From assembly GCA_000092065.1 (NCBI GenBank), contig CP000593.1: a stretch of DNA of 64,000 nucleotides; one strand, given 5' to 3'. Both the position numbers and the translations under genes were made by a program. The stretch's first letter is position 1. Each line of letters begins with the position of its first letter. The notes under the pieces were generated by a model. The model saw nothing but the letters and a program-made list of their open reading frames with translations. It ran no database searches and was not told the DNA's origin. This document shows positions 1 through 64,000 of this stretch, one piece after another. The DNA is from Ostreococcus lucimarinus (Eukaryota).

Positions 1-1147
<1,147 letters not shown>

Positions 1148-1253
1148 GCGTCGCCCTTCGCCGCGCCCGTAGCCTCACTTCGCCGCTCGCGACGTCCCGT
1201 CGTCGGTCGCCGTAAATAACGCACGCAACTCAACGCACGATCTCTCCACGGCG

Positions 1254-1937
1254 ATGTCCCTCGCGAAGACGTACCTCGCGTCGTACAACGCCGCGCTCGT
1301 CGCCGGCTGGTCCTACGTCCTCATCCTCGCCTTCGCCGCGCTCCGCACCGCCGGCCCCTCCGCCGTCTACGCCGCCGTCGAGCGCCCGCTCGCGCTCGCA
1401 CAGACCGCCGCCGTGCTCGAGATCGCGCACGCCGCGTGCGGGATCGCGCGATCGCCCGTGCTCGTCACCGCGATGCAGGTGAGCAGCAGGTTGATGGTCG
1501 TCTGGGGCGTCTTACATCTCGCCCCGGTCTCGCGCACGGCGAGTCTGGACGTCGTCGGACCGCTGAAAATCGGCGTACCGTCGCTCATGCTCGCCTGGGG
1601 CGTCACCGAGGTCGTGCGGTATAGCTTTTACTTTTTTAAGCTCGTTCGGGGCGACGTGCCGAGGGCGGTGACGTGGTGTCGATACACGTTGTTCATCGTG
1701 CTGTACCCGCTAGGCGTGAGCTCTGAGCTGTTTCTGGCGTACAGCGGGTTCAAATATTTGGTAAAAACGAACCCGTTGGCGTACGAGATGCCGAATGCGG
1801 TGAACTTTGCGTTTCATTTGCCGACGGCGATGCTCATGTTCTTCGCGGGATACGCGCCGGGCTTTCCGATGTTGTACGGGTACATGCTCGGCCAACGCAA
1901 GAAGGTTTTGGGTGCGGCGAAGAGCAAGCGCGACTGA
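1254..1937 (+). CDS. PTPLA/HACD-family very-long-chain 3-hydroxyacyl-CoA dehydratase-like membrane protein (227 aa)
   Basis: ATG at 1254. N-terminal YLASYNAALVAGW matches the PTPLA signature, with a multi-TM hydrophobic profile. Size is typical of PHS1/HACD. Confidence 0.6.
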   Translation: MSLAKTYLASYNAALVAGWSYVLILAFAALRTAGPSAVYAAVERPLALAQTAAVLEIAHAACGIARSPVLVTAMQVSSRLMVVWGVLHLAPVSRTASLDVVGPLKIGVPSLMLAWGVTEVVRYSFYFFKLVRGDVPRAVTWCRYTLFIVLYPLGVSSELFLAYSGFKYLVKTNPLAYEMPNAVNFAFHLPTAMLMFFAGYAPGFPMLYGYMLGQRKKVLGAAKSKRD

Positions 1938-2046
1938 GCGTAGTAGTATTGCCCGAGCGACGAGCGGGATCGATCGAACGGGGTAGATGTAAATGTTGAA
2001 ATATGACGTCGTCGACACGCTACTAGACTACGGGACTGCTACGGGT

Positions 2047-3078
2047 TTACATGAACAAGGGAACGCGCTCCTCGACGTTTTTCGCCAGCTTCGAATTCGA
2101 ATTCGCGCGTAAAAACTTCACCAACACCAAGTGAGTGAACATGACGAGACACAAGAACGCGTTCAGGTACACCACGGTTTCTCGACGCCAATAATTCGTC
2201 CACTGGTACGCCCAGTCGCCGTTCAGCACCATGACGTTGAACTGACCGATGATGAAAAACGTGCTGGCGTAAAAGATCGGCTGCGACATGTAGCACTTTG
2301 GGAACACCAATCGCCCGAGAGAGGCCTCGATGAGCAACAACAAGACGTTGCCCAAGTACCCTATCATGTATTGCGGCTCGAGGTAACACAGGCGCGAGGC
2401 GGGATCGAGAAACGTCGTCAACTTCCCTCTCGCGCTCGACGGCACGCACTGCGGGGCGAACGCCGCCTCAAAGAGCACGATGACGAGAAATGAAACGCTC
2501 ATCGTGAAAGCGATGGTGTACAGCGCCATAACCCAGTGTCCCAACGTGTTACACCGCCCGCTGTGGCCGAGGTAGTGATCGTGCGTCGCCGTTCTCGAAC
2601 ACATCCCCGCGAGCGACGCCAGCGTCGCGAAAAAGAAAAACAGCGTCACCGAGTGCACGGTCCAATCGTGCAGATTCAAAAAGTACGACATGTCCAACCC
2701 ATACATCTCCGTCTCCGCGTTCACCGTCAATCGCGGCGCGATTTTCTCTCGCACTTCGTAGTACGCGCACGCCGCCGTCGCGCACGCTCGATACGCCAAC
2801 AAAAACACCCCAGACTTCCCGAACGACTCCGCCCACACGCTTCGATTCGTCGCCCCGCCCGCGTACGCCAACCCACCGTTCATGCGATAGTACTGCAAGT
2901 TATCGCCCGCGAACCCGAACCACATGAACGTCGACACCGCGCTCGCCGTCGCCCACAGGTACCTCAGCGGGTCGTTCTTCCAGTCCATCGCCGCGTCCAC
3001 GTCGTTCAGCAGCTCTTGCACCTTCGTCGCGTTCACCACCGCGGTGCCGTTCACCATCGCGCGCACGAGCGACGCCAT
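2047..3078 (-). CDS. Seven-transmembrane membrane protein of unknown family (344 aa), with N-glycosylation sequons in the N-terminal tail
   Basis: True ATG at 3078 (MASLVRAMVNGTAVVNATK). Seven hydrophobic segments. The 708-aa track ORF extends a further 1.1 kb upstream but that part is Arg-rich low-complexity sequence and is treated as non-coding. Confidence 0.5.
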   Translation of the reverse strand: MASLVRAMVNGTAVVNATKVQELLNDVDAAMDWKNDPLRYLWATASAVSTFMWFGFAGDNLQYYRMNGGLAYAGGATNRSVWAESFGKSGVFLLAYRACATAACAYYEVREKIAPRLTVNAETEMYGLDMSYFLNLHDWTVHSVTLFFFFATLASLAGMCSRTATHDHYLGHSGRCNTLGHWVMALYTIAFTMSVSFLVIVLFEAAFAPQCVPSSARGKLTTFLDPASRLCYLEPQYMIGYLGNVLLLLIEASLGRLVFPKCYMSQPIFYASTFFIIGQFNVMVLNGDWAYQWTNYWRRETVVYLNAFLCLVMFTHLVLVKFLRANSNSKLAKNVEERVPLFM

Positions 3079-3282
3079 CGCGCGTCCCCGAGGGTGTTGC
3101 GCCCTCGTCGATTCGCCCGATCGAGCCCTCGCGCGCGCCCGCTCGCGCCGCGCGCGTCCCGCGCGCGTCCCGTCCGTCGCCGTCGCGTCCTCGCGCGTCG
3201 CGTCGCGGCCGTCGCGAAGTCGCGCGTCGCCGAGTCGCGTTCGTCGCGTCACTCGCGCGCGCAACACCAATCGTTCGCAAAA

Positions 3283-3810
3283 ATGTTCGCGTCGACGCTC
3301 TCGCGCGCCGCCGTCGTCGCCGCCGCGCGCGCGCCGGACGCGGACGCGTCCATCGCGTCGCGCCGCGCCGCGGTCGCCGCGGGCGCGCTCGCGGTCGCGC
3401 TCGCGCCGCGCGGCGCGCGCGCGCGCGGCCTGCCGACGCTCGAGTGCGCGAACGAACTCGTCGTCGGCGCGCGCGGGCTGGCGTTCTGCGACGCCGTCGT
3501 CGGCGACGGCGCGACGCCGACGGCGTCGAGCGTCATCAAGGCGCACTACGTCGGGCGGTTGGAGAGCGGACGCGCGTTCGACTCGAGCTACGAGCGCGGC
3601 GCGCCGCTGCAGTTTAAACCGTCGCAGGTGATTCAGGGCTGGGGACTCGGGATCTGCGGCGACGGCGACGCGATACCCGCGATGCGCGTGGGAGGGAAGC
3701 GACGGTTGGTGATCCCGCCGGAGCTCGGGTACGGGGCGCGAGGCGCGGGAGGGGCGATACCGCCGAACGCGACGCTGTACTTCGACGTCGAGCTCGTCGC
3801 CGTCGCGTGA
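3283..3810 (+). CDS. FKBP-type peptidyl-prolyl cis-trans isomerase with an Ala/Arg/Ser-rich N-terminal presequence (175 aa), probably organellar
   Basis: ATG at 3283 (MFASTLSRAAVVAAARAP). FKBP domain motifs: VIKAHYVGRLESGRAFDSSYERGAPLQFKPSQVIQGWG...RRLVIPPELGYGARGAGGAIPPNATLYFDVELV. Stop at 3808-3810. It is divergent from the 7TM gene with a 204-bp shared upstream region. Confidence 0.85.
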   Translation: MFASTLSRAAVVAAARAPDADASIASRRAAVAAGALAVALAPRGARARGLPTLECANELVVGARGLAFCDAVVGDGATPTASSVIKAHYVGRLESGRAFDSSYERGAPLQFKPSQVIQGWGLGICGDGDAIPAMRVGGKRRLVIPPELGYGARGAGGAIPPNATLYFDVELVAVA

Positions 3811-3880
3811 GGCCGACGTCGTCGCGCGTCGGTCGCGCTGGTGACGGTTAGCGTTTTGAATACTTTTGTTCATCTGTTTC

Positions 3881-3960
3881 GTTTCGTTTCGTTTCGTTTC
3901 GTCTTCGTCGTCGTCTTCGTCGTCGTCTTCGTCTTCGTCTTCGCGGCGCCGCGGCGACGG
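3881..3960. repeat. Compound microsatellite: (GTTTC)n, then (GTCTTCGTC)-type repeats, then (CGACGG)n
   Basis: Direct reading: gtttcgtttcgtttcgtttcgtcttcgtcgtcgtcttcgtcgtcgtcttcgtcttcgtcttcgcggcgccgcggcgacggcgacggcgacggcgacggcg, in the intergenic region downstream of FKBP. Confidence 0.8.
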
Positions 3961-4087
3961 CGACGGCGACGGCGACGGCGTCGCCGCACACGACGTCGCG
4001 CAAAAGCGTCGACTTACGCGCCCGCTCGAACGTCGCGAACGCGTCATGCCCATCTTCTGAACCATCAAAACGGCCGCCGACGGCGCG

Positions 4088-4243
4088 ATGTACGCCGTCG
4101 GCGCGACCGATAAGCTGCAAGGCACCGGCGTGTGGAGCTTCATCAAGGCTGAGCGCGACTCCGGCGCGAACAAGGCGGCGAATAAGACGAAGCGACCGGA
4201 GCAAAAGAAGAAGACGCCGCAGCGCTTCCCCGGGGGGAAGTGA
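4088..4243 (+). CDS. Possible small basic-tailed ORF (51 aa), unassigned
   Basis: ATG-initiated ORF MYAVGATDKLQGTGVWSFIKAERDSGANKAANKTKRPEQKKKTPQRFPGGK* in a 770-bp region that is otherwise gene-free. It has a normal (not Arg-run) composition and an in-frame stop 30 nt upstream. No family was recognised. Confidence 0.15.
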   Translation: MYAVGATDKLQGTGVWSFIKAERDSGANKAANKTKRPEQKKKTPQRFPGGK

Positions 4244-4578
4244 CGGGACGGCGAAGCTCGGTTCGAGCGCGCGGTGAGCGCGAAAGGTTACGTTATCTAA
4301 AGTGACGTGGCCTTCGGGACGCGCGAGCGAACGAAGAAACGACGAAACGACGCCGCGGCGCGCGCGCACGTGACGGGCATCGAACGAAATCGACTTCATA
4401 GTGAGTGTTCGAAGTTCGTGCTCCGATGACGCGCGCGCGTTGATGGTGAATCGTGATGTTGTTTAGTTTTTTACGCGGCGCCGGCGAGGGAGCGCGAACA
4501 GACCGCGTTTGTAGTGTGACCACGTTTTATGATTGTCGCTATGAATACGCTATGTTTTCTTACACTGTACGTTTCGTC

Positions 4579-7500
4579 CTAGTCGAGCCATGCCGGTCGC
4601 CTGGCGCCGTCGAATCGTTGATCATCGTTCTCGTAATCGCTAAAGGATTGACTTCGCTGCGTCGACGCGTCGTCGTCGAGCGTGTCGGCGTCGGAGGCGG
4701 AGTCCCACTCATGATCATCCGCGACGAACGCGTCGGAGTGCCCGAACGCGTTGTTTTCGACGTGATTGTAGTCGCTTCCAACCCCCAAAGCGCGAACATC
4801 GACCACTGGTACGCCGTAATGTCCGCCGTCGCGCTGGCGCGTGCCGCGAGAGCCTCGCTTCGCGGTCGCGGCGTCGCCGCCGTATATCTTTGAACCGGTC
4901 TTACGCACCCAAGGCGCGCCACCGTCGTACTCGCGTTCGTTATCATAACGATGATGAATCAGCTCCGCGATATCATCGTCGTCGCCTTGTCCGAGCGACC
5001 ACGCGTCTCGCGAGTTCACCGAGTCGCCGCGCACGGGGCCTCCCGCGTACGAGCCTAGTTTCATTTTGGCCGCCGCGACAGTGCTCTTGTCGAACAAGAA
5101 CGCGTAATCGGGCTGATATTCGGGACGGTACGTCTCCGAACCGACGATTAACCCGGTCATGATGGCTTCGTGATACTGAGGTAAGTTTTTCCACGAGCGC
5201 GCGATGTCTCGACGCGACTTGCCCCAGTTATGCCACGCGACTGCGATTTGCCACAAACCCATGACGCCCAAAAGGGCGAAGAACATACCCATGAACGGCA
5301 TCCCCGCTTCGCTGAACGGTCGTTCTGCGAAACGCAGCTGTACGCGTGGCGGTGGAGCGACGAAATCTCCCGCCGACAACGCCCCGACTGTCGCGTCGCG
5401 ATACTGATGAAAGTACGTCGTCGCGACGCCGGTGCTTTGCACGATGGCCGTGAGCGCGCCGTTGTCGTGCGGCGGGTTTAATATTTCACCCCCAATCTCA
5501 TACGCAAGCGGAGGAGCATTGTTCTTACTCGAATGTTCAAAGTCTTTCGTCGGTTTCGCCAAATCAGGTGTCCAGTGGTACGAGAACATCCAAAGACCGA
5601 TGAGAGCGTGAATCGAGACTGAGATGAAAAGCACCTTCGCCGCCGTCATGGGAAGCGTGCTCTTCGATCTTTCGGGCAACTTGCACACTTTCAACAGGAG
5701 GCGGTAATCGTACAGGTACACCAACACGAAGTACATCGACAAAACCAAGTATATCAGCGGCATACCGCTCGAAAAGGTCATCGCCGCCATAATCGTAAAG
5801 CAAACGTCGCCGCACTTGGCGCCGGTGTCAAACGATGGCCCTTCAAACGCCTTGTTCAGCTTTGCTTGCGTGTGACAGTACGCCACGGAGAATTTTCGAC
5901 CGACATGCGTGATGATGTCTACAAGTACTCGAGCCAAAATACGTATCGTCACGCTCATCATGATTGCGAAAAACAACACCAAGCCGACGTCGTTGAACCA
6001 TTCGCTCGTGAAATCTGCGTACTCGCCTTTGAGCCCAAACATTTGCTTGATGAGCGGGAAATACCTGCCAATGTGATAGAAATTGGCGTTGAGCAAGCCA
6101 TAAATAACCGCGACGTTCAAATATCGCACCCAGAAGATTATTTTCGTCTTGAGCACCTTCGTGGCACTGCGCGTGCGCAAACGTTCTGCGGCGACGAGGA
6201 GGGGCACAATCCATTCGAGGAGGACGTTCATGAGCGTAATGCAAAACGACACCCACAACCAGTTGTAATACTCTCCTGGACCGAGGTTCACGTATTTCGC
6301 GCACGAGTGGCGAATGGCTTTGTTGTATGCCCGAACAACCTCCGAAGTTAAGCCGTACTTCAGACTGGCGCAGTAGCACGCGTGACAGTTTTGCATCGTC
6401 GGACCTCCCGGACAACGGTTGGTGTCTTGGGCGCAATTCGTCAAATCACGAACCGCATCCTGCTGAGCGTAACGACGATCTAAGAGTGTGGCGTTGGGGT
6501 AGTCGTAGAAAGCGTAAATTGGCGCCCCCCAAGGCATGCCAACGTACGTTTTGTCCTTGGAAAAAGCCACGCCGCATTGGTCCAAGCGAGCTCTGCATGC
6601 TGTCCTGAACTGATTCTTATGCGTCTCGAATTGCTCAACCGGATTACCGTGGGCGACGACAATGCCAACATCGTCCGCAAGCGTAGTGACCATCATGTCT
6701 GCGTTCTCCCACAGCTTCTCCTTGTCATCCACGAGCATCTTCAAAAAGCCGTAACACAAGAGCACGACGGCCGAGCACGAGAATAGCACGACGAGTCGAC
6801 GCCATGAGCGATTCGAGAGATTCAGATTCTCGAATCGTACGTCCTCAGGTTCGGGAGCATCTCGCACTCTGTACTTCCGCTTTCCTCGGAAACGCTCTTT
6901 CCTAGGAAACGCAAAGATGTACGACATTATACTGCGCGTGTTGCGCAATATACAATCAATCTTTGAGCCTTCGGTTTCAAACGTGATGAAAGCACTACAC
7001 TGTTTCGCCCGCGTTCGCGCTCTTCTGCGCTTCAATTTCCTATCCACAGCCAATATCTCGTTTTCTATAGCCGTCTTCGTGCCGTCACCTCCGCGATTAC
7101 CTGCGGCGATGAGCGCAGCTTCGGCTTCGTCGTAATCCTCCAACAAGCGCCGACGCCGTCGCTGCGCGTTGATTTGCATACACTCCGTCTTTACGAGCAC
7201 GACGTCGGCTACCGTCCCAAACCTGAGCGCGAAAAAGCATCGCACTTCTTCATCGGTCGCATCGCTTGGTAATCCTGTAACTAATACCGTGTAATCCTTC
7301 AACGTCGCCGTCCCTCTCTCGACCCGTCGCTCCGTACGCATCAACACAAGCATAATCACTGGAACGCTCAATATAATTATCAAGGACACCACGACATCCA
7401 TCACCACCGAAAATCGAATGAAATCTATCTTACTGGAGCTCCACCGCAGCACCCCACTCGTTGTCCCCGCGAGCACCCACGCTCGTTGCGGCACATCGTC

Positions 7501-8031
7501 AGGCGCCACGGTCCCCAAGCTCGCGCTCATCGGATTCGCCCAGTGCCAATCGACGAACCACGAGTGAAACGACGTCGTCGGGCGTCCACTGAGCGCGTCC
7601 GCCGTCGGCGCTGTCGCGGTTTCAGGCTCCGCTTCGTAATGCGACGCGTAATACGTGCTCGTGTAATTAATGAACATCGCGGGCAAATTCAACGCGAACG
7701 CCGCGAAGAACAAGCACGCGAACGCCCGCAGCACGAAAAAGTATCCCGATACCCCCGCCCCGAACTCCAATCCCAAGTCTACTTCGGAGTCAAAATATTT
7801 AAGTTTTTCCAATTTCCCATCCTCGCTCAGCAGTCTCGGCTGCGCGCTGTCCGCGTGCGTCGCCGCCTCTTCCGCGCTCGGCGGCAGGTACACCCCGCGT
7901 TCCCGCTCCACGTCGCGGTGATCCTTCACCCGCGCGTCCTCGAACGCCTTTGTCGACAGCACCTTATCCGACGCGATTCGTGCGTCCGCACGCGCGCGCG
8001 CGGGCGTCGCTGGCGTCCAATTCGTGTCCAT
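4579..8031 (-). CDS. Large multi-pass membrane protein, OSCA/TMEM63/CSC1-like (DUF221) putative calcium-permeable cation channel (about 1150 aa)
   Basis: ATG at 8031 (MDTNWTP...); the track start at 8049 is GTG. N-terminal TM helices are followed by a cytosolic RRM-like domain (DYTVLVTGLPSDATDEEVRCFF...CSAFITFETEGSKIDCIL), resembling the PHM7_cyt domain of OSCA/TMEM63. Then about 8 further TM segments. Family assignment is by architecture and is not certain. Confidence 0.5.
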   Translation of the reverse strand: MDTNWTPATPARARADARIASDKVLSTKAFEDARVKDHRDVERERGVYLPPSAEEAATHADSAQPRLLSEDGKLEKLKYFDSEVDLGLEFGAGVSGYFFVLRAFACLFFAAFALNLPAMFINYTSTYYASHYEAEPETATAPTADALSGRPTTSFHSWFVDWHWANPMSASLGTVAPDDVPQRAWVLAGTTSGVLRWSSSKIDFIRFSVVMDVVVSLIIILSVPVIMLVLMRTERRVERGTATLKDYTVLVTGLPSDATDEEVRCFFALRFGTVADVVLVKTECMQINAQRRRRRLLEDYDEAEAALIAAGNRGGDGTKTAIENEILAVDRKLKRRRARTRAKQCSAFITFETEGSKIDCILRNTRSIMSYIFAFPRKERFRGKRKYRVRDAPEPEDVRFENLNLSNRSWRRLVVLFSCSAVVLLCYGFLKMLVDDKEKLWENADMMVTTLADDVGIVVAHGNPVEQFETHKNQFRTACRARLDQCGVAFSKDKTYVGMPWGAPIYAFYDYPNATLLDRRYAQQDAVRDLTNCAQDTNRCPGGPTMQNCHACYCASLKYGLTSEVVRAYNKAIRHSCAKYVNLGPGEYYNWLWVSFCITLMNVLLEWIVPLLVAAERLRTRSATKVLKTKIIFWVRYLNVAVIYGLLNANFYHIGRYFPLIKQMFGLKGEYADFTSEWFNDVGLVLFFAIMMSVTIRILARVLVDIITHVGRKFSVAYCHTQAKLNKAFEGPSFDTGAKCGDVCFTIMAAMTFSSGMPLIYLVLSMYFVLVYLYDYRLLLKVCKLPERSKSTLPMTAAKVLFISVSIHALIGLWMFSYHWTPDLAKPTKDFEHSSKNNAPPLAYEIGGEILNPPHDNGALTAIVQSTGVATTYFHQYRDATVGALSAGDFVAPPPRVQLRFAERPFSEAGMPFMGMFFALLGVMGLWQIAVAWHNWGKSRRDIARSWKNLPQYHEAIMTGLIVGSETYRPEYQPDYAFLFDKSTVAAAKMKLGSYAGGPVRGDSVNSRDAWSLGQGDDDDIAELIHHRYDNEREYDGGAPWVRKTGSKIYGGDAATAKRGSRGTRQRDGGHYGVPVVDVRALGVGSDYNHVENNAFGHSDAFVADDHEWDSASDADTLDDDASTQRSQSFSDYENDDQRFDGARRPAWLD

Positions 8032-8422
8032 TCCGCGTCGGTTTTGCACCGAATTTCGCGAATTTGCGGAATGCCGCGGGGTCGTTACGTCGACGAGCGT
8101 CGCGCACCGACGCGCGCCACGCGCGCGCGCGCGGTTGAGCTTTCAACACGACGCGTACTATCGCCCGACGCGCGCGTGGCGCGTTTACGGTGCGTTCGCG
8201 GCGATGCGAGGCGGCGGTGTTTGACGCGCGGGACCCCGTCCTCGCGGTTCCTTCCCCCTCTGGCTCGCGAGAACCACATTCGACGGATTCGGTGCGGAAG
8301 CGCGCGGTTGCGTTCGCGAGGGTGCTTGAGTAACGTGATATTACAACTTTTGGCGCGGGCGCCGCGCGCGCGGCGCGCGCCGACGGGTTTCGCCGTCGAT
8401 CGACGGGGCGTCGGATTCGCAG

Positions 8423-10033
8423 TCACGCCGAGTCGGAGCCCGAACCGTCGTCGGAATCGGAATCGGATTCCGCGCCGCCGCCGGCGAGTTGTGCGGACAC
8501 TTCGTCGCTGAGTGGTGTGATGCACGTCCATTTCGGACGATTACCGAGATCGAGTTTCCACACGTCGTCGAGGGAAACTTCTACGTCGCCGAGCTCGACG
8601 ACGCCGCCGAACAAGTACATGCTATTCGCCTTGATCGCTATGGCGGCGTTGATTCGTCCGCGAGGTTTCGGGAGGGATTTCGGCGGCGCCTCTCCACTTC
8701 CGGGTGAGTACAGCAACTCGCTCACGACGCCACCGACCTTGTATAGCTTGTACGCCTTGCGAACTTGATAACCGCGAAAGTGAGCTTGAATCTTAATCGC
8801 CGCCCGGTGCGCCTCGCTGCGAATATTAAAGTTTTCGTTCACCACGTCCCCGGCGGCGACGCGCTCGGCCTCTTCCAAGCTCCCCGCTTTGTGTGTTTTC
8901 GTCTTATCTTCGCCGTACAAGGTGACAGGGAACCATTTCTTGGCCTCCATGTTCAAGTTGTACGCGTCGGTGAAGAACTCAGAGACGATGACGTCGCCGC
9001 GCTTGACCTCGTGATCCACGACGCCGCCGAACAACACTAAACGCTTCTTCAACGCGTGCATCGCACTCGACGCCCCTGCGCGCGCGCTCGGCGCTAATCC
9101 TTGTCGCTTCAGCTTTTCCCATCGCCACGTCTTTAAATCTAACTTCCAAGCGTCTGAAAACGTCGTCCCGCGTTCGCTACGATCCTCGTCGGCGTCGCCG
9201 TCGTTGTCAACGTTTTTACAATACCCTCCGTACACGATGAACGCGTCATCGTGCACGCCCACGTGACACGCGCTGCGCGGACTCGGTCCGAGCGCTCCCT
9301 CGCCCCCCGCGCACCGACACTTCCACTCGCTCTTCTCGAAATCGTACTCCCACGCGTCGTTGTAATACCGAACCTCGCGTCCAGTGTCGTAAAACCCGCC
9401 GAATAAGATCGCCTTCTTCCCCCAAATCGCCATCCTATGCCCCGACCGCGCGCTTGGCCCTCCCTTCGCCGGCATTGCCTCCCAAATGTTACTCTCCAAA
9501 TCAAATCTCCAGCAGTCGCGATGGTGTAAAAACCGCTCTTGATTCGGCGACGTAAACTCTCCCCCGAACACGTACACGTACCCCCCGTACGCCAACGCCT
9601 GATGTCCCGACCTCGGATGCGGTCCTTTCGCGTTCGATACCTTCGTCCATCGATCGCGGTCGACGTCGTATCGATACAAATCACCGTACACGACGCATTT
9701 TTCATCCCCCGGCGTCACGCGTTCGCCGCCGTACAAAATCAACTCATTCCCTCTCCCAACCACAGTCGCCGTCAGCGACGCGTGTCCTCGCGCCTGCGGT
9801 CGCGGGCAATCCTTCTCCACCTCCACCTCCGCGCGCCGCGCGTCCTCTATCGCCATCGCGGCTAAAATAGCGTCGATGTCATCCTCCACCAGTCCTCTCT
9901 CCAGCCGTCTGTGATTTTTTTCCGCATTCTTCTCTCGTTTCAGCGCCGTCTTCGTCGCCCCCGTACGCTTATCCGCGCTCACCTTGCCGAGCTTCTTCGC
10001 CACTTTCTTCCGCTTGTCGCGTCCGCCGCCCAT
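8423..10033 (-). CDS. Kelch-repeat protein, KLHDC4 ortholog-like (536 aa) with C-terminal IQ motif
   Basis: ATG at 10033 (MGGGRDKRKKVAKKLGKV). Kelch blades: LILYGGE, YVYVFGGEFTSPNQERFLHHRDCWRFDLESNIWEAMPAKGGPSARSGHRMAIWGKKAILFGGFYD (near-identical pattern to KLHDC4). IQ motif AAIKIQAHFRGYQVRKAYK. The track ORF extends 117 codons further upstream through Arg-rich sequence. Confidence 0.8.
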   Translation of the reverse strand: MGGGRDKRKKVAKKLGKVSADKRTGATKTALKREKNAEKNHRRLERGLVEDDIDAILAAMAIEDARRAEVEVEKDCPRPQARGHASLTATVVGRGNELILYGGERVTPGDEKCVVYGDLYRYDVDRDRWTKVSNAKGPHPRSGHQALAYGGYVYVFGGEFTSPNQERFLHHRDCWRFDLESNIWEAMPAKGGPSARSGHRMAIWGKKAILFGGFYDTGREVRYYNDAWEYDFEKSEWKCRCAGGEGALGPSPRSACHVGVHDDAFIVYGGYCKNVDNDGDADEDRSERGTTFSDAWKLDLKTWRWEKLKRQGLAPSARAGASSAMHALKKRLVLFGGVVDHEVKRGDVIVSEFFTDAYNLNMEAKKWFPVTLYGEDKTKTHKAGSLEEAERVAAGDVVNENFNIRSEAHRAAIKIQAHFRGYQVRKAYKLYKVGGVVSELLYSPGSGEAPPKSLPKPRGRINAAIAIKANSMYLFGGVVELGDVEVSLDDVWKLDLGNRPKWTCITPLSDEVSAQLAGGGAESDSDSDDGSGSDSA

Positions 10034-10132
10034 GGCGCGTCGCGCCGCGCGCGTCGTCGTAAAGTGTCGTCGTCGTCGTCCCGCTCGTCTCGTCCCGACG
10101 GCGACGGTTCGCGACAGTGCGCGACGCGCGCG

Positions 10133-11000
10133 ATGGCGAACACGCTCGAGGAGTGGTACGCGAGCGTGCCGACGGTGACGCGCATGTACCTCACGCTGAC
10201 GTTCGCCGTCACCGTGGGCTGCGCGCTCGAGGTGCGTCGACGGAAGCGCTCGATTGGATTCGACGCCGAGCGACGAAGATTCGATTCGCGCGGCGAAGGG
10301 GGCGACGCGCGCGAACGGCGGGAGACTGACGACGCGCGCGCGCGACTCGACGCAGTTGATCTCGCCGCTGAACGTGTACTTCAACAGTAAGCTGATATTT
10401 CAAGAGTACGAGCTGTGGCGGTTGGTGACGAATTTCTTCTTCTTCGGCTCGCTCGGCGTCGACTTCGTGTTTCACATGTTCTTCCTGAGCCGGTACTGTC
10501 GAATGCTCGAGGAAGGGTCGTTTCAGGGACGGTCGTGCGATTTCTTTTACATGCTGCTGTTCGGGGGGACGCTGTTGACGGCGTTCGCGCCGTTCGTCAA
10601 CGTGCAATTTTTGGGGACGAGCCTGACGTTTATGATGGTGTACGTGTGGGGACGGAGAAACGCGGCGACGCAGATGTCGTTTTTGGGGTTGTTCAACTTC
10701 ACGGCGCCGTATTTACCGTGGGTGTTGCTGATTTTTTCCACCTTGATCGGATCGCAGCCGATCACGGATGCGCTAGGAATGATCGCCGGACACGCGTATT
10801 ACTTTTTGAAGGACGTGTATCCGGAGATGACGGGGAGGGAGCCGTTGAAAACGCCCGCAATCGTGTGCGCTTTGTTCGGTACGCGGCAGAGATTAGTCGA
10901 CACGGATGGGGTGCAAACGCGTGCGGCGCGACGCGCGCGGCGCGACGCGGGGGCGGCTGTCGAGGGAGCCGCTGGGGCGCCGCGAGACTTGAACGAGTAA
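10133..11000 (+). CDS. Derlin (Der1-like ERAD component), two exons: 10133..10231 and 10356..11000 (248 aa)
   Basis: Exon 1 MANTLEEWYASVPTVTRMYLTLTFAVTVGCALE matches the Derlin N-terminus (MAQAVEEWY...TTVGCSLE). Exon 2 LISPLNVYFNSKLIFQEYELWRLVTNFFFFG... matches the Derlin core. Joined across a GT...AG intron, in phase. It is divergent from the KLHDC4-like gene, with only 99 bp between the two ATGs. Confidence 0.85.
10232..10355 (+). other. Spliceosomal intron (124 nt) of the Derlin gene, introner-like family member
   Basis: Donor GTGCGTCGAC. Internal gcgctcgattggattcgacg and cgaagattcgattcgcg. Branch region GAGACTGACGACG. Acceptor CGCAG. The intron removes an in-frame stop and causes a frame change between the two ORF-track pieces. 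Confidence 0.8.
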
Positions 11001-11086
11001 AGCGACGATATAGAAAGCGACGATATAGAAATGTTGTGAACGAGACGACTTAGAATTGACAAGAAAAGAAAGCCTTTCGCGCTATT

Positions 11087-14000
11087 CTATTGGAGTGCGG
11101 TAACGATCGTATCCATGACCGCAGCCGCCGCGACGGCGTCCATCGAAGCGACGGTGAATCTATATCGTCCGCGCACGTTCGCGTCGCTCTCCACGCGAAC
11201 GCCCACAAAGACTTCACCGCATCGTTCGCCGACGAACCGGCTTCCCGCGATTAAGTTTGCGGGGTTTGGATCTAAGCCTTTATGTACGACGAGCCGCATG
11301 CCCGAGAAGGCGTTTGACACGCTTTCGATGCTCGTCGCGTACTGCTGCGACACGTCCATAATTTTCTGTTGCTGCCCGGCGGACGCCATCTGGTGCCACT
11401 TGGCGATGAACTCTTGCGGCGAAGCGATGGTCATCGGGCTCAAAAACTTGGTCACACGTACGGGCAACTCCAGAGACCTGGCACACGCCGCCGCGACGGC
11501 GGTGGACGTGTACGAAAACTCGAGTTTTGGCGCCGAGGCAAACGCCGACGTAATCGCTACTTGCAACATCAACTGCACCTGGCGCTTCGGTCCGATGGAC
11601 GCGGGGAAGGGTTGAAGACTGTGACGCAAGCCTTCGATCGACGGTATGACCATTCTGAAGTTTTGCAGATCCGCGCTCGCGGACTTGTTCCCAACGTAGA
11701 ACATCACGCGACCTTGAGACCCTTGCCACTGCGATTTCACGCCAATCTGTACGTTCGCGTCTTCATACAGCAAGCCGTTGTCGGCGATGAGGAACCGTTT
11801 CGCGCAGTCTTGAACGTTCACCGTGGGTTGAATACCGTCGCTCGACGTCAATGATTGTACCGGTGCCACGGGTTGCGTCGGTGCCGGCGCCGCGGGCGCC
11901 GGCGCACCCAGAGCTCCAAAGGCGTCTAAGGCGTCGCCGTGCGTCGCCGGCGGCGGTTGCGTCGCCGCGAGCGCGCCTAAGCCTAGTAAATCGTCTAAAG
12001 CGTCTGCGGACGATGTGGTCGTCACCGGCCCCGCGGGAGGTGACGTGGAACTCGGAAGTGCGAGACGCTCTTCTACCGCTGGAAGTGCGGGAGGGGCGTT
12101 TCCGAGAAGCTCGTCGAGATTCATCCCAGTCGACGACGGCGGAAGCGCCGCCGGCGCCGAAGATCCGTCGCCCATCAAGTTGCCGAGCAAATCTGTGACG
12201 GCATCGACCGGCGGTGCTGCGGCTGCAGGAAGCGCCGGCGCCGACCGCGCCTGAGCGCGGGGTTGCTCTCTCGCCGTCACGACACCACTCATGGCAAGTT
12301 TACGAACTCCCGCGGCGACGTCCGAGGCGACGTTTTCTACTTGTATGTGCTTCTCCAACACGCTCGAACGTTCAGGGTACTCGGGCATGGGCTCGAGAAT
12401 CGGTCGCATGTTCGGTCCGAGACGCAAGAGCTTCAGATATTCGTTTGCACGTTGCTGCAACTCGACGTCAAACGATGAGCTCATGTCGGTGAACACCTTC
12501 ACGATCTTACCCATCGACGCCTGATCGCAATTCTTGTGCATCGCAACCTTGACGAAGGCTGTGAGCATGATGCCCTGCGTGACCTCATCCGTATCCTGGA
12601 ACAGTGGCACTAAGAGATCGACGTACTGCGACGCGGGAATGGGAAGCAAATACCCAAACTCTCCGATGCAGTACGACATCGCGCGAAGCATGAGTTCGTT
12701 CGACGCGCCCTCGTCGCGCAACTTGACGAACATCAATTGCGCCGTGCGACCGTGAAGCGACGCGTCGTTGGTTGCGATTTGCACCATGCGATGCCACAAG
12801 TCGTCGTTGATGAAATCGCCCGCCTTGTCTATCATTTGCATCGCGATCTCAATGAACCACATGCGATCGTTCACGCTGTAGCGCTCGGCCAAGATGGCCG
12901 TTTTGAGCGCCAGTTCCTCGCGAATGTCAAAATCAGCGGTGACGAAGTACTTGATGAGCTCCTCGATGACAGAGTGCACGTTGGAAGCATCGCACATAGA
13001 AAACAATAAAGTCAACGCGCGGCGACGAATGGAAATGTCCGCGTCGTGCAACGCAGCCACGACTTGCTCTTGGTACACCTTTATGGCTTCTCGCAAATCC
13101 GCCATCGCCGCGAGGGCGTTGAGCGTGTTGAGAGCCAAGTAGCGAATATTCGGTTCCTTCATGTCGAGAAAATTCCCGAGAATCTCCACGCACGGGTCCA
13201 ACAGTTCGTGCGCGTAGTCCATGCTAGTAACTAAATTGATCGCCTCGAACAAGATGGCGTGCAGCGCATTGTTCTTATTGAAGTTTTTCACCGTGTCCGT
13301 CTTGGTGAGGATGTTTCGCATGGCGATGAGCTGCGAATCGAGCAGCGCCTGATCGTCTGGTGTGGGAAAGTACTGCAAAATCTTCATGCACTTCACCTGT
13401 AACCATGGAGAGGGAATACCGTAGTACAAATACTCGGGCGGAATGTCCTTATTCCTCGTCAATCGTTCCAACAACGCGATGACCTTGGGCACGCACGCCT
13501 CGTACCCTCGGTAATCGTGCTGCACGAGACCCAGCAACAAACCCAAGACGCCCATGAGCACCCCCAAATCGCGCTCGGCGTCGAGTAAGTCGGTCATTTT
13601 TGACGCGAACGTTTCCGCGAGTAAAATTTCAGGATTCTTACGAAACAACCTCAACAGACACAGCGCCGCCTTTTTCCGAACCACCGGCCGAATCGTCGGC
13701 GTCATCACAATCGTCTCCACGTCCCCAGCTAACGAATCCGCGAACTCCCGCCCCCCGACGTTCGCGATGCACGACAACCCCAAGCACTGATTCGTCTCAT
13801 TGCTCGAGATCACATCCGTGCGTATGCTATTGATGGCCATTCTCAAAAACTCGTTTCTCTCGTTCAATATCACCGACGTCGTCATGTACCCAACCTGTTT
13901 CTCCGCGTACGACGACGCCGATATCAACTTCAGCGCCTCGGTGTGTCCAAAGTCCACGTTATACCCGAGCATGTATATGTACAGCAGCTTCAGCACGTAC

Positions 14001-14322
14001 TTTTTCCGTTCGTACGCCGTGAGCGCGCGGTGGGTCTTATTGAATTTCCGTCGAATATTCGCCAGTTCCTTCTCCACGCGCGCGCGCTCTTGCTCCTGCG
14101 TTCGCGTTCGCGACGCGCGCGACCCTCGTCGTCAGTCCGCGCGCCTCTCTCTCGCGCTCTCGCCGCTCAACGCGTCACCGCGCGTCGTTTCGTTCGATCG
14201 AATGCCCTCGCCCGTCGTCGTCATCCCTCGCGCGCGCGCGCTCGCCGCACCTTATTACTGCAGTTCCGCACGTCTTGCACGAACACCGTCAGGCCGCGCA
14301 TACCACCGAGAAACGGCGCCAT
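11087..14322 (-). CDS. AP-2 complex subunit alpha (alpha-adaptin), two exons: complement(14251..14322) and complement(11087..14095) (about 1026 aa)
   Basis: Exon 1 MAPFLGGMRGLTVFVQDVRNCSNK matches human alpha-adaptin (GMRGLAVFISDIRNCKSK). Exon 2 EQERARVEKELANIRRKFNKT...KYVLKLLYIYMLGYNVDFGHTEALKLI... matches throughout, down to the appendage DPNPANL motif. The junction reads CSNK|EQERARVEKELANIR versus human CKSKEAEIKRINKELANIR. Confidence 0.9.
14096..14250 (-). other. Spliceosomal intron (155 nt) of the AP-2 alpha gene, introner-like family member
   Basis: Minus-strand reading: donor GTGCGGCGAG; internal gggcattcgatcgaacgaaacgacgcgcgg; branch GGACTGACGACGAGGG; acceptor GAACGCAG. Confidence 0.8.
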
Positions 14323-14542
14323 GTCGCCGCGCGCGCGCGTCGCGTCGCGTCGTCGAGTGCAGATCGTCCCGATGAGTCAACGGAAATTCGTCACAAATTC
14401 GCGACTCCGCGACGCGCGCGCCCTCGCGCGCGCTCGAACGCGCGATGCGAACGCGCACACGTATCTTTGTGCGCGTCTGATGGCGTCCGAGTCGCGCGCG
14501 CGAGCGCCGATCGCGCGCGCGAGGCGCGAAACGTTGAAGAAG

Positions 14543-17110
14543 ATGCCGCGGTCGAGTCGAGCGAAGCGGCGTCGCGGCGTCGCGGCGACGGCGCTCGCGC
14601 GCGCGCTGATCGCGGCGTCGTGGTCGTGCGTCGTCGCGCTGCGCCCGGGGGCGTCGATGTCGATCGACTGCGTGACGCCCGAGGTCGGGCCGGCGGTGGG
14701 CGGGACGCTGGTGACGCTCGCGGGCGAGGGGTACGGCGGGAGCGCGGACGCGGCGTGCGCGTTCGACGACGCCGTCGTCGCGCCGACGTCGAAGGGGACG
14801 CAGAGCGGGCACGCGACGATGGTGTGCCTGAGCCCGAGGCACGCGGACGATCGAGGAGGGTTCGTGAGCGTGGGGCTGACGCTGCGAAGGGCGAACCGAG
14901 CGGCGACGACGGCGCCGATGAATGAAAACGGCGAGACGTTTAATTTCGCGAAACAGATGTCGGTGACGAACGCGTACCCGACGGACGCGCCGGAGATCGG
15001 GGGAGAGGTGTTTTATTTGCAAGGGAAGCACTTGCACGAGGCGGTGAGCGTGCGATGGACGAAGCCGGTGACGCACGTGGGGGTGGACGTGGTGTCGAGC
15101 GCGTTGATTCGATGCGAGACGCCGCCGCTGACGAGCGGGGAGATTTCGTCCATGGTGATCGCGACGTTCACGGCGTCGCAGAGCGAGTACGACGCGAATG
15201 CGCTCGCGGCGACGACGGCGAATCAGACGGTTTCCATACCTCCGCGATCGCGCGGAGTGTTGGGATTTGTGTTGGAGACGAATGACTTTTCGCTCACGAG
15301 CGCCACGTCGAGCGTCAACGTCACGGGCGGCACGCCCGTGTTGGTCACGGGGAACGGTTTTAGCACCGTCGGCGGGGAGGACGACGGAGACTTTTTGAGT
15401 TGCTTCTTTGGCACGATAGGCCCCATCGACGCGCGCGTGACGGCGTCGAAGACGGCGACGTGCTACTCGCCCGCGCGCGCGGCGGCGGCGAGCGTGCCGT
15501 TGCGCTTGGGCATCGGCAACGGTCGCTTCGTACTCACGACGACCGTGAACGTGGCGTTTACCGAAACAACGCGACAGACAACCGACCCACTTGAGCCCGC
15601 GGAAGAGGCACAGAGCTTGGTGGTGATGAATCCGACGCTAGACGTCGCGAGCGGCGCGACGCCGTTTGACGTCGTCCTCGGCGGCAATTTCTTCGTTAGA
15701 GGTTCAGGTTTTTCTTTCGATTATGATGACGGTTGCGTGTGCACCTATCCCGATGCCTCGACTTCACGATTGGTGTACGTATCTAGCGCTATCGCGCGGT
15801 GTTTGGACACCCCGACTTGGACATCGGGAGAGGTGAAAATTAGCTGTAGCGCCGACGCGAACGCGGTGGTTCGCTCCGTGTACGTCGCCCCCGTGGCGGT
15901 GCCAACGATCACGAGCGTGGACGTGCTGACGATCACGCATCAGGGTGGCGTGGCGTTACAAGTCACTGGGACGTCGTATCCCGACGAAGGCGAGAGTCGA
16001 GCGTATTCGGGATGTCATTTCGGTGCCGTCGGTCCCGTGCACGCGCGATATATGAGCGGGACAGTTGCCGAATGTGTGACACCGGCGTTGAAGCCGTCGC
16101 AGAGCGCGCTCATGCTCGGGTTCGGGGCGACGGAGTCGGTAGATTTAGTACAGTACGGGTTGACTATTCCAGTCACCGCGGAGACGACGTCGGCGTACGT
16201 CGCGCCGCCGTTGTGGTTGACGCCGGCGACGACATACCTCGCTGCGGCGACGGCGAAAATAATCGTCGGGGATCATCAACAGCTCGGGACGTTGTCCGTG
16301 GGAACTTTGAAGTGCGTGTTCGGTTCAGGAAATTTAAATGCCACTGTCGGTACGTACGTCGCACCCTCAGTGCACTGTCCGACGCCCGCACTCCTGTCCC
16401 CAGGCTTCGTCGTCGTGCGATTGGCGCGCGACGCCGCCGCGGCGTCGCTCGATCCGCCGGCGATTTTGTTAGTCAAGGAAGACCACGCGGTTACTGGCGC
16501 GCATCCGCGCCAGACCTGGGGACCGGTAGACGTGATATCAATCACGGGATCGAATCTCATATCCACGCACGTCGAGGGAACGATAGATTCCGCGAAATCG
16601 CTGTGCGTGTTCGGCGGCGGCGCCGGCGTCTCTGGTGGCGTCGTTGTTTCGAGCGCGTTGATCATGTGCGAGTCTCCGCTCGCAGAGTCCACGGGTGTGG
16701 TCGAGCGTTGGGTGACGCCGTGTTTCGAAGAGTGCGATTCCACCAAAGCATTACCCACCGGATCGACCGCCTCCGCCTCGCACACGCGCGTGGCGTTGAC
16801 GTCCATGGCGCAATCGTACATGTCCGCCGTCGACGCGGCGAGCGGTTGGACATTCGGCGGCACGCCAGTTCGCGCCACGCTCTCCATCGCCGTCGCGAGT
16901 GAGATGCTTACGTGCCACTTTGGTTCCACGCGCGTCCAAGCCCGCCCCGCGGGAGTCGCCGTCGTCGAAACCGTCGCTTCGGCGCAGGGCGAAAACATTG
17001 AAATCGACTGCGTGTCCCCCGCGCGCGAGCGCGGATCCGTCACCGTGTACGCCACCCTGGCGCAATCCCGCGCCCCACTCTTGAGCGGTGTGGCGTTTCT
17101 GTACAAGTAG
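14543..17110 (+). CDS. Secreted or cell-surface protein with signal peptide and at least five IPT/TIG (immunoglobulin-like fold) domains (about 855 aa)
   Basis: ATG at 14543 (an alternative upstream ATG is at 14480). [33 protein letters not shown] looks like a signal peptide. Repeated IPT/TIG signatures: SIDCVTPEVGPAVGGTLVTLAGEGYG, VNVTGGTPVLVTGNGF, LTITHQGGVALQVTGTSY, ISITGSNLI, WTFGGTPVRATL. The track ORF start at 13943 overlaps the AP-2 alpha gene and is rejected. Divergent from AP-2 alpha with a 220-bp promoter region. Confidence 0.6.
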   Translation: MPRSSRAKRRRGVAATALARALIAASWSCVVALRPGASMSIDCVTPEVGPAVGGTLVTLAGEGYGGSADAACAFDDAVVAPTSKGTQSGHATMVCLSPRHADDRGGFVSVGLTLRRANRAATTAPMNENGETFNFAKQMSVTNAYPTDAPEIGGEVFYLQGKHLHEAVSVRWTKPVTHVGVDVVSSALIRCETPPLTSGEISSMVIATFTASQSEYDANALAATTANQTVSIPPRSRGVLGFVLETNDFSLTSATSSVNVTGGTPVLVTGNGFSTVGGEDDGDFLSCFFGTIGPIDARVTASKTATCYSPARAAAASVPLRLGIGNGRFVLTTTVNVAFTETTRQTTDPLEPAEEAQSLVVMNPTLDVASGATPFDVVLGGNFFVRGSGFSFDYDDGCVCTYPDASTSRLVYVSSAIARCLDTPTWTSGEVKISCSADANAVVRSVYVAPVAVPTITSVDVLTITHQGGVALQVTGTSYPDEGESRAYSGCHFGAVGPVHARYMSGTVAECVTPALKPSQSALMLGFGATESVDLVQYGLTIPVTAETTSAYVAPPLWLTPATTYLAAATAKIIVGDHQQLGTLSVGTLKCVFGSGNLNATVGTYVAPSVHCPTPALLSPGFVVVRLARDAAAASLDPPAILLVKEDHAVTGAHPRQTWGPVDVISITGSNLISTHVEGTIDSAKSLCVFGGGAGVSGGVVVSSALIMCESPLAESTGVVERWVTPCFEECDSTKALPTGSTASASHTRVALTSMAQSYMSAVDAASGWTFGGTPVRATLSIAVASEMLTCHFGSTRVQARPAGVAVVETVASAQGENIEIDCVSPARERGSVTVYATLAQSRAPLLSGVAFLYK

Positions 17111-17206
17111 TTTTAGCTCGTAGCGTCGCGTCGCGGCGACTTCTGTAGCGAGTCCGGTCGAACGAATTCGCGTCTCGCCGCGCGCCGCCCGCCGTCCCGG
17201 CACATC

Positions 17207-17955
17207 ATGGCGTCCCTCGCGCGACCGGGCGTCGCCTACACCCTTCGCGGCGCGTTGTATCTCGCGTTGACCAACCAAACGAATGCGACGCCGCTGACGC
17301 GACTCCGCGGACCCGCGTTCTCGATGCCGGCGTCGTCAAAGTTTCAGTTACTGACCGAGCCCGAGCCGACGGCTGCTGAACTCGTCGACGTCATCGACGC
17401 CTTCTACGACGCGCTGCCGCCCATCGCGAGCAGGTGCGTCGACGCGACCGCGCGCGCGGCTCGATTCCACCCGCGAGCGTCTCTCGCGCTCGATCGGACC
17501 CCGCGCTGACGAAAGAAGTGACTCTGGACGACGCGCGCAGCGGCGAGAGCGACCCGGGCGTCGTCTTCGCGGGATACGGCGAACCGTTGCTGCGCCACGA
17601 CGTGCTGTGCGACGCGCTGCGAGAGATACGAGCGCGAAGACACGGAATCGCGACGCGCGTCGCGACGAATGGACTGGTGGATGTGGCGGTGTGCGACGCG
17701 TTGCGGGACGCCGGATTGCGAAGCGTGACGGTTAACTTTGCGAGCGCGGATCCGGATGAGTACGCGCGAATCATGGCGCCGAGGGACGGAAGGACGCAAG
17801 GAGACGCGTTGGCGTTCATTGAACGATGTAGTGAACTCGGGATGGAGGTAGAGGCGACGACGACGCGAACGCCCGGCGTGGATATCGCTCGCGCCAGAGA
17901 GCTCACGATGGCGCTCGGCGCCAGCGCGTTTCGAGAACGCGAATATTTCCCTTAG
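17207..17955 (+). CDS. Radical-SAM-fold protein lacking the CX3CX2C cluster (cysteine-less, putative pseudo-enzyme), two exons: 17207..17433 and 17541..17955 (213 aa)
   Basis: Spliced product ...LYLALTNQTNATPLTRL...LLTEPEPTAAELVDVIDAFYDALPPIAS|S|GESDPGVVFAGYGEPLLRHDVLCDALREIRARRHGIATRVATNGL...VTVNFASAD... carries the radical SAM core motifs (GGEPLL-like GYGEPLL, TNG, VxVSxD). Where the canonical CNxxCxYC segment should be it has TNQTNAT. The intron is phase 2 and the splice restores the frame exactly (107 nt). Confidence 0.55.
17434..17540 (+). other. Spliceosomal intron (107 nt), introner-like family member, in the radical-SAM-like gene
   Basis: Donor GTGCGTCGAC, an identical 10-mer to the Derlin intron donor. 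Internal gcggctcgattccacc and gcgctcgatcgg. Branch GCGCTGACGAAAG. Acceptor GACGACGCGCGCAG (compare Derlin GACGACGCGCGCGCGCGACTCGACGCAG). Confidence 0.7.
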
Positions 17956-18007
17956 AGCATTTTCCCTTAGTTTATTGTGAATACGTGTTGTACAACGATG
18001 ATCGAAG

Positions 18008-20965
18008 CTATGTATTGTGCAGTCGCGATCTTTTCGCGGGCGTGAAGTCGTCGGCCAGCTTGCGGACGGGCGCACGATTCGCCAACGGCGTCGACATCGC
18101 GCCGCCGACGGGTGTCGCGGCGACAATTGCTCGCGGTCCCCCGCGCATCGGCGCGGGCGTGGTGCCGCCCATGGGCGTGCATTTCACTATCGCGGGCGTC
18201 GATAGCGCGCGGTTACCGCTCGGTGCGGGCGTGGCGCCACCTTGGAGAGCTGAATGGCGCGTAACGCCGCGAAACGTTTGCGGTCGCGGATGCGCGAACG
18301 TCGGCTTTTTCAAATCTTTGACGGACACCTTGACTTCCTTCGTGTTGTTCCGCCCACGCGCGAGGTGATGCCAGCCCTCGTGCGGTTTCGCCTTAATTTT
18401 GAGCTTCGGCGCCGGTTCTGCGGGTGCGAGTCTTTCCGGTGCTTTCGGCTTTCTTGGTGAGCGCCTGAGCGCGGGCACGGGAGAAAACGGCGTCAACGCG
18501 ACGGCACTTGCGTCGCCGCCGGCGTCGGGTTCCATGGTCAAGCCGAGATCGCGCTGCAACACTCGCAAAGTGTCTGGTATGAATCCGCTATAGTGTGGAG
18601 TCAACTCTGCCGCCATCAACGAGCGCACGCCCTCGACGCCGCAGGGTTGAAGAAGAAAATGAATCTCGTCCACCAACTTTTGCACAGACTTGACGAGTTT
18701 CTTTTGCTCTTTCTTCGAGATGGCGCGCTCTTCGACAGCCTCGCACGCGTCCGCGCCATTCTCATCGCGCACTTGCGTCACTTTGAGAGAAGCCAACTGC
18801 AGCGCGACGTGCATCTGTAATATGAACTCCAGCCGCTTGGCCGCCTTGGATGAGTGTACACCGACGTACTTTGCCTTGAGCTCTTTTGAATTCTTCGCGA
18901 TTGCGCGTTCGAGTCGCTCGACGAGATTATCGTCTTCGTTCGAGCCCACGCTCAAGCGGAATCGATAAATAATCTTGGCAGCGAAATCATGGAGATTCGG
19001 CTCGTTCAATCCGTCCCCACCTTCGAGCGCGCTGAACGTAGCGACGAATGACTCGTATTCCTCGAGCGCCGCCTGTTCGACATCCCCAGTCCATGGCGGC
19101 ACGTCAGCGTCCATTGCAAACACCGTTAGCGTAGACGCGAGCGATCGTCGCGCTCGTGACTTTCGCGGCGGCGAAACAATGCCATTATGGCGTTTGAGCA
19201 TGTCCTTGAACCGTTCATCGAGATTATTCAAGAGTTCGCCCGCGGTGTCTGAAGATTTCGTCGCTTTATCTTCCACGCGACGCAACATTTCTCGAGTCTT
19301 TGGCACCAAATCGCGCGAGCCGTACCAAGCTTCCAACCGAGAGGCATCTTGTTGCACGCCAATTCGCTGGTCCGCGATGAAAGCTTCCTCAAGGGTGTTC
19401 ACATCGACCGGCATCAGCGGCGCACTTGAGCTCTGCGTCGCAGCGTCCATCGACAACACTTGTTGCGTCAACGCTAAAGAATCCTGCGTCGCCGGAGGTG
19501 ACACAATCTTCTCGCGCACGTCTTCGCGAATCTTCGCGAGCAATACGTGCACATTTTCGAGTGACGCTAAACAATCTCGCCTCGACGCGAGTTTAACAAT
19601 TTCGCTCCGAGCGCTCGCTTTCGCTGCCGACGCGCGCGGGCACAGCTCGCCAGGCGTCGTCTTCAGGGAAGTGACGATGAAGGACGAACACGTCAACGGC
19701 TCTAGAATCGCGATCTGCTCGTGTCTCCCAGCATCGCGTCGGACGACTGCGACTGCGTCTTTTAGTACAAGCATCGCCATAAGCGCACGAATCGGCGAGT
19801 CGTCAAAGCACAAAATGGTTTGCGTTTCAACAGCCAGCGCCGCGGCTGAGGGCGCTTCGGCGCGGTCGATGAAACCGACAATGGCAATCGAACCGTCACC
19901 TCGACCATGATATCGCGCTTGATGGGCTTCGCCTAAGCGATGCGCCGATTGCGAGTCTCGAGTCTCGACGATTATGTCCACCGTACTTGTCGACTCCACC
20001 GTAGTCGTGGACGCGCTCGCCTCGTCACCGCGGCTCAGCGCCGAGAGCGTCGAATACAGCGGCAGCCAGGACGCGAGTCTGCTCGCGACATCGAGCGATA
20101 TCACCGCACCATTCAATTTATGAAACGTCTCTTGCAAGACGTCCGCGAACGCGCCCGTCGGTCCGTCGCCGACGTACAACAAATGCGCTCGAACGCGGTC
20201 TCGCTTGAACTTCTCCTCGATGCCTTTAAACAACTTGGCCACGTGCTTCGCATCAACCTTCGCCGCTTCCGCTTCCGACAGCTCGGGGAGTGCGGTGATG
20301 ATGAATAACGCGCTGTACTTCTCGCCTTCGTCGTCGTCGTCCGCGAAAGTCGCGGCGAATCCGCCGCCCGCGGCGGCGAAATCGTTCGTCGCCGCGCCGA
20401 CGTTCCGCGTCGCGTTCACCAACCAACTCTCGATCGCCCCCCGTCCATCCTCGTCGCTCGCCGCGACGTCGCCGCCGCTCGTAAATGTCTCTAAATACTC
20501 CCCGCACGTCGTCTCGCACGTCCTGAACGCGTCCTCGACGGCGTTTTTGTCGCACCGCCGAAACTTTCCAAACTCATCGCCGCGTCGTCCCGTCGCCTCT
20601 CGCGCCCGCGCGTCGAACGCGTGCGGCGGCACCGACCCATCGCACGCGCGCACGGTAAATTCAACGTCTTCGCCCGCGCGCCCGTCGACGGCGCGTTCGA
20701 GCGCGCGGCGCGCGAAGGTTTTCCAAGTTGAAGATTTAAAATCAGCTCCCGACGTCGACGCCGACTGCGTCGCGCTCGCGCGCTCGCGCGTCGCGCGCGC
20801 GTCGACGAGAAAGTGCACGCGTCGCGGGCGCGCTGTGTGCGCGGCGTCGACGCGCATGTCCCGCGCGCGCGGGTGAGTGACGCGGTGCCTGGATCCGAGC
20901 GCGCTCGACGCGAAGCCGAGCGGCGAGCGGCGAGCACACGCGCTGTCGGCTCGCGGACGCGCCAT
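18008..20965 (-). CDS. Hypothetical 985-aa protein with a C-terminal tail rich in Ser/Thr-Pro motifs; possibly a Treslin/Sld3-like replication factor (speculative)
   Basis: ATG at 20965. Non-repetitive composition over 900 aa. The C-terminus (TPAPSGNRALSTPAIVKCTPMGGTTPAPMRGGPRAIVAATPVGGAMSTPLANRAPVRKL) is packed with minimal CDK-type S/T-P sites. An N-terminal segment SALFIITALPELSEAEAAKV loosely resembles the Treslin N-domain. No decisive family motif. Confidence 0.45.
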   Translation of the reverse strand: MARPRADSACARRSPLGFASSALGSRHRVTHPRARDMRVDAAHTARPRRVHFLVDARATRERASATQSASTSGADFKSSTWKTFARRALERAVDGRAGEDVEFTVRACDGSVPPHAFDARAREATGRRGDEFGKFRRCDKNAVEDAFRTCETTCGEYLETFTSGGDVAASDEDGRGAIESWLVNATRNVGAATNDFAAAGGGFAATFADDDDEGEKYSALFIITALPELSEAEAAKVDAKHVAKLFKGIEEKFKRDRVRAHLLYVGDGPTGAFADVLQETFHKLNGAVISLDVASRLASWLPLYSTLSALSRGDEASASTTTVESTSTVDIIVETRDSQSAHRLGEAHQARYHGRGDGSIAIVGFIDRAEAPSAAALAVETQTILCFDDSPIRALMAMLVLKDAVAVVRRDAGRHEQIAILEPLTCSSFIVTSLKTTPGELCPRASAAKASARSEIVKLASRRDCLASLENVHVLLAKIREDVREKIVSPPATQDSLALTQQVLSMDAATQSSSAPLMPVDVNTLEEAFIADQRIGVQQDASRLEAWYGSRDLVPKTREMLRRVEDKATKSSDTAGELLNNLDERFKDMLKRHNGIVSPPRKSRARRSLASTLTVFAMDADVPPWTGDVEQAALEEYESFVATFSALEGGDGLNEPNLHDFAAKIIYRFRLSVGSNEDDNLVERLERAIAKNSKELKAKYVGVHSSKAAKRLEFILQMHVALQLASLKVTQVRDENGADACEAVEERAISKKEQKKLVKSVQKLVDEIHFLLQPCGVEGVRSLMAAELTPHYSGFIPDTLRVLQRDLGLTMEPDAGGDASAVALTPFSPVPALRRSPRKPKAPERLAPAEPAPKLKIKAKPHEGWHHLARGRNNTKEVKVSVKDLKKPTFAHPRPQTFRGVTRHSALQGGATPAPSGNRALSTPAIVKCTPMGGTTPAPMRGGPRAIVAATPVGGAMSTPLANRAPVRKLADDFTPAKRSRLHNT

Positions 20966-21025
20966 GAATGAATGAATGCGCGTATCGATACAAACTCTGC
21001 TGGAGTGATCACTAGTAGAAACTTC

Positions 21026-24000
21026 TCAGGATAAATCGAAGCCGCTGCCGGACTTGACGGCGTACATTAATTTTTCGCGCAACGCGTCGTCGGAAGAATA
21101 CGGCGGTAGTTTCAGAAGGTTCATGCACGTCGCGGCGGTGGGAAGCCTGGTCAAGTCCGCGGTCGCGTCGGGGGCGTCCGTGCCCGCGGTACCGCTTCGA
21201 TGCACGCACAGTTTGGGTTCGAGATGCGAAAACCCGAGCAGTGGTGTGTTGCTGCACGAGGTGATGAATTTGAGCACCAAACGTTGGTCGTCTGGGGAAA
21301 TCGTACGCATGACGCGCCACAACGCGCGAATCGTCGGATGCGACGCCTCGTAGCCGCCAGAGTATTCGCAGTTTGCCGCCATGTCATCGATGTCCATGCT
21401 TCCCGTGCGATTACCTGATATGAGTAATCGCAGTTCGGCGGGGGTGAACATGTCGAGCCAACGCTTGCGAACGGCGATGCTAAAGCCCGCCTTCATGCTC
21501 GAAAGTTGGCGGTAGATTTGCGCTCGAAGCAAATAAATCGACATGCAATGAAGGTACCGCGGGACGTTAGCCCTCGTCACCGGTACGCTCGAGCCATTCG
21601 GGATGAGCTCGATCACAGTTTCTTCCATGCCACTTCGATCGATGGCGGTAAAGTACAGACATAAATCCTCGACGTCGCCTTGGTAGCGTTTGAGCGAAAC
21701 CAAGTTGCGATAAAGCTCGGGATCGAGCGTCGTCAGGTCGTTAAACTCGACGTGTCGACCTTTCAGCGAGGCGAGGAAGAAATCAGCGAGTGGAACGTCG
21801 AGAAGAATCCCATCGTAGCACGCTTTGCCGAGGATGGCGCCGAGAAAGTAAAAGTACTGCAAGTGTCGCTCGCCCGCGTGCAACTCAGACGCTGGATTCG
21901 GGTAGAGCGTGCGCTCGGGCGTCTCGACGAACAAGCCGAATTTCGGATCGAACGCTTCCGCAATTAAATCGTTCAAGAAATCTTTGAATAAACCGCCGCC
22001 GTCGACGCCAGCCTCTTCGAGCCCTTGCTGATTGATGAACTGCACGCGAATGATTCCGCCGAGCGTCTCTGTGAGCTTATCCGAAAGACCGGCGATGCCG
22101 TCTTCGAGCAAGTGCCCGCGTCTTACGCGAATCGTGGCGTAACCAACGGCGCCCATTTGACGCTCGCGACGACGGACGTCCATGAATTTGTGCACGCGCA
22201 CTTCGAACGGTACCAAACACGGTGCACCGCACAAAAGCATCGACGCGCGCGATTTTGCATCGCGGGCCTCTTGCAAAAGCGTTGGGATGTCCACTTGGGC
22301 GTCGCGCACTTGAAACTCGAGCGGGTTCATAAATTGATGACGCCCGTTGCGATCGTGCAGGCGCGCGAGCGCTATAGAACACGCGTGCCATGTCTCCGCC
22401 TCGAAATATTCGTCGATGAAAGACAGCGCGTTTAAAGGTGTGCCATCCGGACCCCGTTCAACCCACAGCAACGTCCAGAGCGTGTCTCTTAAAAATGCGA
22501 CGAGACGCGTCGTCGCCTCGAGACCGAGCGGTTTTCCCAGACGATAAAATTCTTCATCGTCGGAAATAGCGGTGTAGGTGTTGTACAACTTTGCGAAAAC
22601 GCCCAAGGCTCTGCGGAACGAGCGTTCTTGCCCACCTCCGGAAGTTTGCCTCCAATGCTCGAGGGCGGGCCAAAGTTGAGCGATGCAATCCGTGCCAAAC
22701 GTGAGCACGCGCGTGAACGACGCTCGCTCGGCGCCTCTGAGCACCATGTCGCACGCGCACGCGAAATGCGTGAACCCTTCGATGCCTACTAAGCATCGCT
22801 GCGCGTCGTTCGCAGGCATGATCGTTGTGACGAGTCGCGCGACACACGCGTTGTCGCCGAAGAATTCGCGCGTTTGCATCCACGTCCTCGTGGCTCGCAC
22901 CGCCTCCATGTCCACGTCAGGGGGCACGCGTCGAATTTTACGCGCCTCCGCGCGCACGGCGCGAAGATTGAGTAAGTCAATCTTGACGCTATCGTCGTCG
23001 TCGTCGTCGTCGTCCGCACCGCCCTCGTCATCGTCTTCGTCCTCCATCGCGTTCGGCGTTGTGGCAAAGAGCGCGCCGCTCAAAACAGACGACTCCATGA
23101 GTTTTGTCACCGCGACGACGACATTCTGTGACTGCGAAAAGTCCATCGTACCTATGAACGTTTTCGTGAGTTGCAACACGTTCCCGAGCGCGGCGTCGAC
23201 GCCGCTCAGCGGCGTCTCGAGTGCGACGGTAGCCACCGAGTCGACGTGACGATCAGACTTGAACGCGTCGACGACGAACGACCACAAATCTCTCGAATGA
23301 ATCTCCGGCCCGAACGTGTCCCACACCCCGGGTATCGTCGCGAGCATCGACGCGAGCGCACCACTCGCGTCGTCACCGCTACACCGCGCGATGTTTTCGC
23401 ACGTCCTAAGCATCGCCGCCCGAACGACGTCGTCGCGGCGACTTTGATTTCTCAAAATATCGAGCAAAATCTCTCGCACATCTTCCAAACCATCGTTCGA
23501 GCACAGAGTCGCGCACAATTGAACGCCAGTATCTTTCCATCTCGCGTCATCTCTCGCCATGAGCGCCAACAAAGCGCTCGCTAAGTGCGTCTCCGCGACG
23601 TCGCGTCCAGTCGTCTCCTCCAAGCGCGTCGTCGCTCGAAGCGACCCCACGATCAACCGCACCATCTTCCGCATCCTAATCACCCATCGCGCGCGCTCCA
23701 CGCCCGACGCCCGCATCGCGTCGTCCCATCTCTCCACGAACGCCTCGCTCGGCGCCACGCTCGTCGTCGTCGTCGCCGCCGCGTACAACCGTTCACACGC
23801 CGCCGCGCACGCCGCCCAATCTCTCCATCCATCACCAAAATACACCAAAGCCCTGCACGACGCGTCATCAACCATCACACCTTCGCTCGCGTTCGCGTAC
23901 GCTTCCCTCACCGCCGCTTTCGCGCGTCTAACCTCCCGCGCGCCTCGTCGAAACCGCTGCGCCGTCGCCGTCGCCGTCGCCGTCGCCCTCTGCGCCGCCC

Positions 24001-24124
24001 TCCGCTCCCGCGCCTCGCGCGCGCTCTCGATCAGCGCCCGCTGCGTCGACGGTTCATCCTTTCGCCGTCCTCCGAGCGAGATGTGTCGCTTTTTCGTCGT
24101 CGATCCGTCGAACACCGGCGCCAT
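21026..24124 (-). CDS. HECT-type E3 ubiquitin ligase, UBE3B/UBE3C-like (1032 aa)
   Basis: N-terminus [24 protein letters not shown] parallels UBE3B MFSFEGDFKTRPKVSLGGASRKEE. C-terminal HECT lobe with [39 protein letters not shown] parallels UBE3B [39 protein letters not shown]. It contains a coding (AT)n dipeptide repeat, (GCCGTC)6, at about 23961-23995. Confidence 0.9.
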   Translation of the reverse strand: [1032 protein letters not shown]

Positions 24125-24347
24125 TCGTTCGCGAGTTTACCAAACTGTGTCAATCGAGATTCACAATCGCCGACCGCGCGCGACGCGCCGCGCGCCGCGC
24201 GACGTCGGCGCGTCCGCGCGACGCGCACCGACGCGTCGACGCGCGTCGACGCGCGATTCGCGCGCGATTCGTGCGCGCGCGCGCGAATGCCGGCGGAATG
24301 ACGCGACGCAATCGTCACTCGCCGACGCATCGGCCGCGCGCGCCGCC

Positions 24348-27300
24348 ATGGCGTCGCGCGCGACGACGCGCGACGTCGACGACGGCGGCGTGTTATTCCC
24401 GCGGTGCGTTACGCCGACGCGCTCTCGCGCGCGCGCGCGTCGACGCGCGACGACGACGCGATGATGACGCGACGAGGGCGCGCCGACTGACGCGACGAAT
24501 CGACGAAACGACGCGCGCAGAGTGACGCATCAGCGCATCGACGTCGACGTGAGGCGCACGAAACGCGCGCTTCGCGGCAGGACGACGCTGACGTGCGCGG
24601 GCGCGGACGGCGCGTTCGCGGGCGCGCGGGTTCGCGCCGAGGGGTTGAAGATCGCGTCGTGCGCGATAAACGGTGCGAGACGCGCGAGGCGAAGCGACGA
24701 CGACGACGACGACGACGAGCGATTCGAACGATGCAAACGATGCGATGCGACGCGATGCGACGCCGCGACGAGAGGAGGCGCGAGCGGGGAGACTGACGGG
24801 TGATGGATGGAATTCGACGCGCGCCAGGCGTGGAGTGTCGAGCGACGAAGACGAAGACGAGTAAACCGACGATCGGGACGAAGACGGCGCCGAGCGATGC
24901 GTTGAGCCTGGCGAAAGACGTGCGGACGTATTTGGAGTCTGAGAGTAACTTGGACGGAGAGGAACACTCGAGGGAGGTGGTGATCGCGCCGGTGAGCGGG
25001 GAGAAGATTGAGGCTCGAGCGCGAGGCGCGGCGAACGGGGAGTCGACGTCGGCGACTACGGAGAAGGAAATCGTGATTGAGATCGAGTACGAAACGGACG
25101 AAAGCGCGATGGGAATCGCGGCGGATGAATCGTACTTTTTGTGCCCGGGGGCGTCGAGGCGGCCGGCGTGTTGGTTTCCGTGCGTCGAGCGAGGGGACGT
25201 GCTGACGACGTTTGATTTCTCGGTGAGCGCGCCGAGGGATTTGCAAGTCATCACGTCCGCGCATTGGGATCGCGTCGAGCGGTGCAACGACATCGATGAA
25301 GACGAAGACGGCTTTAGGCTGCGACATCACTTCACGGGGATGTATCCGACGTTTGCGCACGAAATGCGATTGATTTGTGGCAGGTTCAAGGCGGTGTCGA
25401 GCCCGATCAAAGGCGTGACTTTGTTCGCTCCCAAAGACGGCGATTACGCCGAGCGCTTGGAGATCGCGGCCGCGGGTGTGAGTAAGGCTATCGTGGCGTA
25501 CGAGGAATATCTCGGGCATCCGTACCCTATTTCGTGCTTGAATATCGTCTTCATGCCGGACGAGTACGTGGGAGCGCGCGATAGCTTGGGCGCGTGCATG
25601 AACATTCACTCGGCTAAATGGTTGATAGACCCGACGCTCAACACGGCTTTGCTCGATGCGCGCGTGCATATCGCCACCGCCATCGCGCGACAGTGGTTCG
25701 GGGGCGTCGTCGTCCCGGCGGATACCACGGACTGTTGGGTCGTGGAAGGACTGGCGCAGTATCTCGCCGGCGCGTATGTGAAAAAGTTGACGGGATTGAA
25801 CGAACTGTCGTTCAGGCGCATGCGCGACATGCAATTGACGGCGCGGATGGACGACGGTGAATCACTCCCCCCTCTCGCCAGTCGTGCGGCGCGCATTTGG
25901 CGCGCCGGACAGTACGCCGGCCCCGACCTTGCCGCCGGCGGGACGCCGAAGCCACTCTCGGCGAGCGTCGAGCGCGGGTTGCAAGCCAAGGCGGTGACGA
26001 TCATTTACATGCTCGAGAAACGCCTCGGGCCGGATGTCATGCAGAAGGTGTTGAAATATTTCGCAGGATTGCATGTTCGTAGAAATAAGAAGGAGGGCGG
26101 GACGCGCGCTGGTCCCTCCGCGGAGGTGCTGTCGAGCAACGCGCGTTGGATTCACACGCTGCAACTCTTCGATCACTGCCGCGCGACGGTCAACTTGGGC
26201 AAAGGTGAGGTGAACTCCTTCTTAGAACGCTGGGTGTATGGCGCGGGCACGCCGAAGCTGTGCGTTGGATACGTTGTGAAACGTAGGAAAAACGTCATGG
26301 AGTTTGCGGTCAAACTCGAAGGGAGCGTCGCGGCGGCGGCGGCCGACAGAGCGGCACTCGCCGTCGCCAGAAACCATCGCACTTCGGTCACCGTGCGCAT
26401 GCGCGAAGAGAACCGCCCGGATGCGAACGATCACGTCGTATCGCTAGGACATTCTGCTTGGCAGTTGATGGAGATTCCTCTGCAACCGAAAATCAAAGAT
26501 CGTCGCCCGAAGACAATCATCGAATCTGGAGGTGACCCCGAACTCATCGCCGCGATGGATTGTCCGGTACGATACGTCCGCGTGGACCCGGAATTCGAGT
26601 GGATGGGCAACATAGAACAAAGTGCGAAGCAGGTCGGGTTAGAGTCGATGATGGCGCAGATGCTGGAGAAAGAAAAAGACATCGTCGCGCAAACCATCGC
26701 CGTGGAATTTCTCGGTCGCCGCGTCGCCAACGGATCCGTGAGCGCAGTTCTCGTGCTGGATAAGTGTCTGAACTCTGAGGATACCTTCTGTCGCGTGCGC
26801 GCCGAAGCAGCGCTAGCGCTCGGCAAAAGTGCGAGCGAGAAAACGCAATGGGGCGGATTGAACGCGTTGATTCGGCATTACAAAAAGTTTCAGTGCGACG
26901 CCAACACGGGAAAGCCGAAACAAAACGACTTTAGAGACCTCGCGAAAGTCATCGTTGACGAAGCCGTCATCACGGCGCTTGGTTACGTCATGGATAACGG
27001 AATCACCCATCAGGATGCGCTCGAGGCTATCGTTGCCCGACTAAAGTATAACGACAACGAGGGCAATCCGCAGAGTGATGACGGATTCGTGGCGACGTGC
27101 ATCGCCGCGCTCGGCCGCTGCGTTCCCGCGGATGGCAAGCAACTGCAAACCGTCATGCAGACGATTCATTACTACATTCGGCGTGATGACAGATTTCCAA
27201 GCGACGACCTTTGCGTGACGTGCGCTGGAATCAGAGCGTTAGGCTTACTCGCTTCGACGATCGACTCGAAAGAGCTCCGCGCCGACGCCGAACACGTCGC

Positions 27301-28141
27301 CAAACTTGGATTCGCGCTCGGTAGACAATCCACCGTGCTCGCTTCCGCGGACACGATGATGTACCTTCGCTTCGTCGAAACTAAGAGCGAGATCGAAGCG
27401 CTCAAGTACATGCTTGAACGATCGGCGCAAGAGTCTGCGGCGACAAAGGCTGCCATGTTGTGGAGCGCGTGCGAGTACTTGCAATCCGTCGCCGGGGCGG
27501 ATTCTTTGAAGGGCGTCTCGAAGCCGATATTGGCCGACCTCCGTGATCTCGTGCTAAAGGGCGGAAGCGAAATTGCGAGCGCGGCGTTTTCGATCCTCGC
27601 CACGCTCGCTTCGCAAGATGAGAGCCTGAGTGAGATTCGAGAATCCATCGCCGAGGCGATTCGGCGCGCGGGCGATCAAGTCCCAGTCGGCGTCGATGTC
27701 CACGCCGCGCACGCCGCGCCAACGGCTGAGGATGAAGTCAAGCGCGCGGAGAAGGAAGCTAAGCGTGCTCGGAAGCGAGAACGCGAGCGCTTGCGACAAG
27801 CCGCGCGCGCCGAGGTAGACTTGAAAAACGCTGAACAGCGTAGAATCGACGCCGAGGCGGCGTTTGTCGAACAGCAAGCGGAACACGTACAAGACGACAA
27901 GACGACCGTCTCCGAGCGCACGGCGACGATGATGGGATCAGAAGGCGACGCCACGCCTCAAGGTGGTACTCCGGTGGGTGGCCTGAAGCGCGCGAGAGAT
28001 CAGAATCCGAGCGTCACGCAGTTTGCCGTGGAGCCTGCGGCGCCCGTCGCGACGGAGGACGCCGCGCCCGCCGCGACGGAGGACGCCGCGCCCGCGAAGA
28101 AGCTCAAACTTTCGTTCAAAATTAAAAAACCCACGACGTAG
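24348..28141 (+). CDS. TAF2: Transcription initiation factor TFIID subunit 2 (TAF2), three exons: 24348..24403, 24521..24672 and 24828..28141 (about 1173 aa)
   Basis: Main exon: FLCPGASRRPACWFPCVERGDVLTTFDFSV matches human TAF2 [32 protein letters not shown]. Aminopeptidase-N-like region (WVVEGLAQYLAGAYVKK), HEAT-like body and K/E-rich tail. Upstream exons: MASRATTRDVDDGGVLFP-R-VTHQRIDVDVRRTKRALRGRTTLTC... parallels human [32 protein letters not shown]. Exons are joined by two GT-AG introns of the introner-like family. Phases are consistent (56 nt + 152 nt + 3314 nt). The upstream exon model is less certain than the main exon. Confidence 0.75.
24404..24520 (+). other. Spliceosomal intron 1 of TAF2 (117 nt), introner-like family member
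   Basis: Donor GTGCGTTACG. The intron contains tandem in-frame stops (tgatga), so the two exons cannot be one ORF. Branch CCGACTGACGCGACGAATCGACGAAACGACG. Acceptor GCGCGCAG. Confidence 0.6.
24673..24827 (+). other. Spliceosomal intron 2 of TAF2 (155 nt), introner-like family member
   Basis: Donor GTGCGAGACG. Internal gattcgaacgatgc (compare the AP-2 alpha intron cattcgatcgaacga). Branch GAGACTGACGGGTG. Acceptor GCGCCAG. Same length (155 nt) as the AP-2 alpha intron. Confidence 0.6.
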
Positions 28142-28194
28142 GTAGACTATGAATACACACGATGCTACATTAGCGCACAACTCGAACGAACGCG

Positions 28195-28914
28195 TCATTG
28201 AATCTTCGACTGATCCTTCCACAGGCTCGGCAAGCGCGACCAGCACGCGTTGATCGGATCCGGAATCACCCGCAACCTCGCCGGCCGCGTCGCGTACAGC
28301 GCGATCGCGCACATCATCACATCCGCCCTCACGAACGCGCTCACTCCACTCAGCGCCATCGCCGCGTACATCGTCGCCGCGCTCACCGTCCTCGACCGCC
28401 ACTCCGCCACGCTCGCCGCCCGTTCCGCCGCCTTCGCCGCGCGTTCCATCAACACCGTCGCGTCTTTCGCCGTGAACTCCATCACCGGCGCCGTCTCTTC
28501 CGTCTCATTCTCGCCGCCGCCCTCGCCGCGCATCAGCGCTCGCCGCAGATCCGCGCGTCGTTTTCCGTCTCGCGTCGCCAGCGCGCACGCCGCCGCCAGC
28601 GCCGCGCACGCCGCGTTCGGCCGCGCGATCGCCGCCACCATCGCCGCTCGCACCGCGATCGCCGCGACGACGCCGCCGCGTCCATCGAGCGCGTCTCTGA
28701 CGAACGCGATCGCGCGTCGGAACGGGCCGAGCGCGACGCAGATCTCGCGCGCGCCGGCGTCGACGTGCTCGAGGGTGAAGATCGCGCGCTCGGCGGGGAG
28801 CACGACGTCGACGGTGACGCCGGGCGCGGGTTTCGGCGCGGACGCGCGCGCGGGGACGGCGGCGCGCGACGGCGCGGACGCGGTCGCGGTCGACGCGGAC
28901 CGCGCGGACGACAT
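28195..28914 (-). CDS. Hypothetical protein (239 aa), Ala-rich, with a hydrophobic C-terminal region
   Basis: True ATG at 28914 (MSSARSASTATAS...). Non-Arg-run composition. The motif VTVDVVLPAERAIFTLEHVDAGAREICVAL was not assigned to a family. Confidence 0.35.
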   Translation of the reverse strand: MSSARSASTATASAPSRAAVPARASAPKPAPGVTVDVVLPAERAIFTLEHVDAGAREICVALGPFRRAIAFVRDALDGRGGVVAAIAVRAAMVAAIARPNAACAALAAACALATRDGKRRADLRRALMRGEGGGENETEETAPVMEFTAKDATVLMERAAKAAERAASVAEWRSRTVSAATMYAAMALSGVSAFVRADVMMCAIALYATRPARLRVIPDPINACWSRLPSLWKDQSKIQ

Positions 28915-29197
28915 GCGCGACGGTGTGACGCGGCGCTCGACATTTTTGTGAATTTTTGTGAATTTTTGCGAATCCGGGCGCTCGAGCGCGCGTGCGCGCG
29001 CGAAAACGCGGAACGAGGCTGAAAATCGATGGTCGACGATACGATGGTGCTTTCGTAAGACTACAGCGCGCGCGCGCGATTCACGCCATGCCTACCACCG
29101 TCACCAGCGGGCGCGTCTCGACGTCGTCGTCTCCGTACCGGCTCGTACCGGCTGGTACCGGATTGCCGCGCCGTAACCAGCCGACGCTCGGGACGCG

Positions 29198-30565
29198 CTA
29201 GCAAGAGACGAGCGGGGCGCTCCAGTGCTCGTCGTACTTGGCCTTGGCGAATTCGTAGACGCTGATGTCGTGCTCGACGAGCGCGCGCAATCCCGCGACG
29301 ATGGTGGGGTCGGCTTTGTACGCGTCGAGACGCGCGGCGAGCGCGGGGGCGAGCTTTTCGGCGCTGCCGTTGTGATGCTCGAGAAGAGCGCCGCTGATGT
29401 ACTGCTTGTTCCCGCCGTCGTCGCCGAGATGCGCGAGGTCCGGTAGCTTTTCTCGAATGCGCTTCATACCGTTTTCGATGTCGTCTTGGAAAATGTAGCG
29501 CACGCACGACGAGGCCAAATTCGCCTTGGCGGCTTCGGCGCCGCAGGGCGTGTGACCGCCGCGCGCGCCGAGTAAGCCCGTGAGCTGCGCCGCCGTGCTG
29601 CGCTTCTGGTTGTACCACTCCAAGGGATTCAATGGGCATCCCTGGTGATTGTCCGCTGCGATCTCTTCCGCAGTCCACGACAAGTGGCCCTCGTTCGCCT
29701 CGAGACACAAATACGTGTACTCGCTCCACAGGCGAGACATCGGCTCGCGAAGGACCGTGATGTACGCGCACGGCGCGTCGACCGTTCCGCACATCCCGAT
29801 GCCCGTCGCACCGGTGAAGTACATCCGTCTGCCTTCGTCGTAGTCGGCGTGCATAAATTCCTTTGAAAACGTACCCGATTTCGACTCGCGGTTTTGTTTA
29901 AACGTCCTCAACATCGTCGGAACGTGCCGCGCCTGCAACGAATTCAACGGCCTCCACGGATTCACGAGAAAGTCCGGGTGCGCGGGCTCGTGAAGCACGA
30001 CCGTCTCGTGGTTCTTATTCTGCTTCAACATCTCGATGAAAACCGACCCCGCGGCTTTGGGAATGTGCACGAAGATCCACGCGTACGCCGAACCCGGCTT
30101 CGTCGCGAACGGTTTCGCCACCCCATCCTGCGGCACCACGACCGGCGCGCCCGTCGGTTCGTTCATGCACTCGTACACCTTCGTCTCGAACTCGACGTTA
30201 TCGCCCGCGTCCGCCGCGTCCCACAATCCGAGCTCATCCATGTATCGCGCCGCGCACGTGTTCGCCGCCGCGTTCGCCCCCGCGCCCGTCGGCGACAACG
30301 CGCACGTCCCTCCCGCCCCTTCGCCGAGCGCCGACGCCCGCGCGGCGTCCGCGGAGCGTCCCACGATCGCGCCCATCGCGAGCAGCGTGGTTCCCGCGAA
30401 GAACAGCGCGCTCGCGACGCGCATGTTGAACACGACGTGTCGCCCAACACCCTCGGCGCTCGAGCCCGCGACGGCGCGCGACGCGGCGCGCGAGGACGAG
30501 GACGCGCGACGCGACGCGCGCTCGACGTCATCGACGTCCGGTATCAGGGAATCGCGCTCGCTCAT
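29198..30565 (-). CDS. Golgi-type carbohydrate sulfotransferase (type II membrane protein; Sulfotransfer_2/HS6ST-like) (455 aa)
   Basis: ATG at 30565. Cytoplasmic tail, then TM anchor VASALFFAGTTLLAMGAIVG, then a luminal domain with the 5'-PSB motif WIFVHIPKAAGSVFIEML (compare HS6ST IFVHIPKTGGTTF). Confidence 0.6.
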   Translation of the reverse strand: MSERDSLIPDVDDVERASRRASSSSRAASRAVAGSSAEGVGRHVVFNMRVASALFFAGTTLLAMGAIVGRSADAARASALGEGAGGTCALSPTGAGANAAANTCAARYMDELGLWDAADAGDNVEFETKVYECMNEPTGAPVVVPQDGVAKPFATKPGSAYAWIFVHIPKAAGSVFIEMLKQNKNHETVVLHEPAHPDFLVNPWRPLNSLQARHVPTMLRTFKQNRESKSGTFSKEFMHADYDEGRRMYFTGATGIGMCGTVDAPCAYITVLREPMSRLWSEYTYLCLEANEGHLSWTAEEIAADNHQGCPLNPLEWYNQKRSTAAQLTGLLGARGGHTPCGAEAAKANLASSCVRYIFQDDIENGMKRIREKLPDLAHLGDDGGNKQYISGALLEHHNGSAEKLAPALAARLDAYKADPTIVAGLRALVEHDISVYEFAKAKYDEHWSAPLVSC

Positions 30566-30673
30566 GACGACGCGCGCGGACGAGTGGCGACGGTGGACGC
30601 GAACGCGATCGGTCGCCTCGGCGCGAGCGGCGGCGGCGAAGACGCGAAGACGCGAAGACGAAATGTTGTACGA

Positions 30674-33600
30674 TTACACGCGACCGGTGAACTTGTGGGT
30701 GTGCTTGTGCTCCTCGCGAAGGGCGGCGAAGACGACGCGGCGCGCGCCGCCCGCGCCGGCGCCGAGCGCGGCGTGAAGCTGCTGAAGCTCGCGGTCGCCG
30801 CTCGAGTCGAGCAGGGCGAAGAGACCGGGCTTGAGCGCGGATTCGGCGACGACGCCGATGCCGCCGCCGGTGATGGCGGTGATGGCGTCGGCGAGTAAGT
30901 GGGTGCAATAACGGTCCAGACCGCTGGCCTCGGCGGATTCGTACACGAAGGAGAGCTTACCGGCGCAGCTTTCCATGACGGCGGCGCTCGCGCCCGAGGC
31001 TTTAAATCGTCGCAACGCGGCGAGGAGATCTGAACACGCCACGGTGATACCCGATACCGCGCGACGCAGGTGATCTTTTCGAGACTTCAACAGCACGCCG
31101 ATGAGTTCGCACGCTTGGCAGAAAATCTTTGTCATCGCGTCGCCGTCGTCGAATACGGCGTCCGACGCGCACGCGACGCTCGGAAGCTGACACATGCGCG
31201 ACACGCATCTTGTGCTTATCTCGCATCGAGGACCGAGTCTGGCGAACTCGGTGGTGATTTCGAGGAGCTTATGTACCACGGCGTTGGCGTTCGGCACCCT
31301 AATGGCGACGGTCATCGCTCGCATGCACGCATCCATCACGGTCTCAACATTTTCCTGCGCCGCCGTGCGAATCGCCTTGCCCAAATGAAACGACTTGACG
31401 AGATTCATCAAGCACCACATGGGTGCCGCCAGGGAAACATCCAAGCGATCGGACGATAAATACGCCCTTCGCGATTCTGCGTCTGTCGTCTTGAATGCGT
31501 CGACGCACGCGTCGTACATCGCAGTCAAGGGACGTTTGCCTGCGCCGTAGACGAGCTCCGACATCGTCAAACTGAGCGATTCGTGCAAATCTGCCGCTGG
31601 CGTCGCGCTTTTCGCGCCGTCACGATCCACTAAAGCGCGCGTTCCGCGCGTGTACGTGAACATAAGGACAGCTACGAGCGAGGCGTGCGCCTCGGACGTG
31701 AGCTGTGGTCCTGTCTGCTTCAACGCGTCGCACGCCGCACCGATAAAGTTGACCAGTCGCGACGTCCCGCGTGAAGATAGTTCGTTAGACGTGTCCAACA
31801 AGACTTTAATCGCAACCGCGATCGCGTTTTGGACAAAATCTGCGTCGCACGTGCGATGGAACGCCTCGCTGTAATCCAGTGTCGTCGCCGACACCGCGAG
31901 AATGAACCCAGCGGCGGAGACGCACGAGGCGACGACTTCGACAGACTCTGCGACGGGCTTGAACTCACCGTTCTCAAGACCATTTTTCATGTCGAGAATC
32001 ATAGACTCAATACGCGCACGAACTTGCATCACCGCAGGTGCGTCCCAAAATTGCGCTATGGCGTCGCCTTGCTCGTCCGTGAGCTCGTCTTCCTCGTCCA
32101 AATCTGGATTACCGTCGACCCAGCCGTACTTCTCCCGCTCGGGCTCCGTGTGCACCACGTTCGCCGCCGCGAATAGGGACTCTACCAGCGATAGAGCGAA
32201 CGCACCTCCGACGTTTGCGACGTTGCGCTCGATGGAGTCTTCGTTTATAAATCGGTCGTCTAAAAGACGCGCCACGTTCGTCGCCGCGTTCGTATACACC
32301 GCAGCTTTTACCTTCAACGCGCTTCCGACCAAGCTCGCCTGGAACGCACTAGTCGTCGACTCGATGAGCCTTGACGCGAGTTCTACGTCGAGCATGTTGC
32401 GAAGCGCCAGGTTGGTGACGTTCAAGTAATGCCCTCCTCGTGTGATCAACCCAGATACAATCATCGCCGAATCTTCGTCGTGCGTGGCTAAAAACGCCGA
32501 GCGCGAGCGCACGCGAGTGCACAAATCCATGGCGGATGACATGCCGAGCGATGCGGCGTTGAACATCGCGCAATCGCCTATTTGTAACGCGATAGATAGT
32601 TCGTGGACGTCGGTTTCCGATACCGCACGGTAGTGCAAGCGCTCAGCCGCATCCACGGCTCTTCGCATTCGCTTCAGCGCCGCCGAATCTTCTCTCGTGC
32701 AGTTCTTTCCAAATCCATCGGTGATGGGCGTGCTCGCCGGTCCGATCCAAAAGTCTTTTATTTTATCGCATGCCGCCTCGCCTTGCCGTTTATTCTCCAC
32801 GCAATCTGCGATGATGTCTTCTAAAACGTCGCATCTTCCCGCCGCGCTGGAATCGTCATCTCTGCTCAGCGACTCCTTCAACTCCCGCGTTAAATCTACC
32901 GCACCACGCGTGATAACGCTCGCAATCGCCCTGACCCATGGTTTAAACGTCGCCACGAGTTCGCTAAACTTATCTTCCTCTTCTGTCGAAAGCGCGCCTT
33001 CGCCTTCGATGTCCGTCTCGAGGCGGCATCGATAATAGTCTAAGATTCTAGCATCCGTCGCTTGTTCGTACCAGAGGTCGATCGTGGAAGTCAACACCTT
33101 CCACGCTTCCGTTTTGGAGTCGGGCGCATCGTATGAAGTCGTCAAAGTATCCGGAACCAGCTTTAAGCACGCAGATAACAGAGATTTGATCTCCGACCCA
33201 GCCTTAGCGGATTCCTCTGGACTCACGTCTTCGCGCGGATACCGCAGCCGCGACAAATTATTCACTCGCTGTATGGCGCATCCAATCGCCGCCGACTCGG
33301 CGTTTTCGTGCTCTTGGTTCGCACGTGGACTATCACGAACGAGATGTCGTACGATGGCGGACAAGTCGACGCTCTCGGAACGAAAATAAGAATCTCGCGC
33401 CGTCGCATCCGCGACCTCGCTCAAGCCTTGGCGGAGTGATGCTACGGGCACGTACGCTCGGAGTAAGGCACCTGTGCGGGCAGGTGAGCTCTCGACGTGG
33501 GAGTGCAAACGCTGCGCGATATCTTCCGAAAACCCTTCGAGGCACGCTTGCGCTTCTGGCAGCAGTGGTTCGCCCGCGTCAATCGGACACGTCCCGAGCG

Positions 33601-35272
33601 CGCTTTGCAGCACTCGCGCGAGCTTGTCCAAAGAATCGTACGGCGCTCGCGCACCGCTGGGCTTCTCGTCGCCGTCGTAGGCGGTGATGAATGCCTTGCG
33701 ACATATCACCATGAGATCAGGCGTTTGCCTGAGCGGGACGGTCTTGGCGGCGTCTTGAAACGCGACGAGGACTTCTTCCGAAGCCAGCGCGTCGTTGACT
33801 TTTTCGCCGTTTGCCATCGCCTCTATGACGACTTCACCTACAGATTCCATGAACTCTGGTAGCTGACGCATCTCGGCGAACGCTTTTATCATCGTTTGCG
33901 TCACCGCGACGCACTCTTCACGGGCGTCGCGCGATTTCACGAGTAAGAGCGTCAACATCACCTTGACGTGCGGCTCGACTAATCGCAAATCCAACGTTGA
34001 CAACGCGCCGATGACTCTGGACCAACCTCGATCGCGCACCTCATTCGTCTTTACGACCGTTGCGATGCTGGTCACGAACGCCTGCAGCGCGCTTTCGACG
34101 CGACCTTCGTCTTCCAGAGGCGAGTAAATCGTGAAATCGACGGCAATGTCGAGTAATCCGACGAGCGCATCGACGAGCGCGGAGGCGGCGTCTTCGTCGA
34201 CGCGTCGCTCACCCTTCCCGCCCGTCGGTACCGCAACGAAAGCGGCGGCGATCGGTTCAAAGAGCTCGACGAAGAGCGCGCGCGCGTCTTTTGACACCGA
34301 TTCACTCGACTTGTTCGCCGAACTGCTCGCCGTGGGTTTACGCTCGTTTGCGTCTTGCTCGCACGTCGCTCGCAAGACCCAAGGCGCCAAGCGCAACGCG
34401 TCCACGTCCATGCTTTCCGCCGCTCGCGCGACGCGTGCGATGGTGTCGCAAATGAACCCGGGCGCGGACGAACGCGCGCCGCCGGCGCCGCGAGCGTCGT
34501 CCGTCGAGGCTATCGTTTTCTGCTTCTTCGCGCTCGCCGCGTCGGCGACTAAATTCGGAATCGCGCGAGCGTACATCGGGTGCAACACGAACGCCCGCAT
34601 CGTCGCGTCGCACGCCTCCTTCGCACCTCTCCGCGCGTCCCCCTCGCCCGCTCGCGACCACGTCTCGACGACGCTCCACAAAAACTCAAAATCCACGCAC
34701 GCCGGCGCGGGCTTATTCGGCTGCGCGTTCGCCGCCGCCGCCGCCGCCGCGAGCGCCGCGCTCATCAGCGCCGCATTCCCCTCGTCCCACATCGCGCTCT
34801 TCGCCACCTCGACGCACTCTTCGCACGACGCCCTCGCGCCGCGTCGCTCGCCGTCGTCGCGCGTCAACGCGTCGAACGCCCGTCGCAGCGTCTCCCCATC
34901 GACCGCTCGCGCCCTCGACGCCGCCGCCCGTCGCAGCGCGCGCATCACCTCCCTTCGCCCCGCGCTCGCGTCCGTCGTCATCGCGCGTCCCGATCGCGTC
35001 GCCCTTTCGCTCGCGTCCGCGAAGCACCGCCACAGCGTCTCCTCGTCCCGCGTCCCGTCCCGCGTCGCGTCGTCGCCTCGGCGCTCGCGCGTCGTCGACG
35101 CGTCGTCGCGTCGTCCCGCGCGTCGCAGTCGCGCGCGCGTCCACGCGAGGACGACCGCGCGCGCGTCGTCGTCGTCGTCGTCGTCGAGCGCGGCGCGCGC
35201 CGCGGCGAGTCGTTCGGCGTCGCTCGCGCCGTCGGCGAACAGCGTCGCGCGCAGGCGCGTCGCGCGCGACAT
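30674..35272 (-). CDS. Large alpha-helical (HEAT/ARM-like) repeat protein of unknown function (about 1532 aa)
   Basis: Continuous 4.6-kb minus-strand ORF with non-repetitive, Leu/Ala-rich helical composition. Start chosen at ATG 35272 (MSRATRLRATLF...). The track ORF begins at ATG 35413 but the intervening 47 residues are an Arg-run (RRRRRRRARPRRASPRARARARRRARVG). Either start is possible. Confidence 0.5.
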   Translation of the reverse strand: MSRATRLRATLFADGASDAERLAAARAALDDDDDDDARAVVLAWTRARLRRAGRRDDASTTRERRGDDATRDGTRDEETLWRCFADASERATRSGRAMTTDASAGRREVMRALRRAAASRARAVDGETLRRAFDALTRDDGERRGARASCEECVEVAKSAMWDEGNAALMSAALAAAAAAANAQPNKPAPACVDFEFLWSVVETWSRAGEGDARRGAKEACDATMRAFVLHPMYARAIPNLVADAASAKKQKTIASTDDARGAGGARSSAPGFICDTIARVARAAESMDVDALRLAPWVLRATCEQDANERKPTASSSANKSSESVSKDARALFVELFEPIAAAFVAVPTGGKGERRVDEDAASALVDALVGLLDIAVDFTIYSPLEDEGRVESALQAFVTSIATVVKTNEVRDRGWSRVIGALSTLDLRLVEPHVKVMLTLLLVKSRDAREECVAVTQTMIKAFAEMRQLPEFMESVGEVVIEAMANGEKVNDALASEEVLVAFQDAAKTVPLRQTPDLMVICRKAFITAYDGDEKPSGARAPYDSLDKLARVLQSALGTCPIDAGEPLLPEAQACLEGFSEDIAQRLHSHVESSPARTGALLRAYVPVASLRQGLSEVADATARDSYFRSESVDLSAIVRHLVRDSPRANQEHENAESAAIGCAIQRVNNLSRLRYPREDVSPEESAKAGSEIKSLLSACLKLVPDTLTTSYDAPDSKTEAWKVLTSTIDLWYEQATDARILDYYRCRLETDIEGEGALSTEEEDKFSELVATFKPWVRAIASVITRGAVDLTRELKESLSRDDDSSAAGRCDVLEDIIADCVENKRQGEAACDKIKDFWIGPASTPITDGFGKNCTREDSAALKRMRRAVDAAERLHYRAVSETDVHELSIALQIGDCAMFNAASLGMSSAMDLCTRVRSRSAFLATHDEDSAMIVSGLITRGGHYLNVTNLALRNMLDVELASRLIESTTSAFQASLVGSALKVKAAVYTNAATNVARLLDDRFINEDSIERNVANVGGAFALSLVESLFAAANVVHTEPEREKYGWVDGNPDLDEEDELTDEQGDAIAQFWDAPAVMQVRARIESMILDMKNGLENGEFKPVAESVEVVASCVSAAGFILAVSATTLDYSEAFHRTCDADFVQNAIAVAIKVLLDTSNELSSRGTSRLVNFIGAACDALKQTGPQLTSEAHASLVAVLMFTYTRGTRALVDRDGAKSATPAADLHESLSLTMSELVYGAGKRPLTAMYDACVDAFKTTDAESRRAYLSSDRLDVSLAAPMWCLMNLVKSFHLGKAIRTAAQENVETVMDACMRAMTVAIRVPNANAVVHKLLEITTEFARLGPRCEISTRCVSRMCQLPSVACASDAVFDDGDAMTKIFCQACELIGVLLKSRKDHLRRAVSGITVACSDLLAALRRFKASGASAAVMESCAGKLSFVYESAEASGLDRYCTHLLADAITAITGGGIGVVAESALKPGLFALLDSSGDRELQQLHAALGAGAGGARRVVFAALREEHKHTHKFTGRV

Positions 35273-35369
35273 GCCGACGCGCGCGCGGCGTCTCGCGCGC
35301 GCGCGGGCGCGCGGCGACGCGCGACGCGGTCTCGCGCGCCGTCGGCGGCGTCGCCGCGCCGTCGGTTCG

Positions 35370-35460
35370 TACATATAGGGCTTTACGTGATTATATATGT
35401 CTCGTATGTGCATACAGTCTAACTACCGACGAACGGTCGGTCGGTCGGACGCGCGACGGC
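35370..35460. promoter_or_regulatory. Bidirectional core-promoter region with TATA-like AT-rich patch between the large helical-repeat gene (-) and the METTL21-like gene (+)
   Basis: A locally AT-rich island in a 65%-GC context: gggctttacgtgattatatatgtctcgtatgtgcatacagtctaactacc, containing TATATAT and TTATATA. It lies 35-120 bp upstream of both divergent ATGs. Confidence 0.3.
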
Positions 35461-35493
35461 GCGGACGCACCGCGCCGCGCACCGCGCCGCGCG

Positions 35494-35644
35494 ATGGCGT
35501 CGACGTGGCGCCGGAACCGCCTGAGCTTTCGCGAGAAATTCGTCGACGCGTGCGACGTCGACGGCGTCGTCGTGCGGCAGTACGCGTCGAGCGAGGCGTT
35601 CGTCAAGGCGACCGGGACGACCGGGACGACCGGGACGACGACGC

Positions 35645-35679
<35 letters not shown>

Positions 35680-36339
35680 GTGCCGGCGACGGGATTCACG
35701 GTGTGGGACGCGAGCGTGCTGCTGGGAAAGTACGTCGGACGGGAGAGGACGTGGCGGCGGTTGACGAAGAAGGCGCGCGAGGACGCGCGCGGGCCGACGA
35801 CGCTCGAGCTGGGCGCGGGCACGGGACTGGCGACGCTGCTCGTCGCGGCGGCGCGGGGAAGCGCGGAGGGAGAGGCGGGGATGGTGTGCGCGATGACGGA
35901 TTTAAAGCGGGTCGTGCCGCTGACGCGGATGAACGCGCGGGCGAATAAGGCGGAAAGCGGAGGGCGGATACCGGCGAGCGTGGCGATGGCGACGACGACG
36001 CTGCGGTGGGGACGCGCGGAGGACGTGGAGCGGTTGCCGGAGGCGATTCGGCGGCCGGACGTGGTGCTGGGAGCGGATTTGATGTATACCTCGGACGAAG
36101 GCGTGATTCGCGCGCTGGCGGCGACGACGATGGCGTTGGTGGGGCCGGGTCGCGCGGCGGTGTTCGCGGCGTGTAAAGAGCATCGACCGGAGAGCGTCGA
36201 GTTGTTCGCGTCGATCATCGAGGCGAACGGTTTCGAGGTCACGCGCGTGCCGGCGTCCGAGGCGCATCCCGATTATCCGGCGTCGAACGAGGAATTCGAG
36301 CTGCTCGAGTGCTGGCGACCGCGACCGCGCGCCGACTAA
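35494..36339 (+). CDS. Protein-lysine N-methyltransferase, Methyltransf_16 (METTL21/FAM86/VCP-KMT-like) (281 aa)
   Basis: ATG at 35494. GFTVWDASVLLGKYV...TLELGAGTGLATLLVAAA...CAMTDL...LRWG...PDVVLGADLMYT matches the Methyltransf_16 motif order. It contains a coding poly-Asp run ((GAC)n at 35640-35670). Confidence 0.75.
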
Positions 36340-36357
36340 TTTCAACGATTTAGCTAG

Positions 36358-38130
36358 CTAGAGTACCTCGAGGTACGAGGGCGAACGCGCCATCGTGGCG
36401 ACGTTCGCCGTCATCCTGAGCGTCTTGTACAATAAATACCCGGTAGCGACGAGCGCCGCGGGCATGATGATGACGCCCCACTCGTAAAGAGCGTTCAAAA
36501 AGGACGTGTGAAGCACGCGCGCGCACTCCGTCGGTACGCGCGTCTTCGCCCACGCCGAGTTCGAGCGCGCCGCCGTCGGGTGCACGACGCTCATCGCCGC
36601 TCCGAGCGTCCACTCCACCTCCGCGTCGTCGATGCGCTCGATGAAATTCAAACGCTCGTCGTTTTGTGAAAATCCGAGACCGACTTCGCCGGCGGCGATG
36701 TCGTCTTCCGCGAAGTCTACGCCGAGGAGCGCCTGCACGAGCGCGGCGTCGAAGCAACGTCCGTTGAGGCGATCCGCGGGAGTGTTGGGATCCTTCCCAT
36801 CGACATCCTTCACGAGCTTCGCCCACTCGATGGCGCACAGCTTTTCTCCGGCGGTCGCAATTTCCGCAAGCGTGGCCTTGGGCATGGATGGCAGCGCGCC
36901 CGGAAGGGCGACGGTGATGAAATTTGTGAGATGAAACAGCAGCGACATGCCAAGAAACCGCTCTACGCGTTTGAAATCGTCGGGCATGCGCAGCGTCACT
37001 TTTTGTTCGCGCTGCATCGATGCGATTTGTTTGCGTAATCCCACGACGCACTGGCGGTATTCGCCGGTTCCGGTCAATTCCACGCCGTCCACGGTGACGA
37101 CGTGCCCCGGAAACGCGCACGCGTTTCGCGTCGTCTTCGCCGCCGCCAGCGCGCCGCGCCATCTCGTCTCCATGTGGTTCGCCCCGTACCCCAAAAACGA
37201 CTCCACTTTCACCGCATTCCTCAACTCGAGCATGGACTTCACGAACGCGCCTTTGCCTTCCCTTGGCAGCGCCACGTACTGCACGCTCCCGCCGCCGACG
37301 TCAATCGCGCCGACAGACTTGAGCAAAGGATTATCGTCCTCAGAAACGCGCGCGAACGCCGGCGCCGGCGTGTTCGCGTCGTTTAATCGCCCGACCGCGG
37401 TGACGTCGACGTCTGACAAGTAATTCGCCGCCAGCCACGCGTAAAATCCTTCCTCGGCGCCGTCGACGGTTCGAAAATGTCCGTACCCGTGCCGCGTCCC
37501 CGTCTCAGCCTCCACCGCCTCCCTCACCTCGCGCCACAGCGCTTGTTGCTTCGCCGGCGTCAACACGCGAAATCCAGCCGTGGCCCACACGTACACGGGC
37601 GTTCGCGCGCGCTCGACGCGATCCGGGATCTTCGCCAACGCCGCGCGCACCGCCGGCATCAACTCCTCGCGCACCCGTCCTCCCATCTCCGCCAACGGCA
37701 GTCTCGTCTTCTCCTTCGTCCCGAGCGTGCGCATCTCGAACAACGATCCTCTCCCTTTCGCTTTCCTCGCGTTTTCTATCGCGAACGCGTGCGCGCGGCA
37801 CCCCGTGCTCCCGGCGTCGACGAAGACGACGTGCGTCGGCGTTCGCGCGCACGTCGCCGATCGCCCCTCGTGCGTCAGCGTCGCCAGCGTCGTCGTCACC
37901 AGCGCGCACAGCGCGAAGAACATCGACGGCCGGTGGAAGCGGTGGCGACCGCGCCGCGCCGACGCGCCCGGCGCCGACGCGTTCGACGAGAGACTGCCCG
38001 TGGAGGATAAAGATGACCCGCGCGCGTGCGACGCCTTTTGCGGGCTCGCGTCGAGCGCGTCGATCGCGAGATCGCTCGTCGCGGACGACGCCTTGCGCAT
38101 GACGTCCGCGCGCGACGTCGCGCGTCGCAT
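36358..38130 (-). CDS. GDA1/CD39-family nucleoside tri/diphosphatase (NTPDase/apyrase) with N- and C-terminal TM helices (590 aa)
   Basis: Apyrase conserved regions: ACR1 VVFVDAGSTGCRAHAF, ACR2 VYVWATAGFRVL and ACR4 GAIDVGGGSVQ. N-terminal TM MFFALCALVTTTLATL and C-terminal TM VIIMPAALVATGYLLY. ATG at 38130. Confidence 0.85.
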   Translation of the reverse strand: MRRATSRADVMRKASSATSDLAIDALDASPQKASHARGSSLSSTGSLSSNASAPGASARRGRHRFHRPSMFFALCALVTTTLATLTHEGRSATCARTPTHVVFVDAGSTGCRAHAFAIENARKAKGRGSLFEMRTLGTKEKTRLPLAEMGGRVREELMPAVRAALAKIPDRVERARTPVYVWATAGFRVLTPAKQQALWREVREAVEAETGTRHGYGHFRTVDGAEEGFYAWLAANYLSDVDVTAVGRLNDANTPAPAFARVSEDDNPLLKSVGAIDVGGGSVQYVALPREGKGAFVKSMLELRNAVKVESFLGYGANHMETRWRGALAAAKTTRNACAFPGHVVTVDGVELTGTGEYRQCVVGLRKQIASMQREQKVTLRMPDDFKRVERFLGMSLLFHLTNFITVALPGALPSMPKATLAEIATAGEKLCAIEWAKLVKDVDGKDPNTPADRLNGRCFDAALVQALLGVDFAEDDIAAGEVGLGFSQNDERLNFIERIDDAEVEWTLGAAMSVVHPTAARSNSAWAKTRVPTECARVLHTSFLNALYEWGVIIMPAALVATGYLLYKTLRMTANVATMARSPSYLEVL

Positions 38131-38186
38131 CGACCGCGACCGCGCGCGCGTGTGCGGCGACGCGACGCGCGACGTGACGACACTTC

Positions 38187-39089
38187 ATGACGCGCATTCC
38201 AACCATCAATCTCGCGCGCGACGGCTCCGCGCGCGGTTTGACGGACGCGTTCGCGTCGGACGATTTCGCTCGACGCGGATTCGCGTTCGTCGCGCACGAG
38301 GGCGCGCTGCCCGAGCCGGAGATCGTTCGAAAGTGTTTCGCGGAGAGCAGGACGTTCTTCGACTCGAGCGACGAGACGAGGAAGCGCGCGCTGACGGGCG
38401 ACGCGCCGGGGATCGGGTACACCGCGTTCGCGTCCGAAAAGTTAGACCCGTCGAGTTCGAGCGTCGGCGACAGTAAGGAGGGGTTTTACGTCGTGCGGGA
38501 ACGCGCGAAGAATCGATGGCCCAGCGCGGCGTTCGAAGACGCGGCGACGACGTATTACGAATCGATGTACGCGCTCGGGAAACGGCTGTTGCCCGCGTTG
38601 GCGCGCGCGTGCGGCGTGAACGACGCGTACTTTGACGCGCATTGGTCGGCGTCGTCGCATAATTGCGTGCTGAGGTTTTTAAAGTACTCGGCGTCGAGGA
38701 GCGACGAAGGCGAAGGCCAATTCGCCTGCGGCGCGCACACGGATTACGGCGCCTTGACGATTTTGGCGGTGGAGAACGACGGCTCGACGGGGTTGGAGAT
38801 TTACGACCGAGAGACAGAGACGTGGGTGCCGGTGACGCCGCCTCCGGATCATTTCGTGTTGAACGTCGGGGACTTGCTGGAGAGATGGTCCAACGGACGG
38901 TTCGCTTCCACGCGACACCGCGTGATGACGACGGGCGAGCGCGAACGGTTTTCGATACCGTTTTTCTTCGAGCCGAGTTACGACGCCGTGATTGAACCGG
39001 TGTGTGTGGGTGACGGCGAGGCGGCGAAATACGCGCCGATTCGCTTCGGCGATTACTTGCAGGAAAAGTACGCGCAGACGTACGAGTAA
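38187..39089 (+). CDS. 2-oxoglutarate/Fe(II)-dependent dioxygenase (isopenicillin-N-synthase-like fold) (300 aa)
   Basis: ATG at 38187. HxD...H facial triad and RxS motif: CGAHTDYGALTILAVEND ... VLNVGDLLERWSNGRFASTRHRV. Divergent from the apyrase gene with only 56 bp between ATGs. Confidence 0.8.
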   Translation: MTRIPTINLARDGSARGLTDAFASDDFARRGFAFVAHEGALPEPEIVRKCFAESRTFFDSSDETRKRALTGDAPGIGYTAFASEKLDPSSSSVGDSKEGFYVVRERAKNRWPSAAFEDAATTYYESMYALGKRLLPALARACGVNDAYFDAHWSASSHNCVLRFLKYSASRSDEGEGQFACGAHTDYGALTILAVENDGSTGLEIYDRETETWVPVTPPPDHFVLNVGDLLERWSNGRFASTRHRVMTTGERERFSIPFFFEPSYDAVIEPVCVGDGEAAKYAPIRFGDYLQEKYAQTYE

Positions 39090-39193
39090 AGAAATGTGCT
39101 TGCGATGTATTTGGTACAAGAGAAAAAAATTAGCAATGCAGTAGTAGTGGTAGCAAATGCAGCGCGGCGTGCGGTGCTTGTAAATGTAGTGTA

Positions 39194-42100
39194 TCAATCG
39201 ACGTTTTTGCGCCACGCCGACGTCTTTTGTTCGCCCCCCAGTCCATCCGTGGCGAGTTCGCTCGCGATGTTGCCGTCGTCGCGCACGTGGTGGCTCATCT
39301 TCGTCGGCTTCGCCAGGCGACCTTCGTTTTTTTGTTCCACTTGCGCGCGCATTTGTGCGCACACGTCAAACATTCGCCATTCCTCCACGCGACATCGGCG
39401 GCACGATGATTCCAAAAACGCGAGCGTCACCGTACTGACGCGCACGCCGGCGTCCTTCAAGTGATCGAACACCTCCAGCGCGTCGTCGATGCGATCTTCG
39501 TGACAGCACACTTCGATGAGGCACTCATACATGGCGCGCACATCGCCGATGTAATCGTTCCCTTCACTCGAAGTGTGCTTACGCGCCTTGGAAAATGATT
39601 GAGCCTTTGGGGAGTCGCGCCAGATATCCAATGCTCGGTCAAGTTTTTCGCTTCGCGCCATGGCGACTATGAGCGCGCATCGCGCTTCGGCGTCGATGAC
39701 GTCCAAGACTTGTGGCCCATTGTCTTCATCCGCGCGTTTAAACGCGGCTTCGAAGACGCCGATCGCGCGAGCGAGCAAGAGTTCCGCATCGTCGGGGTCC
39801 GGGCTCGTCGAAGCGACGCTCAAGACGGTGACTAGCGCCGACCGCGTGCCCGCGTCGAGTTTGTGTCCTAAACGTGTGAAACGTTTGTACGACTCCCAAG
39901 CCCAATCGACGAATCCATCGCGACTACTCGCGACGATGAACTCCTTGAACGTTTGCTCACGCGGTTCCAAGTTACGCGAGTTCATCATAGAGATGAAGCG
40001 ATTGGCGCGCTCGACGTAACCCGCCGAACACAAGGCCCGAATGATGGCTTCAAGCGTCTCTTGTTCGAGCTTGCCTTTACGACGAACCGTCTTTTTCACT
40101 TCTTCGAGCATTTCTTCAATGCGACCGGCGCGTGATATGACGCGCAAGAACGTGTTAGAGCACCAGTCGTTCATCTGGACGTCACGCTCCGTCATATCAC
40201 GAAGCACCGAGTACGCGCGCTCGACGCTCTCCTCGACATCCTCGACGTAACAGCACGCTTGCAGTGCGCACCCGAAAGTCACAGTCGTGCAGTTGACATC
40301 AGCTTCAATCATGCGCGCGTACGTTTCAAACGCAGATAACGGCCGGTTGCCTTTGACCTGAGCGTCCATGAGCGCGGTGAACAAAAACTCGTTCGGCGTC
40401 ACGCCGTCGTCGATGGCGGCTTTGAATATTTTTTCCGCCTCGGTGACTTTACTTCCACGCTTTGATCGGCTCAAGGCGACGATGAGCGCGACGTACGTTC
40501 GCACTGTAGGATTGATTCCGTTCGAGACCATGTCGTGATACAGTCCCATGGCCTTGACGTCGTCATCAGCGCACGCGTAGATGAGGGAGTTGTACGTAAT
40601 CGTATCTGGAAGTTGACGTTCCAACCCTCTCCGCGCGCGCGCGTTCCAATTCTCTTCGTGCGCCTTGCGGTACTTGAAAATATCGTTTTTGAAGTCGTCG
40701 TAGACTTTAAACGCACTCTTGAAATCACCAAAGTGCAAATGTGTGGCGATTAAGCCGTTGCGAACGCCCGTGCAGTCTCGAACCATCGCCGGGCTCTGTT
40801 CGATTTCGCGCTGCACGCGGGCAAAGTACTCGATGCCCTCCTTCGACGCTTCGAGCGCGGACGTCAAGGCGTACGTCAAGTGCAACCATTCGTGTCCCAC
40901 ACGATGCGAGCGAGTAGAAATCATAATCTTGAGCACTTCGATCGCGCGCGCGGCGCGCCCACATCGAGCGCAAAGCGTTATCAACGCCGACCAGACGCGT
41001 CCGTTGGGCGTTGACTCGGCGCGCCGTTCGTCCCACTGCGCGTCCTCTATGAGCGCTTGCACGACGCTCTCTCCGCGTTCCATCGCGACATCACGCTCGA
41101 TTTGCTCGAGCGCGACGCCGCGAGCATACGTCTGGAGCATAGAAGTCACCATGTGATCGTTCCCTGCGTTGCCACACGCGCCAGATTCCAACGCTTGAGC
41201 GAACAAGTCCTCCGACCAACGCACGTCGACGTCGTCCGCCGCCGCGCCCGCGGCGAGCATGGCGCCGTATGTGATCATGGTTGGCTGTAAATTCGCCGTC
41301 TCGATCTCTTCCCAAGCCCACATCGCGCCCGGGAAGTGCTTTTTGCGCGTCGCCGCGGATATGACGCCGTTGTACGAACGAATATTCGGCGCGCAATTCG
41401 GCGTCGTCTTCATGCGCTCGAGCGTCGCCCTCGCGCCGTCGTAATCACCCCCGTGCGCACACACGTCTATGTACGCGTTGTACACCACCGTATCCACCGC
41501 ATTGACCGCATTCGCTTCCTCGAACACCTCTCGCGCCGTCCTAGCCTTTCCGCACCGTCCCGCCGCGCACACGAGCGCGCTGTACGCGTACGGATCCGGC
41601 TCCAACCCCGCTTCGTCTCGTCGAAGCTCAAACGCCTCTCGCGCGATGTTCCACTGATTCGACCCCTCCTCGCGACCGCACAGATAAATCACCGTGCAAT
41701 ACAAATCCTTCCCGCGCGCGAAATCGCGATCGCGCGCGTCGAAGAGACGCGCGTACCGCAGCGCCGCGTCCATCCTGTACGTCTTCACGCACAGCTTCAT
41801 GAACCCCTTATGCGATTTCGCGAGCGATTTCGCCATCGCTTTCGACACCACCGCGCGCGTCATCCGCGCGTCCCCTTCCCCCCGCCTCGCCAGCGTCGCC
41901 AGCGCCTTCACCGCACCGTCGACGTCCCCGGCGCGCAGCGCCTCCGCGTGTCCCCGCCTCGCCGCCGCCTCCGCGTCCGCGTCCGCGCCATCCGTCCCGT
42001 ACGACGTCGACGTCCCTTCCCCCGCGCGCGCGTCCATCCCGACGTCCGTCCGTCGCGCGCGGTACGCCCTGTATTCCCTCCGCGCGCGTTCGCGTTCGCG

Positions 42101-42289
42101 TTCGCCCTCGCTCGCGCCGCGCTCGCGCCCTCGTCCCGCGCGCGTCTCTCCTCGCGTCTCATCCCGCGCGCGCGCGCCGTCGTCCCTGTCCGGCACGATC
42201 GCGCGTCGCGCGACCATCGTCCGCGTCCCGCGCGCGCGCGCGGCGCCCGTCGCGCGCGGCGGCGCGCCGCACGCGCGTCGAATCGCCAT
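39194..42289 (-). CDS. Pentatricopeptide repeat (PPR) protein with Ala/Arg-rich presequence, probably organellar (about 1031 aa)
   Basis: Numerous 35-aa PPR units, for example VVYNAYIDVCAHGGDYDGARATLERMK, IRSYNGVISAATRKKHFPGAMWAWEEI, ITYNSLIYACADDDVKAMGLYHDMVSNGINPTVRTYVALI and NEFLFTALMDAQVKGNRPLSAFETYARMIE. Start placed at ATG 42289 (MAIRRACGAPPRATGAARARG...). The 400 Arg-run residues upstream in the track ORF are rejected. Confidence 0.7.
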   Translation of the reverse strand: MAIRRACGAPPRATGAARARGTRTMVARRAIVPDRDDGARARDETRGETRAGRGRERGASEGERERERARREYRAYRARRTDVGMDARAGEGTSTSYGTDGADADAEAAARRGHAEALRAGDVDGAVKALATLARRGEGDARMTRAVVSKAMAKSLAKSHKGFMKLCVKTYRMDAALRYARLFDARDRDFARGKDLYCTVIYLCGREEGSNQWNIAREAFELRRDEAGLEPDPYAYSALVCAAGRCGKARTAREVFEEANAVNAVDTVVYNAYIDVCAHGGDYDGARATLERMKTTPNCAPNIRSYNGVISAATRKKHFPGAMWAWEEIETANLQPTMITYGAMLAAGAAADDVDVRWSEDLFAQALESGACGNAGNDHMVTSMLQTYARGVALEQIERDVAMERGESVVQALIEDAQWDERRAESTPNGRVWSALITLCARCGRAARAIEVLKIMISTRSHRVGHEWLHLTYALTSALEASKEGIEYFARVQREIEQSPAMVRDCTGVRNGLIATHLHFGDFKSAFKVYDDFKNDIFKYRKAHEENWNARARRGLERQLPDTITYNSLIYACADDDVKAMGLYHDMVSNGINPTVRTYVALIVALSRSKRGSKVTEAEKIFKAAIDDGVTPNEFLFTALMDAQVKGNRPLSAFETYARMIEADVNCTTVTFGCALQACCYVEDVEESVERAYSVLRDMTERDVQMNDWCSNTFLRVISRAGRIEEMLEEVKKTVRRKGKLEQETLEAIIRALCSAGYVERANRFISMMNSRNLEPREQTFKEFIVASSRDGFVDWAWESYKRFTRLGHKLDAGTRSALVTVLSVASTSPDPDDAELLLARAIGVFEAAFKRADEDNGPQVLDVIDAEARCALIVAMARSEKLDRALDIWRDSPKAQSFSKARKHTSSEGNDYIGDVRAMYECLIEVCCHEDRIDDALEVFDHLKDAGVRVSTVTLAFLESSCRRCRVEEWRMFDVCAQMRAQVEQKNEGRLAKPTKMSHHVRDDGNIASELATDGLGGEQKTSAWRKNVD

Positions 42290-42496
42290 CGCACCGCCGC
42301 CGCCGAATCCCAACCCGAATTCGCGTCGCTTCCGAGCGTCGCTCGACGCTCGCGGCGGACGCGCGTCGACGCGCGACGCGCGCGCGTCGCGCGCGCGTCG
42401 CTCCGACGCGCGGCGCGCTCGCGGCGCGACTCGGCGCGCGTCGGCGCGGCGATGTGACGCCGCGCGTCCGTCGGCACTTCCCGCGGCGCGCGCGCG

Positions 42497-44992
42497 ATGG
42501 CGGACGAGGTCGACACCGCGCGCATGCGATCGCGCCGCGCGACGGACTCGTCGTCGGACGCGCGCGCGCGCGGACGCGCGCGACCGACGGCGCGCGCGCG
42601 CGCGCGCGTCGGATGCTGCTTCGGCGCGCGGGACGCGGCGTCGGACGACGAGGACGCGCGACGCGACGCGAGCGATGGGTCGACGAGCGCGAGCGACGCC
42701 GACGCGGGTCGGACGTCGGACGGGACGCGCGCGCGCGCGACGTCGACGGCGTCGGCGTCGACGTCGGCGTCGGCGTCGGCGGGCGAGGCGAAGGCGAGGC
42801 GGCAGAGCGTCGACTACGCGCTGCGCGCGAGTCAGGGATCGCTCGCGTCGGGGGAAGAGGCGACGGCGAACGCGAACGGAGGAGACGATGAGTTCGTCGG
42901 CGACGCGGGATCGGCGGAGCTGACGTATTTCGTGAAGCTGAACGCGAAGATGCTGGCGAAGCGACGGAGAGCGACGAAGAGCGAATTGGAACCGCTGTGC
43001 GAGGCGCTGTCGCAGACGTTTACGTTTTCTGAGCTCGATGCGAACGTCAGGCGACGCGTGGCGAGCGAAATGTTCTTCATCAACGTGCCGGAGGGGACGA
43101 TTTTGATGGAGGAGGACGAACCGGGCGACGCGTTGTATCTCATCGCCGGAGGCGAATTCGACGTGCTGCAAAATCGGCTCGGCGCCGATATCAGCGTCCT
43201 CACGCGCACGAAAGGCGATATCATCGGCGAGTTAGCTTTACTTTATAGCGTGCCGCGCTCGGCGACGGTGCGGGCGAAGACGCGGTCGCAGGTTTGGGTG
43301 TGCACGCAACAAGTCTTCAAGAGGGAGGTCAAGCACAGCGTCGAGGCGACGACGCTCGCGAAGAATTTATTCCTCGAACAAGTTCCCGTGCTCAGCGCTT
43401 TACCGATCGACACGCGGAAGTCGTTCGCGGATGCCTTGGAGACGGTCTCGTTCGACCCGTACACGGACGTTATTACCGAAGGCGAAGCGTGCGACGGTAA
43501 ATTTTACCTCGTCAATTCGGGGCGAGCGCAAGTTTCCAAGCTCGACCCGGACACGGGTGAACCGCGCACGGTGAATCACTTGTTTCGACACGACTTTTTT
43601 GGTGCTTCCGAGATCATTCGCGGTGATGAACCGCGAGAGTACACCGTGCGATGCGTGGAAACTCCTCTGGTGTGTTACGTCGTCAATCGAGACGTGTTCC
43701 TCGAGAAGCTGTCATCCGTGCGCGAAGATTTACTTCGAGAAAAGTCTCGAGAAGTCATTCGTAATCGCATGCGGCAGCTCAAGGGTGAAAAGTCGTGGCG
43801 CTCCGCCCGAATTCGCCTGTTAGGTAGCGCGCGCGTGGGAGGAAAGAAGGTGAACATTAGCATGTACGGCTCAGTAAACCCGAGGTCGTTCGCCACGGAC
43901 GTCAATCGGGAGTTGGGGTCGATCGATTTAGTGGAGAAGGAAATGCTCGGTGGAGGCACTGGTGGGCACGTGTATCGCGTTATTCAAGAAGGTATGAATG
44001 TGTCGTCACCGCGCGCCTTCGCGCTCAAGCGCGTGCGTAAGCGTGCCGTGATGGAGAGTCCGTCGCACATTTTCTGCGAAAAGGAAGTCACGAGCGAAAT
44101 CAGCCACTTTTCGTTGATGTGTCAGCACGCCAGTTTCCAAGACAGGAATCATCTGTACATGCTTTTCGACATCATGGATGGGTGTGACTTGATGGACATG
44201 CTTGCGAGCGCGGTGCAAGTGAAGTTAATTCCGACACAAATCGATGGTGAGATTCGCCACGTGCCCACGCAGATTGGCATCAGCGAAGACACGGCGCGAT
44301 ACTACACCGCCATGGTTATTCTCGCGTTCGAGTATCTGCACGGCAACCAAATCATCTATCGCGACTTGAAGCCAGAGAATGTATTGCTTGCGCTCAACGG
44401 CAAATGTAAGCTCGGAGATTTTGGCTACGCGAAGAAACTTGACGTCGGCGAACGCGCGTTTACGTTTTGCGGCACCCCTGGGTACGTGGCGCCAGAAATT
44501 GTGCTGTCCACGGGATACGGCTACGCCGTCGATTGGTGGGCGCTGGGTGTTTTGACGTACGTCACAATAACGGGACAACAGCCGTTCACGATATCAAAGG
44601 ATCCGTCCCAAAAAGACGATCCATTGAAAGTGATGCGGCGAATCGTGGACATGTCGTACGAGGTGCAATACCCCACGTACGCCACCGACGAGGCGTGCAA
44701 TTTTATTTCTCAGCTCTTGCAGCGAAACTCGGCGAAAAGGCTCGGAAACATGCAAGGCGGGGTCAGTCAGATTAAGAGACACCCTTGGTTCGCCAAGTTT
44801 GACTGGGCGCTGCTAGAGAGTGGCGAGTACACGCCCAAGCCGCTGACGCTTTCGCGGCAGTTTTTAGAAATTCAGCGCGAACGTCTTATCGAGATCGAAC
44901 GGGAATCGTTGCTCGCAACTGAAATGGATTCGGCGAGAGGACCGACGGATGCGTCTATGAATCGTGCGAACGAGATTTTCAAGGATTTTTAA
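42497..44992 (+). CDS. cGMP-dependent protein kinase-like: two cyclic-nucleotide-binding domains plus an AGC-family Ser/Thr kinase domain (831 aa)
   Basis: ATG at 42497. cNMP-binding domains (FFINVPEGTILMEEDEPGDALYLIAGGEFDV...GDIIGELALLYSVPRSATVRA and DVITEGEACDGKFYLVNSGRAQV...FGASEII). Kinase subdomains YRDLKPENVLL, KLGDFGYAKKL, GTPGYVAPE and DWWALGVLTY. AGC C-terminal extension FAKFDW. Divergent from the PPR gene with a 207-bp shared region. Confidence 0.8.
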   Translation: MADEVDTARMRSRRATDSSSDARARGRARPTARARARVGCCFGARDAASDDEDARRDASDGSTSASDADAGRTSDGTRARATSTASASTSASASAGEAKARRQSVDYALRASQGSLASGEEATANANGGDDEFVGDAGSAELTYFVKLNAKMLAKRRRATKSELEPLCEALSQTFTFSELDANVRRRVASEMFFINVPEGTILMEEDEPGDALYLIAGGEFDVLQNRLGADISVLTRTKGDIIGELALLYSVPRSATVRAKTRSQVWVCTQQVFKREVKHSVEATTLAKNLFLEQVPVLSALPIDTRKSFADALETVSFDPYTDVITEGEACDGKFYLVNSGRAQVSKLDPDTGEPRTVNHLFRHDFFGASEIIRGDEPREYTVRCVETPLVCYVVNRDVFLEKLSSVREDLLREKSREVIRNRMRQLKGEKSWRSARIRLLGSARVGGKKVNISMYGSVNPRSFATDVNRELGSIDLVEKEMLGGGTGGHVYRVIQEGMNVSSPRAFALKRVRKRAVMESPSHIFCEKEVTSEISHFSLMCQHASFQDRNHLYMLFDIMDGCDLMDMLASAVQVKLIPTQIDGEIRHVPTQIGISEDTARYYTAMVILAFEYLHGNQIIYRDLKPENVLLALNGKCKLGDFGYAKKLDVGERAFTFCGTPGYVAPEIVLSTGYGYAVDWWALGVLTYVTITGQQPFTISKDPSQKDDPLKVMRRIVDMSYEVQYPTYATDEACNFISQLLQRNSAKRLGNMQGGVSQIKRHPWFAKFDWALLESGEYTPKPLTLSRQFLEIQRERLIEIERESLLATEMDSARGPTDASMNRANEIFKDF

Positions 44993-45077
44993 GAGCCATG
45001 ACAGAAAGTGCTCACATCACAGCGTTACAGCGTTTTAGCTACATAGGTCAAATTTGTCATTATACCATACATCATCG

Positions 45078-48000
45078 TCATCGCTTGAACAAAAATTGCA
45101 AGTCTTCGGCAGTCAGTTGAGAAAGCGCGGCTTGATTGCCGTCCATACACCCTTCGAACACAAGCTGCTTCTTTTCTTGAAGCTCCATCATGCGTTCTTC
45201 AATCGTGCCTTTGGTCGAAAATCGAACAGCGGTCACCGGTCGAAGCTGCCCGATGCGATGTGCGCGCATCACGGCTTGCATTTCCACCGCTGGGTTCCAC
45301 CATGGCTCAAGAACGTATACGTAATTCGCCGCTTGCAAGTTGAGTCCTTCACCGCCAGATTTGAGACTCATCAAGATCACGCTGACGTTTGGATCTTCTC
45401 GGAAAGCTTGCAAATTCGCCGCGCGTTGCGTGACCGGCATGGAACCGAGAAGCTTGGCGATGGTAAACTTGGCCTTTTTCAAACGCCATTCGACGATTTC
45501 TATCATGGCTGTGTACTGCGAAAACACGATGGCTTTGTTTAAGTGCCCATTTTCTTGATTACGCATGTCTCGCAGAGCGTTAACGAGCGTCTCAACCTTT
45601 GTGCTCGACGTGTACTGCGTGAGATCGAGCTTGTTGAGAATTGACTTGTCTGGTAGCGCATCCTTGAAATTACGACTAATGGCACTCTTGACGTTTTCGA
45701 GACTTTCTGGAGAGAAGTCAATCGTCAACGCCGTGCGACAGACGGGACAAGTCACTTTTTTGCCATCCGCAGGCGCACAAGACGCGTATTGCATGATGCA
45801 CTCACGATGGAAAATGTGTTTGCAATTCGCCAGAGCCGCGTCTTCTTCCTCAATTTCGTCCTGACACATGCCACAATAATGCTTCGGAACGTCGGTGTCT
45901 GCCGGGGATTCAACTTTCGGCGCGTCAGGGGCGTCTTTTTTCACGTTCGCACTCTTCGAATGAATCACCAAGTACGGATGATCGCACGCTTGTCGCAGTC
46001 GTGCGAGGAGCTCGAAGACGTGTGCGTAGTTGTGCAAAACGCTCCCTTTCTTCACGAACGCGTCGAACTTCGAGCGCGTCAGCATGTACAGAGACTCGTA
46101 AAAGTCTTGTTCAACCTCATTGAATGTGTTTTCTTGAATGATAATCTTCAAGTCCGGCAGTCGCACGTCCTCGGCGCGTTCCGCCTTGGTCCGGCGAAGT
46201 TGCATCGGCAACAAAATGTCATTTCTAAGAGTCAGCATCGCTTTCTTGCCGTCACCGATGTAGCCATAACGGTTGATCGGGTTTAGCACGGTGCGATTGA
46301 AATGCGAATAATGCCTAGGAGCGCCGCATCCGCAGTTGGTACAAAATCGCGCCTGAGGACCGAAGTTCCAGGTGAGCGTTTTGCACTCGCAACCCTTCGT
46401 CGAACAAAAGTAAAACGCGTACGGATCCATACGCAAAAATCTCACCAAGCTGTAAAGATCGCCGATTCGATTCTGCAACGGTGTACCTGTCAAACACCAC
46501 TTATACGTGGATTTCAAAGCGTAGATACACTTGGCGGTGTTGCTCGTGCGCGCCTTGATCTTGTGCGCTTCGTCGAGAACGATTCGGTGCCACTGCGTGC
46601 GATGAAGAAGGGAATCCGACAAATCTACGTCGTCTTCGTCTTCAAACTGGCTCCCACCTTGCGAACCACCTTGCGAGGTTTGCGGAATGTCGTCGATGTT
46701 GGACGCCTTCACGTCGTCCGCTTCCTCGGTTTTCGCCGGCGTTTTCTTTTTCTTCTGTTTCTTCTTTGGCTTTCTATCTTCGCTCTCGCTATCGTCGACT
46801 AATATGATCTCATCATCTTCGCTATCACTGTCCGGTTTGTAATCACTTTCAGCCTCGCCGTCGCTAGCTTCGCGCAGACTCTTCTTCTTTTTCTTTGCGC
46901 TCGAAGTCGAAGTCGCTTTACCCGAAGCCTTCGACTTGCGCTTCTGCGCCTTCTTCACCGTACTCGCTATCGCCGCCGTTGACGCGTCAGCCAAGGCGGG
47001 CTCGTTCACTGACTCGACCTCTTTTTCTTTCTCCTCAATCGACTCCTCTTTGATATTCTCAACTACAATCGTCGGCACTGGAAGCTGCGAAATCAAAGCT
47101 TTCAGAACTTCGCTCGGCTCGGCGACGCCGTCTTCAACTTCCTCCTTGACGACGACGACGTCGCCGCCCGGGGCGAGACCTGAAGCCGCGCGTGCGCGCG
47201 CCTTGTGCGCGCCATCATACATGCTCAGCGTCTCCCGTCCGGCCATCGCCATGAGTTCCTTGTATACGTTCGCCATCGTGGGAATCCCCTTCTTCACGTC
47301 CTTGGCGCTGCCCGGCTTGATTTTCAGCGTGCGCATGGCTTTTTCGTTCGCCACGTCGCGCGTCACCTCGCGCCGCGCGAGTTTTTCCGTGCGCACGGCG
47401 TCTGGTCCACAGAAGTACTTCAAGTGCGTCACCATGGAGCGAGGTAAGTACTTTTTCCCACACCACTGACACGCCGTCAAGTGTCGGTTGATGATTTTCC
47501 GCCACTCGGCTTCGACGACGGGATACGTCGTCAACACGACGTCGTATCCTTTAAAGTCTCCTTCCACGACGTTTGCGCGATCAGCGTAATACACAAACAC
47601 GCGCAGCGACCCTTCCTCGACGCACGATTTGATCTCTTCTTCCCACTGAACGAGCGCCGACGTCGGCACCACCACGAGCGTCGGCGGCGGTCTGTCGTCG
47701 TCCGTCACCATCTCCCCCACCTCGGCGCGGTCTCGCATCCACGCCTCCTTCCTCGCCAGCAACATCGATATGCACTGTATCGTCTTCCCCATCCCCATCT
47801 CATCCGCCAATATCCCCCCCTTCGCATCGCCGCTCTCGTTATCGCACATCCACCGCAACCCCTCGCGCTGAAACCCCAACAACGGCCGCGTCAACGCCCG
47901 CGGCGCCTCCATCGGTTCCACCGCCGGCCGACGCAAAAACTCCTCGCTCGTCACGTCCAACGCCGTGTTCTCGATCTCCGGCCGATCCGGCGACAGCACC

Positions 48001-48414
48001 GTCGCCAGCAACACCTCCCGATCCCCATCCTTCAGCGCGTCCAACCCGTGCACGCGCGTCTCCAGCTCCTCCCTCGTGACTCCCTCCGCGCGATAACACT
48101 CCGGATGCATCCACTTCGATATCCATCCGTAATCGCCGCCGCGATACTTGAGCGGTTCCCCGATTCGCACCGCGTCCTTCGCGATCTTCGTCGCCGATCC
48201 GAACCCCTCGTCGTCAGTCTTTTTTCTCTTCTCTTCGCGTCGATTCGTCGATTCGCCGCACCTTTTCCCCGCACTTCCCGCACTTCCCGCGTCCGCTCTT
48301 CGCGTACTCGCACGCGTGCGTGTACGCCGCGAAAGCCTCCTCGTCGTCGTCGAATATCGGGCGCCAGGTGACGCCCTTACCGTCCCACGACGGGACGATC
48401 GTGAGTTCGACCAT
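45078..48414 (-). CDS. RAD16: DNA repair protein RAD16 ortholog (SNF2 ATPase plus C3HC4 RING) carrying an N-terminal PARP-type zinc finger; two exons: complement(48262..48414) and complement(45078..48185)
   Basis: Exon 2: LLGFQREGLRWM...GGILADEMGMGKTIQ...VVVPTSALVQWEEEI...LDEAHKIKARTSNTAKC...LTGTPLQNRIGDLYSLVRFL...RING (CGMCQDEIEE...CKHIFHRECI...CPVCR)...ILMSLKSGGEGLNLQAANYVYVLEPWWNPAVEMQAVMRAHRIGQ...LTAEDLQFLFKR is collinear with yeast Rad16 down to the last residues (LTPADLQFLFNN). Exon 1 (MVELTIVPSW...EYAKSGRGKCGKCGEK) joins the upstream in-frame extension of exon 2 (IAKDAVRIGEPLKYRGGDYGWISKWMHPECYRAEG). Together they reconstitute a zf-PARP domain like PARP1 F1 ([47 protein letters not shown]). 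Confidence 0.8.
48186..48261 (-). other. Spliceosomal intron (76 nt) of RAD16, introner-like family member (short variant)
   Basis: Minus-strand reading: donor GTGCGGCGAA; internal tcgacgaatcgacgcgaag; branch AGACTGACGACGAGGGG; acceptor GACGAAG. The intron splits the zf-PARP domain, and the flanking ORFs are in different frames. Confidence 0.75.
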
Positions 48415-48606
48415 GCGCGCGCGCGACGCCGCTCGCGGGCGCGCGAGAGGCGCGCGCGCGCGTCGAGACGCGTCGAGACGCGTCGAAAAGTGACGTCGGG
48501 GCGTTCGCGCGACGAATGACGATGACGGCGAAAAGAAAGATTCTGATTCGAACGACAAAGAGCGCGCGGTTTCGAACGCGCGCGAGAATCGACGCACGGC
48601 GAGCTT

Positions 48607-49407
48607 TTAAGACGCGTTCGATCGACGCGACGCCGAGGGATCGGCGAACGCGCCCGGCACGGCCGCCATCGCGTCGCGCGCGCGCGCGTCGTCGAAGCCG
48701 AAACACGCGAGCACGCGAAGCGCGAACTCGAGCAGCGCCGCGTCGCACGCGTCGAACGCGGCGTCGCGCTCGCGCTCGCCCGCGGCCGAAGACGCGAGGA
48801 CGCGCTCGAGCGCCTCGAACGAGGCGCGACACGCGTCGAGGGTTCGAAAGACGTCGACGGATTCGCGAGACGCGGCGTCGCGTCTCGCCGCCGGTCCCGA
48901 AGTCGCGGATCGAGCCAGAATGGCCAGCGTGCACACCTCTCGCGCGTTCGAGTACATCTCCAGCGAATCTCGCGGATTCGTGCAATCCAGCGTCGCGCTC
49001 GTCAATCGCTCGCGAAGCGCGGCGTCGTCGAGCGTCGCGGCGTCGTCGTCGAGTTCGCGCCGCAGCGCCGCGAGTCGCCCGCGCGCGAGCGCGATCGGGC
49101 CCAACAAAAACCGCGCGTTCGCCGCCTTGCGCGCGTCCGCGACCGCCTCGAGCGGGTTCGCGCGCGCCGCGAGCGCCGGCGCGAGCGCCGGCGCGAGCGC
49201 GAGCGCGCGCAGCGCGTCGCGTCGCGTCGTCGATGTCGTCGTCGTCGTCCGGTCGGCGCGCGCGACGACGCCGCGACGCCGCGAGCGACGCGCCGGCGCG
49301 CCGCGGTCGACGCGCGCGCGCGCGCGCGCCGTCGTCGCGCGCATGTCGCCCGCGATTCGTCGTCGAGTCGACGAATGACGCGCGCGCGCGCGCATTCTCG
49401 CATGCAT
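48607..49407 (-). CDS. Possible hypothetical protein (266 aa); weak call
   Basis: ATG-initiated minus ORF. Its C-terminal 150 residues have ordinary helical composition (LEMYSNAREVCTLAILARSATSG...AAFDACDAALLEFALRVLACFGFDD), but the N-terminal part is Arg-rich. It lies in an unusually long (1 kb) gap between RAD16 and the next gene, and could instead be a shadow ORF. Confidence 0.25.
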   Translation of the reverse strand: MHARMRARARHSSTRRRIAGDMRATTARARARVDRGAPARRSRRRGVVARADRTTTTTSTTRRDALRALALAPALAPALAARANPLEAVADARKAANARFLLGPIALARGRLAALRRELDDDAATLDDAALRERLTSATLDCTNPRDSLEMYSNAREVCTLAILARSATSGPAARRDAASRESVDVFRTLDACRASFEALERVLASSAAGERERDAAFDACDAALLEFALRVLACFGFDDARARDAMAAVPGAFADPSASRRSNAS

Positions 49408-49457
49408 TCATTCGCGCGCGTTCGAACACTCCGCGACGCGCGTTCGAATCGCGCGCC

Positions 49458-50585
49458 ATGACCGCGTCGACGCCCGCGAGCGCGTCGTCGTCGAGCGTCG
49501 CGGACGACGTCGAGCGGCTGCGACGAATCGCGCGCGACGCCGCGGAGAAGACGCACGACGTCTCGCGACGGTTACGAATCGCCGAGTCGGCGCTCGACGA
49601 CCTGCGCGGCGCGCGCGCGAACGCGCGCGTCGCGACGGAGACGGCGATCGAGATCAACGTCGCGAGAGGCTCGAACGACGCGTCCGAAGCGATGAAGAGC
49701 GACGCGCGGCGGACGATGCGGGCGACGCGCGAGACGCGGGCGACGTTCGGCGACGCGGGCGCGGAGGGCGAGGCGACGGTGAGGTTCGCGAGCGCGCGGG
49801 CGGATTATCTGGCGAACGAGGACGAGTACGAGGCGCGAGTGGTGACGCTGGAGAAGGTGACGTTCGCGCGGACGGTGCGGGAGACGGCGAACGGGGTGAG
49901 GGTGCGGGCGCGGGCGACGCCGTTCGGCGCGGAGGGCGTGGACGCGTGCCCGGGAGGGGTCGGCGGCGCGAGACGGTCGCACAGACTCACGGGATTCGGC
50001 GCGCTCGGGTCGAACTTGATCGAAAGATGCGAACAGGACAGCATGGGGGCGGTGTCGGTGGAGTACAAGGATAGGTTCGCGGCGCACTTGGGGGTGTTCA
50101 CCGGGAACCGACAACCCGAGGACAACATGGGCAAGGTGCTCGCGCAGGCGAGCGCGAAGAGCTCGACGTCCACGCGCCACGTGAACTTCGCGGTGAACGC
50201 GTCGAGGTGTCAGAGCGGCGAAGCCATCCTGGGCGTCGCGCTGACGGTGGCGAAGACGCTGCCGAAGACGACGAGAGCCGTCGTCGGTAACGCCTGGGGG
50301 CAAGTCGCCGTCAGGCAACCGAACGCGCGCGAGGATTTAACCGAGTGGGGGATCGCCGCGAGCGTGCCTCCGACCAAAGGCGCGGGACTGGTGAAGAACG
50401 CGGGATGGGGGATCGTCGCCGGCAAGCCCGCCAATCGCGGCGGCGTGCAAGCCGAGGCGTTCTTGCGCATCGGTTCCGACGGCGAAGAACCCGGCTCGAC
50501 GTTGATTCCGGGCGTCGTAATCTCCACGGATGATCGCGGACATCGCCAGACGACGCTGGCGTGTCGCGCGCACTTGCTGTGGTGA
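49458..50585 (+). CDS. Hypothetical protein (375 aa): N-terminal coiled-coil segment followed by a Gly-rich, alternating-polarity (beta-rich) region ending in an aromatic residue
   Basis: ATG at 49458 (MTASTPASASSSSVADDVERLRRIARDAAEK...). C-terminal region GQVAVRQPNAREDLTEWGIAASVPPTKGAGLVKNAGWGIVAGKPANRGGVQAEAFLRIG...LLW. No family recognised. A membrane beta-barrel is one possibility. Confidence 0.4.
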   Translation: MTASTPASASSSSVADDVERLRRIARDAAEKTHDVSRRLRIAESALDDLRGARANARVATETAIEINVARGSNDASEAMKSDARRTMRATRETRATFGDAGAEGEATVRFASARADYLANEDEYEARVVTLEKVTFARTVRETANGVRVRARATPFGAEGVDACPGGVGGARRSHRLTGFGALGSNLIERCEQDSMGAVSVEYKDRFAAHLGVFTGNRQPEDNMGKVLAQASAKSSTSTRHVNFAVNASRCQSGEAILGVALTVAKTLPKTTRAVVGNAWGQVAVRQPNAREDLTEWGIAASVPPTKGAGLVKNAGWGIVAGKPANRGGVQAEAFLRIGSDGEEPGSTLIPGVVISTDDRGHRQTTLACRAHLLW

Positions 50586-50677
50586 GTCGTCGTCGTTTAA
50601 TAAGGTTGTCGTTTTAATAATCCAATTTTGTTTCGTTTCTTTAATACAGTTTCGTTTCGTCGTTTCGTTTCTCGTCG

Positions 50678-51523
50678 TCATTCGCTCGCGATGACTTTTT
50701 CCTTCAACCAATGCGGCTTTCTATCCGGCGCATTCTCATCGCTCTCGCGCAGCGCCTCGGCCTCGGCCTCGCGCTTGGCGTACGCTTCGGCTTTGACCGC
50801 CGCTTCGGCTTCGTAACGCGCGCGCGCGGCTTCGTCTTTTTGCCCGGTGAGCACCAAGTAGTGCGCGACGGAATCGTAGCCCATCGCCAAACTGCGGCGA
50901 TACATGGTGCCGGTCGGCGGGTATCCCTTCTTCGTTCTACAAAACGAGCAATTGCATATGTCCAAGCAACTCGGACACCGCCACGCGTCGCCGCGAGCGA
51001 TGACCTCCCGAATATTAAGTCCCTGCCGCATGTAGAGGCAGTCGCCGCAATACACCCCGCGCATCATCTCGCACCCCGCGCACGACGTCCGCAGCCCTTT
51101 CGTCTTCTGTCGGCACTGATGACAGCACTGTCCATTCACCGGGTCGTATATTCTGCGCCCTTTATCGTCGTAACCGTCCTCGAACAGCGTCCACGGCTCG
51201 GCCGCGCTTCCCAGAGCCTCCGCGTGCCGCGCTTCGTACACCTCCTCGTTGTACCGCACCTCGAACAAATCCCGCGACGCGTCGTTCGGATCGAACGCTT
51301 CCGGTTCTTCGTTGCGCACGCGCCGCGACGCGCGCACGGGCGCGGCGCTGCCCTTATTCTCCTCGTTCGACGTCCGCTCGAAGGCGTTCGAAAAGTTTGT
51401 TTTTTTGCGCTTCTTTTGCGCGTCGCGCGCGAGCGATTTCGCGTGCTCCAGCACGCCGAGCTGCGCCATGCGTCGTTTGTTCGCCTCGATGCGCTCGAGG
51501 CGCTCTAACTCGTACGCGCTCAT
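50678..51523 (-). CDS. CDCA7/JPO1-like protein with C-terminal zf-4CXXC_R1 zinc-finger domain (281 aa)
   Basis: ATG at 51523. Cys-rich module CHQCRQKTKGLRTSCAGCEMMRGVYCGDCLYMRQGLNIREVIARGDAWRCPSCLDICNCSFCRTKKG matches the four CXXC pairs of the CDCA7 family. N-terminal basic/coiled region. Confidence 0.7.
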   Translation of the reverse strand: MSAYELERLERIEANKRRMAQLGVLEHAKSLARDAQKKRKKTNFSNAFERTSNEENKGSAAPVRASRRVRNEEPEAFDPNDASRDLFEVRYNEEVYEARHAEALGSAAEPWTLFEDGYDDKGRRIYDPVNGQCCHQCRQKTKGLRTSCAGCEMMRGVYCGDCLYMRQGLNIREVIARGDAWRCPSCLDICNCSFCRTKKGYPPTGTMYRRSLAMGYDSVAHYLVLTGQKDEAARARYEAEAAVKAEAYAKREAEAEALRESDENAPDRKPHWLKEKVIASE

Positions 51524-51545
51524 GGCGACGGACGAACGACGCGAC

Positions 51546-51669
51546 GTGCGGCTTTGGAATCGCGAGCTGTCTTTGGAATTTTAAATTCCAAAGCGACGCT
51601 CGGACGCGACGTTCAGACGCGCCGCGGCGATCGAACGACGGCGCGCGGGTTCGCGAACGCAAAACACAG
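51546..51669 (+). other. Introner-like element copy (124 nt, GT...AG, plus-strand orientation), most likely a 5'-UTR intron of the downstream plus-strand gene; candidate
   Basis: Starts GTGCGGC and ends GCGAACGCAAAACACAG. Internal gcgatcgaacgacggcgcgcgggttcgcgaacgc is near-identical to the AP-2 alpha intron segment cattcgatcgaacgaaacgacgcgcgg...cgcgaacgcgaacgcag. It also contains a perfect palindrome ctttggaattttaaattccaaag. Same length (124 nt) as the Derlin intron. Confidence 0.35.
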
Positions 51670-52284
51670 CGTGATGATGATACAACAATATCGCGCTCGA
51701 CGACGGCGCGTCGTCGTCGCGTCGACGCCGCGTCTCGCGCCGCGTCGTTCGTCGTCGCCGAAAATTCGTCGCCGAACGCGCGTCACGCCGAAAATCCATC
51801 CCGCGAATCGTCGCCGTCGTCGTCTCGCGCCTCGATCGCCCCCTGCACGTCCACCGCCATCGCGTACACCGCGATCGACGCCGCGCCGTGCGTCGCGTAC
51901 GCCAATCCGATCGCGACGCCGCGACGCGAGACGCCGCGCCGAGCCACCGCGAGCGTCGCGCACGCCGCGCTCGCGCACGCGTCGATCACCGCGCTCGCGC
52001 CGCCCGCGACGCGCAGCGTCGCGAGCGCGCCCTGGACGCCGCGCCGCCCGCGCGCGCTCGGGACGAAGAACGTCGTCGCCGCGAGCGCGCCGAGGACGCC
52101 GGGCACGAGCGCGACGTACAGCGCGCGCGGCGCCGCGACGACGAGCGCGATCGACGCCGCGCCCCACGCGCCGACGAGCGGCGCGCTCGCGCTCCAGCGC
52201 GCGATGGCGCGACGCGCGAGCGCGTCGGCGCCCGCGCGCGCCGGCGCCGGCGCCATCGCGCGCGCGAATGCCGACGACACAACC

Positions 52285-53256
52285 ATGCGCGACGACGACG
52301 CGGAAACCGGCGCGCGCGCGCGCGACGCGCTCGCGAGGCACGGCGAGGCGTTCATGGCGATGTTCGACGCCGACGACGACGGCGCGCGACGGCGACGCGG
52401 GCCGCGCGGCGCGAAAGCGCGCGATGGGTCGGCGCCGGCGGCGGCGAAGAAACGCGCGCGCGACGACGACGACGCGACGACGACGCGACGCGCGCGCTCG
52501 ACGGACGCGGTCGCGAAGACATCGCGCGCCGCGAACGGGTCGACGTCGGACGACGGGAAGACGATGGTGTTCGACGGACGACGGACGGTTTCGGCGGCGG
52601 CGGCGAAGGCGAAGGCGCGGGACGCGAGCGCGGCGAGCGCGAGTCCGAGCGGACGGCTGATCGATACGAAAAAGGCGCGAAAGGCGTTCATGAGCGCCGA
52701 GGCGGGGAAGGTGCTGAACGATGACGTGGTGAGAGCGGCGCGCGAGCGCGACAAGGACGCGGAGGATGGCGGCGAGGCGAGGTTCGGGAAATTTAGCGCG
52801 CTGCGGGAGGAGGTGCAAGCGTTCGGCGCGCGCGGATTGGCGAAGTGGGATAGGCAGGCGCTGGAAACGAAACGATTGGTCGAGCTCGGGATGAAGCCGA
52901 AGAAAGGACCGAGGATTCCGCCGACCATCGGCGTCGGGTTGGCCAAGGCGAACGAAAAGCGCGCGGAGACGGCGAGGCAGGAGGCGTTCGCGGCTGGGTA
53001 TAAGCTCGAAAAGAAGGCGGCGAAGAAGTCGAGCGATGCTGCGCGCGATCGCGGATTAGCGTGGGGGTCGTCGACGTTTAGTACCAGTAACGGGGTGATG
53101 AAGGTGAACAAGAGAGACATGGTGAATCACGACAAGTTGGTGGACACGAAGGCGATGCTGCGCGGCGAGGGCAGGCGGCCGCAGATGAAGTCGTCCGGGA
53201 AGAAGACAAAGAAAAAAGGCAAGGCAGTCAAGGCGGGGAGAAAGTCCAAGCGATGA
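52285..53256 (+). CDS. Hypothetical basic Lys/Ala-rich protein (323 aa), possibly nucleolar/ribosome-biogenesis type (speculative)
   Basis: ATG at 52285. C-terminal conserved-looking block ALETKRLVELGMKPKKGPRIPPTIGVGLAKANEKRAETARQEAFAAGYKLEKK and a KKTKKKGKAVKAGRKSKR tail. The 760 bp upstream are Arg-rich shadow ORFs and contain the introner-like element at 51546..51669, so additional 5' exon or UTR structure is likely. Confidence 0.4.
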   Translation: MRDDDAETGARARDALARHGEAFMAMFDADDDGARRRRGPRGAKARDGSAPAAAKKRARDDDDATTTRRARSTDAVAKTSRAANGSTSDDGKTMVFDGRRTVSAAAAKAKARDASAASASPSGRLIDTKKARKAFMSAEAGKVLNDDVVRAARERDKDAEDGGEARFGKFSALREEVQAFGARGLAKWDRQALETKRLVELGMKPKKGPRIPPTIGVGLAKANEKRAETARQEAFAAGYKLEKKAAKKSSDAARDRGLAWGSSTFSTSNGVMKVNKRDMVNHDKLVDTKAMLRGEGRRPQMKSSGKKTKKKGKAVKAGRKSKR

Positions 53257-53317
53257 GCCGATGAGCTTAACTAGGAACTAATAGCGTTGTATTATCAAAC
53301 ACCTGTGTACGTTTCGA

Positions 53318-56300
53318 CTACGCCCCGGCTCGACGAATCGCGTCTTGACTCTGCGCGGGCAGACTGGAGAGCGTAGCTCGCACGCGCTGATCTTCGGCGC
53401 GCGAGAGCGCGATTCCTAATATTCGCGACGTGTCTATCGGTGCGAGCGCACCATCGGTGACCACTTCGGCTAAAATACCGACGATGCGAGTCATCGCGGC
53501 GTCGGCGAGCGAGGTTGGATTTTCCGTAATCGTCGACGCGAGCCAATGGTAGACGTCCGGGCCTTCTTCTAAATCGTTTCGCAAGGGTAGCGCGTTGAGA
53601 ACGACATCAAGCAGTGCGGATGCGTTTTCGCGAGCATGACCGCCGTCGATGACTTGTAGCAAACGCGCGATGGCGCCCACGGCGTTATCGCGAACGCCGC
53701 CGTCGGATTCTCGGTCCGCTCGCGTCATCGGCGCGAGTGCCTCCGCGATGGCGCCGTGGAAATCTATCGCGCTCGCACCACCTATTTGCGCCAGTATACC
53801 GATGCAATAAATACTGTTGCGCCTCAAACCGACGTCCAGAGACGCGACGTCACGCAAACACCTCGGGAGCGCAACGACGGCGCATCCCGCAGCGGGCGCA
53901 CCGACGGCGCGCACCACCTCGACGAGCGTCGCGTAGCACAGTGAACGCTCGGTTTCGGTATGATTTTCTTCCGTGCGCTTCATCAAAGCGTTGAAGTGCG
54001 GCACAAAGTGCGTCGCGAACGTCTCTCCCATGTACATCGCGAGCGCAGGTAAGAGCTCGGCGACGGCTTCGATGACAACCAAGCCCGCTTCGACGTCTTC
54101 GTCTTCGTCTTCATCGCCTTCTTCGTCGCCTTCTTCGCTGTCATACCCATCTTCGACTTGACAGAACGTGTTGCCCTCTAGAATTTCCAAACTTGCCGCG
54201 GTGAGATCGATGACGTGCTGCGAGACGTCTACCCCGCGATGTTCTTTGAGAATGTTTACGAGAAGCGCCGCGGCTTCCACGGACGCGGCCACCGCATCCC
54301 GATCTTCGTCTTCTAAAACACAACGAATCGTGGCCGAGAGTGAGTCGTTCACCAGTTCTTTCGCGCCTTCGGGGTTGATGCTGAGTGCCGCGATCGTAGT
54401 TTGCGCGAGCGCAAGGTGCGCCTGCACGCGCACCATCTCGTGCATATAATCCGTCATGCCTCCGAGTAGCTCGGACGCCTTGGCGATGTACGGCGCGAAT
54501 GCGCGAGGACAATGCGAAGCATAACAATTCAGCGCTTTGCACGCCGACGCTTTCTCGTCCATGACGCCGGAGCGAATGGAGTAACCCGCCGGCTTCCTCG
54601 TCATACCATCGGCACCGTCGCCGTCGCCGTCGTCGTCCGAATCCAACTCTTCGCGATCGGCTTCGTCCTCGCTGTCAAACATGATACCATCGTCCAGTTC
54701 GAGCGACGCGAACGCTTTCTGCGCGCACACGGCGAGGTAGCGATCGAAATCTTCCTTGAGCGCCTCCGCCACTTCGCCAAACAAGCCGTGGGCGTATTCC
54801 CGGAGCTCGGCAAAATCGAGCTCGAACCCAGAGAGCCCGGCTTGCATGGCGTTTTCCACGTGCGGTCCCATGGCCTCCTTGCCACCTTCGGCCGAAATCA
54901 ACATCCCCAGCACTTCTAACGCGCGCGCGCGAACGTTCAATTCTTCATCCGCCGTCAGAGACAAGCAACGATCGAGTCTAGGCAAGAGTTCGCCCAAGTA
55001 CGGATGCACCTTGTCCCCGCTCGACGCCGTCGCGGACGCGAGCGCCGAAAGTAACATCTCGCGCACGTGGCGCTTGGCACCGCTATCGAGAGCTAATAAG
55101 ACTATGTCGAGCAAAGGTTTGACGTACACGCCGACTTCGTCTTGAACGTCTTCCAACCACGCATCCATTGCATACATCATGCGCTCTTGCACGCTCTTCA
55201 CTTGCTCAACCGGAAGCGCGGTGAATAAGCTCGGCAGCACTTGCTTGTGCATGTCCGGGTCTTCCAACGTCAACCCAAGGTGCTCGGCAAACTGTCCGAG
55301 CGTAAACGCCGCCGCGCCTCGCACGGGTCCATTTAGATCGCTCAAGCGTCCGACCACACTCGGCACGATGGTGCTCGCGTGCGCGCGCACGCCCTCGGCG
55401 CACCCTTCGGTGACGACGCCGAGCACGGCGACTGCGGCGTGACGCAAGCGGTCGTTCGATGCATTGTTGATATTCGCCGCGGCGAATGACAGAACCGTCG
55501 GAAGGACATACTTTGCCGGCACTTTAAGCGCTAAAATATCAATGAGCTGACTCGCTACGGTTTGTATGTGCACCTCGTCTTCGTCTTCGAGATCGTCCTC
55601 GCCCGCGAGCTCGGCTTCCTTGGGCTCACCACACAGCGGGCACAACACGGCCAGCATCGGCTCGACAAGCTTAGACTTTGTCAGTGCCTTTGGTTTGTGA
55701 CGCGCCATGTACGCCAGCACGTCTAACGCGCGTCGTCGCGCGCTCGTCCCGAGCTCGCGTTCCGCCGTGGCGACTTGAATGCAAAAGCCGACGACGGCGG
55801 GCACGTGTCCACTCAAAGCGCTCGTGCGACTCTCCGTGAGCGCATCTAGGACCTCAAACACGATCGATGCCGACTCTTCGTCTTCGTTCGACACCGCCGT
55901 CTTCGCCGCCTCGAGCACGTGCGGCACCAACGACTTTATCACCGCCACCTCCTCGGGCTCGCCCGACGCGTTCGCCACCAACGCCCCGACGGCGCGAAGC
56001 GCGCTCACCCGCACCTCATCGTGCGCGTCCACGAGTCCGTTCGCAAACAATCCCGCCAACGTCTTAAAGTGATGACTCAGCGAGCTCACGATCGTCTCCG
56101 TCAGGCTCTCGAACAACTTAAACGCCAACGCTCGATGCGCCGTCTCGGGCGAGCTCGCGCACTGTCCCAAAAATTCCAACAACTCGTTCCACTCCCCCTG
56201 CGGCACCGTCCAACGCGCGATTTTCGCGATAACGTCCAGCACCGCATTCCTCAGCGCCTTGCTCTCCGCCGTCATCGCTCGATCCAGAAGCGCTCGCTTC

Positions 56301-56602
56301 GCCTCGTCCCTCTCGCCGCGCGTCAACCTCGACGCGAACGCCCTCGGCGTGCACCTTCGCTTCACCGTCACGCACGCCAGCGTTCGCACCGCCTCCGCGT
56401 CGCTCGCCGACATCGTCGGCACCGTCTCCGTCCAGCCTCCGCACGCGATCGCGAGCAGCGACTTGAGCGCGCCGTCCGCGCGCTTCACCGCCGACAGCAG
56501 CGCCGCCTCGCCGCGCTCGCGCCGCCGCGCGTCCGCGCTCAGCGCGTCGCCGAGCAGCGCGAGCACGCCCGGGACGGAGCAGTCGATCGCGTCCGTCGCC
56601 AT
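53318..56602 (-). CDS. Importin-beta family nuclear transport receptor (importin-4/importin-5-like; 1094 aa)
   Basis: ATG at 56602. N-terminal importin-N-like region and HEAT repeats throughout, with acidic insertions (DSEDEADREELDSDDDGDGDGADG, EEGDEEGDEDEDEDVE) typical of the importin-beta-3/4 subfamily. Length matches IPO4/IPO5. Confidence 0.65.
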   Translation of the reverse strand: MATDAIDCSVPGVLALLGDALSADARRRERGEAALLSAVKRADGALKSLLAIACGGWTETVPTMSASDAEAVRTLACVTVKRRCTPRAFASRLTRGERDEAKRALLDRAMTAESKALRNAVLDVIAKIARWTVPQGEWNELLEFLGQCASSPETAHRALAFKLFESLTETIVSSLSHHFKTLAGLFANGLVDAHDEVRVSALRAVGALVANASGEPEEVAVIKSLVPHVLEAAKTAVSNEDEESASIVFEVLDALTESRTSALSGHVPAVVGFCIQVATAERELGTSARRRALDVLAYMARHKPKALTKSKLVEPMLAVLCPLCGEPKEAELAGEDDLEDEDEVHIQTVASQLIDILALKVPAKYVLPTVLSFAAANINNASNDRLRHAAVAVLGVVTEGCAEGVRAHASTIVPSVVGRLSDLNGPVRGAAAFTLGQFAEHLGLTLEDPDMHKQVLPSLFTALPVEQVKSVQERMMYAMDAWLEDVQDEVGVYVKPLLDIVLLALDSGAKRHVREMLLSALASATASSGDKVHPYLGELLPRLDRCLSLTADEELNVRARALEVLGMLISAEGGKEAMGPHVENAMQAGLSGFELDFAELREYAHGLFGEVAEALKEDFDRYLAVCAQKAFASLELDDGIMFDSEDEADREELDSDDDGDGDGADGMTRKPAGYSIRSGVMDEKASACKALNCYASHCPRAFAPYIAKASELLGGMTDYMHEMVRVQAHLALAQTTIAALSINPEGAKELVNDSLSATIRCVLEDEDRDAVAASVEAAALLVNILKEHRGVDVSQHVIDLTAASLEILEGNTFCQVEDGYDSEEGDEEGDEDEDEDVEAGLVVIEAVAELLPALAMYMGETFATHFVPHFNALMKRTEENHTETERSLCYATLVEVVRAVGAPAAGCAVVALPRCLRDVASLDVGLRRNSIYCIGILAQIGGASAIDFHGAIAEALAPMTRADRESDGGVRDNAVGAIARLLQVIDGGHARENASALLDVVLNALPLRNDLEEGPDVYHWLASTITENPTSLADAAMTRIVGILAEVVTDGALAPIDTSRILGIALSRAEDQRVRATLSSLPAQSQDAIRRAGA

Positions 56603-56766
56603 GGCGCGCGGCGCTCGATCGCCGGCGCGTCGCGCGACCGCGCGGCGTCGTCGAGTGCGGTCGGCGCTTCATCGCGGCCGCCGCACACGACGACGCGAGA
56701 CGCGCGCGCGGCGCGACCGCGCCGACGACGACGCGACGACGCGACGACGCGCGGTGACCGTCGCGC

Positions 56767-58995
56767 ATGTTCGCGCGCTCGACGTCGACGGCGCACAGGC
56801 GCGGCGCGGGCATCATCCCGCCTCGCGTGCACGCGTTGGACACGAACGACGAAATCGCCGCGCGCGTCGACGCGTGCGCGCGCGCGGTGCCGTCGAGCGA
56901 CGCGAACGATGCGCTCGCGCTGTTCGGTCGCGCGCTCGAGCACTCGCCGGCGCTGAAACAGCGCGTGTTGAAGCTCGAACGAGAATTCACGAACGAAGGA
57001 CGCCGGACGTACGACGCGCTCGCGGACGCGCTGGAGTCGGTGTCCGACGCCGACGTCGGGTGCGCGCACAAGACGCGCGCGTTGGCGACGTGCGTGACGA
57101 CCGGGAGCGGCGAGGGCGCGGACGCGATGCGGGAGGCGATGGAGGCGCTGTCGAGCGAACGCGAGCGGTTGGCGAATTTCACGAGAAACGCGCTGGCGAG
57201 CGAAAACGTGCGAAGAGCGACGGAAAAGGACGTCGGGGAGCTGCGCGAACGTCGTAAAGCGGTGGATGCGGCGAAGAAGGAGTACGATGGGGTGCGACAG
57301 CGATATATGAAGACGACGGGAGGGGAGGAAGAGTTGCGCGCGGCGAAACTGTCGTTTGAGCGCGCGCGACGGGATTTGCTCGTAGCGCTGCAACGAGTGA
57401 ATGTGGCGAAGCACACGCGCACGAAACGGTGCGCCGTAGACTTAATCGACGCGCAGTTGGATTACTTTCGTCGGGGGGTGGAAATATTGACTCGCCTCTC
57501 GCCCACGCTGGATATTTTGAGAAAGGACGTCGCGGCGGCGGAGGCCGAGGGCGCGGACTTAGAGGCGGCGTTGAACGAGGAAATGGAAAAGCTGATGGCG
57601 CGGTGCGATGACGAAGCGCAATCGACATCGGACGCACTGTCGATGGTAAGTGACCGCGCGAGAGAGATGAGCGCGCAGATGGCGTCGTCCGCCGCGGGAT
57701 ACGGGTCCTCTCAAAACGAAGCGTTGATGCAAGGATATTTATTGAAGCGATCGAGCGGGAAAATTCAAGATTGGAAGCGGCGATTCTTCGTTTTGGATGC
57801 GCGCGGATCGCTGACGTACACGAAATCGCTTTCGTCCAATCCGAGGAAAGCGCTCGGCGGGAAGTTGTTATCGCTCGGGTCGATGCGAAATAAGTCGTCA
57901 AACGCGCCTTCGACGCAGACGACTGGCGGAGGAGAGGTACGCGAGACGGTATCTTTGCTCACGGCGACGATTAAACCCGACTTGGACGACGACTCGAACG
58001 CGCGTTTCGCGTTTCGCATCGTTTCTCCCGAAAAGACGTATTATTTACGCTGCGAAAGCAACGCGGAGCGAAGCAAATGGATGGAAGCTATCACGACCGC
58101 GATCGCGAGTTTATTAAATTCGAGCGTGAACGAAACAATCCTGGCAGAGCACGAAGCGAGCGTGAACAAATACGGGAGCAAGCATTCGCGGACGATGTCG
58201 TCGATCTCGAGCGTCTCCGCGTACGACGGTCCGCCACCCTTGACGGTGCTCGGCGCCGTGCCCGGCAACGGATTCTGCGCCGATTGCGACATGCCAGAGC
58301 CGGATTGGGCGAGTCTTAACCTCGGTATCATGCTTTGCTTGCAATGCAGCGGCGTTCATAGGCAGTTGGGCGTGCAGGTGAGCAAAGTTCGGAGCGCAAC
58401 GCTCGACGTGCGCGCGTGGGAGCCAAGCGTGTTGGAATTTTTCTCGCGCTGGGGCAACGCCCAATCGAACGCGCGTTGGGAGTACGAAAAAGCCGAAGTC
58501 GAGGCGAAAAAACCCAACAAGAATTCGTCGCTCGAATCTCGAAAGGCTTTCATACTCTCAAAGTACGTCGCCAAGGCGTTTTGCCGTCGCGAGGCGCAAC
58601 CGACCGAGTCGCAGCTCTTGACGGCGATCAACTCCAACTCGCTACCAGCCGTCATGGATTTACTCCTCAAAGGCCCGCACATCAAGATGCACTGGGTCAT
58701 GCTCACCGCCGCTTGCGACTGCGGTGATGCTTCCATCGCCATCCTCGAAGCTCTGCTGCACCACAACGTCGACGTGAACGCTCGAGAGAATCCGTACACC
58801 GAGGACACCGCGCTCCACTACGCCGCACGAAGAGGCCGAGACGCCTTCGCCAAGGTTCTACTCCGTCGCGGTGCCGACCCGCGCGTCCTCAACGGGCGCG
58901 GTCAGACCGCTTTCGACGTCGCCGTGGACGTTCACGGCGCGATTCGCGACGAGGATTTACTCATCATGCTCAGCGCCGCGCAAGACGACGACTAG
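56767..58995 (+). CDS. ArfGAP of the BAR-PH-ArfGAP-ANK architecture (ACAP/plant AGD1-4-like) (742 aa)
   Basis: ATG at 56767. N-terminal BAR-like coiled region. PH domain (QGYLLKRSSGKIQDWKRRFFVLDARGSLTYTKS). ArfGAP zinc finger (CADCDMPEPDWASLNLGIMLCLQCSGVHRQLGVQVSKVRSATLDVRAWEP, arginine finger included). C-terminal ankyrin repeats (TALHYAARRGRDAFAKVLLRRGADPRVLNGRGQTAFDVAV). Divergent from the importin gene with a 164-bp shared region. Confidence 0.8.
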   Translation: MFARSTSTAHRRGAGIIPPRVHALDTNDEIAARVDACARAVPSSDANDALALFGRALEHSPALKQRVLKLEREFTNEGRRTYDALADALESVSDADVGCAHKTRALATCVTTGSGEGADAMREAMEALSSERERLANFTRNALASENVRRATEKDVGELRERRKAVDAAKKEYDGVRQRYMKTTGGEEELRAAKLSFERARRDLLVALQRVNVAKHTRTKRCAVDLIDAQLDYFRRGVEILTRLSPTLDILRKDVAAAEAEGADLEAALNEEMEKLMARCDDEAQSTSDALSMVSDRAREMSAQMASSAAGYGSSQNEALMQGYLLKRSSGKIQDWKRRFFVLDARGSLTYTKSLSSNPRKALGGKLLSLGSMRNKSSNAPSTQTTGGGEVRETVSLLTATIKPDLDDDSNARFAFRIVSPEKTYYLRCESNAERSKWMEAITTAIASLLNSSVNETILAEHEASVNKYGSKHSRTMSSISSVSAYDGPPPLTVLGAVPGNGFCADCDMPEPDWASLNLGIMLCLQCSGVHRQLGVQVSKVRSATLDVRAWEPSVLEFFSRWGNAQSNARWEYEKAEVEAKKPNKNSSLESRKAFILSKYVAKAFCRREAQPTESQLLTAINSNSLPAVMDLLLKGPHIKMHWVMLTAACDCGDASIAILEALLHHNVDVNARENPYTEDTALHYAARRGRDAFAKVLLRRGADPRVLNGRGQTAFDVAVDVHGAIRDEDLLIMLSAAQDDD

Positions 58996-59192
58996 CCCTT
59001 GTAACGCTCGCGCCCGCGCACCACTAGGGCTGTGCTAGGTCATCGTCGAACCTCATTCGCGCGCGCGTCGCGAACGCCGTCGCGAACGCACGCGCACGCA
59101 CGAGCGCACGCAGGAAACGAACGGCATCGTCGACGACGTCGTGACGACCGCGACGGCGACGGCGCGCGACGAACGGCGCGTCGACGATCGCC

Positions 59193-61028
59193 ATGGGCAA
59201 AAAGAACAAAGACGAGGACCCGAACGAAAAGCTCGATCGCATCGCCATCGTCAACGGCGAGCGGTGCCGACCGAAAAAATGCAAACAAGAGTGTAAGCGA
59301 TCGTGCCCGGTGGTGAAGGTCGGAAAGTTGTGCATCGAGGTCGGACCGAAGGATAAGATTGCGTTTCTGAGCGAGGAGTTGTGCATCGGATGCGGGATTT
59401 GCGTGAAGAAGTGCCCGTTTGAAGCGCTGACGATCATCAATCTGCCGAAGAATTTGGAGCGAGAGACGACGCATAGATATGGGCCGAACACGTTTAAGTT
59501 GCATCGGTTGCCGACGCCGCGCGCGGGACAGGTGCTCGGGTTGGTGGGCACAAACGGGATCGGCAAGTCGACGGCGCTGAAAATTTTGGCGGGGAAATTG
59601 AAGCCGAATCTTGGGAATTTCACGAAACCGCCCGAGTGGAGCGATATTCTCGCGCACTTCCGCGGGTCGGAGTTGCAAAACTATCTGACGAAGATTTTGG
59701 AGGATGACATGAAGGCGTTGATTAAGCCGCAGTACGTCGATAACATTCCGAAAGCCGTCAAGGGAGAAGTCGAGCAATGCTTGAACGATAGAAACGAGTT
59801 GGACAACTTGGAATTTCTCAAGGACCAATTGGACTTGGAGAATGTCATGCAGCGTCAGGTGGCGCAGTTATCTGGGGGGGAGCTTCAGCGGTTCGCCACC
59901 GCGATCATCGCGTGCCAAAAGGCAGACATTTATATGTTTGACGAGCCGTCGTCGTACTTAGACGTCAAGCAACGTTTGAAGGCGTCTCGGGTGATTCGTT
60001 CTTTGTTAAAGAACGATACGTACGTCATCGTCGTCGAGCACGATTTGTCCGTGCTCGATTACTTGTCCGACTTCATTTGCTGCCTGTACGGGAAGCCCGG
60101 GGCGTACGGCGTCGTCACCATGCCCTTCTCTGTTCGCGAAGGCATCAACATTTTCCTCGCCGGTTTTGTGCCGACGGAGAACTTGCGTTTCCGCGACGAG
60201 GCGCTCACGTTCAAAGTCGCGGGCGCGGATAGTGGGATGGAGATTACCGACAAACATTTTTCGCGATACGAATACCCGGCGTTGGTGAAGACGCAGGGCG
60301 ATTTCAAACTCAACGTCGAGTCCGGTGAGTTCACCGATAGCGAAATTGTCGTGTTGCTCGGGGAGAACGGTACGGGTAAGACGACTTTTATTCGCCTTAT
60401 CGCCGGCTTGATTCAACCGGACGACGAAGAACTCGAACTTCCGGAGTTCAACGTGTCGTACAAGCCTCAAAAGATTTCCCCGAAGTTCCCGGGCACCGTG
60501 CGCGAGTTGCTTCACAAGAAGATTCGCGACTCTTACATGCACCCTCAGTTCGTTTCGGACGTTATGAAGCCTATGAACATCGATCCGTTGATGGACCAAG
60601 CGGTGCAAAACCTCTCCGGTGGTGAATTGCAACGCGTGGCGTTGGCGATGTGCATGGGTACGCCCGCGGACATTTACCTCATCGACGAACCGTCGGCGTA
60701 TTTGGATTCCGAGCAACGTGTGTGGGCGTCTAAGGTTATCAAGCGCTTCATCTTGCACGCCAAAAAGGTGGCTTTTATCGTGGAGCACGATTTCATCATG
60801 GCCACGTACCTCGCGGACAAGGTTGTGGTGTACTCTGGCGTCCCCGCCATCGAAGCGACGGCGCACGCGCCGCAGTCTTTGTTGACGGGTATGAACATGT
60901 TCCTGAAGGCGTTGGAGATTACGTTTCGACGCGATCCCACGAACTACCGTCCGCGCATTAACAAGTACCAGTCCCAGCTCGACAGCGAACAAAAGGCGGC
61001 GAACTGCTACTACTTGCTCGACGAGTAA
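59193..61028 (+). CDS. ABCE1: ABCE1 / RNase L inhibitor (Rli1) ribosome-recycling ATPase (611 aa), single exon
   Basis: N-terminal FeS domain ([35 protein letters not shown]...[16 protein letters not shown]). Two ABC cassettes ([20 protein letters not shown], two Walker B sites). Highly conserved across the full length. Confidence 0.97.
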
Positions 61029-61148
61029 GCGTCTCGTCTCGATTCACTTCAGTAGCCTTAGCGTAGATCGTGTCAATGTCGTCATGTTTTGTGTCATTGG
61101 TCTCATCATCACATCAGTGTTTCGTCTTCTAAGTCATCTAATCGTATT

Positions 61149-62717
61149 CTAATGCGTGGCGCTGCGTATCGTCTTGTTGAGAAGTTTCACCTGGCGCGCT
61201 TTACTCTCGACGCGCTCTTGCGCGTCCTCGAGCGCCTTGGCGAGAAATTCTCCCTCGGCGCCCGAGCTCCCGCCGATTTCTCGCGCGATGGATTCGTGCT
61301 CGACGCGTAGCTTGGAGAGCTCGTTTTGTAACTCGCGATGGATGTGCTGGATGTCGCGAGTATCAAATTTTGCAGGTTTACCGCGCGATCTCTCGCTCGC
61401 GGGCGACGGCGTGTTGACGCTCATCTCCGCCCCGGGCTCGCGAACGACGTCGAGTTCCTCATCCAACACGAAAGGTTCGCCGTCTATGATGCGACGCGTG
61501 AGCTTTGCGTTGATTTCCCCGACGGCATGCAAATTTGTGCGTAGCTGTGCGCACTCGCGTTCGGTATCGGCCGACGCCGCGGCGATTTCTTTCAATTTCA
61601 TCAGCGCGTTGCGAGAAACGTTCTCGGCTCTCGTCGCTGTGGACTCCATGCGAGCCACGCGCTCGTTCGCCTCCTTCACACTTTTCCTAGCCGATTCAAT
61701 CATCTCATTCGCACGCTCTCGCGCGCGAGCTAGTTCATCATCAAACGTCTCTCGTAAAGCATCGACGCGACTCGCCATCCCGCGTTCAACGATTTCGTGC
61801 TGCGCCGCGAGCTCTTCGTTGAGCTGCCGCACCGCGTTCGCCATCTCCGTCGACCTCGTCTCCATCATTCGCCGCAGAGCCATGGTCTCATTTTCACTCT
61901 TCGTCAATTGCTCTCTGAGCGCATCCTGCGCGATTTTCCCAGCGCTGTGCGCTTCCACCACTTTGACGCGTTCCGCCGCCAACATGGATTCAAAGTCGCG
62001 AAACCGCCGTCTGTCCGCTTCGAGCTCGACGCGCTCCTCCTCCAACCGCGCCCGCACCGCTCGCTCGCGCTCGAGCTCATTCAAAAACTGTCTCTCCTTC
62101 GCCTCGTATTCATCCCGCATCGCCTTCACCGCTCGCTCCATCTTCGACGCCCGCTTCTCCGCGCTCTCTCGCTTGCGTCGCTCGCCGTCCAGCGCGCCTC
62201 GCGCCGCCGCACGTTCAATCTCCGCGTTCTCCGCGTTCGCCGCCAACTCTCCTCGAAACGCGCGACATTCCACATCCAGCGCGTCTCTTTCGCGATTTCC
62301 CTCCTCCACCGCGCGTCGTAACGACCGAATCTCCGCCTCCGCGCTCGCGTTCGCGTTTGAATTCAACTCTGACAGCCGCCGCGTCCTCGTCAACTCATTT
62401 TCCATCTCCTCTCGCACCGCCGCCGCCTCTCGCGCGTCCTCGCGCGCTCGAAACAATTCTCTCTTTATCTCCTCGTACGTTCCGTGCGCGTGCTCGAGAT
62501 CGCGCGTGAGCGCCTCGCATCGCGATTTCCAAATCGTCACCAGCGCCGTCGCCGTGTCGCGATTTTCTCTGCGCGCGCGCGCGACGACGTCCTCCTCGCG
62601 CGCGCGCGCGTCGTTCGAGACAACCATCGACCGTCGCTCGCGTCGCGCGCGCGCGAGGGTCGCGCGTCGCGTCGCGCGCGCCTCGATGTCTCGTTCGTCG
62701 CCGCATTTCACGAACAT
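61149..62717 (-). CDS. Coiled-coil protein of unknown function (about 522 aa)
   Basis: Continuous heptad-rich sequence (E/R/A/L-rich; for example LEADRRRFRDFESMLAAERVKVVEAHSAGKIAQDALREQLTKSENETMALRRMMETR). First ATG at 62717 (MFVKCGDERD); the track start at 62822 is GTG. Confidence 0.5.
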   Translation of the reverse strand: MFVKCGDERDIEARATRRATLARARRERRSMVVSNDARAREEDVVARARRENRDTATALVTIWKSRCEALTRDLEHAHGTYEEIKRELFRAREDAREAAAVREEMENELTRTRRLSELNSNANASAEAEIRSLRRAVEEGNRERDALDVECRAFRGELAANAENAEIERAAARGALDGERRKRESAEKRASKMERAVKAMRDEYEAKERQFLNELERERAVRARLEEERVELEADRRRFRDFESMLAAERVKVVEAHSAGKIAQDALREQLTKSENETMALRRMMETRSTEMANAVRQLNEELAAQHEIVERGMASRVDALRETFDDELARARERANEMIESARKSVKEANERVARMESTATRAENVSRNALMKLKEIAAASADTERECAQLRTNLHAVGEINAKLTRRIIDGEPFVLDEELDVVREPGAEMSVNTPSPASERSRGKPAKFDTRDIQHIHRELQNELSKLRVEHESIAREIGGSSGAEGEFLAKALEDAQERVESKARQVKLLNKTIRSATH

Positions 62718-62871
62718 TCGTCGGCCGCATTCCGCGACGAACGACGCCCTGCGCGCGCCTCGACGCCGCGCGCAGGGCGTTCGAGCGCGCGCGAGACGCC
62801 GCGCGCGCCTCGCGCGCGTCACCGCGCGCGTCGAAGGCGACGCTCGGACGCGCGAGGCGATCGCGACGGCG

Positions 62872-63855
62872 ATGATGGCGCGAACGGCCGCGCGACGATC
62901 GACGGCGCGCGTCGCGCGCGGGGCGACGCGCGCGACGAACGCGAGGCGACAGGCGCGGGCGATCGCGCGGCGACGCGTCGCGGTGACGCGCGCGAGCGAG
63001 GCGAGCGACGACGCGATGAGGGACGAGGCGAGCGGGTACGAGAAGCGCGCGGCGGAGAGCGCGGCGGCGGGCGTGGAGGAGAAACGACCGCCGCGAGGCG
63101 GGGACGCCCCGGCGCCGGGATCGTGGTCGTGGACGCTGAATTGGGATCACGTGATGTTCGATACGCGGGGAAGGGTGATCGAGGAACCGACGAAGGAGGA
63201 CATGGCGCGCGCGCGGGTGCTCATCGGGTCGTGCCCGCGAAACGCGGAGGACGTGGACCGGTTGGTCGACGAAGCGGGAGTGGAGGCGATCGTGTGCTTG
63301 CAGTGCTCGTTGTGTCACGCGGCGATGGAGATCGATTGGCAGAGCGTGCGAAGGCGAGCGATCGAACGAGGAGTGATGATCGTGCAGGTGAACGTGCGCG
63401 ATTTCGATCGACTGGACCAGGCGAAGATGTTACCCGAGGCGGTGCGGAAGTTGGCGGCGTTTCAAGCGATGGGTAAGCGCACGTACGTGCACTGCACGGC
63501 GGGGATCAATCGCGCATCGCTCACCGTGGTCGGTTATTTGACCTTTGTCAAGATGTTTGATTTGGAAGCGGCGCTGCACGCCGTGCGCACGTCGCGTCCG
63601 CAGGCGAACCCGTACGTGGTTTCCTGGGAAATCGCGCGCGCTCGTTTGCTGGCGCATAGGCTTGAGGATATTTATCTGTACTCGCAAGTCGACGCTGGTG
63701 GTAACACTATCGATGACGGTGGTGACTGGATCAAGCGCGACCTCGAGCGCGCGGAGAAGGGCGTCATCGCCGAAGTCTTCAAACGCGCCATCGACACCGA
63801 TTTGTCCATGTACGGAGCGCTCATCGAAGGGGACTACCAACAACAGCGTCACTGA
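62872..63855 (+). CDS. Dual-specificity phosphatase of the SEX4/LSF (glucan phosphatase) family with N-terminal transit-peptide-like presequence (327 aa)
   Basis: ATG at 62872 ([35 protein letters not shown]...). DSP domain AIVCLQ...[60 protein letters not shown] is collinear with Arabidopsis SEX4 VCLQ...[61 protein letters not shown]. Has the CX5R catalytic loop. No CBM48 follows, so it is LSF2-like. Divergent from the coiled-coil gene with a 154-bp shared region. Confidence 0.7.
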   Translation: [327 protein letters not shown]

Positions 63856-64000
63856 CGATGGGATCAAGAATATAGACGTTAGTAGTTTACTGTTGTACAT
63901 CATCGAAACAGAACGTAGGGTCTAACTAAAACTATCCGTTGAGCATGGCCTCGAGATCGATGTCGTTCTTCGACAACGTCTTGGCGCCGCCGAGCTTCAT

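What the first reader, a model, noticed from the sequence alone, without database searches (positions are those of the whole stretch)
17207..17955. Cysteine-less radical-SAM-fold protein (candidate pseudo-enzyme)
After splicing, the 213-aa product keeps the radical SAM core signatures (GYGEPLL, VATNGL, VTVNFASAD, terminal helices). The position that normally carries the 4Fe-4S-binding CNxxCxYC motif instead reads LYLALTNQTNATPL, so all three cysteines are replaced. The N-terminus (MASLARPG...) could be a targeting sequence. Such a protein cannot do SAM radical chemistry and may be a regulatory or structural paralog.
Basis: partly seen in the sequence, partly recalled or inferred. Interest (0 to 1): 0.55.

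Follow-up and report, generated by a model that had tools for sequence, protein, structure and literature searches.

The report
Radical-SAM-fold protein without its iron-sulfur cysteines
This is a real, conserved algal gene for a small protein that keeps the full shape of a radical SAM enzyme but has lost all three cysteines that hold the essential iron-sulfur cluster, and it belongs to a large, apparently undescribed family of such cluster-less proteins in marine algae.

Summary

The gene is not decaying. Against a 97%-identical strain pN/pS is about 0.11, and indels not divisible by three fall in the intron.

It is not a one-off. Of 178 related "RGPxF-type" sequences (Mamiellales-like picoalgae, diatoms, brown and other stramenopile algae), none has the full triad, whereas all 100 bacterial relatives do. 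The GxGEP, TNG and other core residues stay conserved in both groups.

Canonical radical SAM chemistry is therefore excluded for this protein. A cluster-free ligand-binding or adaptor role is the best guess, and it is untested. The proposed N-terminal targeting peptide is not supported. I found no prior description.

The parts
17207..17433 (+). Exon 1 (227 nt, codons 1-75 plus 2 nt). It encodes the short N-terminus, strands b0/b1 (VAYTL, LYLAL), the former cluster loop TNQTNATPLTRLRGPAF (T25, P29 and R32 replace Cys1-3) and helix 56-69.
   Evidence: Alignment to the bacterial TIGR04100 protein. Against the strain locus L005 it has 13 substitutions, of which 8 are at third codon positions and 2 more are synonymous TTG>CTG changes.
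17434..17540 (+). Intron, 107 nt, GTGCGT...CGCGCAG, phase 2.
   Evidence: An unspliced reading stops at 17509. The spliced junction reproduces IASSGESDPG of intron-less orthologues. Against strain L005 the intron carries 4 indel events of 2, 1, 1 and 2 nt, none a multiple of 3.
17541..17955 (+). Exon 2 (415 nt including the stop TAG at 17953-17955). It encodes the radical SAM core strands b2-b6 with AGYGEPLL (GGE-type motif), RVATNGL, VTVNFASADPDEY and the C-terminal FREREYFP.
17273..17302 (+). Codons 23-32 (NQTNATPLTR). This is the exact position of the ancestral CX3CX2C cluster-binding motif.
   Evidence: Family census.
17306..17320 (+). Codons 34-38 (RGPAF). This is the RGPxF signature that marks the cluster-less algal family. 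R34 is shared with the bacterial relatives. G35, P36 and F38 are specific to the family.

Best explanation
The locus is an intact two-exon nuclear gene of a Mamiellales-type green picoalga, kept by selection. Its 213-aa product descends from the small (about 200 aa) bacterial TIGR04038/TIGR04100-type radical SAM proteins. It keeps their complete partial-barrel fold but has lost all three [4Fe-4S] ligands and the aromatic residue between Cys2 and Cys3.

Shown: it cannot assemble the canonical site-differentiated cluster. It therefore cannot cleave SAM reductively to a 5'-deoxyadenosyl radical.

Inferred: the rest of the ancestral pocket is still conserved across both the cluster-less and the cluster-bearing relatives (GxGEP, R94, R115, T118-N-G120, Y150, R209, Y11, Y18). 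The protein most likely still binds a ligand in the barrel, either SAM or an adenosine-type nucleoside or the ancestral substrate. It would then act without redox chemistry as a binding, adaptor or regulatory subunit, or possibly as a non-radical enzyme, working with a partner protein.

Rare fusions point to a partner-dependent role, possibly linked to nucleic acids. These are fusions to TPR, ankyrin, DnaJ and a 3'-5' exonuclease domain, together with the TatD-nuclease association recorded in the name of the nearest bacterial family. This last step is speculative.
For: Gene reality and selection:
- The splice junction is confirmed by six intron-less orthologues of 58-65% identity.
- Synteny is conserved: a TIG-domain gene upstream and a roughly 1000-aa gene downstream on the opposite strand.
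- Against a 97%-identical strain there are 16 synonymous and 5 non-synonymous codon changes, pN/pS about 0.11, and the frame-breaking indels lie in the intron.

Fold:
- Pfam Radical_SAM is above its threshold.
- The AF2 model has pLDDT 96.7 and pTM 0.92, and the former cluster loop is confidently ordered.

Cys loss at the homologous position: full-length alignments to Monoglobus WP_320691400.1, which reads LYVNITNRCSNACVFCVR.

Family-wide pattern:
- An HMM search of 1.84 billion representatives gave 614 hits at E<=1e-10, and none of the best 150 has CX3CX2C.
- The census over distinct aligned sequences gives 178 RGPxF-type: 103 with no Cys at the three positions, 73 with Cys1 only, 2 others, and 0 with a full triad. 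All 100 bacterial relatives have the full triad.

Pocket residues are conserved in both groups.

Fusions.

Named members: Phaeodactylum, Chaetoceros, Tribonema, Triparma and Ectocarpus, plus an MMETSP transcript.
Against: - There is no experimental or expression data for this gene.
- Ligand binding is inferred from motif conservation only. The model coordinates could not be inspected.
- In radical SAM enzymes SAM is anchored largely through the unique iron. Without the cluster, SAM affinity may be lost, and the conserved motifs may be purely structural.
- Each fusion is a single or rare case, and one (L006) needs an assumed intron or frameshift.
- No true TIGR04038 sequence was recovered, so the TatD link rests on the family's name alone.
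- No TatD gene lies among the six neighbouring ORFs examined.
Confidence: 0.6

Rival explanations
1. Gene-model artefact. The real protein has a CX3CX2C motif encoded by a missed upstream exon, or hidden by a sequencing frameshift.
For: A 97%-identical strain contig (L005) carries a 1-nt insertion in exon 2. This shows that assemblies of this locus can contain frame errors.
Against: - The stretch homologous to the bacterial Cys loop is present in exon 1 and simply substituted.
- Six intron-less orthologues and more than 170 family members show the same loss.
- The upstream gene's stop is at 17110, only 96 nt before the ATG, with no in-frame ATG between them.
- The window's exon 2 frame is corroborated by P0001 (99% identical) and by all orthologues.
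Confidence: 0.02
2. A decaying pseudogene, that is, a relic of a radical SAM gene no longer under selection.
For: The catalytic ligands are lost. One related strain contig has a frameshifting 1-nt insertion.
Against: - pN/pS is about 0.11 between strains.
- Twenty-seven positions are at least 85% conserved across lineages as distant as green picoalgae and diatoms.
- The reading frame is intact and the splice sites are canonical.
- The AF2 model is very confident.
- A family member occurs as a complete MMETSP transcript.
Confidence: 0.03
3. Still a redox or radical enzyme that binds an Fe-S cluster through non-canonical ligands, through a partner's cysteines, or at a dimer interface.
For: - Non-canonical cluster arrangements exist in the superfamily (ThiC, Dph2; background in PMC4389238 and PMC11048331, listed).
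- 41% of family members keep Cys1, and many have Cys at columns 166 (77%) and 181 (47%).
- Many diatom members carry an insertion with two conserved Cys.
Against: - The window protein has T25, L166 and A181, so it has none of these semi-conserved cysteines.
- Its three cysteines (99, 127, 172) lie in three different helices of the model (H91-108, H125-132, H162-174). They are not conserved among its nearest orthologues.
- No column shows conserved His.
- The aromatic residue of CXXPhiC is also lost.
Confidence: 0.07
4. A neo-functionalised, non-radical enzyme. The half-barrel has been re-used for polar chemistry on SAM or a nucleoside or nucleotide, with R34, R94, R115, Y11, Y18 and Y150 as catalytic or binding residues.
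For: - Polar pocket residues are strongly conserved in both the cluster-less and cluster-bearing groups.
- The family-specific invariant RGPxF replaces the cluster loop, and that loop is predicted with confidence.
- The family is large and old, which fits an active function.
Against: No residue set diagnostic of a known polar mechanism was identified. No metabolic gene context is available in eukaryotes. Several fusions are to protein-interaction modules rather than to enzymes.
Confidence: 0.25

Closest known systems
TIGR04038 (NCBIfam 'TatD family nuclease-associated radical SAM protein')
   Same: It is the best-scoring curated family for the window protein (E 4.9e-19, aligned 9-211 against 2-191 of 192 model positions). 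It is also a hit for all 41 family members tested (best 2.1e-41). The size is the same, about 200 aa, with a single domain. JGI/IMG labels several algal members with this name.
   Different: The window protein scores 68.9 bits, far below the 129.7 cut-off. It has no CX3CX2C. It is eukaryotic and interrupted by an intron. No TatD gene was seen among its six neighbours. No bona fide bacterial TIGR04038 sequence could be retrieved here for direct comparison.
TIGR04100 family radical SAM protein (for example Monoglobus pectinilyticus WP_320691400.1)
   Same: It is collinear over the full length: hhalign probability 99.5%, E 4.7e-23, and BLASTP 25% identity. Shared features are the Y..LY..(L/I)TN start, GYGEP, R.NTNG, SLNASN..EY and the C-terminal FR.REY.
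   Different: All 100 bacterial members retrieved have CX3CX2C with an aromatic residue before Cys3. They are encoded directly downstream of an HATPase_c protein. The window protein has T, P and R at the Cys positions and an RGPxF signature instead. It scores 53.5 bits against a cut-off of 262.
Structurally characterised small radical SAM cores: NifB, PFL-activating enzyme, MoaA
   Different: Those enzymes need the cluster for SAM binding and cleavage. The role of the GGE motif next to the cluster and SAM is described in PMC10267522. The window protein has no cluster ligands, no auxiliary cluster domain, and only 17-22% identity to them.

Membership tests
Radical SAM superfamily (Pfam PF04055, structural core) | Sequence profile match above the curated threshold | tested here: met
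   PF04055 gives 45.9 bits against a cut-off of 29.5, E 9e-12, over residues 82-189. Only profile positions 47-151 are matched, so the Cys-motif part of the profile is not.
Radical SAM superfamily (Pfam PF04055, structural core) | Partial (beta/alpha)6 TIM-barrel fold | tested here: met
Radical SAM superfamily (functional definition) | CX3CX2C (or variant) triad binding a site-differentiated [4Fe-4S] cluster | tested here: not met
   The homologous positions are T25, P29 and R32. No alternative conserved Cys or His exists.
Radical SAM superfamily (functional definition) | GGE-type SAM-binding motif after strand b2 | tested here: met
   A86-G87-Y88-G89-E90-P91 is present. G87, G89, E90 and P91 are at least 80% conserved in both the algal and bacterial groups. 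It aligns to NifB AGPGEPL.
Radical SAM superfamily (functional definition) | Reductive cleavage of SAM to a 5'-deoxyadenosyl radical | not testable with these tools
   This needs biochemistry. It is excluded by inference from the absent cluster ligands.
TIGR04038 TatD-associated radical SAM | HMM score at or above the curated cut-off (129.7 bits) | tested here: not met
   68.9 bits. Some other algal members reach E 2e-41.
TIGR04038 TatD-associated radical SAM | Encoded next to, or fused with, a TatD-family hydrolase | tested here: not met
   The neighbours are a TIG-domain protein, an unknown 985-aa protein, AP-2 alpha-adaptin, a HECT ligase, a Kelch/IQ protein and TAF2. Adjacency is not expected in a eukaryote, so this test has little force.
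TIGR04100 radical SAM (paired with an HATPase_c protein) | HMM score at or above the cut-off (262 bits), and a partner gene directly upstream | tested here: not met
   53.5 bits. No HATPase_c neighbour was found. The bacterial pairs are seen.
Cluster-less 'RGPxF' algal family (defined here) | Y11, Y18, T22 and R34-G35-P36-x-F38, with AGxGEPLL, TNGL and a C-terminal (F)RxR..Y, and no full Cys triad | tested here: met
   The query has every one of these features.

The most novel reading that the evidence does not exclude
The RGPxF proteins are a widespread family of marine algae, seen here in green picoalgae, diatoms, bolidophytes, xanthophytes and brown algae. They converted an oxygen- and iron-dependent radical SAM enzyme into a cluster-free protein with a new biochemical activity or a new SAM- or nucleoside-sensing role. 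They may work with 3'-5' exonucleases of the TatD or WRN-exo type on nucleic acids. If so, they would be the first characterised radical SAM-derived 'pseudo-enzyme' lineage, and an example of dispensing with Fe-S cofactors in aerobic, iron-poor oceans.
Probability: 0.2. Interest if true: 0.8.

Novelty: new variant of a known kind. Interest (0 to 1): 0.55.

Why it matters
Radical SAM is among the largest enzyme superfamilies, and its definition rests on the [4Fe-4S]-binding cysteine triad. Here a family with hundreds of representative clusters is conserved under purifying selection in ecologically dominant marine algae. It keeps the fold and the non-cluster pocket residues but has no triad.

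This shows that the scaffold has a second, cluster-independent use. It also shows that automatic labels on these proteins are functionally misleading. Examples seen here are 'Radical SAM core domain-containing protein', 'TatD family-associated radical SAM protein', 'pyruvate formate-lyase activating enzyme' and 'wyosine synthetase'.

The family offers a tractable test case. Phaeodactylum and Ostreococcus can be transformed (from my own knowledge, not tested here). It could show how an oxygen-sensitive metalloenzyme fold is repurposed in aerobic, iron-limited phototrophs.

Tried and rejected
1. Upstream exon or alternative start. Rejected: the upstream gene stops at 17110 and there is no in-frame ATG before 17207.
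2. N-terminal transit peptide. Rejected: only 8 residues precede the conserved core.
3. Aligning the N-terminal 44 residues alone to PDB sequences. No significant hit, so it was uninformative.
4. Single-sequence PDB search. Only weak hits, best E 0.024. The family profile was needed.
5. Scans of bacterial and archaeal genomes and of viral contigs with Mamiellales-derived peptide patterns. No relatives found. As a result no true TIGR04038 sequence was obtained.
6. A profile search with 41 sequences in the word-indexed database saturated at 8000 candidates and gave little. A smaller bridging alignment worked.
7. The afdb50 fold library was unavailable, so UniProt-level taxonomy of structural neighbours could not be obtained.
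8. Alternative cluster sites from other cysteines. Rejected for this protein.
9. Literature searches for TIGR04038, TIGR04100, the Phaeodactylum accessions, 'radical SAM' with pseudoenzyme, and Cys-motif-lacking phrases. Nothing relevant was found.

Full report
**1. What is in the sequence**

On the + strand an ATG at 17207 opens a frame that runs into a stop at 17509 if read unspliced. A GT at 17434 and an AG ending at 17540 bound a 107-nt intron. Joining 17207-17433 to 17541-17955 gives 642 nt, which is 213 codons plus TAG.

The junction reads PPIAS|SGESDPGVVF. Six full-length homologues of 58-65% identity were recovered from metagenomic and genomic assemblies. They are encoded without an intron and read IASSGE(S/D)DPGVVF at the same place. 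The splice is therefore right.

The upstream same-strand gene is a TIG-domain protein that ends at 17110, 96 nt before the ATG. No in-frame ATG lies between them. There is no room for an extra 5' exon.

**2. Is the gene alive?**

A contig from a 97%-identical strain (L005) was aligned across the locus.
- In the two exons there are 21 substituted codons, 16 synonymous and 5 non-synonymous, giving pN/pS of about 0.11.
- The intron has four indel events of 2, 1, 1 and 2 nt, as expected for non-coding sequence.
- Gene order is the same in a more distant orthologous locus: adaptin, then the TIG protein, then this gene, then a roughly 1000-aa gene on the other strand.

The gene is under purifying selection. 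It lies in a compact, gene-dense eukaryotic genome of about 60% G+C, consistent with a Mamiellales picoalga. The organism itself was not identified.

**3. What is it?**

Sequence evidence:
- Pfam Radical_SAM is matched above threshold (45.9 bits against 29.5). The match covers profile positions 47-151 only, which is everything except the Cys-motif region.
- In NCBIfam the best families are TIGR04038 (TatD-nuclease-associated radical SAM; E 4.9e-19, end to end) and TIGR04100. Both are far below their curated cut-offs.

Structure evidence:
- An AlphaFold model built on a 41-sequence family alignment has mean pLDDT 96.7 and pTM 0.92.

**4. Where are the cysteines?**

A tblastn search of plasmids found a bona fide bacterial relative. 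It is Monoglobus pectinilyticus WP_320691400.1, annotated as a TIGR04100 family radical SAM protein. It is collinear with the algal family from the first strand to the last residue (hhalign probability 99.5%, E 4.7e-23; BLASTP E 4e-13).

Its LYVNITNRCSNACVFCVR lies on the query's LYLALTNQTNATPLTRLR. This gives Cys1 to T25, Cys2 to P29 and Cys3 to R32. The aromatic residue before Cys3 becomes T31.

The query's only cysteines are C99, C127 and C172. They sit in three different helices of the model and are not conserved, even among its six nearest orthologues.

**5. It is a family, not an accident**

An exhaustive HMM search of 1.84 billion representative proteins gave 1577 hits at E<=1e-3, 614 at E<=1e-10 and 75 at E<=1e-30. 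None of the best 150 contains CX3CX2C.

| Group | n | No Cys at the 3 positions | Cys1 only | Cys1+Cys2 | Cys2 only | Full triad |
|---|---|---|---|---|---|---|
| 'RGPxF-type' | 178 | 103 | 73 | 1 | 1 | 0 |
| Bacterial TIGR04100 | 100 | 0 | 0 | 0 | 0 | 100 |

None of the 100 bacterial proteins has the RGP signature.

Named members are Phaeodactylum tricornutum XP_002182381 (UniProt B7G5A2), Chaetoceros neogracilis, Tribonema minus, Triparma verrucosa and Ectocarpus fasciculatus, plus an MMETSP transcript. Every named member is a photosynthetic stramenopile. The window's own clade looks like Mamiellales.

The databases label these proteins 'Radical SAM core domain-containing protein', 'TatD family-associated radical SAM protein', 'pyruvate formate-lyase-activating enzyme' or 'wyosine synthetase'. 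All of these imply a chemistry the proteins cannot perform.

**6. What is kept and what is lost**

I compared the cluster-less group with the cluster-bearing bacterial group column by column. The following residues are at least 80% conserved, with the same residue, in both groups: Y11, L17, Y18, T22, R34, L49, P54, F85, G87, G89, E90, P91, R94, R115, T118, G120, Y150, F168, V179, G202 and R209.

- G87-x-G89-E90-P91 is the GGE-type motif that in active enzymes lies against SAM and the cluster (PMC10267522). It aligns with NifB's AGPGEPL.
- Lost specifically are the three Cys and the intervening aromatic residue.
- Gained and nearly invariant are G35, P36 and F38, directly after the former loop.

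The loss is therefore selective. The cluster site is gone, while the remainder of the pocket is still constrained.

**7. Mechanism**

Shown: there is no canonical cluster site and no conserved substitute ligands. The reductive cleavage of SAM that defines the superfamily is excluded for this protein.

Inferred, moderate confidence: the conserved pocket still binds something, either SAM or adenosine-like or the ancestral substrate. The protein would work without redox chemistry as a binding or adaptor subunit, or as a non-radical enzyme.

Speculative: a link to nucleases.
- The nearest curated bacterial family is defined by association with TatD. TatD is a 3'-5' exonuclease or DNase; this is my knowledge of the family, not tested here.
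- One family member (P0027, locus L006) has the ExoIII part of a DEDDy 3'-5' exonuclease domain in the same open reading frame as the cluster-less domain.
- Other rare fusions are to TPR, ankyrin and DnaJ modules. These fit a partner-dependent role.

Nothing in the window itself supports a TatD link.

**8.

- The N-terminus is not a targeting peptide. Homology to the bacterial protein begins at residue 9, and five of the six close orthologues have 8-13 residue leaders.
- 'Paralog' is not the right frame. No close Cys-containing copy appeared among the best 150 hits of the exhaustive search.

**9. Novelty and score**

Full-text searches for the family accessions, for the Phaeodactylum protein, and for radical SAM pseudoenzymes or Cys-motif-lacking members found nothing relevant. 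The library does not cover subscription journals, so prior mention cannot be excluded.

I class this as a new variant of a known kind: a cluster-less branch of the small TIGR04038/TIGR04100-type radical SAM proteins. Interest is moderate at 0.55. However, the function is unknown and everything beyond 'cannot do radical chemistry' is inference.

Noticed in passing
L005:3001-3800 (strain contig ena:ERZ10646505:contig_21309), corresponding to window 17629/17630: The 97%-identical strain contig has a 1-nt insertion (T) in exon 2. It would shift the frame after codon 105, and the gene caller split the locus into 143-aa and 88-aa ORFs. It is either an assembly error or a strain-specific pseudogene. 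The window's frame is intact and is supported by P0001 and all orthologues.
   Followed up: partly
P0096, P0100, P0111 (Phaeodactylum XP_002182381), P0129 and others; residues about 40-110 of those proteins: Diatom-type members carry an insertion of about 70 aa between the RGPxF motif and strand b2. It has two frequently conserved cysteines (..LCRVRD.. and ..W(C)xYLDxQE..QKLP). With Cys1 this could form a different metal or disulfide site in diatoms. It is not universal: Chaetoceros P0212 lacks both, and several members have Ser at Cys1.
   Followed up: partly
L006:1-1708 (logan:SRR22390403 contig), ORFs 3-605 and 705-1697: A single ORF joins the C-terminal (ExoIII, YAAQDA) part of a DNA_pol_A_exo1 3'-5' exonuclease domain to a cluster-less radical-SAM-like domain. 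The upstream ORF contains an FDTEW (ExoI-like) motif but gave no Pfam hit. A short intron or frameshift probably separates the two ORFs. This may be a Rosetta-stone hint of a nuclease partnership.
   Followed up: partly
L004:3012-4597; L007-L010:3021-4606; L011:3138-4606: In Monoglobus and Ructibacterium the bacterial TIGR04100 radical SAM gene sits directly downstream of, or overlaps by 4 nt, a 288-315 aa HATPase_c (GHKL-type ATP-binding) protein. This is presumably the unnamed partner 'X' of the family name. The pair's function is unknown.
   Followed up: no
P0228 (207 aa, metagenome): One RGPxF-type member still has Cys1 and Cys2 (LTNQCNTACSITVRGPGF). It may be an intermediate in the stepwise loss of the triad.
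   Followed up: no
Family alignment columns matching query L166 and A181: Many family members have Cys at these two positions (77% and 47%), in the helix before b5 and in b5. The window protein has Leu and Ala there. Their role is unknown.
   Followed up: no
window 8426-28138: The neighbourhood is typical compact eukaryotic housekeeping: Kelch/IQ protein (8426-10384, -), AP-2 alpha-adaptin (11090-14077, -), TIG-domain protein (13943-17107, +), a 985-aa ORF with no Pfam domain (18011-20965, -), HECT ubiquitin ligase (21029-24124, -) and TAF2-like (24800-28138, +). The adaptin and TIG ORFs overlap by about 135 nt at their 5' ends as mechanically called, so their true starts are probably internal. 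The many long antisense ORFs are a by-product of the high G+C content.
   Followed up: partly

Follow-up and report, generated by a model that had tools for sequence, protein, structure and literature searches.

The region directly upstream of the large TAF2 open reading frame (ORF) is, with high confidence, the true 5' end of the gene for TAF2 (TFIID subunit 2) in Ostreococcus lucimarinus CCE9901, a very small marine alga, where the gene has three coding exons. Translation would start at ATG 24348 and, once two ordinary spliceosomal introns had been removed from the transcript, yield a TAF2 protein of 1173 aa. The deposited protein (P0011, XP_001421003.1, with XP_001422892.1 identical to it) is a single-exon product of 1112 aa; it matches the ORF with 100% identity and has ATG 24803 as its start codon, with the N-terminus MDGIRRAPGVEC. 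This start lies inside intron 2, so that about 70 N-terminal residues are missing and eight intron-encoded residues (MDGIRRAP) are added.

The three-exon model

The features of the locus are given below in coordinates of the window, that is, the whole 64-kb stretch of DNA that was analysed.

21026-24124, minus strand: coding sequence of a UBE3C/UBE3B-type HECT ubiquitin ligase, 1032 aa, start ATG at 24124-24122
24125-24347, no strand: spacer between the two start codons, 223 bp, GC content 73%, CpG observed/expected 2.2
24348-24403, plus strand: TAF2 exon 1, 56 nt of predicted coding sequence, specifying MASRATTRDVDDGGVLFP and two bases of an Arg codon
24404-24520, plus strand: predicted intron 1, 117 nt, phase 2, GTGCGT...GCAG
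24521-24672, plus strand: TAF2 exon 2, 152 nt, residues R19-G70, RVTHQRIDVDVRRTKRALRGRTTLTC...LKIASCAING
24673-24827, plus strand: predicted intron 2, 155 nt, phase 1, GTGCGA...CCAG, contains ATG 24803
24828-28141, plus strand: TAF2 exon 3, 3314 nt with the stop codon counted, same frame as the large ORF 24800-28141

Joined together, the three exons form a coding sequence with a length that is a multiple of 3 and without internal stops. The predicted spliced N-terminus reads MASRATTRDVDDGGVLFPR/VTHQRIDVDV...AING/VECRATK (slashes mark exon junctions); in the mRNA, the junction 24403^24521 would read ..TTATTCCCGCG/AGTGACGCATCAG.. and the junction 24672^24828 would read ..TGCGCGATAAACG/GCGTGGAGTGTCG.., with the peptide AEGLKIASCAINGVECR across the second junction. 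Exon 2 contains no in-frame ATG and its first base falls mid-codon, so that a coding exon upstream is required. Exon 2 supplies the conserved TAF2 start RVTHQR...ING and, with it, the opening beta-strands of the N-terminal, aminopeptidase-like domain. The remainder of this domain comes from exon 3, as do, in order, an M1-peptidase-like domain that is inactive, an Ig-like domain of the TAF2 type and the TPR/HEAT repeats of TAF2. A complete N-terminal beta domain, with the HQ strand within ~40 residues of the start, is obtained only when exons 1 and 2 are spliced in.

The preliminary description of this DNA had proposed the same structure, and its exon and intron coordinates and arithmetic all proved correct on recomputation, with consistent phases (phase 2 for intron 1 and phase 1 for intron 2). 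Its observation that the large TAF2 ORF lacks the conserved N-terminus also holds for the deposited 1112-aa protein, which misses the HQ-strand segment. The central proposal, namely, that two 5' exons restore the TAF2 start and move the initiation codon to 24348, finds strong support in the orthologues, among them one that lacks an intron, in the O. tauri gene model, in homology and in a structure model.

Conservation, splice signals and homology of the restored N-terminus

The conservation of the upstream exons is seen directly in the other Ostreococcus lineages. In each of the six other lineages, tblastn places the exon 2 peptide just 5' of the main ORF (E-values from 2e-15 to 2e-6), in an exon of 152-170 nt with a length that is always 2 mod 3; at the nucleotide level, exon 2 evolves fast (53-67% identity), with only a modest excess of changes at third positions. 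Exon 1 varies between 14 and 65 nt, always ends at a GT[AG]CG donor in phase 2, and, in six other lineages, retains DVDxxGVLFP-R or, at a minimum, the P-R at its end. An orthologue of intron 1 is present in 7/7 lineages (111-152 nt, the lengths not being tied to multiples of 3) and an orthologue of intron 2 in five other lineages (86-164 nt). The remaining lineage (loci L003 and L004) lacks intron 2, and exon 2 continues directly into the main ORF as ..VNGVECAAE..; this continuous ..VNG-VEC.. is a natural control for the predicted ..ING/VEC.. at junction 2. In O. tauri, the orthologous three-exon protein of 1161 aa is already in the databases (CEG00203.1/XP_022840250.1 and OUS46374.1), and the three-exon model of locus L001 is equal to CEG00203.1 and OUS46374.1 in 1157/1161 and 1159/1161 positions, respectively, without a single indel. 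The O. tauri annotation was guided by RNA-seq, with 89% of the introns validated (PMC4378021).

Judged by their boundaries and branch motifs, both introns match the type that is standard in O. lucimarinus, with the correct phase, a GTGCG donor and a CAG acceptor. The branch motif GACTGACG occupies 24485-24492 in intron 1 and 24791-24798 in intron 2, which places the branch A (24490 and 24796) 30 and 31 nt, respectively, from the 3' end of the intron. Among the orthologous introns, 13/13 begin with GT[AG]CG. Outside chromosome 2, 87% of the O. lucimarinus introns confirmed by ESTs contain ACTGAC and 66.5% contain GACTGACG (PMC2483917). A composite intron signature (GTRCG, RCTGAC, 5-45 nt, YAG) occurs twice on the plus strand of 24125-24900, compared with a mean of 0.04 in dinucleotide shuffles (P = 0.0015). 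In the window as a whole, this signature is not enriched (11 occurrences observed vs 18.9 in shuffles), so that on its own it proves little and the comparative support is decisive. An exact-match scan of a metagenome contig collection, which may hold no cDNA, yielded 0 matches for each of the two spliced junctions, and when the N-terminal 140 aa of the spliced product served as a protein query, the only matches were two unspliced genomic ORFs. The splicing itself and the use of ATG 24348 in O. lucimarinus are what we infer; indirect support for the splicing comes from the orthologue without intron 2 and from the O. tauri model.

The identity of the protein is clear from the domains encoded in the ORF: Peptidase_M1 (PF01433, 2.8e-11), TAF2 Ig-like (PF25316, 1.6e-11) and TPR/HEAT (PF25577, 6.2e-17), the last two scoring above their own Pfam cut-offs, and phmmer matches human TAF2 at 7e-30. 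The alignment of the spliced N-terminus to TAF2 orthologues, which the preliminary description had put forward as a check, extends the homology into the restored part: residues 19-71 find their counterpart in residues 6-58 of a distant TAF2 (E 5e-6), and the exon 2 segment also aligns to about 25 TAF2 or M1 N-termini. A library-wide search with HMMER gives alignments to four TAF2s that begin at profile position 18-23 and, in the proteins themselves, at residue 7-38 for three of them and at residue 82 for the fourth. A profile of the Ostreococcus N-termini finds residues 15-73 of leukotriene A4 hydrolase (LTA4H), and a profile of TAF2 N-termini finds residues 27-90 of Komagataella (K. phaffii) TAF2 and residues 27-88 of human TAF2.

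The fold of the restored N-terminus was modeled with AlphaFold using a 44-sequence alignment (pLDDT 82, pTM 0.84), which replaced a run with a 3-sequence alignment that was unusable (pLDDT 33). In this model, residues 19-77 form confident beta-strands (pLDDT 86-96 for residues 21-80) and residues 1-14 have low confidence. The top Foldseek match is human TAF2 (7edx_B), with an E-value of 6e-26 over 485 columns.

The start codon and alternative readings

Confidence in the precise start codon is lower than in the structure of exons 2 and 3 because exon 1 is short, only weakly conserved before ..P-R, and ranges from 14 to 65 nt among the lineages. The alternative that survives best, although very unlikely, accepts exons 2 and 3 and places the start codon or the exon 1 boundary elsewhere than at ATG 24348, for example, in a different first exon or within exon 2. 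Along with the conservation of only the last residues of exon 1, the low AlphaFold confidence of residues 1-14 and the two candidate in-frame ATGs for exon 1 in one lineage (L007) are compatible with such a start. Initiation within exon 2 is contradicted by the lack of an in-frame ATG and the mid-codon beginning of this exon, and ATG 24348, in the context GCCGCCATGG, is the sole in-frame ATG between the HECT start and the exon 1 donor. Furthermore, the F-P-R/V junction resembles the PFRV or PFKL that opens distant TAF2s, and the orthologous ATG is the start codon in the curated O. tauri model.

Less likely still is the production of both forms, the spliced full-length TAF2 and a truncated isoform that would start at ATG 24803 through regulated retention of intron 2 or an internal transcription start. 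Should intron 2 be retained, the exon 2 frame would end at the TGA at 24801-24803, which overlaps ATG 24803, and O. lucimarinus and O. tauri alike have an in-frame ATG (MDG..) 20-25 nt before the acceptor, within a common GTGATGGATGG string. However, intron tails that are short and purine-rich could share such a string by chance, the other lineages do not conserve the ATG, and the beta-sandwich domain of the truncated protein would be incomplete. That the ATG in GTGATGGATGG and the overlapping stop mark a regulated intron-retention switch is a conjecture with even lower odds; if it were true, the switch would produce an N-terminally truncated TAF2 without the first beta-strands of the aminopeptidase-like domain.

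It is highly improbable, more so than either form of dual expression, that the deposited single-exon model is right, with the start at ATG 24803 and the upstream 'exons' being non-coding spacer DNA that resembles TAF2 by chance. This is the GenBank/RefSeq model, and O. tauri also has an in-frame ATG at the equivalent place, but this ATG is absent from three other loci (L005, L006 and L008), and the added MDGIRRAP is not conserved. All other TAF2s and M1-family proteins possess a domain whose first strands would be missing from the single-exon product. The peptide of exon 2 is conserved across seven lineages together with its frame and splice signals, and the O. tauri curators chose the three-exon form.

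The least credible alternative is that both introns are introner elements, a mobile, repeated intron family inserted recently: this was an impression in the preliminary description, and the introns are CG-rich and comparable in length to Micromonas introners, but blastn of both against the 64-kb window gives scattered, low-complexity CG-rich matches on both strands and no discrete family (best match, 78% identity over 87 nt), the intron sequences are not conserved from lineage to lineage, and the orthologous positions are found in lineages with TAF2 identity of only 62-79%. Because these positions are kept across lineages at such protein identity, the introns are old. The label 'introner-like' in the preliminary description is therefore not supported, given that the window matches are confined to CG-rich low-complexity DNA and the splice signals are standard.

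The three-exon TAF2 model corrects the annotation in a routine way and has little novelty, the right model being already public for the sister species O. tauri, and it implies no new biology, since neither the gene nor its fold, intron type or compact head-to-head layout is new. Its value is in curation: the truncated O. lucimarinus protein carries over into UniProt and into orthologue alignments. TAF2 is one case that shows how the first-generation gene models of Mamiellales systematically miss short 5' exons. In the evidence-based re-annotation of Micromonas, the changes were mostly 5' coding extensions (PMC4815162). Metagenome-derived sister lineages alone suffice to recover such missed 5' exons.

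The HECT ligase neighbor and comparison with known systems

The divergent neighbor of TAF2 was initially described as a UBE3B/C-like HECT ligase, and this assignment agrees with the best match to a solved structure, the UBE3C HECT domain (6k2c, 2e-96), far ahead of the next family, HUWE1 (2e-50). The Pfam HECT domain occupies residues 720-1032 (4e-89). The start codon of this gene is fixed by the N-terminus M(AP)VFDGxTxxxRxxSLGGR, which is conserved in four further lineages. The N-terminal alignment further includes a conserved IQ-like AQRFRRGxxxxR, for which the Pfam IQ models gave no match at E <= 0.01. On the other side of the spacer, long minus-strand ORFs (24409-25293 and 24530-25834) overlap the TAF2 5' region and are probably by-products of the high GC content.

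The 5' UTRs and core promoters of both genes must fit within the spacer that separates their start codons. The head-to-head orientation is kept in five lineages (221-251 bp), with orthologous spacers of 228, 228, 251 and 221 bp, and such short spacing, conserved across the genus, is the rule in so compact a genome; in the related Micromonas, spacers average 167-211 nt (PMC4815162). Of the initial claim of a 223-bp shared promoter, the spacing is exact; as for the sharing, a k-mer search across the five orthologous spacers found no conserved motif above dinucleotide-shuffled controls, and promoter elements might be common to TAF2 and the HECT ligase. A sigma-70 promoter and terminator scan, which is irrelevant for a eukaryote, found nothing.

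The closest known system is the O. tauri TAF2 gene, the direct orthologue, which has the same three coding exons, intron positions, phases and GTGCG/ACTGAC signals, and the same head-to-head HECT neighbor across a spacer of 228 bp. The two proteins are about 71% identical. Exon 1 of O. tauri is 38 nt long and lacks the VLFP motif, compared with 56 nt in O. lucimarinus, the introns are 132 and 86 nt as opposed to 117 and 155 nt, and the public gene model is complete in O. tauri but truncated in O. lucimarinus.

Human and yeast TAF2 (7edx_B, 6mzc_B and 6hqa_A) have the same domain order, that is, N-terminal beta domain, inactive M1-like domain, Ig-like domain and TPR/HEAT repeats, and their segment 'xxHQ..L.ID......G.TEL......L.A..L.I..V.VNG' corresponds to exon 2 in Ostreococcus. 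Identity to the Ostreococcus proteins is only about 19-23%, and Ostreococcus TAF2 differs in having a short disordered N-tail and an inserted acidic, low-complexity loop at about residues 80-150. LTA4H and other M1 aminopeptidases share the fold, and their first ~60 residues match exon 2 position for position. TAF2, in contrast, is a pseudo-enzyme: the catalytic HExxH zinc motif of the M1 family is lost, with AIARQ in its place (..AIARQWFGG.. in the window protein aligned with ..HELAHQWFGN.. in puromycin-sensitive aminopeptidase).

The divergent TAF2 and HECT ligase genes, with 223 bp from ATG to ATG, resemble bidirectional gene pairs in falling under the 1-kb criterion; a bidirectional promoter would be marked by shared regulatory elements or co-expression and by mapped transcription starts, and no conserved motif was found in the TAF2/HECT spacers above the shuffled background. 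Introner elements are near-identical copies repeated genome-wide that were described in Micromonas (PMC4540971), an alga of the same order, Mamiellales, and the TAF2 introns are similarly short. The Micromonas elements form a repeated family, whereas the TAF2 introns, with no family found within the window, occupy old, orthologous sites.

Exon-intron structure of TAF2

The long open reading frame (ORF) at 24800-28141 on the plus strand contains the TAF2-specific Pfam domains PF25316 and PF25577 along with Peptidase_M1 and, taken without additional exons, aligns with human TAF2 only from residue 178. Two more 5' exons had been proposed in the preliminary description, and their coordinates proved exact:

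24348-24403 (+), start codon ATG and exon 1, a 56-nt segment, context GCCGCCATGG
24404-24520 (+), intron 1, donor GTGCGT directly after the 56-nt segment, acceptor CAG ending at 24520
24521-24672 (+), exon 2, 152 nt, followed by the donor GTGCGA
24673-24827 (+), intron 2, acceptor CAG ending at 24827
24828-28141 (+), exon 3, in the same frame as the long ORF

The introns are in phases 2 and 1, consistent as had been claimed, and the predicted spliced coding sequence of 3522 nt contains no internal stops and yields 1173 amino acids with the N-terminus MASRATTRDVDDGGVLFPR/VTHQRIDVDV...CAING/VECRATK (slashes mark the junctions).

This structure was compared across six other Ostreococcus lineages from metagenome and Logan contigs, the latter being assemblies of public sequencing runs (contigs L001/L002, O. 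tauri; L005, O. mediterraneus cluster; L003/L004; L006; L007; L008), among which TAF2 protein identity is 62-79%. The exon 2 peptide is found just 5' of the main ORF in all six (tblastn, E 2e-15 to 2e-6, database of ~12 kb) and is bordered in each lineage by CAG before (phase 2) and by AACG with a GT[AG]CG donor after (phase 1). Exon 2 lengths (152, 161, 155, 170, 158 and 155 nt) are all 2 mod 3, the introns differ in length without constraint, intron 1 between 111 and 152 nt and intron 2 between 86 and 164 nt, and the spliced second junction in every lineage reads NG followed by (V/I/A)(E/A)C. Exon 1 ends with P-R at a GT[AG]CG donor in all lineages, and its motif DVDxxxV(L/I)(F/Y/T)P (DVDDGGVLFP in the window) is kept in four other lineages, L007 having DADASNVLFP; being short and variable, this exon leaves the predicted ATG at 24348 less secure than the remainder of the model.

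The genomic contigs L003 and L004, from the same lineage, have intron 1 and the neighbouring genes and lack intron 2, with exon 2 running unbroken into the main ORF (..CRVNGVECAAEAAKTDKP.., compared with ..CAINGVECRATKTKTSKP.. predicted at the same place for the spliced window). Because these contigs read through at this point, the predicted exon 2/exon 3 junction is fixed to the nucleotide. In a neighbour-joining tree, L003 nests between intron-bearing lineages, which identifies the event as a clean loss of intron 2 (L003 5934-6100, also L004, compared with window 24673-24827). The lineage with this exact loss, intron 1 being kept, comes from JGI samples 3300018423 and 3300023116.

Judging from their sequence, both introns are ordinary for O. 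lucimarinus. Intron 1 has the GACTGACG branch motif at 24485, its branch A 30 nt from the acceptor, and intron 2 has it at 24791, at a distance of 31 nt; an ACTGAC-type motif is found in 13 of the 13 orthologous introns, 23-39 nt from the 3' end. Outside chromosome 2, O. lucimarinus introns confirmed by ESTs have strong 5' splice sites and contain ACTGAC in 87% and GACTGACG in 66.5% of cases (Irimia & Roy, PMC2483917). The ‘introner-like' label initially given to both introns has to be dropped: introner elements, described in Micromonas, are defined by near-identical repeated copies (PMC4540971), within the 64-kb window blastn matches both introns to nothing but dispersed, CG-rich sequence of low complexity on either strand, and these introns have standard signals at old orthologous positions.

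Seemingly non-coding stretches throughout the window have a CpG-rich, CGACGCG-type low-complexity composition in common (for example, 20771-20852, 35066-35694, 52453-52509 and 56687-56765), so that spacers and introns with no relation to one another often match weakly in blastn; such composition can mimic a repeat family. Further composite GTRCG...RCTGAC...YAG signature sites are present elsewhere in the window, on both strands, and some may be other introns or mark missed short exons of neighbouring genes:

2206-2293, 10232-10355, 15880-15943, 17434-17540, 39355-39478, 44677-44860, 63810-63875 (+), intron-signature sites
14096-14250, 19073-19325 (-), intron-signature sites

Homology and fold of the restored N-terminus

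The conserved TAF2 start that the added exons were said to restore is recovered in distant TAF2 proteins. Residues 19-71 of the spliced model align with residues 6-58 of P0134, a distant 1199-aa TAF2 (RVTHQR+ +D+..., E 5e-6), and when 1.8 billion representative proteins were searched exhaustively with HMMER, four proteins, all TAF2 by Pfam, aligned from profile position 18-23, starting at their own residues 7-38 (P0139, P0089 and P0083) or 82 (P0145). When built from the seven Ostreococcus N-termini alone, a profile finds leukotriene A4 hydrolase (LTA4H) at residues 15-73, where the M1 N-domain begins (E ~1e-3), and one of eight TAF2 N-termini matches K. phaffii TAF2 27-90 (1e-10) and human TAF2 27-88 (1e-7). 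About 25 of the proteins in an alignment of 44 sequences match exon 2 as x(H/x)Q..L.(I/V)D......G.TEL.......L.A..L.I..V.VNG; all eight that were scanned with Pfam are TAF2, and the metazoan-type sequence PFKLSHQVLCI.. among the 25 agrees with the human string quoted in the preliminary description.

The AlphaFold model built on this alignment (mean pLDDT 82, pTM 0.84) forms five strands at residues 19-77 (block pLDDT 86-96), with residues 1-14 disordered. Its top Foldseek match in PDB is human TAF2 (7edx_B; E 6e-26, TM 0.73, 485 columns), followed by M1 aminopeptidases. The predicted structure shows compatibility with the TAF2 fold rather than independent proof because the input alignment includes TAF2 homologues.

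The HECT neighbour and the spacer

The divergent ORF at 21026-24124 (-) encodes a full HECT domain (Pfam 4e-89) closest to that of UBE3C (6k2c, 2e-96, compared with 2e-50 for HUWE1), in agreement with the proposed UBE3B/C-like identity. Its start is set at ATG 24124 because the N-terminal motif M(AP)VFDGxTxxxRxxSLGGR is conserved. The HECT(-)/TAF2(+) head-to-head order is present in every lineage whose contig extends far enough. The ATG-to-ATG spacer is 223 bp in the window, exactly as described, 228 in O. tauri and L007, 251 in L003 and 221 in L005; these spacers are CpG-rich (observed/expected 1.6-2.2). No 7- or 8-mers are common to the spacers above the dinucleotide-shuffle level. A common TAF2/HECT promoter region is plausible in this compact genome, and ‘short conserved head-to-head spacer' should replace ‘shared promoter'. 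In the related Micromonas, the mean intergenic distance is 167-211 nt (PMC4815162).

In the O. mediterraneus-like contig L005, the HECT gene (2241-5285, -) is called as a 790-aa ORF, and the conserved N-terminus MLFDGSTTRKRQISLGGRK, with its ATG at ~5285, sits apart in a separate piece, so that this gene has a putative intron or frameshift that the window gene lacks. A 181-aa L005 ORF (5206-5751, -) is probably spurious because it lies antisense to the spacer and to TAF2 exon 1, intron 1 and the first part of exon 2. Beyond the HECT 3' end, neither the adjoining 985-aa ORF (18008-20965, -) nor the overlapping plus-strand ORFs (18975-19910, 19940-20308 and 20205-20876) have a Pfam match; the relatives carry a plus-strand Kelch/beta-propeller gene at that position, so local synteny may differ in the window.

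The deposited O. lucimarinus model

The deposited ‘predicted protein' of O. lucimarinus CCE9901 (XP_001421003.1/ABO99296.1) is 100% identical to the window ORF product. This 1112-aa model opens with MDGIRRAPGVEC and thus starts at ATG 24803, 25 nt 5' of the intron 2 acceptor, so that the public model is the very alternative that the preliminary description sought to exclude. A minor isoform that retains intron 2 and uses this in-frame ATG is conceivable, given that the ATG, within GTGATGGATGG, is common to O. tauri, but it is missing in L005, L006 and L008.

A GATGGA(T) string lies directly 3' of the branch motif in the intron 2 tails of four of six lineages:

24790-24812, window
5305-5330, L001
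~585-612, L006
~2422-2440, L007

In O. lucimarinus and O. tauri, this string is GTGATGGATGG and yields an in-frame ATG (MDG..), which in O. lucimarinus is the deposited start codon; the common string could be due to chance or a retained intron element.

The three-exon structure is strongly supported, and the deposited O. lucimarinus annotation contains a real gene-structure error, correctly found in the preliminary description. The same 1112-aa sequence is also deposited as XP_001422892.1/ABP01251.1, which points to a segment around the locus that the assembly contains twice; if so, both copies would need the same correction.

Errors of this kind are routine, and the sister species already has the correct structure. 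In O. tauri, the proteins CEG00203.1/XP_022840250.1 and OUS46374.1 (1161 aa) start with MARDGASDAGRPRVSKQRVEL...ANGVACETTS and agree with the three-exon L001 model without indels, at 1157 and 1159 of 1161 positions. The orthologous structure had thus been made public already, in a species whose v2 annotation was guided by RNA-seq and curated by hand, with 89% of introns validated (PMC4378021). The evidence-based re-annotation of Micromonas likewise consisted chiefly of 5' coding extensions (PMC4815162).

What the first reader, a model, noticed from the sequence alone, without database searches (positions are those of the whole stretch)
45078..48414. RAD16 (NER SNF2/RING translocase) fused to an N-terminal PARP-type DNA-nick-sensing zinc finger
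The 153-nt first exon ends ...EYAKSGRGKCGKCGEK and is spliced to IAKDAVRIGEPLKYRGGDYGWISKWMHPECYRAEG. Together these align residue-for-residue with the PARP1 F1 finger ([24 protein letters not shown]...[13 protein letters not shown]). The rest of the protein is a textbook Rad16. Fungal and animal Rad16-type proteins known to me lack a zf-PARP; the domain is otherwise found on PARPs, DNA ligase III and a few plant repair proteins. A nick or break sensor attached to the GG-NER ATPase/E3 would be a distinctive lineage-specific arrangement.
Basis: partly seen in the sequence, partly recalled or inferred. Interest (0 to 1): 0.65.

Follow-up and report, generated by a model that had tools for sequence, protein, structure and literature searches.

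The report
Rad16 repair ATPase with PARP-type finger
The gene really does encode a Rad16-type DNA-repair motor and ubiquitin ligase with a PARP-like DNA-break-sensing zinc finger at its front end. However, this exact protein is already in GenBank (Ostreococcus lucimarinus) and the same layout is common across protists, so it is not a lineage-specific novelty.

Summary
Observation confirmed. On the minus strand, a 153-nt exon (48414-48262), a 76-nt GT..AG intron (48261-48186) and one long exon (48185-45078) give a 1086-aa protein, not the 1111 aa stated. Pfam scores are zf-PARP 53.8 bits (cut-off 39.3), SNF2, an embedded RING, and Helicase_C.

Two orthologous Ostreococcus loci encode the whole protein, finger included, as one uninterrupted ORF. 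The window differs from them by exactly the 76-nt intron, so the fusion is one gene.

A model of an orthologue's finger (88% identical) matches only PARP1 Zn1/Zn2 and ligase III fingers. The four zinc ligands are invariant, and the arginines aligned to the PARP1 DNA-grip arginine are conserved.

The remainder is a Rad16 orthologue: 516 bits to yeast Rad16 against 212 to Rad5.

- The spliced product is identical to XP_001421157.1 of O. lucimarinus CCE9901.
- 113 of the 120 best homologues carry the finger. They include green algae, kinetoplastids, euglenids, diplonemids, apicomplexans, dinoflagellates, oomycetes and other stramenopiles.
- Land plants and budding yeasts lack it.

The arrangement is therefore old and widespread. 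It is unstudied rather than new. The likely role is structure-specific DNA anchoring of the translocase/E3; this is inferred, not shown.

The parts
48262..48414 (-). Exon 1 (51 codons, from ATG at 48414). Holds the N-terminal hairpin and the first part of the zf-PARP finger, including ligands C45 and C48.
   Evidence: This is the first in-frame ATG, and orthologue conservation starts at MVELT/MPDLT/MEFTV.
48186..48261 (-). 76-nt GT..AG intron, phase 0, between codons K51 and I52.
   Evidence: One search gives the sequence; read-through terminates at 48214. Intronless orthologues L001 and L002 align with exactly a 76-nt gap here.
45078..48185 (-). Exon 2 (residues 52-1086 plus the stop codon at 45078-45080).
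   Evidence: The spliced product is identical to XP_001421157.1.
48310..48414 (-). Residues 1-35: a conserved N-terminal extension (LT[IV]...W[RK]P), predicted as a beta-hairpin placed before the finger. It is not part of the Pfam zf-PARP model.
   Evidence: W17 is conserved in 38 of 44 sequences and T5 in 28 of 44. AF2 strands at 4-8 and 15-19, with pLDDT about 94, on the 88%-identical orthologue.
48009..48309 (-). zf-PARP domain (residues 36-110), interrupted by the intron. Zinc ligands are C45, C48, H78 and C81 (C-x2-C-x29-H-x2-C).
   Evidence: Pfam 53.8 bits against a cut-off of 39.3. PDB sequence hits to PARP1 Zn1/Zn2 and Lig3. The ligands are invariant in 44 sequences. Foldseek matches only PARP1 and Lig3 fingers.
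47484..47891 (-). SNF2 ATPase lobe 1, first part (residues 150-285), with Walker A GMGKT at 182-186.
   Evidence: Aligns to yeast Rad16 residues 149-293 at 38% identity.
47409..47471 (-). C2HC zinc finger inserted in lobe 1 (CQWCGKKYLPRSMVTHLKYFC, residues 290-310).
   Evidence: A regex hit in nearly all of the 115 non-yeast homologues in which motifs I and II could be located, land plants included; no hit in S. cerevisiae Rad16. C28, C31, H43 and C48 of alignment A3 are invariant. AF2 gives a beta-beta-alpha fold with pLDDT 85-93. No Pfam family.
46614..47201 (-). Low-complexity acidic/basic/Ser-rich insert (residues 380-575) between ATPase motifs I and II.
   Evidence: The composition is dominated by K, E, S, A and D. 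The motif I-II distance is 409 aa here against 111 aa in yeast Rad16.
45939..46613 (-). SNF2 lobe 1, second part (residues 576-800). Contains DEAH at 589, TGTP at 617 and a Rad16-type Cys-rich insert at 644-671 (46326-46409).
   Evidence: The insert aligns collinearly with yeast Rad16 YFCTKCDCASKDWKF..CDHCSH.
45738..45875 (-). C3HC4 RING finger (residues 822-867), embedded between the two ATPase lobes.
   Evidence: zf-RING_2 31.1 bits and zf-C3HC4 24.7 bits. Aligns with the yeast Rad16 RING, including the C552/H554 positions that were mutated in PMC3116912.
45249..45596 (-). Helicase_C (ATPase lobe 2, residues 915-1030), with motif VI QAVMRAHRIGQ at 1021.
   Evidence: Collinear with yeast Rad16 up to the C-terminal ...DLQFLF.

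Best explanation
The locus is the Rad16 orthologue of Ostreococcus lucimarinus. It is a two-exon gene whose product has four parts:
(i) an N-terminal PARP-type CCHC zinc finger preceded by a short conserved hairpin;
(ii) a split SNF2 ATPase;
(iii) a C3HC4 RING between the ATPase lobes;
(iv) extra Cys-rich inserts.

Shown here:
- It is a single gene and a single protein.
- The finger has the zf-PARP sequence signature and fold. The residues aligned to the PARP1 DNA-contact positions are largely conserved.
- The ATPase and RING catalytic motifs are intact.
- The architecture is shared by Rad16 orthologues of many eukaryotic supergroups. It is missing from land plants and budding yeasts, so it is old and was lost in those lines.

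Inferred mechanism:
- The finger acts as a sequence-independent, structure-specific DNA-binding module. It would bind nicks, gaps, ends or otherwise exposed bases, as PARP1 Zn1/Zn2 and the ligase III finger do.
- This would tether or orient the Rad16 double-strand DNA translocase and its E3 ligase activity at DNA discontinuities or distorted sites during global-genome nucleotide excision repair.
- In effect it would supply in cis part of the DNA targeting that budding yeast obtains from partner proteins.
For: Gene model.
- The exon/intron structure and frame are established.
- The product is identical to XP_001421157.1.
- Orthologues L001 and L002 are intronless single ORFs with the same downstream cNMP-binding/kinase gene.
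- The window has an exact 76-nt insertion relative to them.

Finger.
- Pfam score is above the gathering cut-off, and PDB sequence hits are to PARP1 and Lig3.
- C45, C48, H78 and C81 are invariant and W76 is at least 90% conserved in 44 diverse sequences.
- The AF2 model has pLDDT 93.1.
- All 28 Foldseek PDB hits with E<=1e-3 are PARP1 Zn1/Zn2 or the Lig3 finger, with TM-score up to 0.81.

DNA-contact positions.
- R42 aligns with PARP1 R18/R122, the 'phosphate backbone grip' (PMC8150716), and is Arg in 39 of 44 sequences.
- R58 is Arg in 38 of 44.
- Y70 aligns with the Zn2 base-stacking-loop Leu and is Tyr or Phe in 29 of 44.

Rad16 identity.
- 408+108 bits and 42% identity over 510 aa to S. 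cerevisiae Rad16, collinear through the Cys-rich insert, RING and lobe 2.
- Only 211.7 bits to Rad5.
- All-against-all scores among Rad16s of algae, plants, kinetoplastids, apicomplexans, oomycetes and yeasts are a uniform 470-730 bits.
- JGI names cluster members 'DNA repair protein RAD16'.

Catalytic motifs are intact. Yeast Rad16 needs both its ATPase and its RING for GG-NER (PMC3116912).

Distribution.
Against: - There is no biochemical or genetic evidence for DNA-break binding by any Rad16-type finger. No paper in the searchable library mentions Rad16 together with a PARP-type finger.
- The loop equivalent to the PARP1 Zn1 F44 base-stacking loop differs in sequence (RGGDYGW here, against SPMFDGK), so substrate preference may differ.
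- Orthology was judged from pairwise scores and collinearity. No rooted tree with Rad5, HLTF, SHPRH or Ris1 outgroups was built, and no reciprocal search of whole proteomes was done.
- No transcript data exist for this species.
- Whether Ostreococcus has a Rad7 partner was not examined.
Confidence: 0.6

Rival explanations
1. The finger is a general chromatin or DNA anchor, or an intramolecular regulatory module (for example gating the ATPase or RING), rather than a sensor of breaks. It would keep the zf-PARP fold but not the nick or end specificity.
For: The loop corresponding to the PARP1 Zn1 base-stacking loop differs in sequence, and there is an extra conserved N-terminal hairpin that PARP1 lacks. 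In PARP1, a Zn1 loop residue (D45) serves inter-domain signalling rather than DNA binding (PMC8150716). Yeast Rad16 has a Lys-rich N-terminus in place of the finger (the query sequence).
Against: The backbone-grip arginine equivalents and a hydrophobic or aromatic loop residue are conserved across supergroups. Every solved structure that the model matches at E<=1e-3 is a PARP1 or ligase III finger, many of them solved bound to DNA breaks.
Confidence: 0.25
2. The zf-PARP exon belongs to a separate upstream gene or transcript, and the fusion is a gene-model artefact.
For: There are no transcript data for this species. Several automatic models miss exon 1: P0001 (1075 aa) has a wrong N-terminus, and the JGI models are 1010 aa.
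Against: Two orthologous loci have finger and ATPase in one uninterrupted ORF, and the window differs by exactly the 76-nt intron. Exon 2 alone would carry only half a finger (H78 and C81 without C45 and C48). Complete transcript-derived ORFs with the fusion exist in six other genera. The upstream ORF ends at 48607, about 190 nt before the ATG.
Confidence: 0.02
3. The protein is not the Rad16 orthologue but a different RING-containing SNF2 protein (Rad5/HLTF, SHPRH or Ris1-like), or a distinct paralogous subfamily with another function such as post-replication repair.
For: The nearest solved structure is Rad5, because no Rad16 chain turned up in the PDB sequence search. The protein has inserts that yeast Rad16 lacks: the C2HC finger and a roughly 300-aa longer motif I-II spacing. 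No rooted tree was built.
Against: The score to yeast Rad16 is about 2.4 times the score to Rad5, with end-to-end collinearity that includes the Rad16-type Cys-rich insert. No HIRAN, PHD or H15 domain is detected. Land-plant proteins named RAD16 share the C2HC insert and score 620-730 bits. Only one O. tauri and one Micromonas commoda protein are named among the 120 best hits.
Confidence: 0.08

Closest known systems
Saccharomyces cerevisiae Rad16 (with Rad7, the GG-NER translocase and E3 ligase)
   Same: A split SNF2 ATPase with all motifs, a C3HC4 RING embedded between the lobes, a Cys-rich insert after motif III, and a collinear C-terminus ending in ...DLQFLF. Identity is 42% over 510 aa. 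The Walker A Lys and the RING Cys/His positions mutated in yeast are conserved.
   Different: Yeast Rad16 has no zf-PARP, no C2HC finger and only 111 aa between motifs I and II, against 409 aa here. Its N-terminus is a Lys-rich tail instead of a folded finger.
PARP1 zinc fingers Zn1/Zn2 and the DNA ligase III-alpha finger (Pfam PF00645)
   Same: CCHC ligands with the family spacing, the fold (TM-score up to 0.81), the conserved Trp before the His ligand, and the backbone-grip Arg equivalent.
   Different: There is a single finger rather than a tandem pair. It has an extra conserved N-terminal hairpin and a different base-stacking loop sequence. It is attached to a translocase/E3 rather than to an ADP-ribosyl transferase or a ligase.
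Database orthologues with the same architecture, for example Plasmodium 'DNA repair protein rhp16', Leishmania 'putative DNA repair protein', O. tauri and Micromonas commoda SNF2 proteins, and Phytophthora/Plasmopara RAD16
   Same: The same domain order: zf-PARP, SNF2 with the C2HC insert, RING, Helicase_C. The finger lies in most cases roughly 60-100 aa upstream of motif I.
   Different: The length and composition of the low-complexity inserts differ. Oomycete proteins add a PHD finger (PF00628), dinoflagellate proteins a SAP domain (PF02037), and some stramenopile proteins an HMG box (PF00505).

Membership tests
zf-PARP (Pfam PF00645) | Profile HMM score above the curated gathering threshold | tested here: met
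   53.8 bits against a cut-off of 39.3, E=3.3e-14, covering profile positions 1-83 of 87.
zf-PARP (Pfam PF00645) | CCHC zinc ligands, C-x2-C-x(~28-37)-H-x2-C | tested here: met
   C45-x2-C48-x29-H78-x2-C81. All four are invariant in 44 diverse Rad16-type fingers.
zf-PARP (Pfam PF00645) | Three-dimensional fold of the PARP1 and Lig3 fingers | tested here: met
   AF2 model with pLDDT 93.1, made on an orthologue whose finger is 88% identical. All 28 Foldseek PDB hits with E<=1e-3 are PARP1 Zn1/Zn2 or the Lig3 finger, with rmsd of about 2.6 A for the best. The window's own spliced sequence could not be submitted.
zf-PARP (Pfam PF00645) | DNA-contact residues: the phosphate-backbone-grip Arg and a hydrophobic base-stacking loop | tested here: inconclusive
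   R42, the equivalent of R18/R122, is conserved in 39 of 44 sequences. Y70/W72/I73 occupy the loop, but the loop sequence differs from Zn1 and the alignment there is gap-dependent.
zf-PARP (Pfam PF00645) | Binding to DNA nicks, gaps or ends | not testable with these tools
   Requires EMSA or anisotropy measurements with recombinant protein.
Rad16 (Rad5/16-like group of SNF2 ATPases) | Complete SNF2 ATPase motifs (Walker A, DEAH, motif VI) | tested here: met
   GMGKT at 182, DEAH at 589, QAVMRAHRIGQ at 1021. SNF2-rel_dom 194.9 bits and Helicase_C 74.3 bits.
Rad16 (Rad5/16-like group of SNF2 ATPases) | C3HC4 RING embedded between the ATPase lobes | tested here: met
   Residues 822-867. zf-C3HC4 scores 24.7 (cut-off 21) and zf-RING_2 31.1 (cut-off 27.3). 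Aligned to the yeast Rad16 RING.
Rad16 (Rad5/16-like group of SNF2 ATPases) | Closer to bona fide Rad16 than to other subfamilies | tested here: met
   516 summed bits to S. cerevisiae Rad16 against 211.7 bits to K. lactis Rad5. Comparison with SHPRH, Ris1 and HLTF and a rooted tree were not done.
Rad16 (Rad5/16-like group of SNF2 ATPases) | Absence of the N-terminal domains that define sister subfamilies (HIRAN, PHD/H15) | tested here: met
   No such Pfam hits at E<=1.
Rad16 (Rad5/16-like group of SNF2 ATPases) | Works with Rad7 in global-genome NER; mutants are UV sensitive | not testable with these tools
   Needs genetics or biochemistry. A Rad7 orthologue in O. lucimarinus was not searched for.

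The most novel reading that the evidence does not exclude
The zf-PARP-plus-C2HC form may be the ancestral eukaryotic Rad16. If so, the well-studied budding-yeast protein is a stripped-down derivative. In most protists Rad16 would then sense DNA discontinuities or distorted DNA directly through its own finger. That would couple break or lesion recognition to a translocase/E3 without PARP. From my own recollection, not checked here, some of these lineages have no finger-bearing PARP (kinetoplastid PARPs) or no PARP at all (Plasmodium).
Probability: 0.3. Interest if true: 0.5.

Novelty: already known. Interest (0 to 1): 0.3.

Why it matters
Everything known about how Rad16 works comes from budding yeast, and budding-yeast Rad16 lacks two zinc modules that nearly all other Rad16 orthologues sampled here carry: the N-terminal PARP-type finger and a C2HC finger inside ATPase lobe 1. 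If the finger targets the translocase/E3 to nicks, gaps or distorted DNA, then global-genome repair in algae, kinetoplastids, apicomplexans and oomycetes recognises its substrate differently from the yeast model. That can be tested in tractable parasites and in O. tauri. As a genome-scan finding, however, it adds nothing new. The protein and its domain architecture are already in public databases, and the claimed lineage specificity is wrong.

Tried and rejected
I used the O. tauri-type orthologue instead.
- A profile search with the N-terminal alignment A2 through the word-indexed database returned only 11 short fragments and gave no new taxa.
- The exhaustive representative search with the same profile found 4410 clusters at E<=1e-3. 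The top of the list is dominated by multi-finger proteins (up to 11 matched stretches), presumably PARP- or ZDP-like, and carries no names. It could therefore not refine the Rad16-specific distribution.
- Literature searches for Rad16 together with any spelling of 'PARP-type zinc finger' found nothing. 'zf-PARP' plus 'SNF2' found only incidental domain lists for Toxoplasma and T. cruzi.
- The C2HC insert was considered as a UBZ4-like ubiquitin-binding finger. Pfam gives no hit. Foldseek gives no match below E=0.3, only weak matches, many of them to small zinc fingers of various types (C2H2, the TAX1BP1 UBZ, Sgf73, TRAF). This is left open.
- The idea that the finger exon is a separate gene is rejected on the evidence of the intronless orthologues.
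- No tRNA genes were found in the window.
Full report
**What is in the sequence**

The feature lies on the minus strand. ATG at 48414 is the first in-frame ATG, and it opens a 153-nt exon ending ...EYAKSGRGKCGKCGEK at 48262. The next 76 nt (48261-48186) begin with GT and end with AG. Their length is not a multiple of three, and reading through them runs into a stop at 48214. The long ORF from 48185 down to the stop at 45078-45080 begins IAKDAVRIGEPLKYRGGDYGWISKWMHPECYRAEG. Joining the two exons gives 1086 residues.

**Is the resemblance real?**

- Pfam scores the spliced protein at 53.8 bits for zf-PARP (gathering cut-off 39.3, E=3.3e-14, residues 36-110).
- The other Pfam scores are 194.9 for SNF2-rel_dom, 74.3 for Helicase_C, 31.1 for zf-RING_2 and 24.7 for zf-C3HC4.
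- Against the sequences of solved structures, the N-terminal 142 residues hit only PARP1 Zn1 and Zn2 (about 1e-6 to 1e-7 each) and the DNA ligase III finger (1.4e-6).
- The ligands follow C45-x2-C48-x29-H78-x2-C81.

**Is it one gene?**

No RNA data are available for this species, but comparative evidence settles the question. Two related Ostreococcus contigs, L001 (product P0004, 81% identical) and L002 (P0006, 74% identical), have the same convergent downstream neighbour, a cNMP-binding protein kinase, as the window does at 42497-44992. In both, the complete protein, finger included, is one uninterrupted ORF of 3297 or 3432 nt. In a DNA alignment the window differs from them at this point by exactly one 76-nt insertion, located at the predicted intron.

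Without exon 1 the protein would keep H78 and C81 but lose C45 and C48. Complete transcript-derived ORFs with the same fusion exist in other lineages. The spliced product is identical, residue for residue, to XP_001421157.1 / ABO99450.1 / UniRef100_A4S6V0, 'predicted protein [Ostreococcus lucimarinus CCE9901]'. This identifies the source of the window and shows that the gene model is the published one.

**The finger**

- The model has mean pLDDT 93.1.
- All 28 Foldseek matches in the PDB with E<=1e-3 are PARP1 Zn1/Zn2 or the ligase III finger. The best have TM-scores up to 0.81 and rmsd of about 2.6 A.
- Across 44 Rad16-type fingers from very different eukaryotes, the four ligands are invariant and W76, G60 and G98 are at least 90% conserved.
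- R42 aligns with PARP1 R18/R122, the 'phosphate backbone grip' residue (PMC8150716), and is Arg in 39 of 44 sequences. R58 is Arg in 38 of 44.
- In the alignment to Zn2, Y70 falls on the Leu of the base-stacking loop and is Tyr or Phe in 29 of 44. I73 is Ile in 34 of 44.
- That loop differs in sequence from Zn1, so the exact DNA structure recognised cannot be read off.
- A short conserved extension (LT[IV]...W[RK]P, residues 1-19) precedes the finger. It is predicted as a beta-hairpin and is not part of the Pfam model.

**The rest of the protein**

The database returned an identical 790-aa protein, with close relatives named Rad16p or RAD16, so the comparison rests on a real sequence.

- The window protein matches it with 408 + 108 bits and 42% identity over 510 residues.
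- The match is collinear through motif II, the Cys-rich insert (YFCSTKGCECK...CTNCGC against YFCTKCDCASK...CDHCSH), the RING, lobe 2 and the final ...DLQFLF.
- The best solved relative, K. lactis Rad5, scores only 211.7 bits.
- All-against-all scores among Rad16-named proteins of a land plant, an oomycete, Plasmodium, Leishmania, Chloropicon and three yeasts are uniformly 470-730 bits, as expected of a single orthologous group.
- Walker A, DEAH and motif VI are intact, as are the RING ligands that align with the positions mutated in yeast (C552, H554).
- No HIRAN, PHD or H15 domain is present.

I did not build a rooted tree with all sister subfamilies, so orthology is well supported but not formally proven.

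**Distribution**

Of the 120 best homologues, 113 have the finger at the same place upstream of ATPase motif I.

Named proteins with the finger come from:
- Green algae: O. tauri, Micromonas commoda, Chloropicon primus.
- Kinetoplastids: Leishmania, Leptomonas, Novymonas, Phytomonas, Trypanosoma rangeli, Perkinsela.
- Apicomplexans: Plasmodium ('DNA repair protein rhp16'), Eimeria, Cryptosporidium felis.
- Perkinsus and the dinoflagellate Durusdinium.
- Oomycetes: Phytophthora, Peronospora, Plasmopara, Aphanomyces.
- Other stramenopiles: Nannochloropsis, Aureococcus.

Transcriptome-derived complete ORFs add the Prasinococcus cluster, Entosiphon (a euglenid), Diplonema, Karlodinium, Apocalathium and Gymnodinium. 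One record labelled Batrachochytrium salamandrivorans also has the finger; I could not verify that record's origin.

Among those 120, the hits with no detectable finger include the land-plant protein (Nyssa, P0114) with two unnamed proteins that look like it (P0108, P0115), and a Pavlova model (P0107). All 120 best relatives of yeast Rad16, named where named as Saccharomycotina yeasts, lack PF00645. Several apparent absences among Mamiellales-like metagenome models (identified as such only by similarity) are truncated gene models that start inside the finger. The simplest reading is an old fusion that was lost in some lines, not a lineage-specific gain.

**Literature**

No paper in the searchable library contains Rad16 together with any form of 'PARP-type zinc finger'. 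The domain combination appears only in passing:
- in a figure legend listing the domains of Toxoplasma SNF2 proteins (PMC12215852);
- in a list of domains found in T. cruzi RING E3 ligases (PMC5976635).

The arrangement is therefore recorded in databases but, as far as I could see, neither discussed nor tested.

**How it most likely works**

What is established for yeast: Rad16 is a DNA translocase and, through its RING, part of an E3 ligase. Both activities are needed for global-genome NER (PMC3116912).

What is established for PARP1 fingers: they bind DNA breaks independently of sequence, through the backbone grip and the base-stacking loop (PMC8150716).

What I infer: the Rad16 finger is a structure-specific DNA-binding module. 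It would tether or orient the translocase/E3 at nicks, gaps, ends or distorted DNA. I put about 0.5 on that specific mechanism. I put about 0.9 on the structural statement that this is one gene encoding a Rad16 orthologue with a genuine, conserved zf-PARP finger. The main rival is that the finger is a generic DNA anchor or an intramolecular regulator.

**Verdict**

The 'distinctive lineage-specific' interpretation is not supported. The protein and its architecture are already public. Some interest remains because the yeast model lacks two zinc modules that most other Rad16 proteins sampled here have, and nobody appears to have tested them.

Noticed in passing
window 47409-47471 (-), residues 290-310; conserved flank to 47214: A C2HC zinc finger (CQWCGKKYLPRSMVTHLKYFC, followed by the conserved GPDAVRT..K..ANEKAMRTLKI) is inserted in ATPase lobe 1 between motifs I and II. 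It is present in nearly all of the 115 non-yeast Rad16 homologues that could be checked, land plants included, and absent from S. cerevisiae Rad16. It has no Pfam family. AF2 predicts a beta-beta-alpha finger (pLDDT 85-93). Foldseek finds no significant PDB match.
   Followed up: partly
window 48186-48261 versus L001:1501-1800 and L002:1684-1980: The 76-nt intron that splits the finger in O. lucimarinus is absent from two related Ostreococcus metagenome contigs (81% and 74% protein identity), so intron presence varies within the genus. A Micromonas-like model (P0012) shows a read-through insertion about three codons upstream, which suggests an intron near but not at the same site.
   Followed up: partly
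window 45078-48414: There is a strong GC gradient within the gene. The 5' third is 59-66% GC, while the 3' part (45078-46877) is 49-51% GC, well below the window's typical 55-75%.
   Followed up: no
database models P0001, P0242-P0244 and P0010: Several public gene models of this orthologue are wrong at the N-terminus. The metagenome models miss exon 1 and so hide two zinc ligands. The NCBI O. tauri model (1005 aa) appears to be extended into the C-terminus of the upstream gene, and it skips the region containing ATPase motif I.
   Followed up: partly
window 42497-44992 (+): The convergent neighbour is an 831-aa protein with two cNMP-binding domains and a protein kinase domain (PKG-like). Its stop lies only 85 nt from the Rad16 stop. 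The same neighbour sits downstream in L001 and L002, so synteny is conserved.
   Followed up: partly
window 48607-49407 (-): The upstream neighbour ORF (266 aa, Ala/Arg-rich) has no Pfam match. Its C-terminal motif (..FDACDAALLEFALRVLACFGF..) reappears at the start of the O. tauri Rad16 model P0010, which is the source of that chimeric model.
   Followed up: no
one search hit list (homologues, not the window): Rad16-type proteins with the finger have gained further lineage-specific domains: SAP (PF02037) in dinoflagellates, PHD (PF00628) in oomycetes, and an HMG box (PF00505/PF09011) in two unnamed JGI/ENA proteins (P0076, P0083).
   Followed up: no
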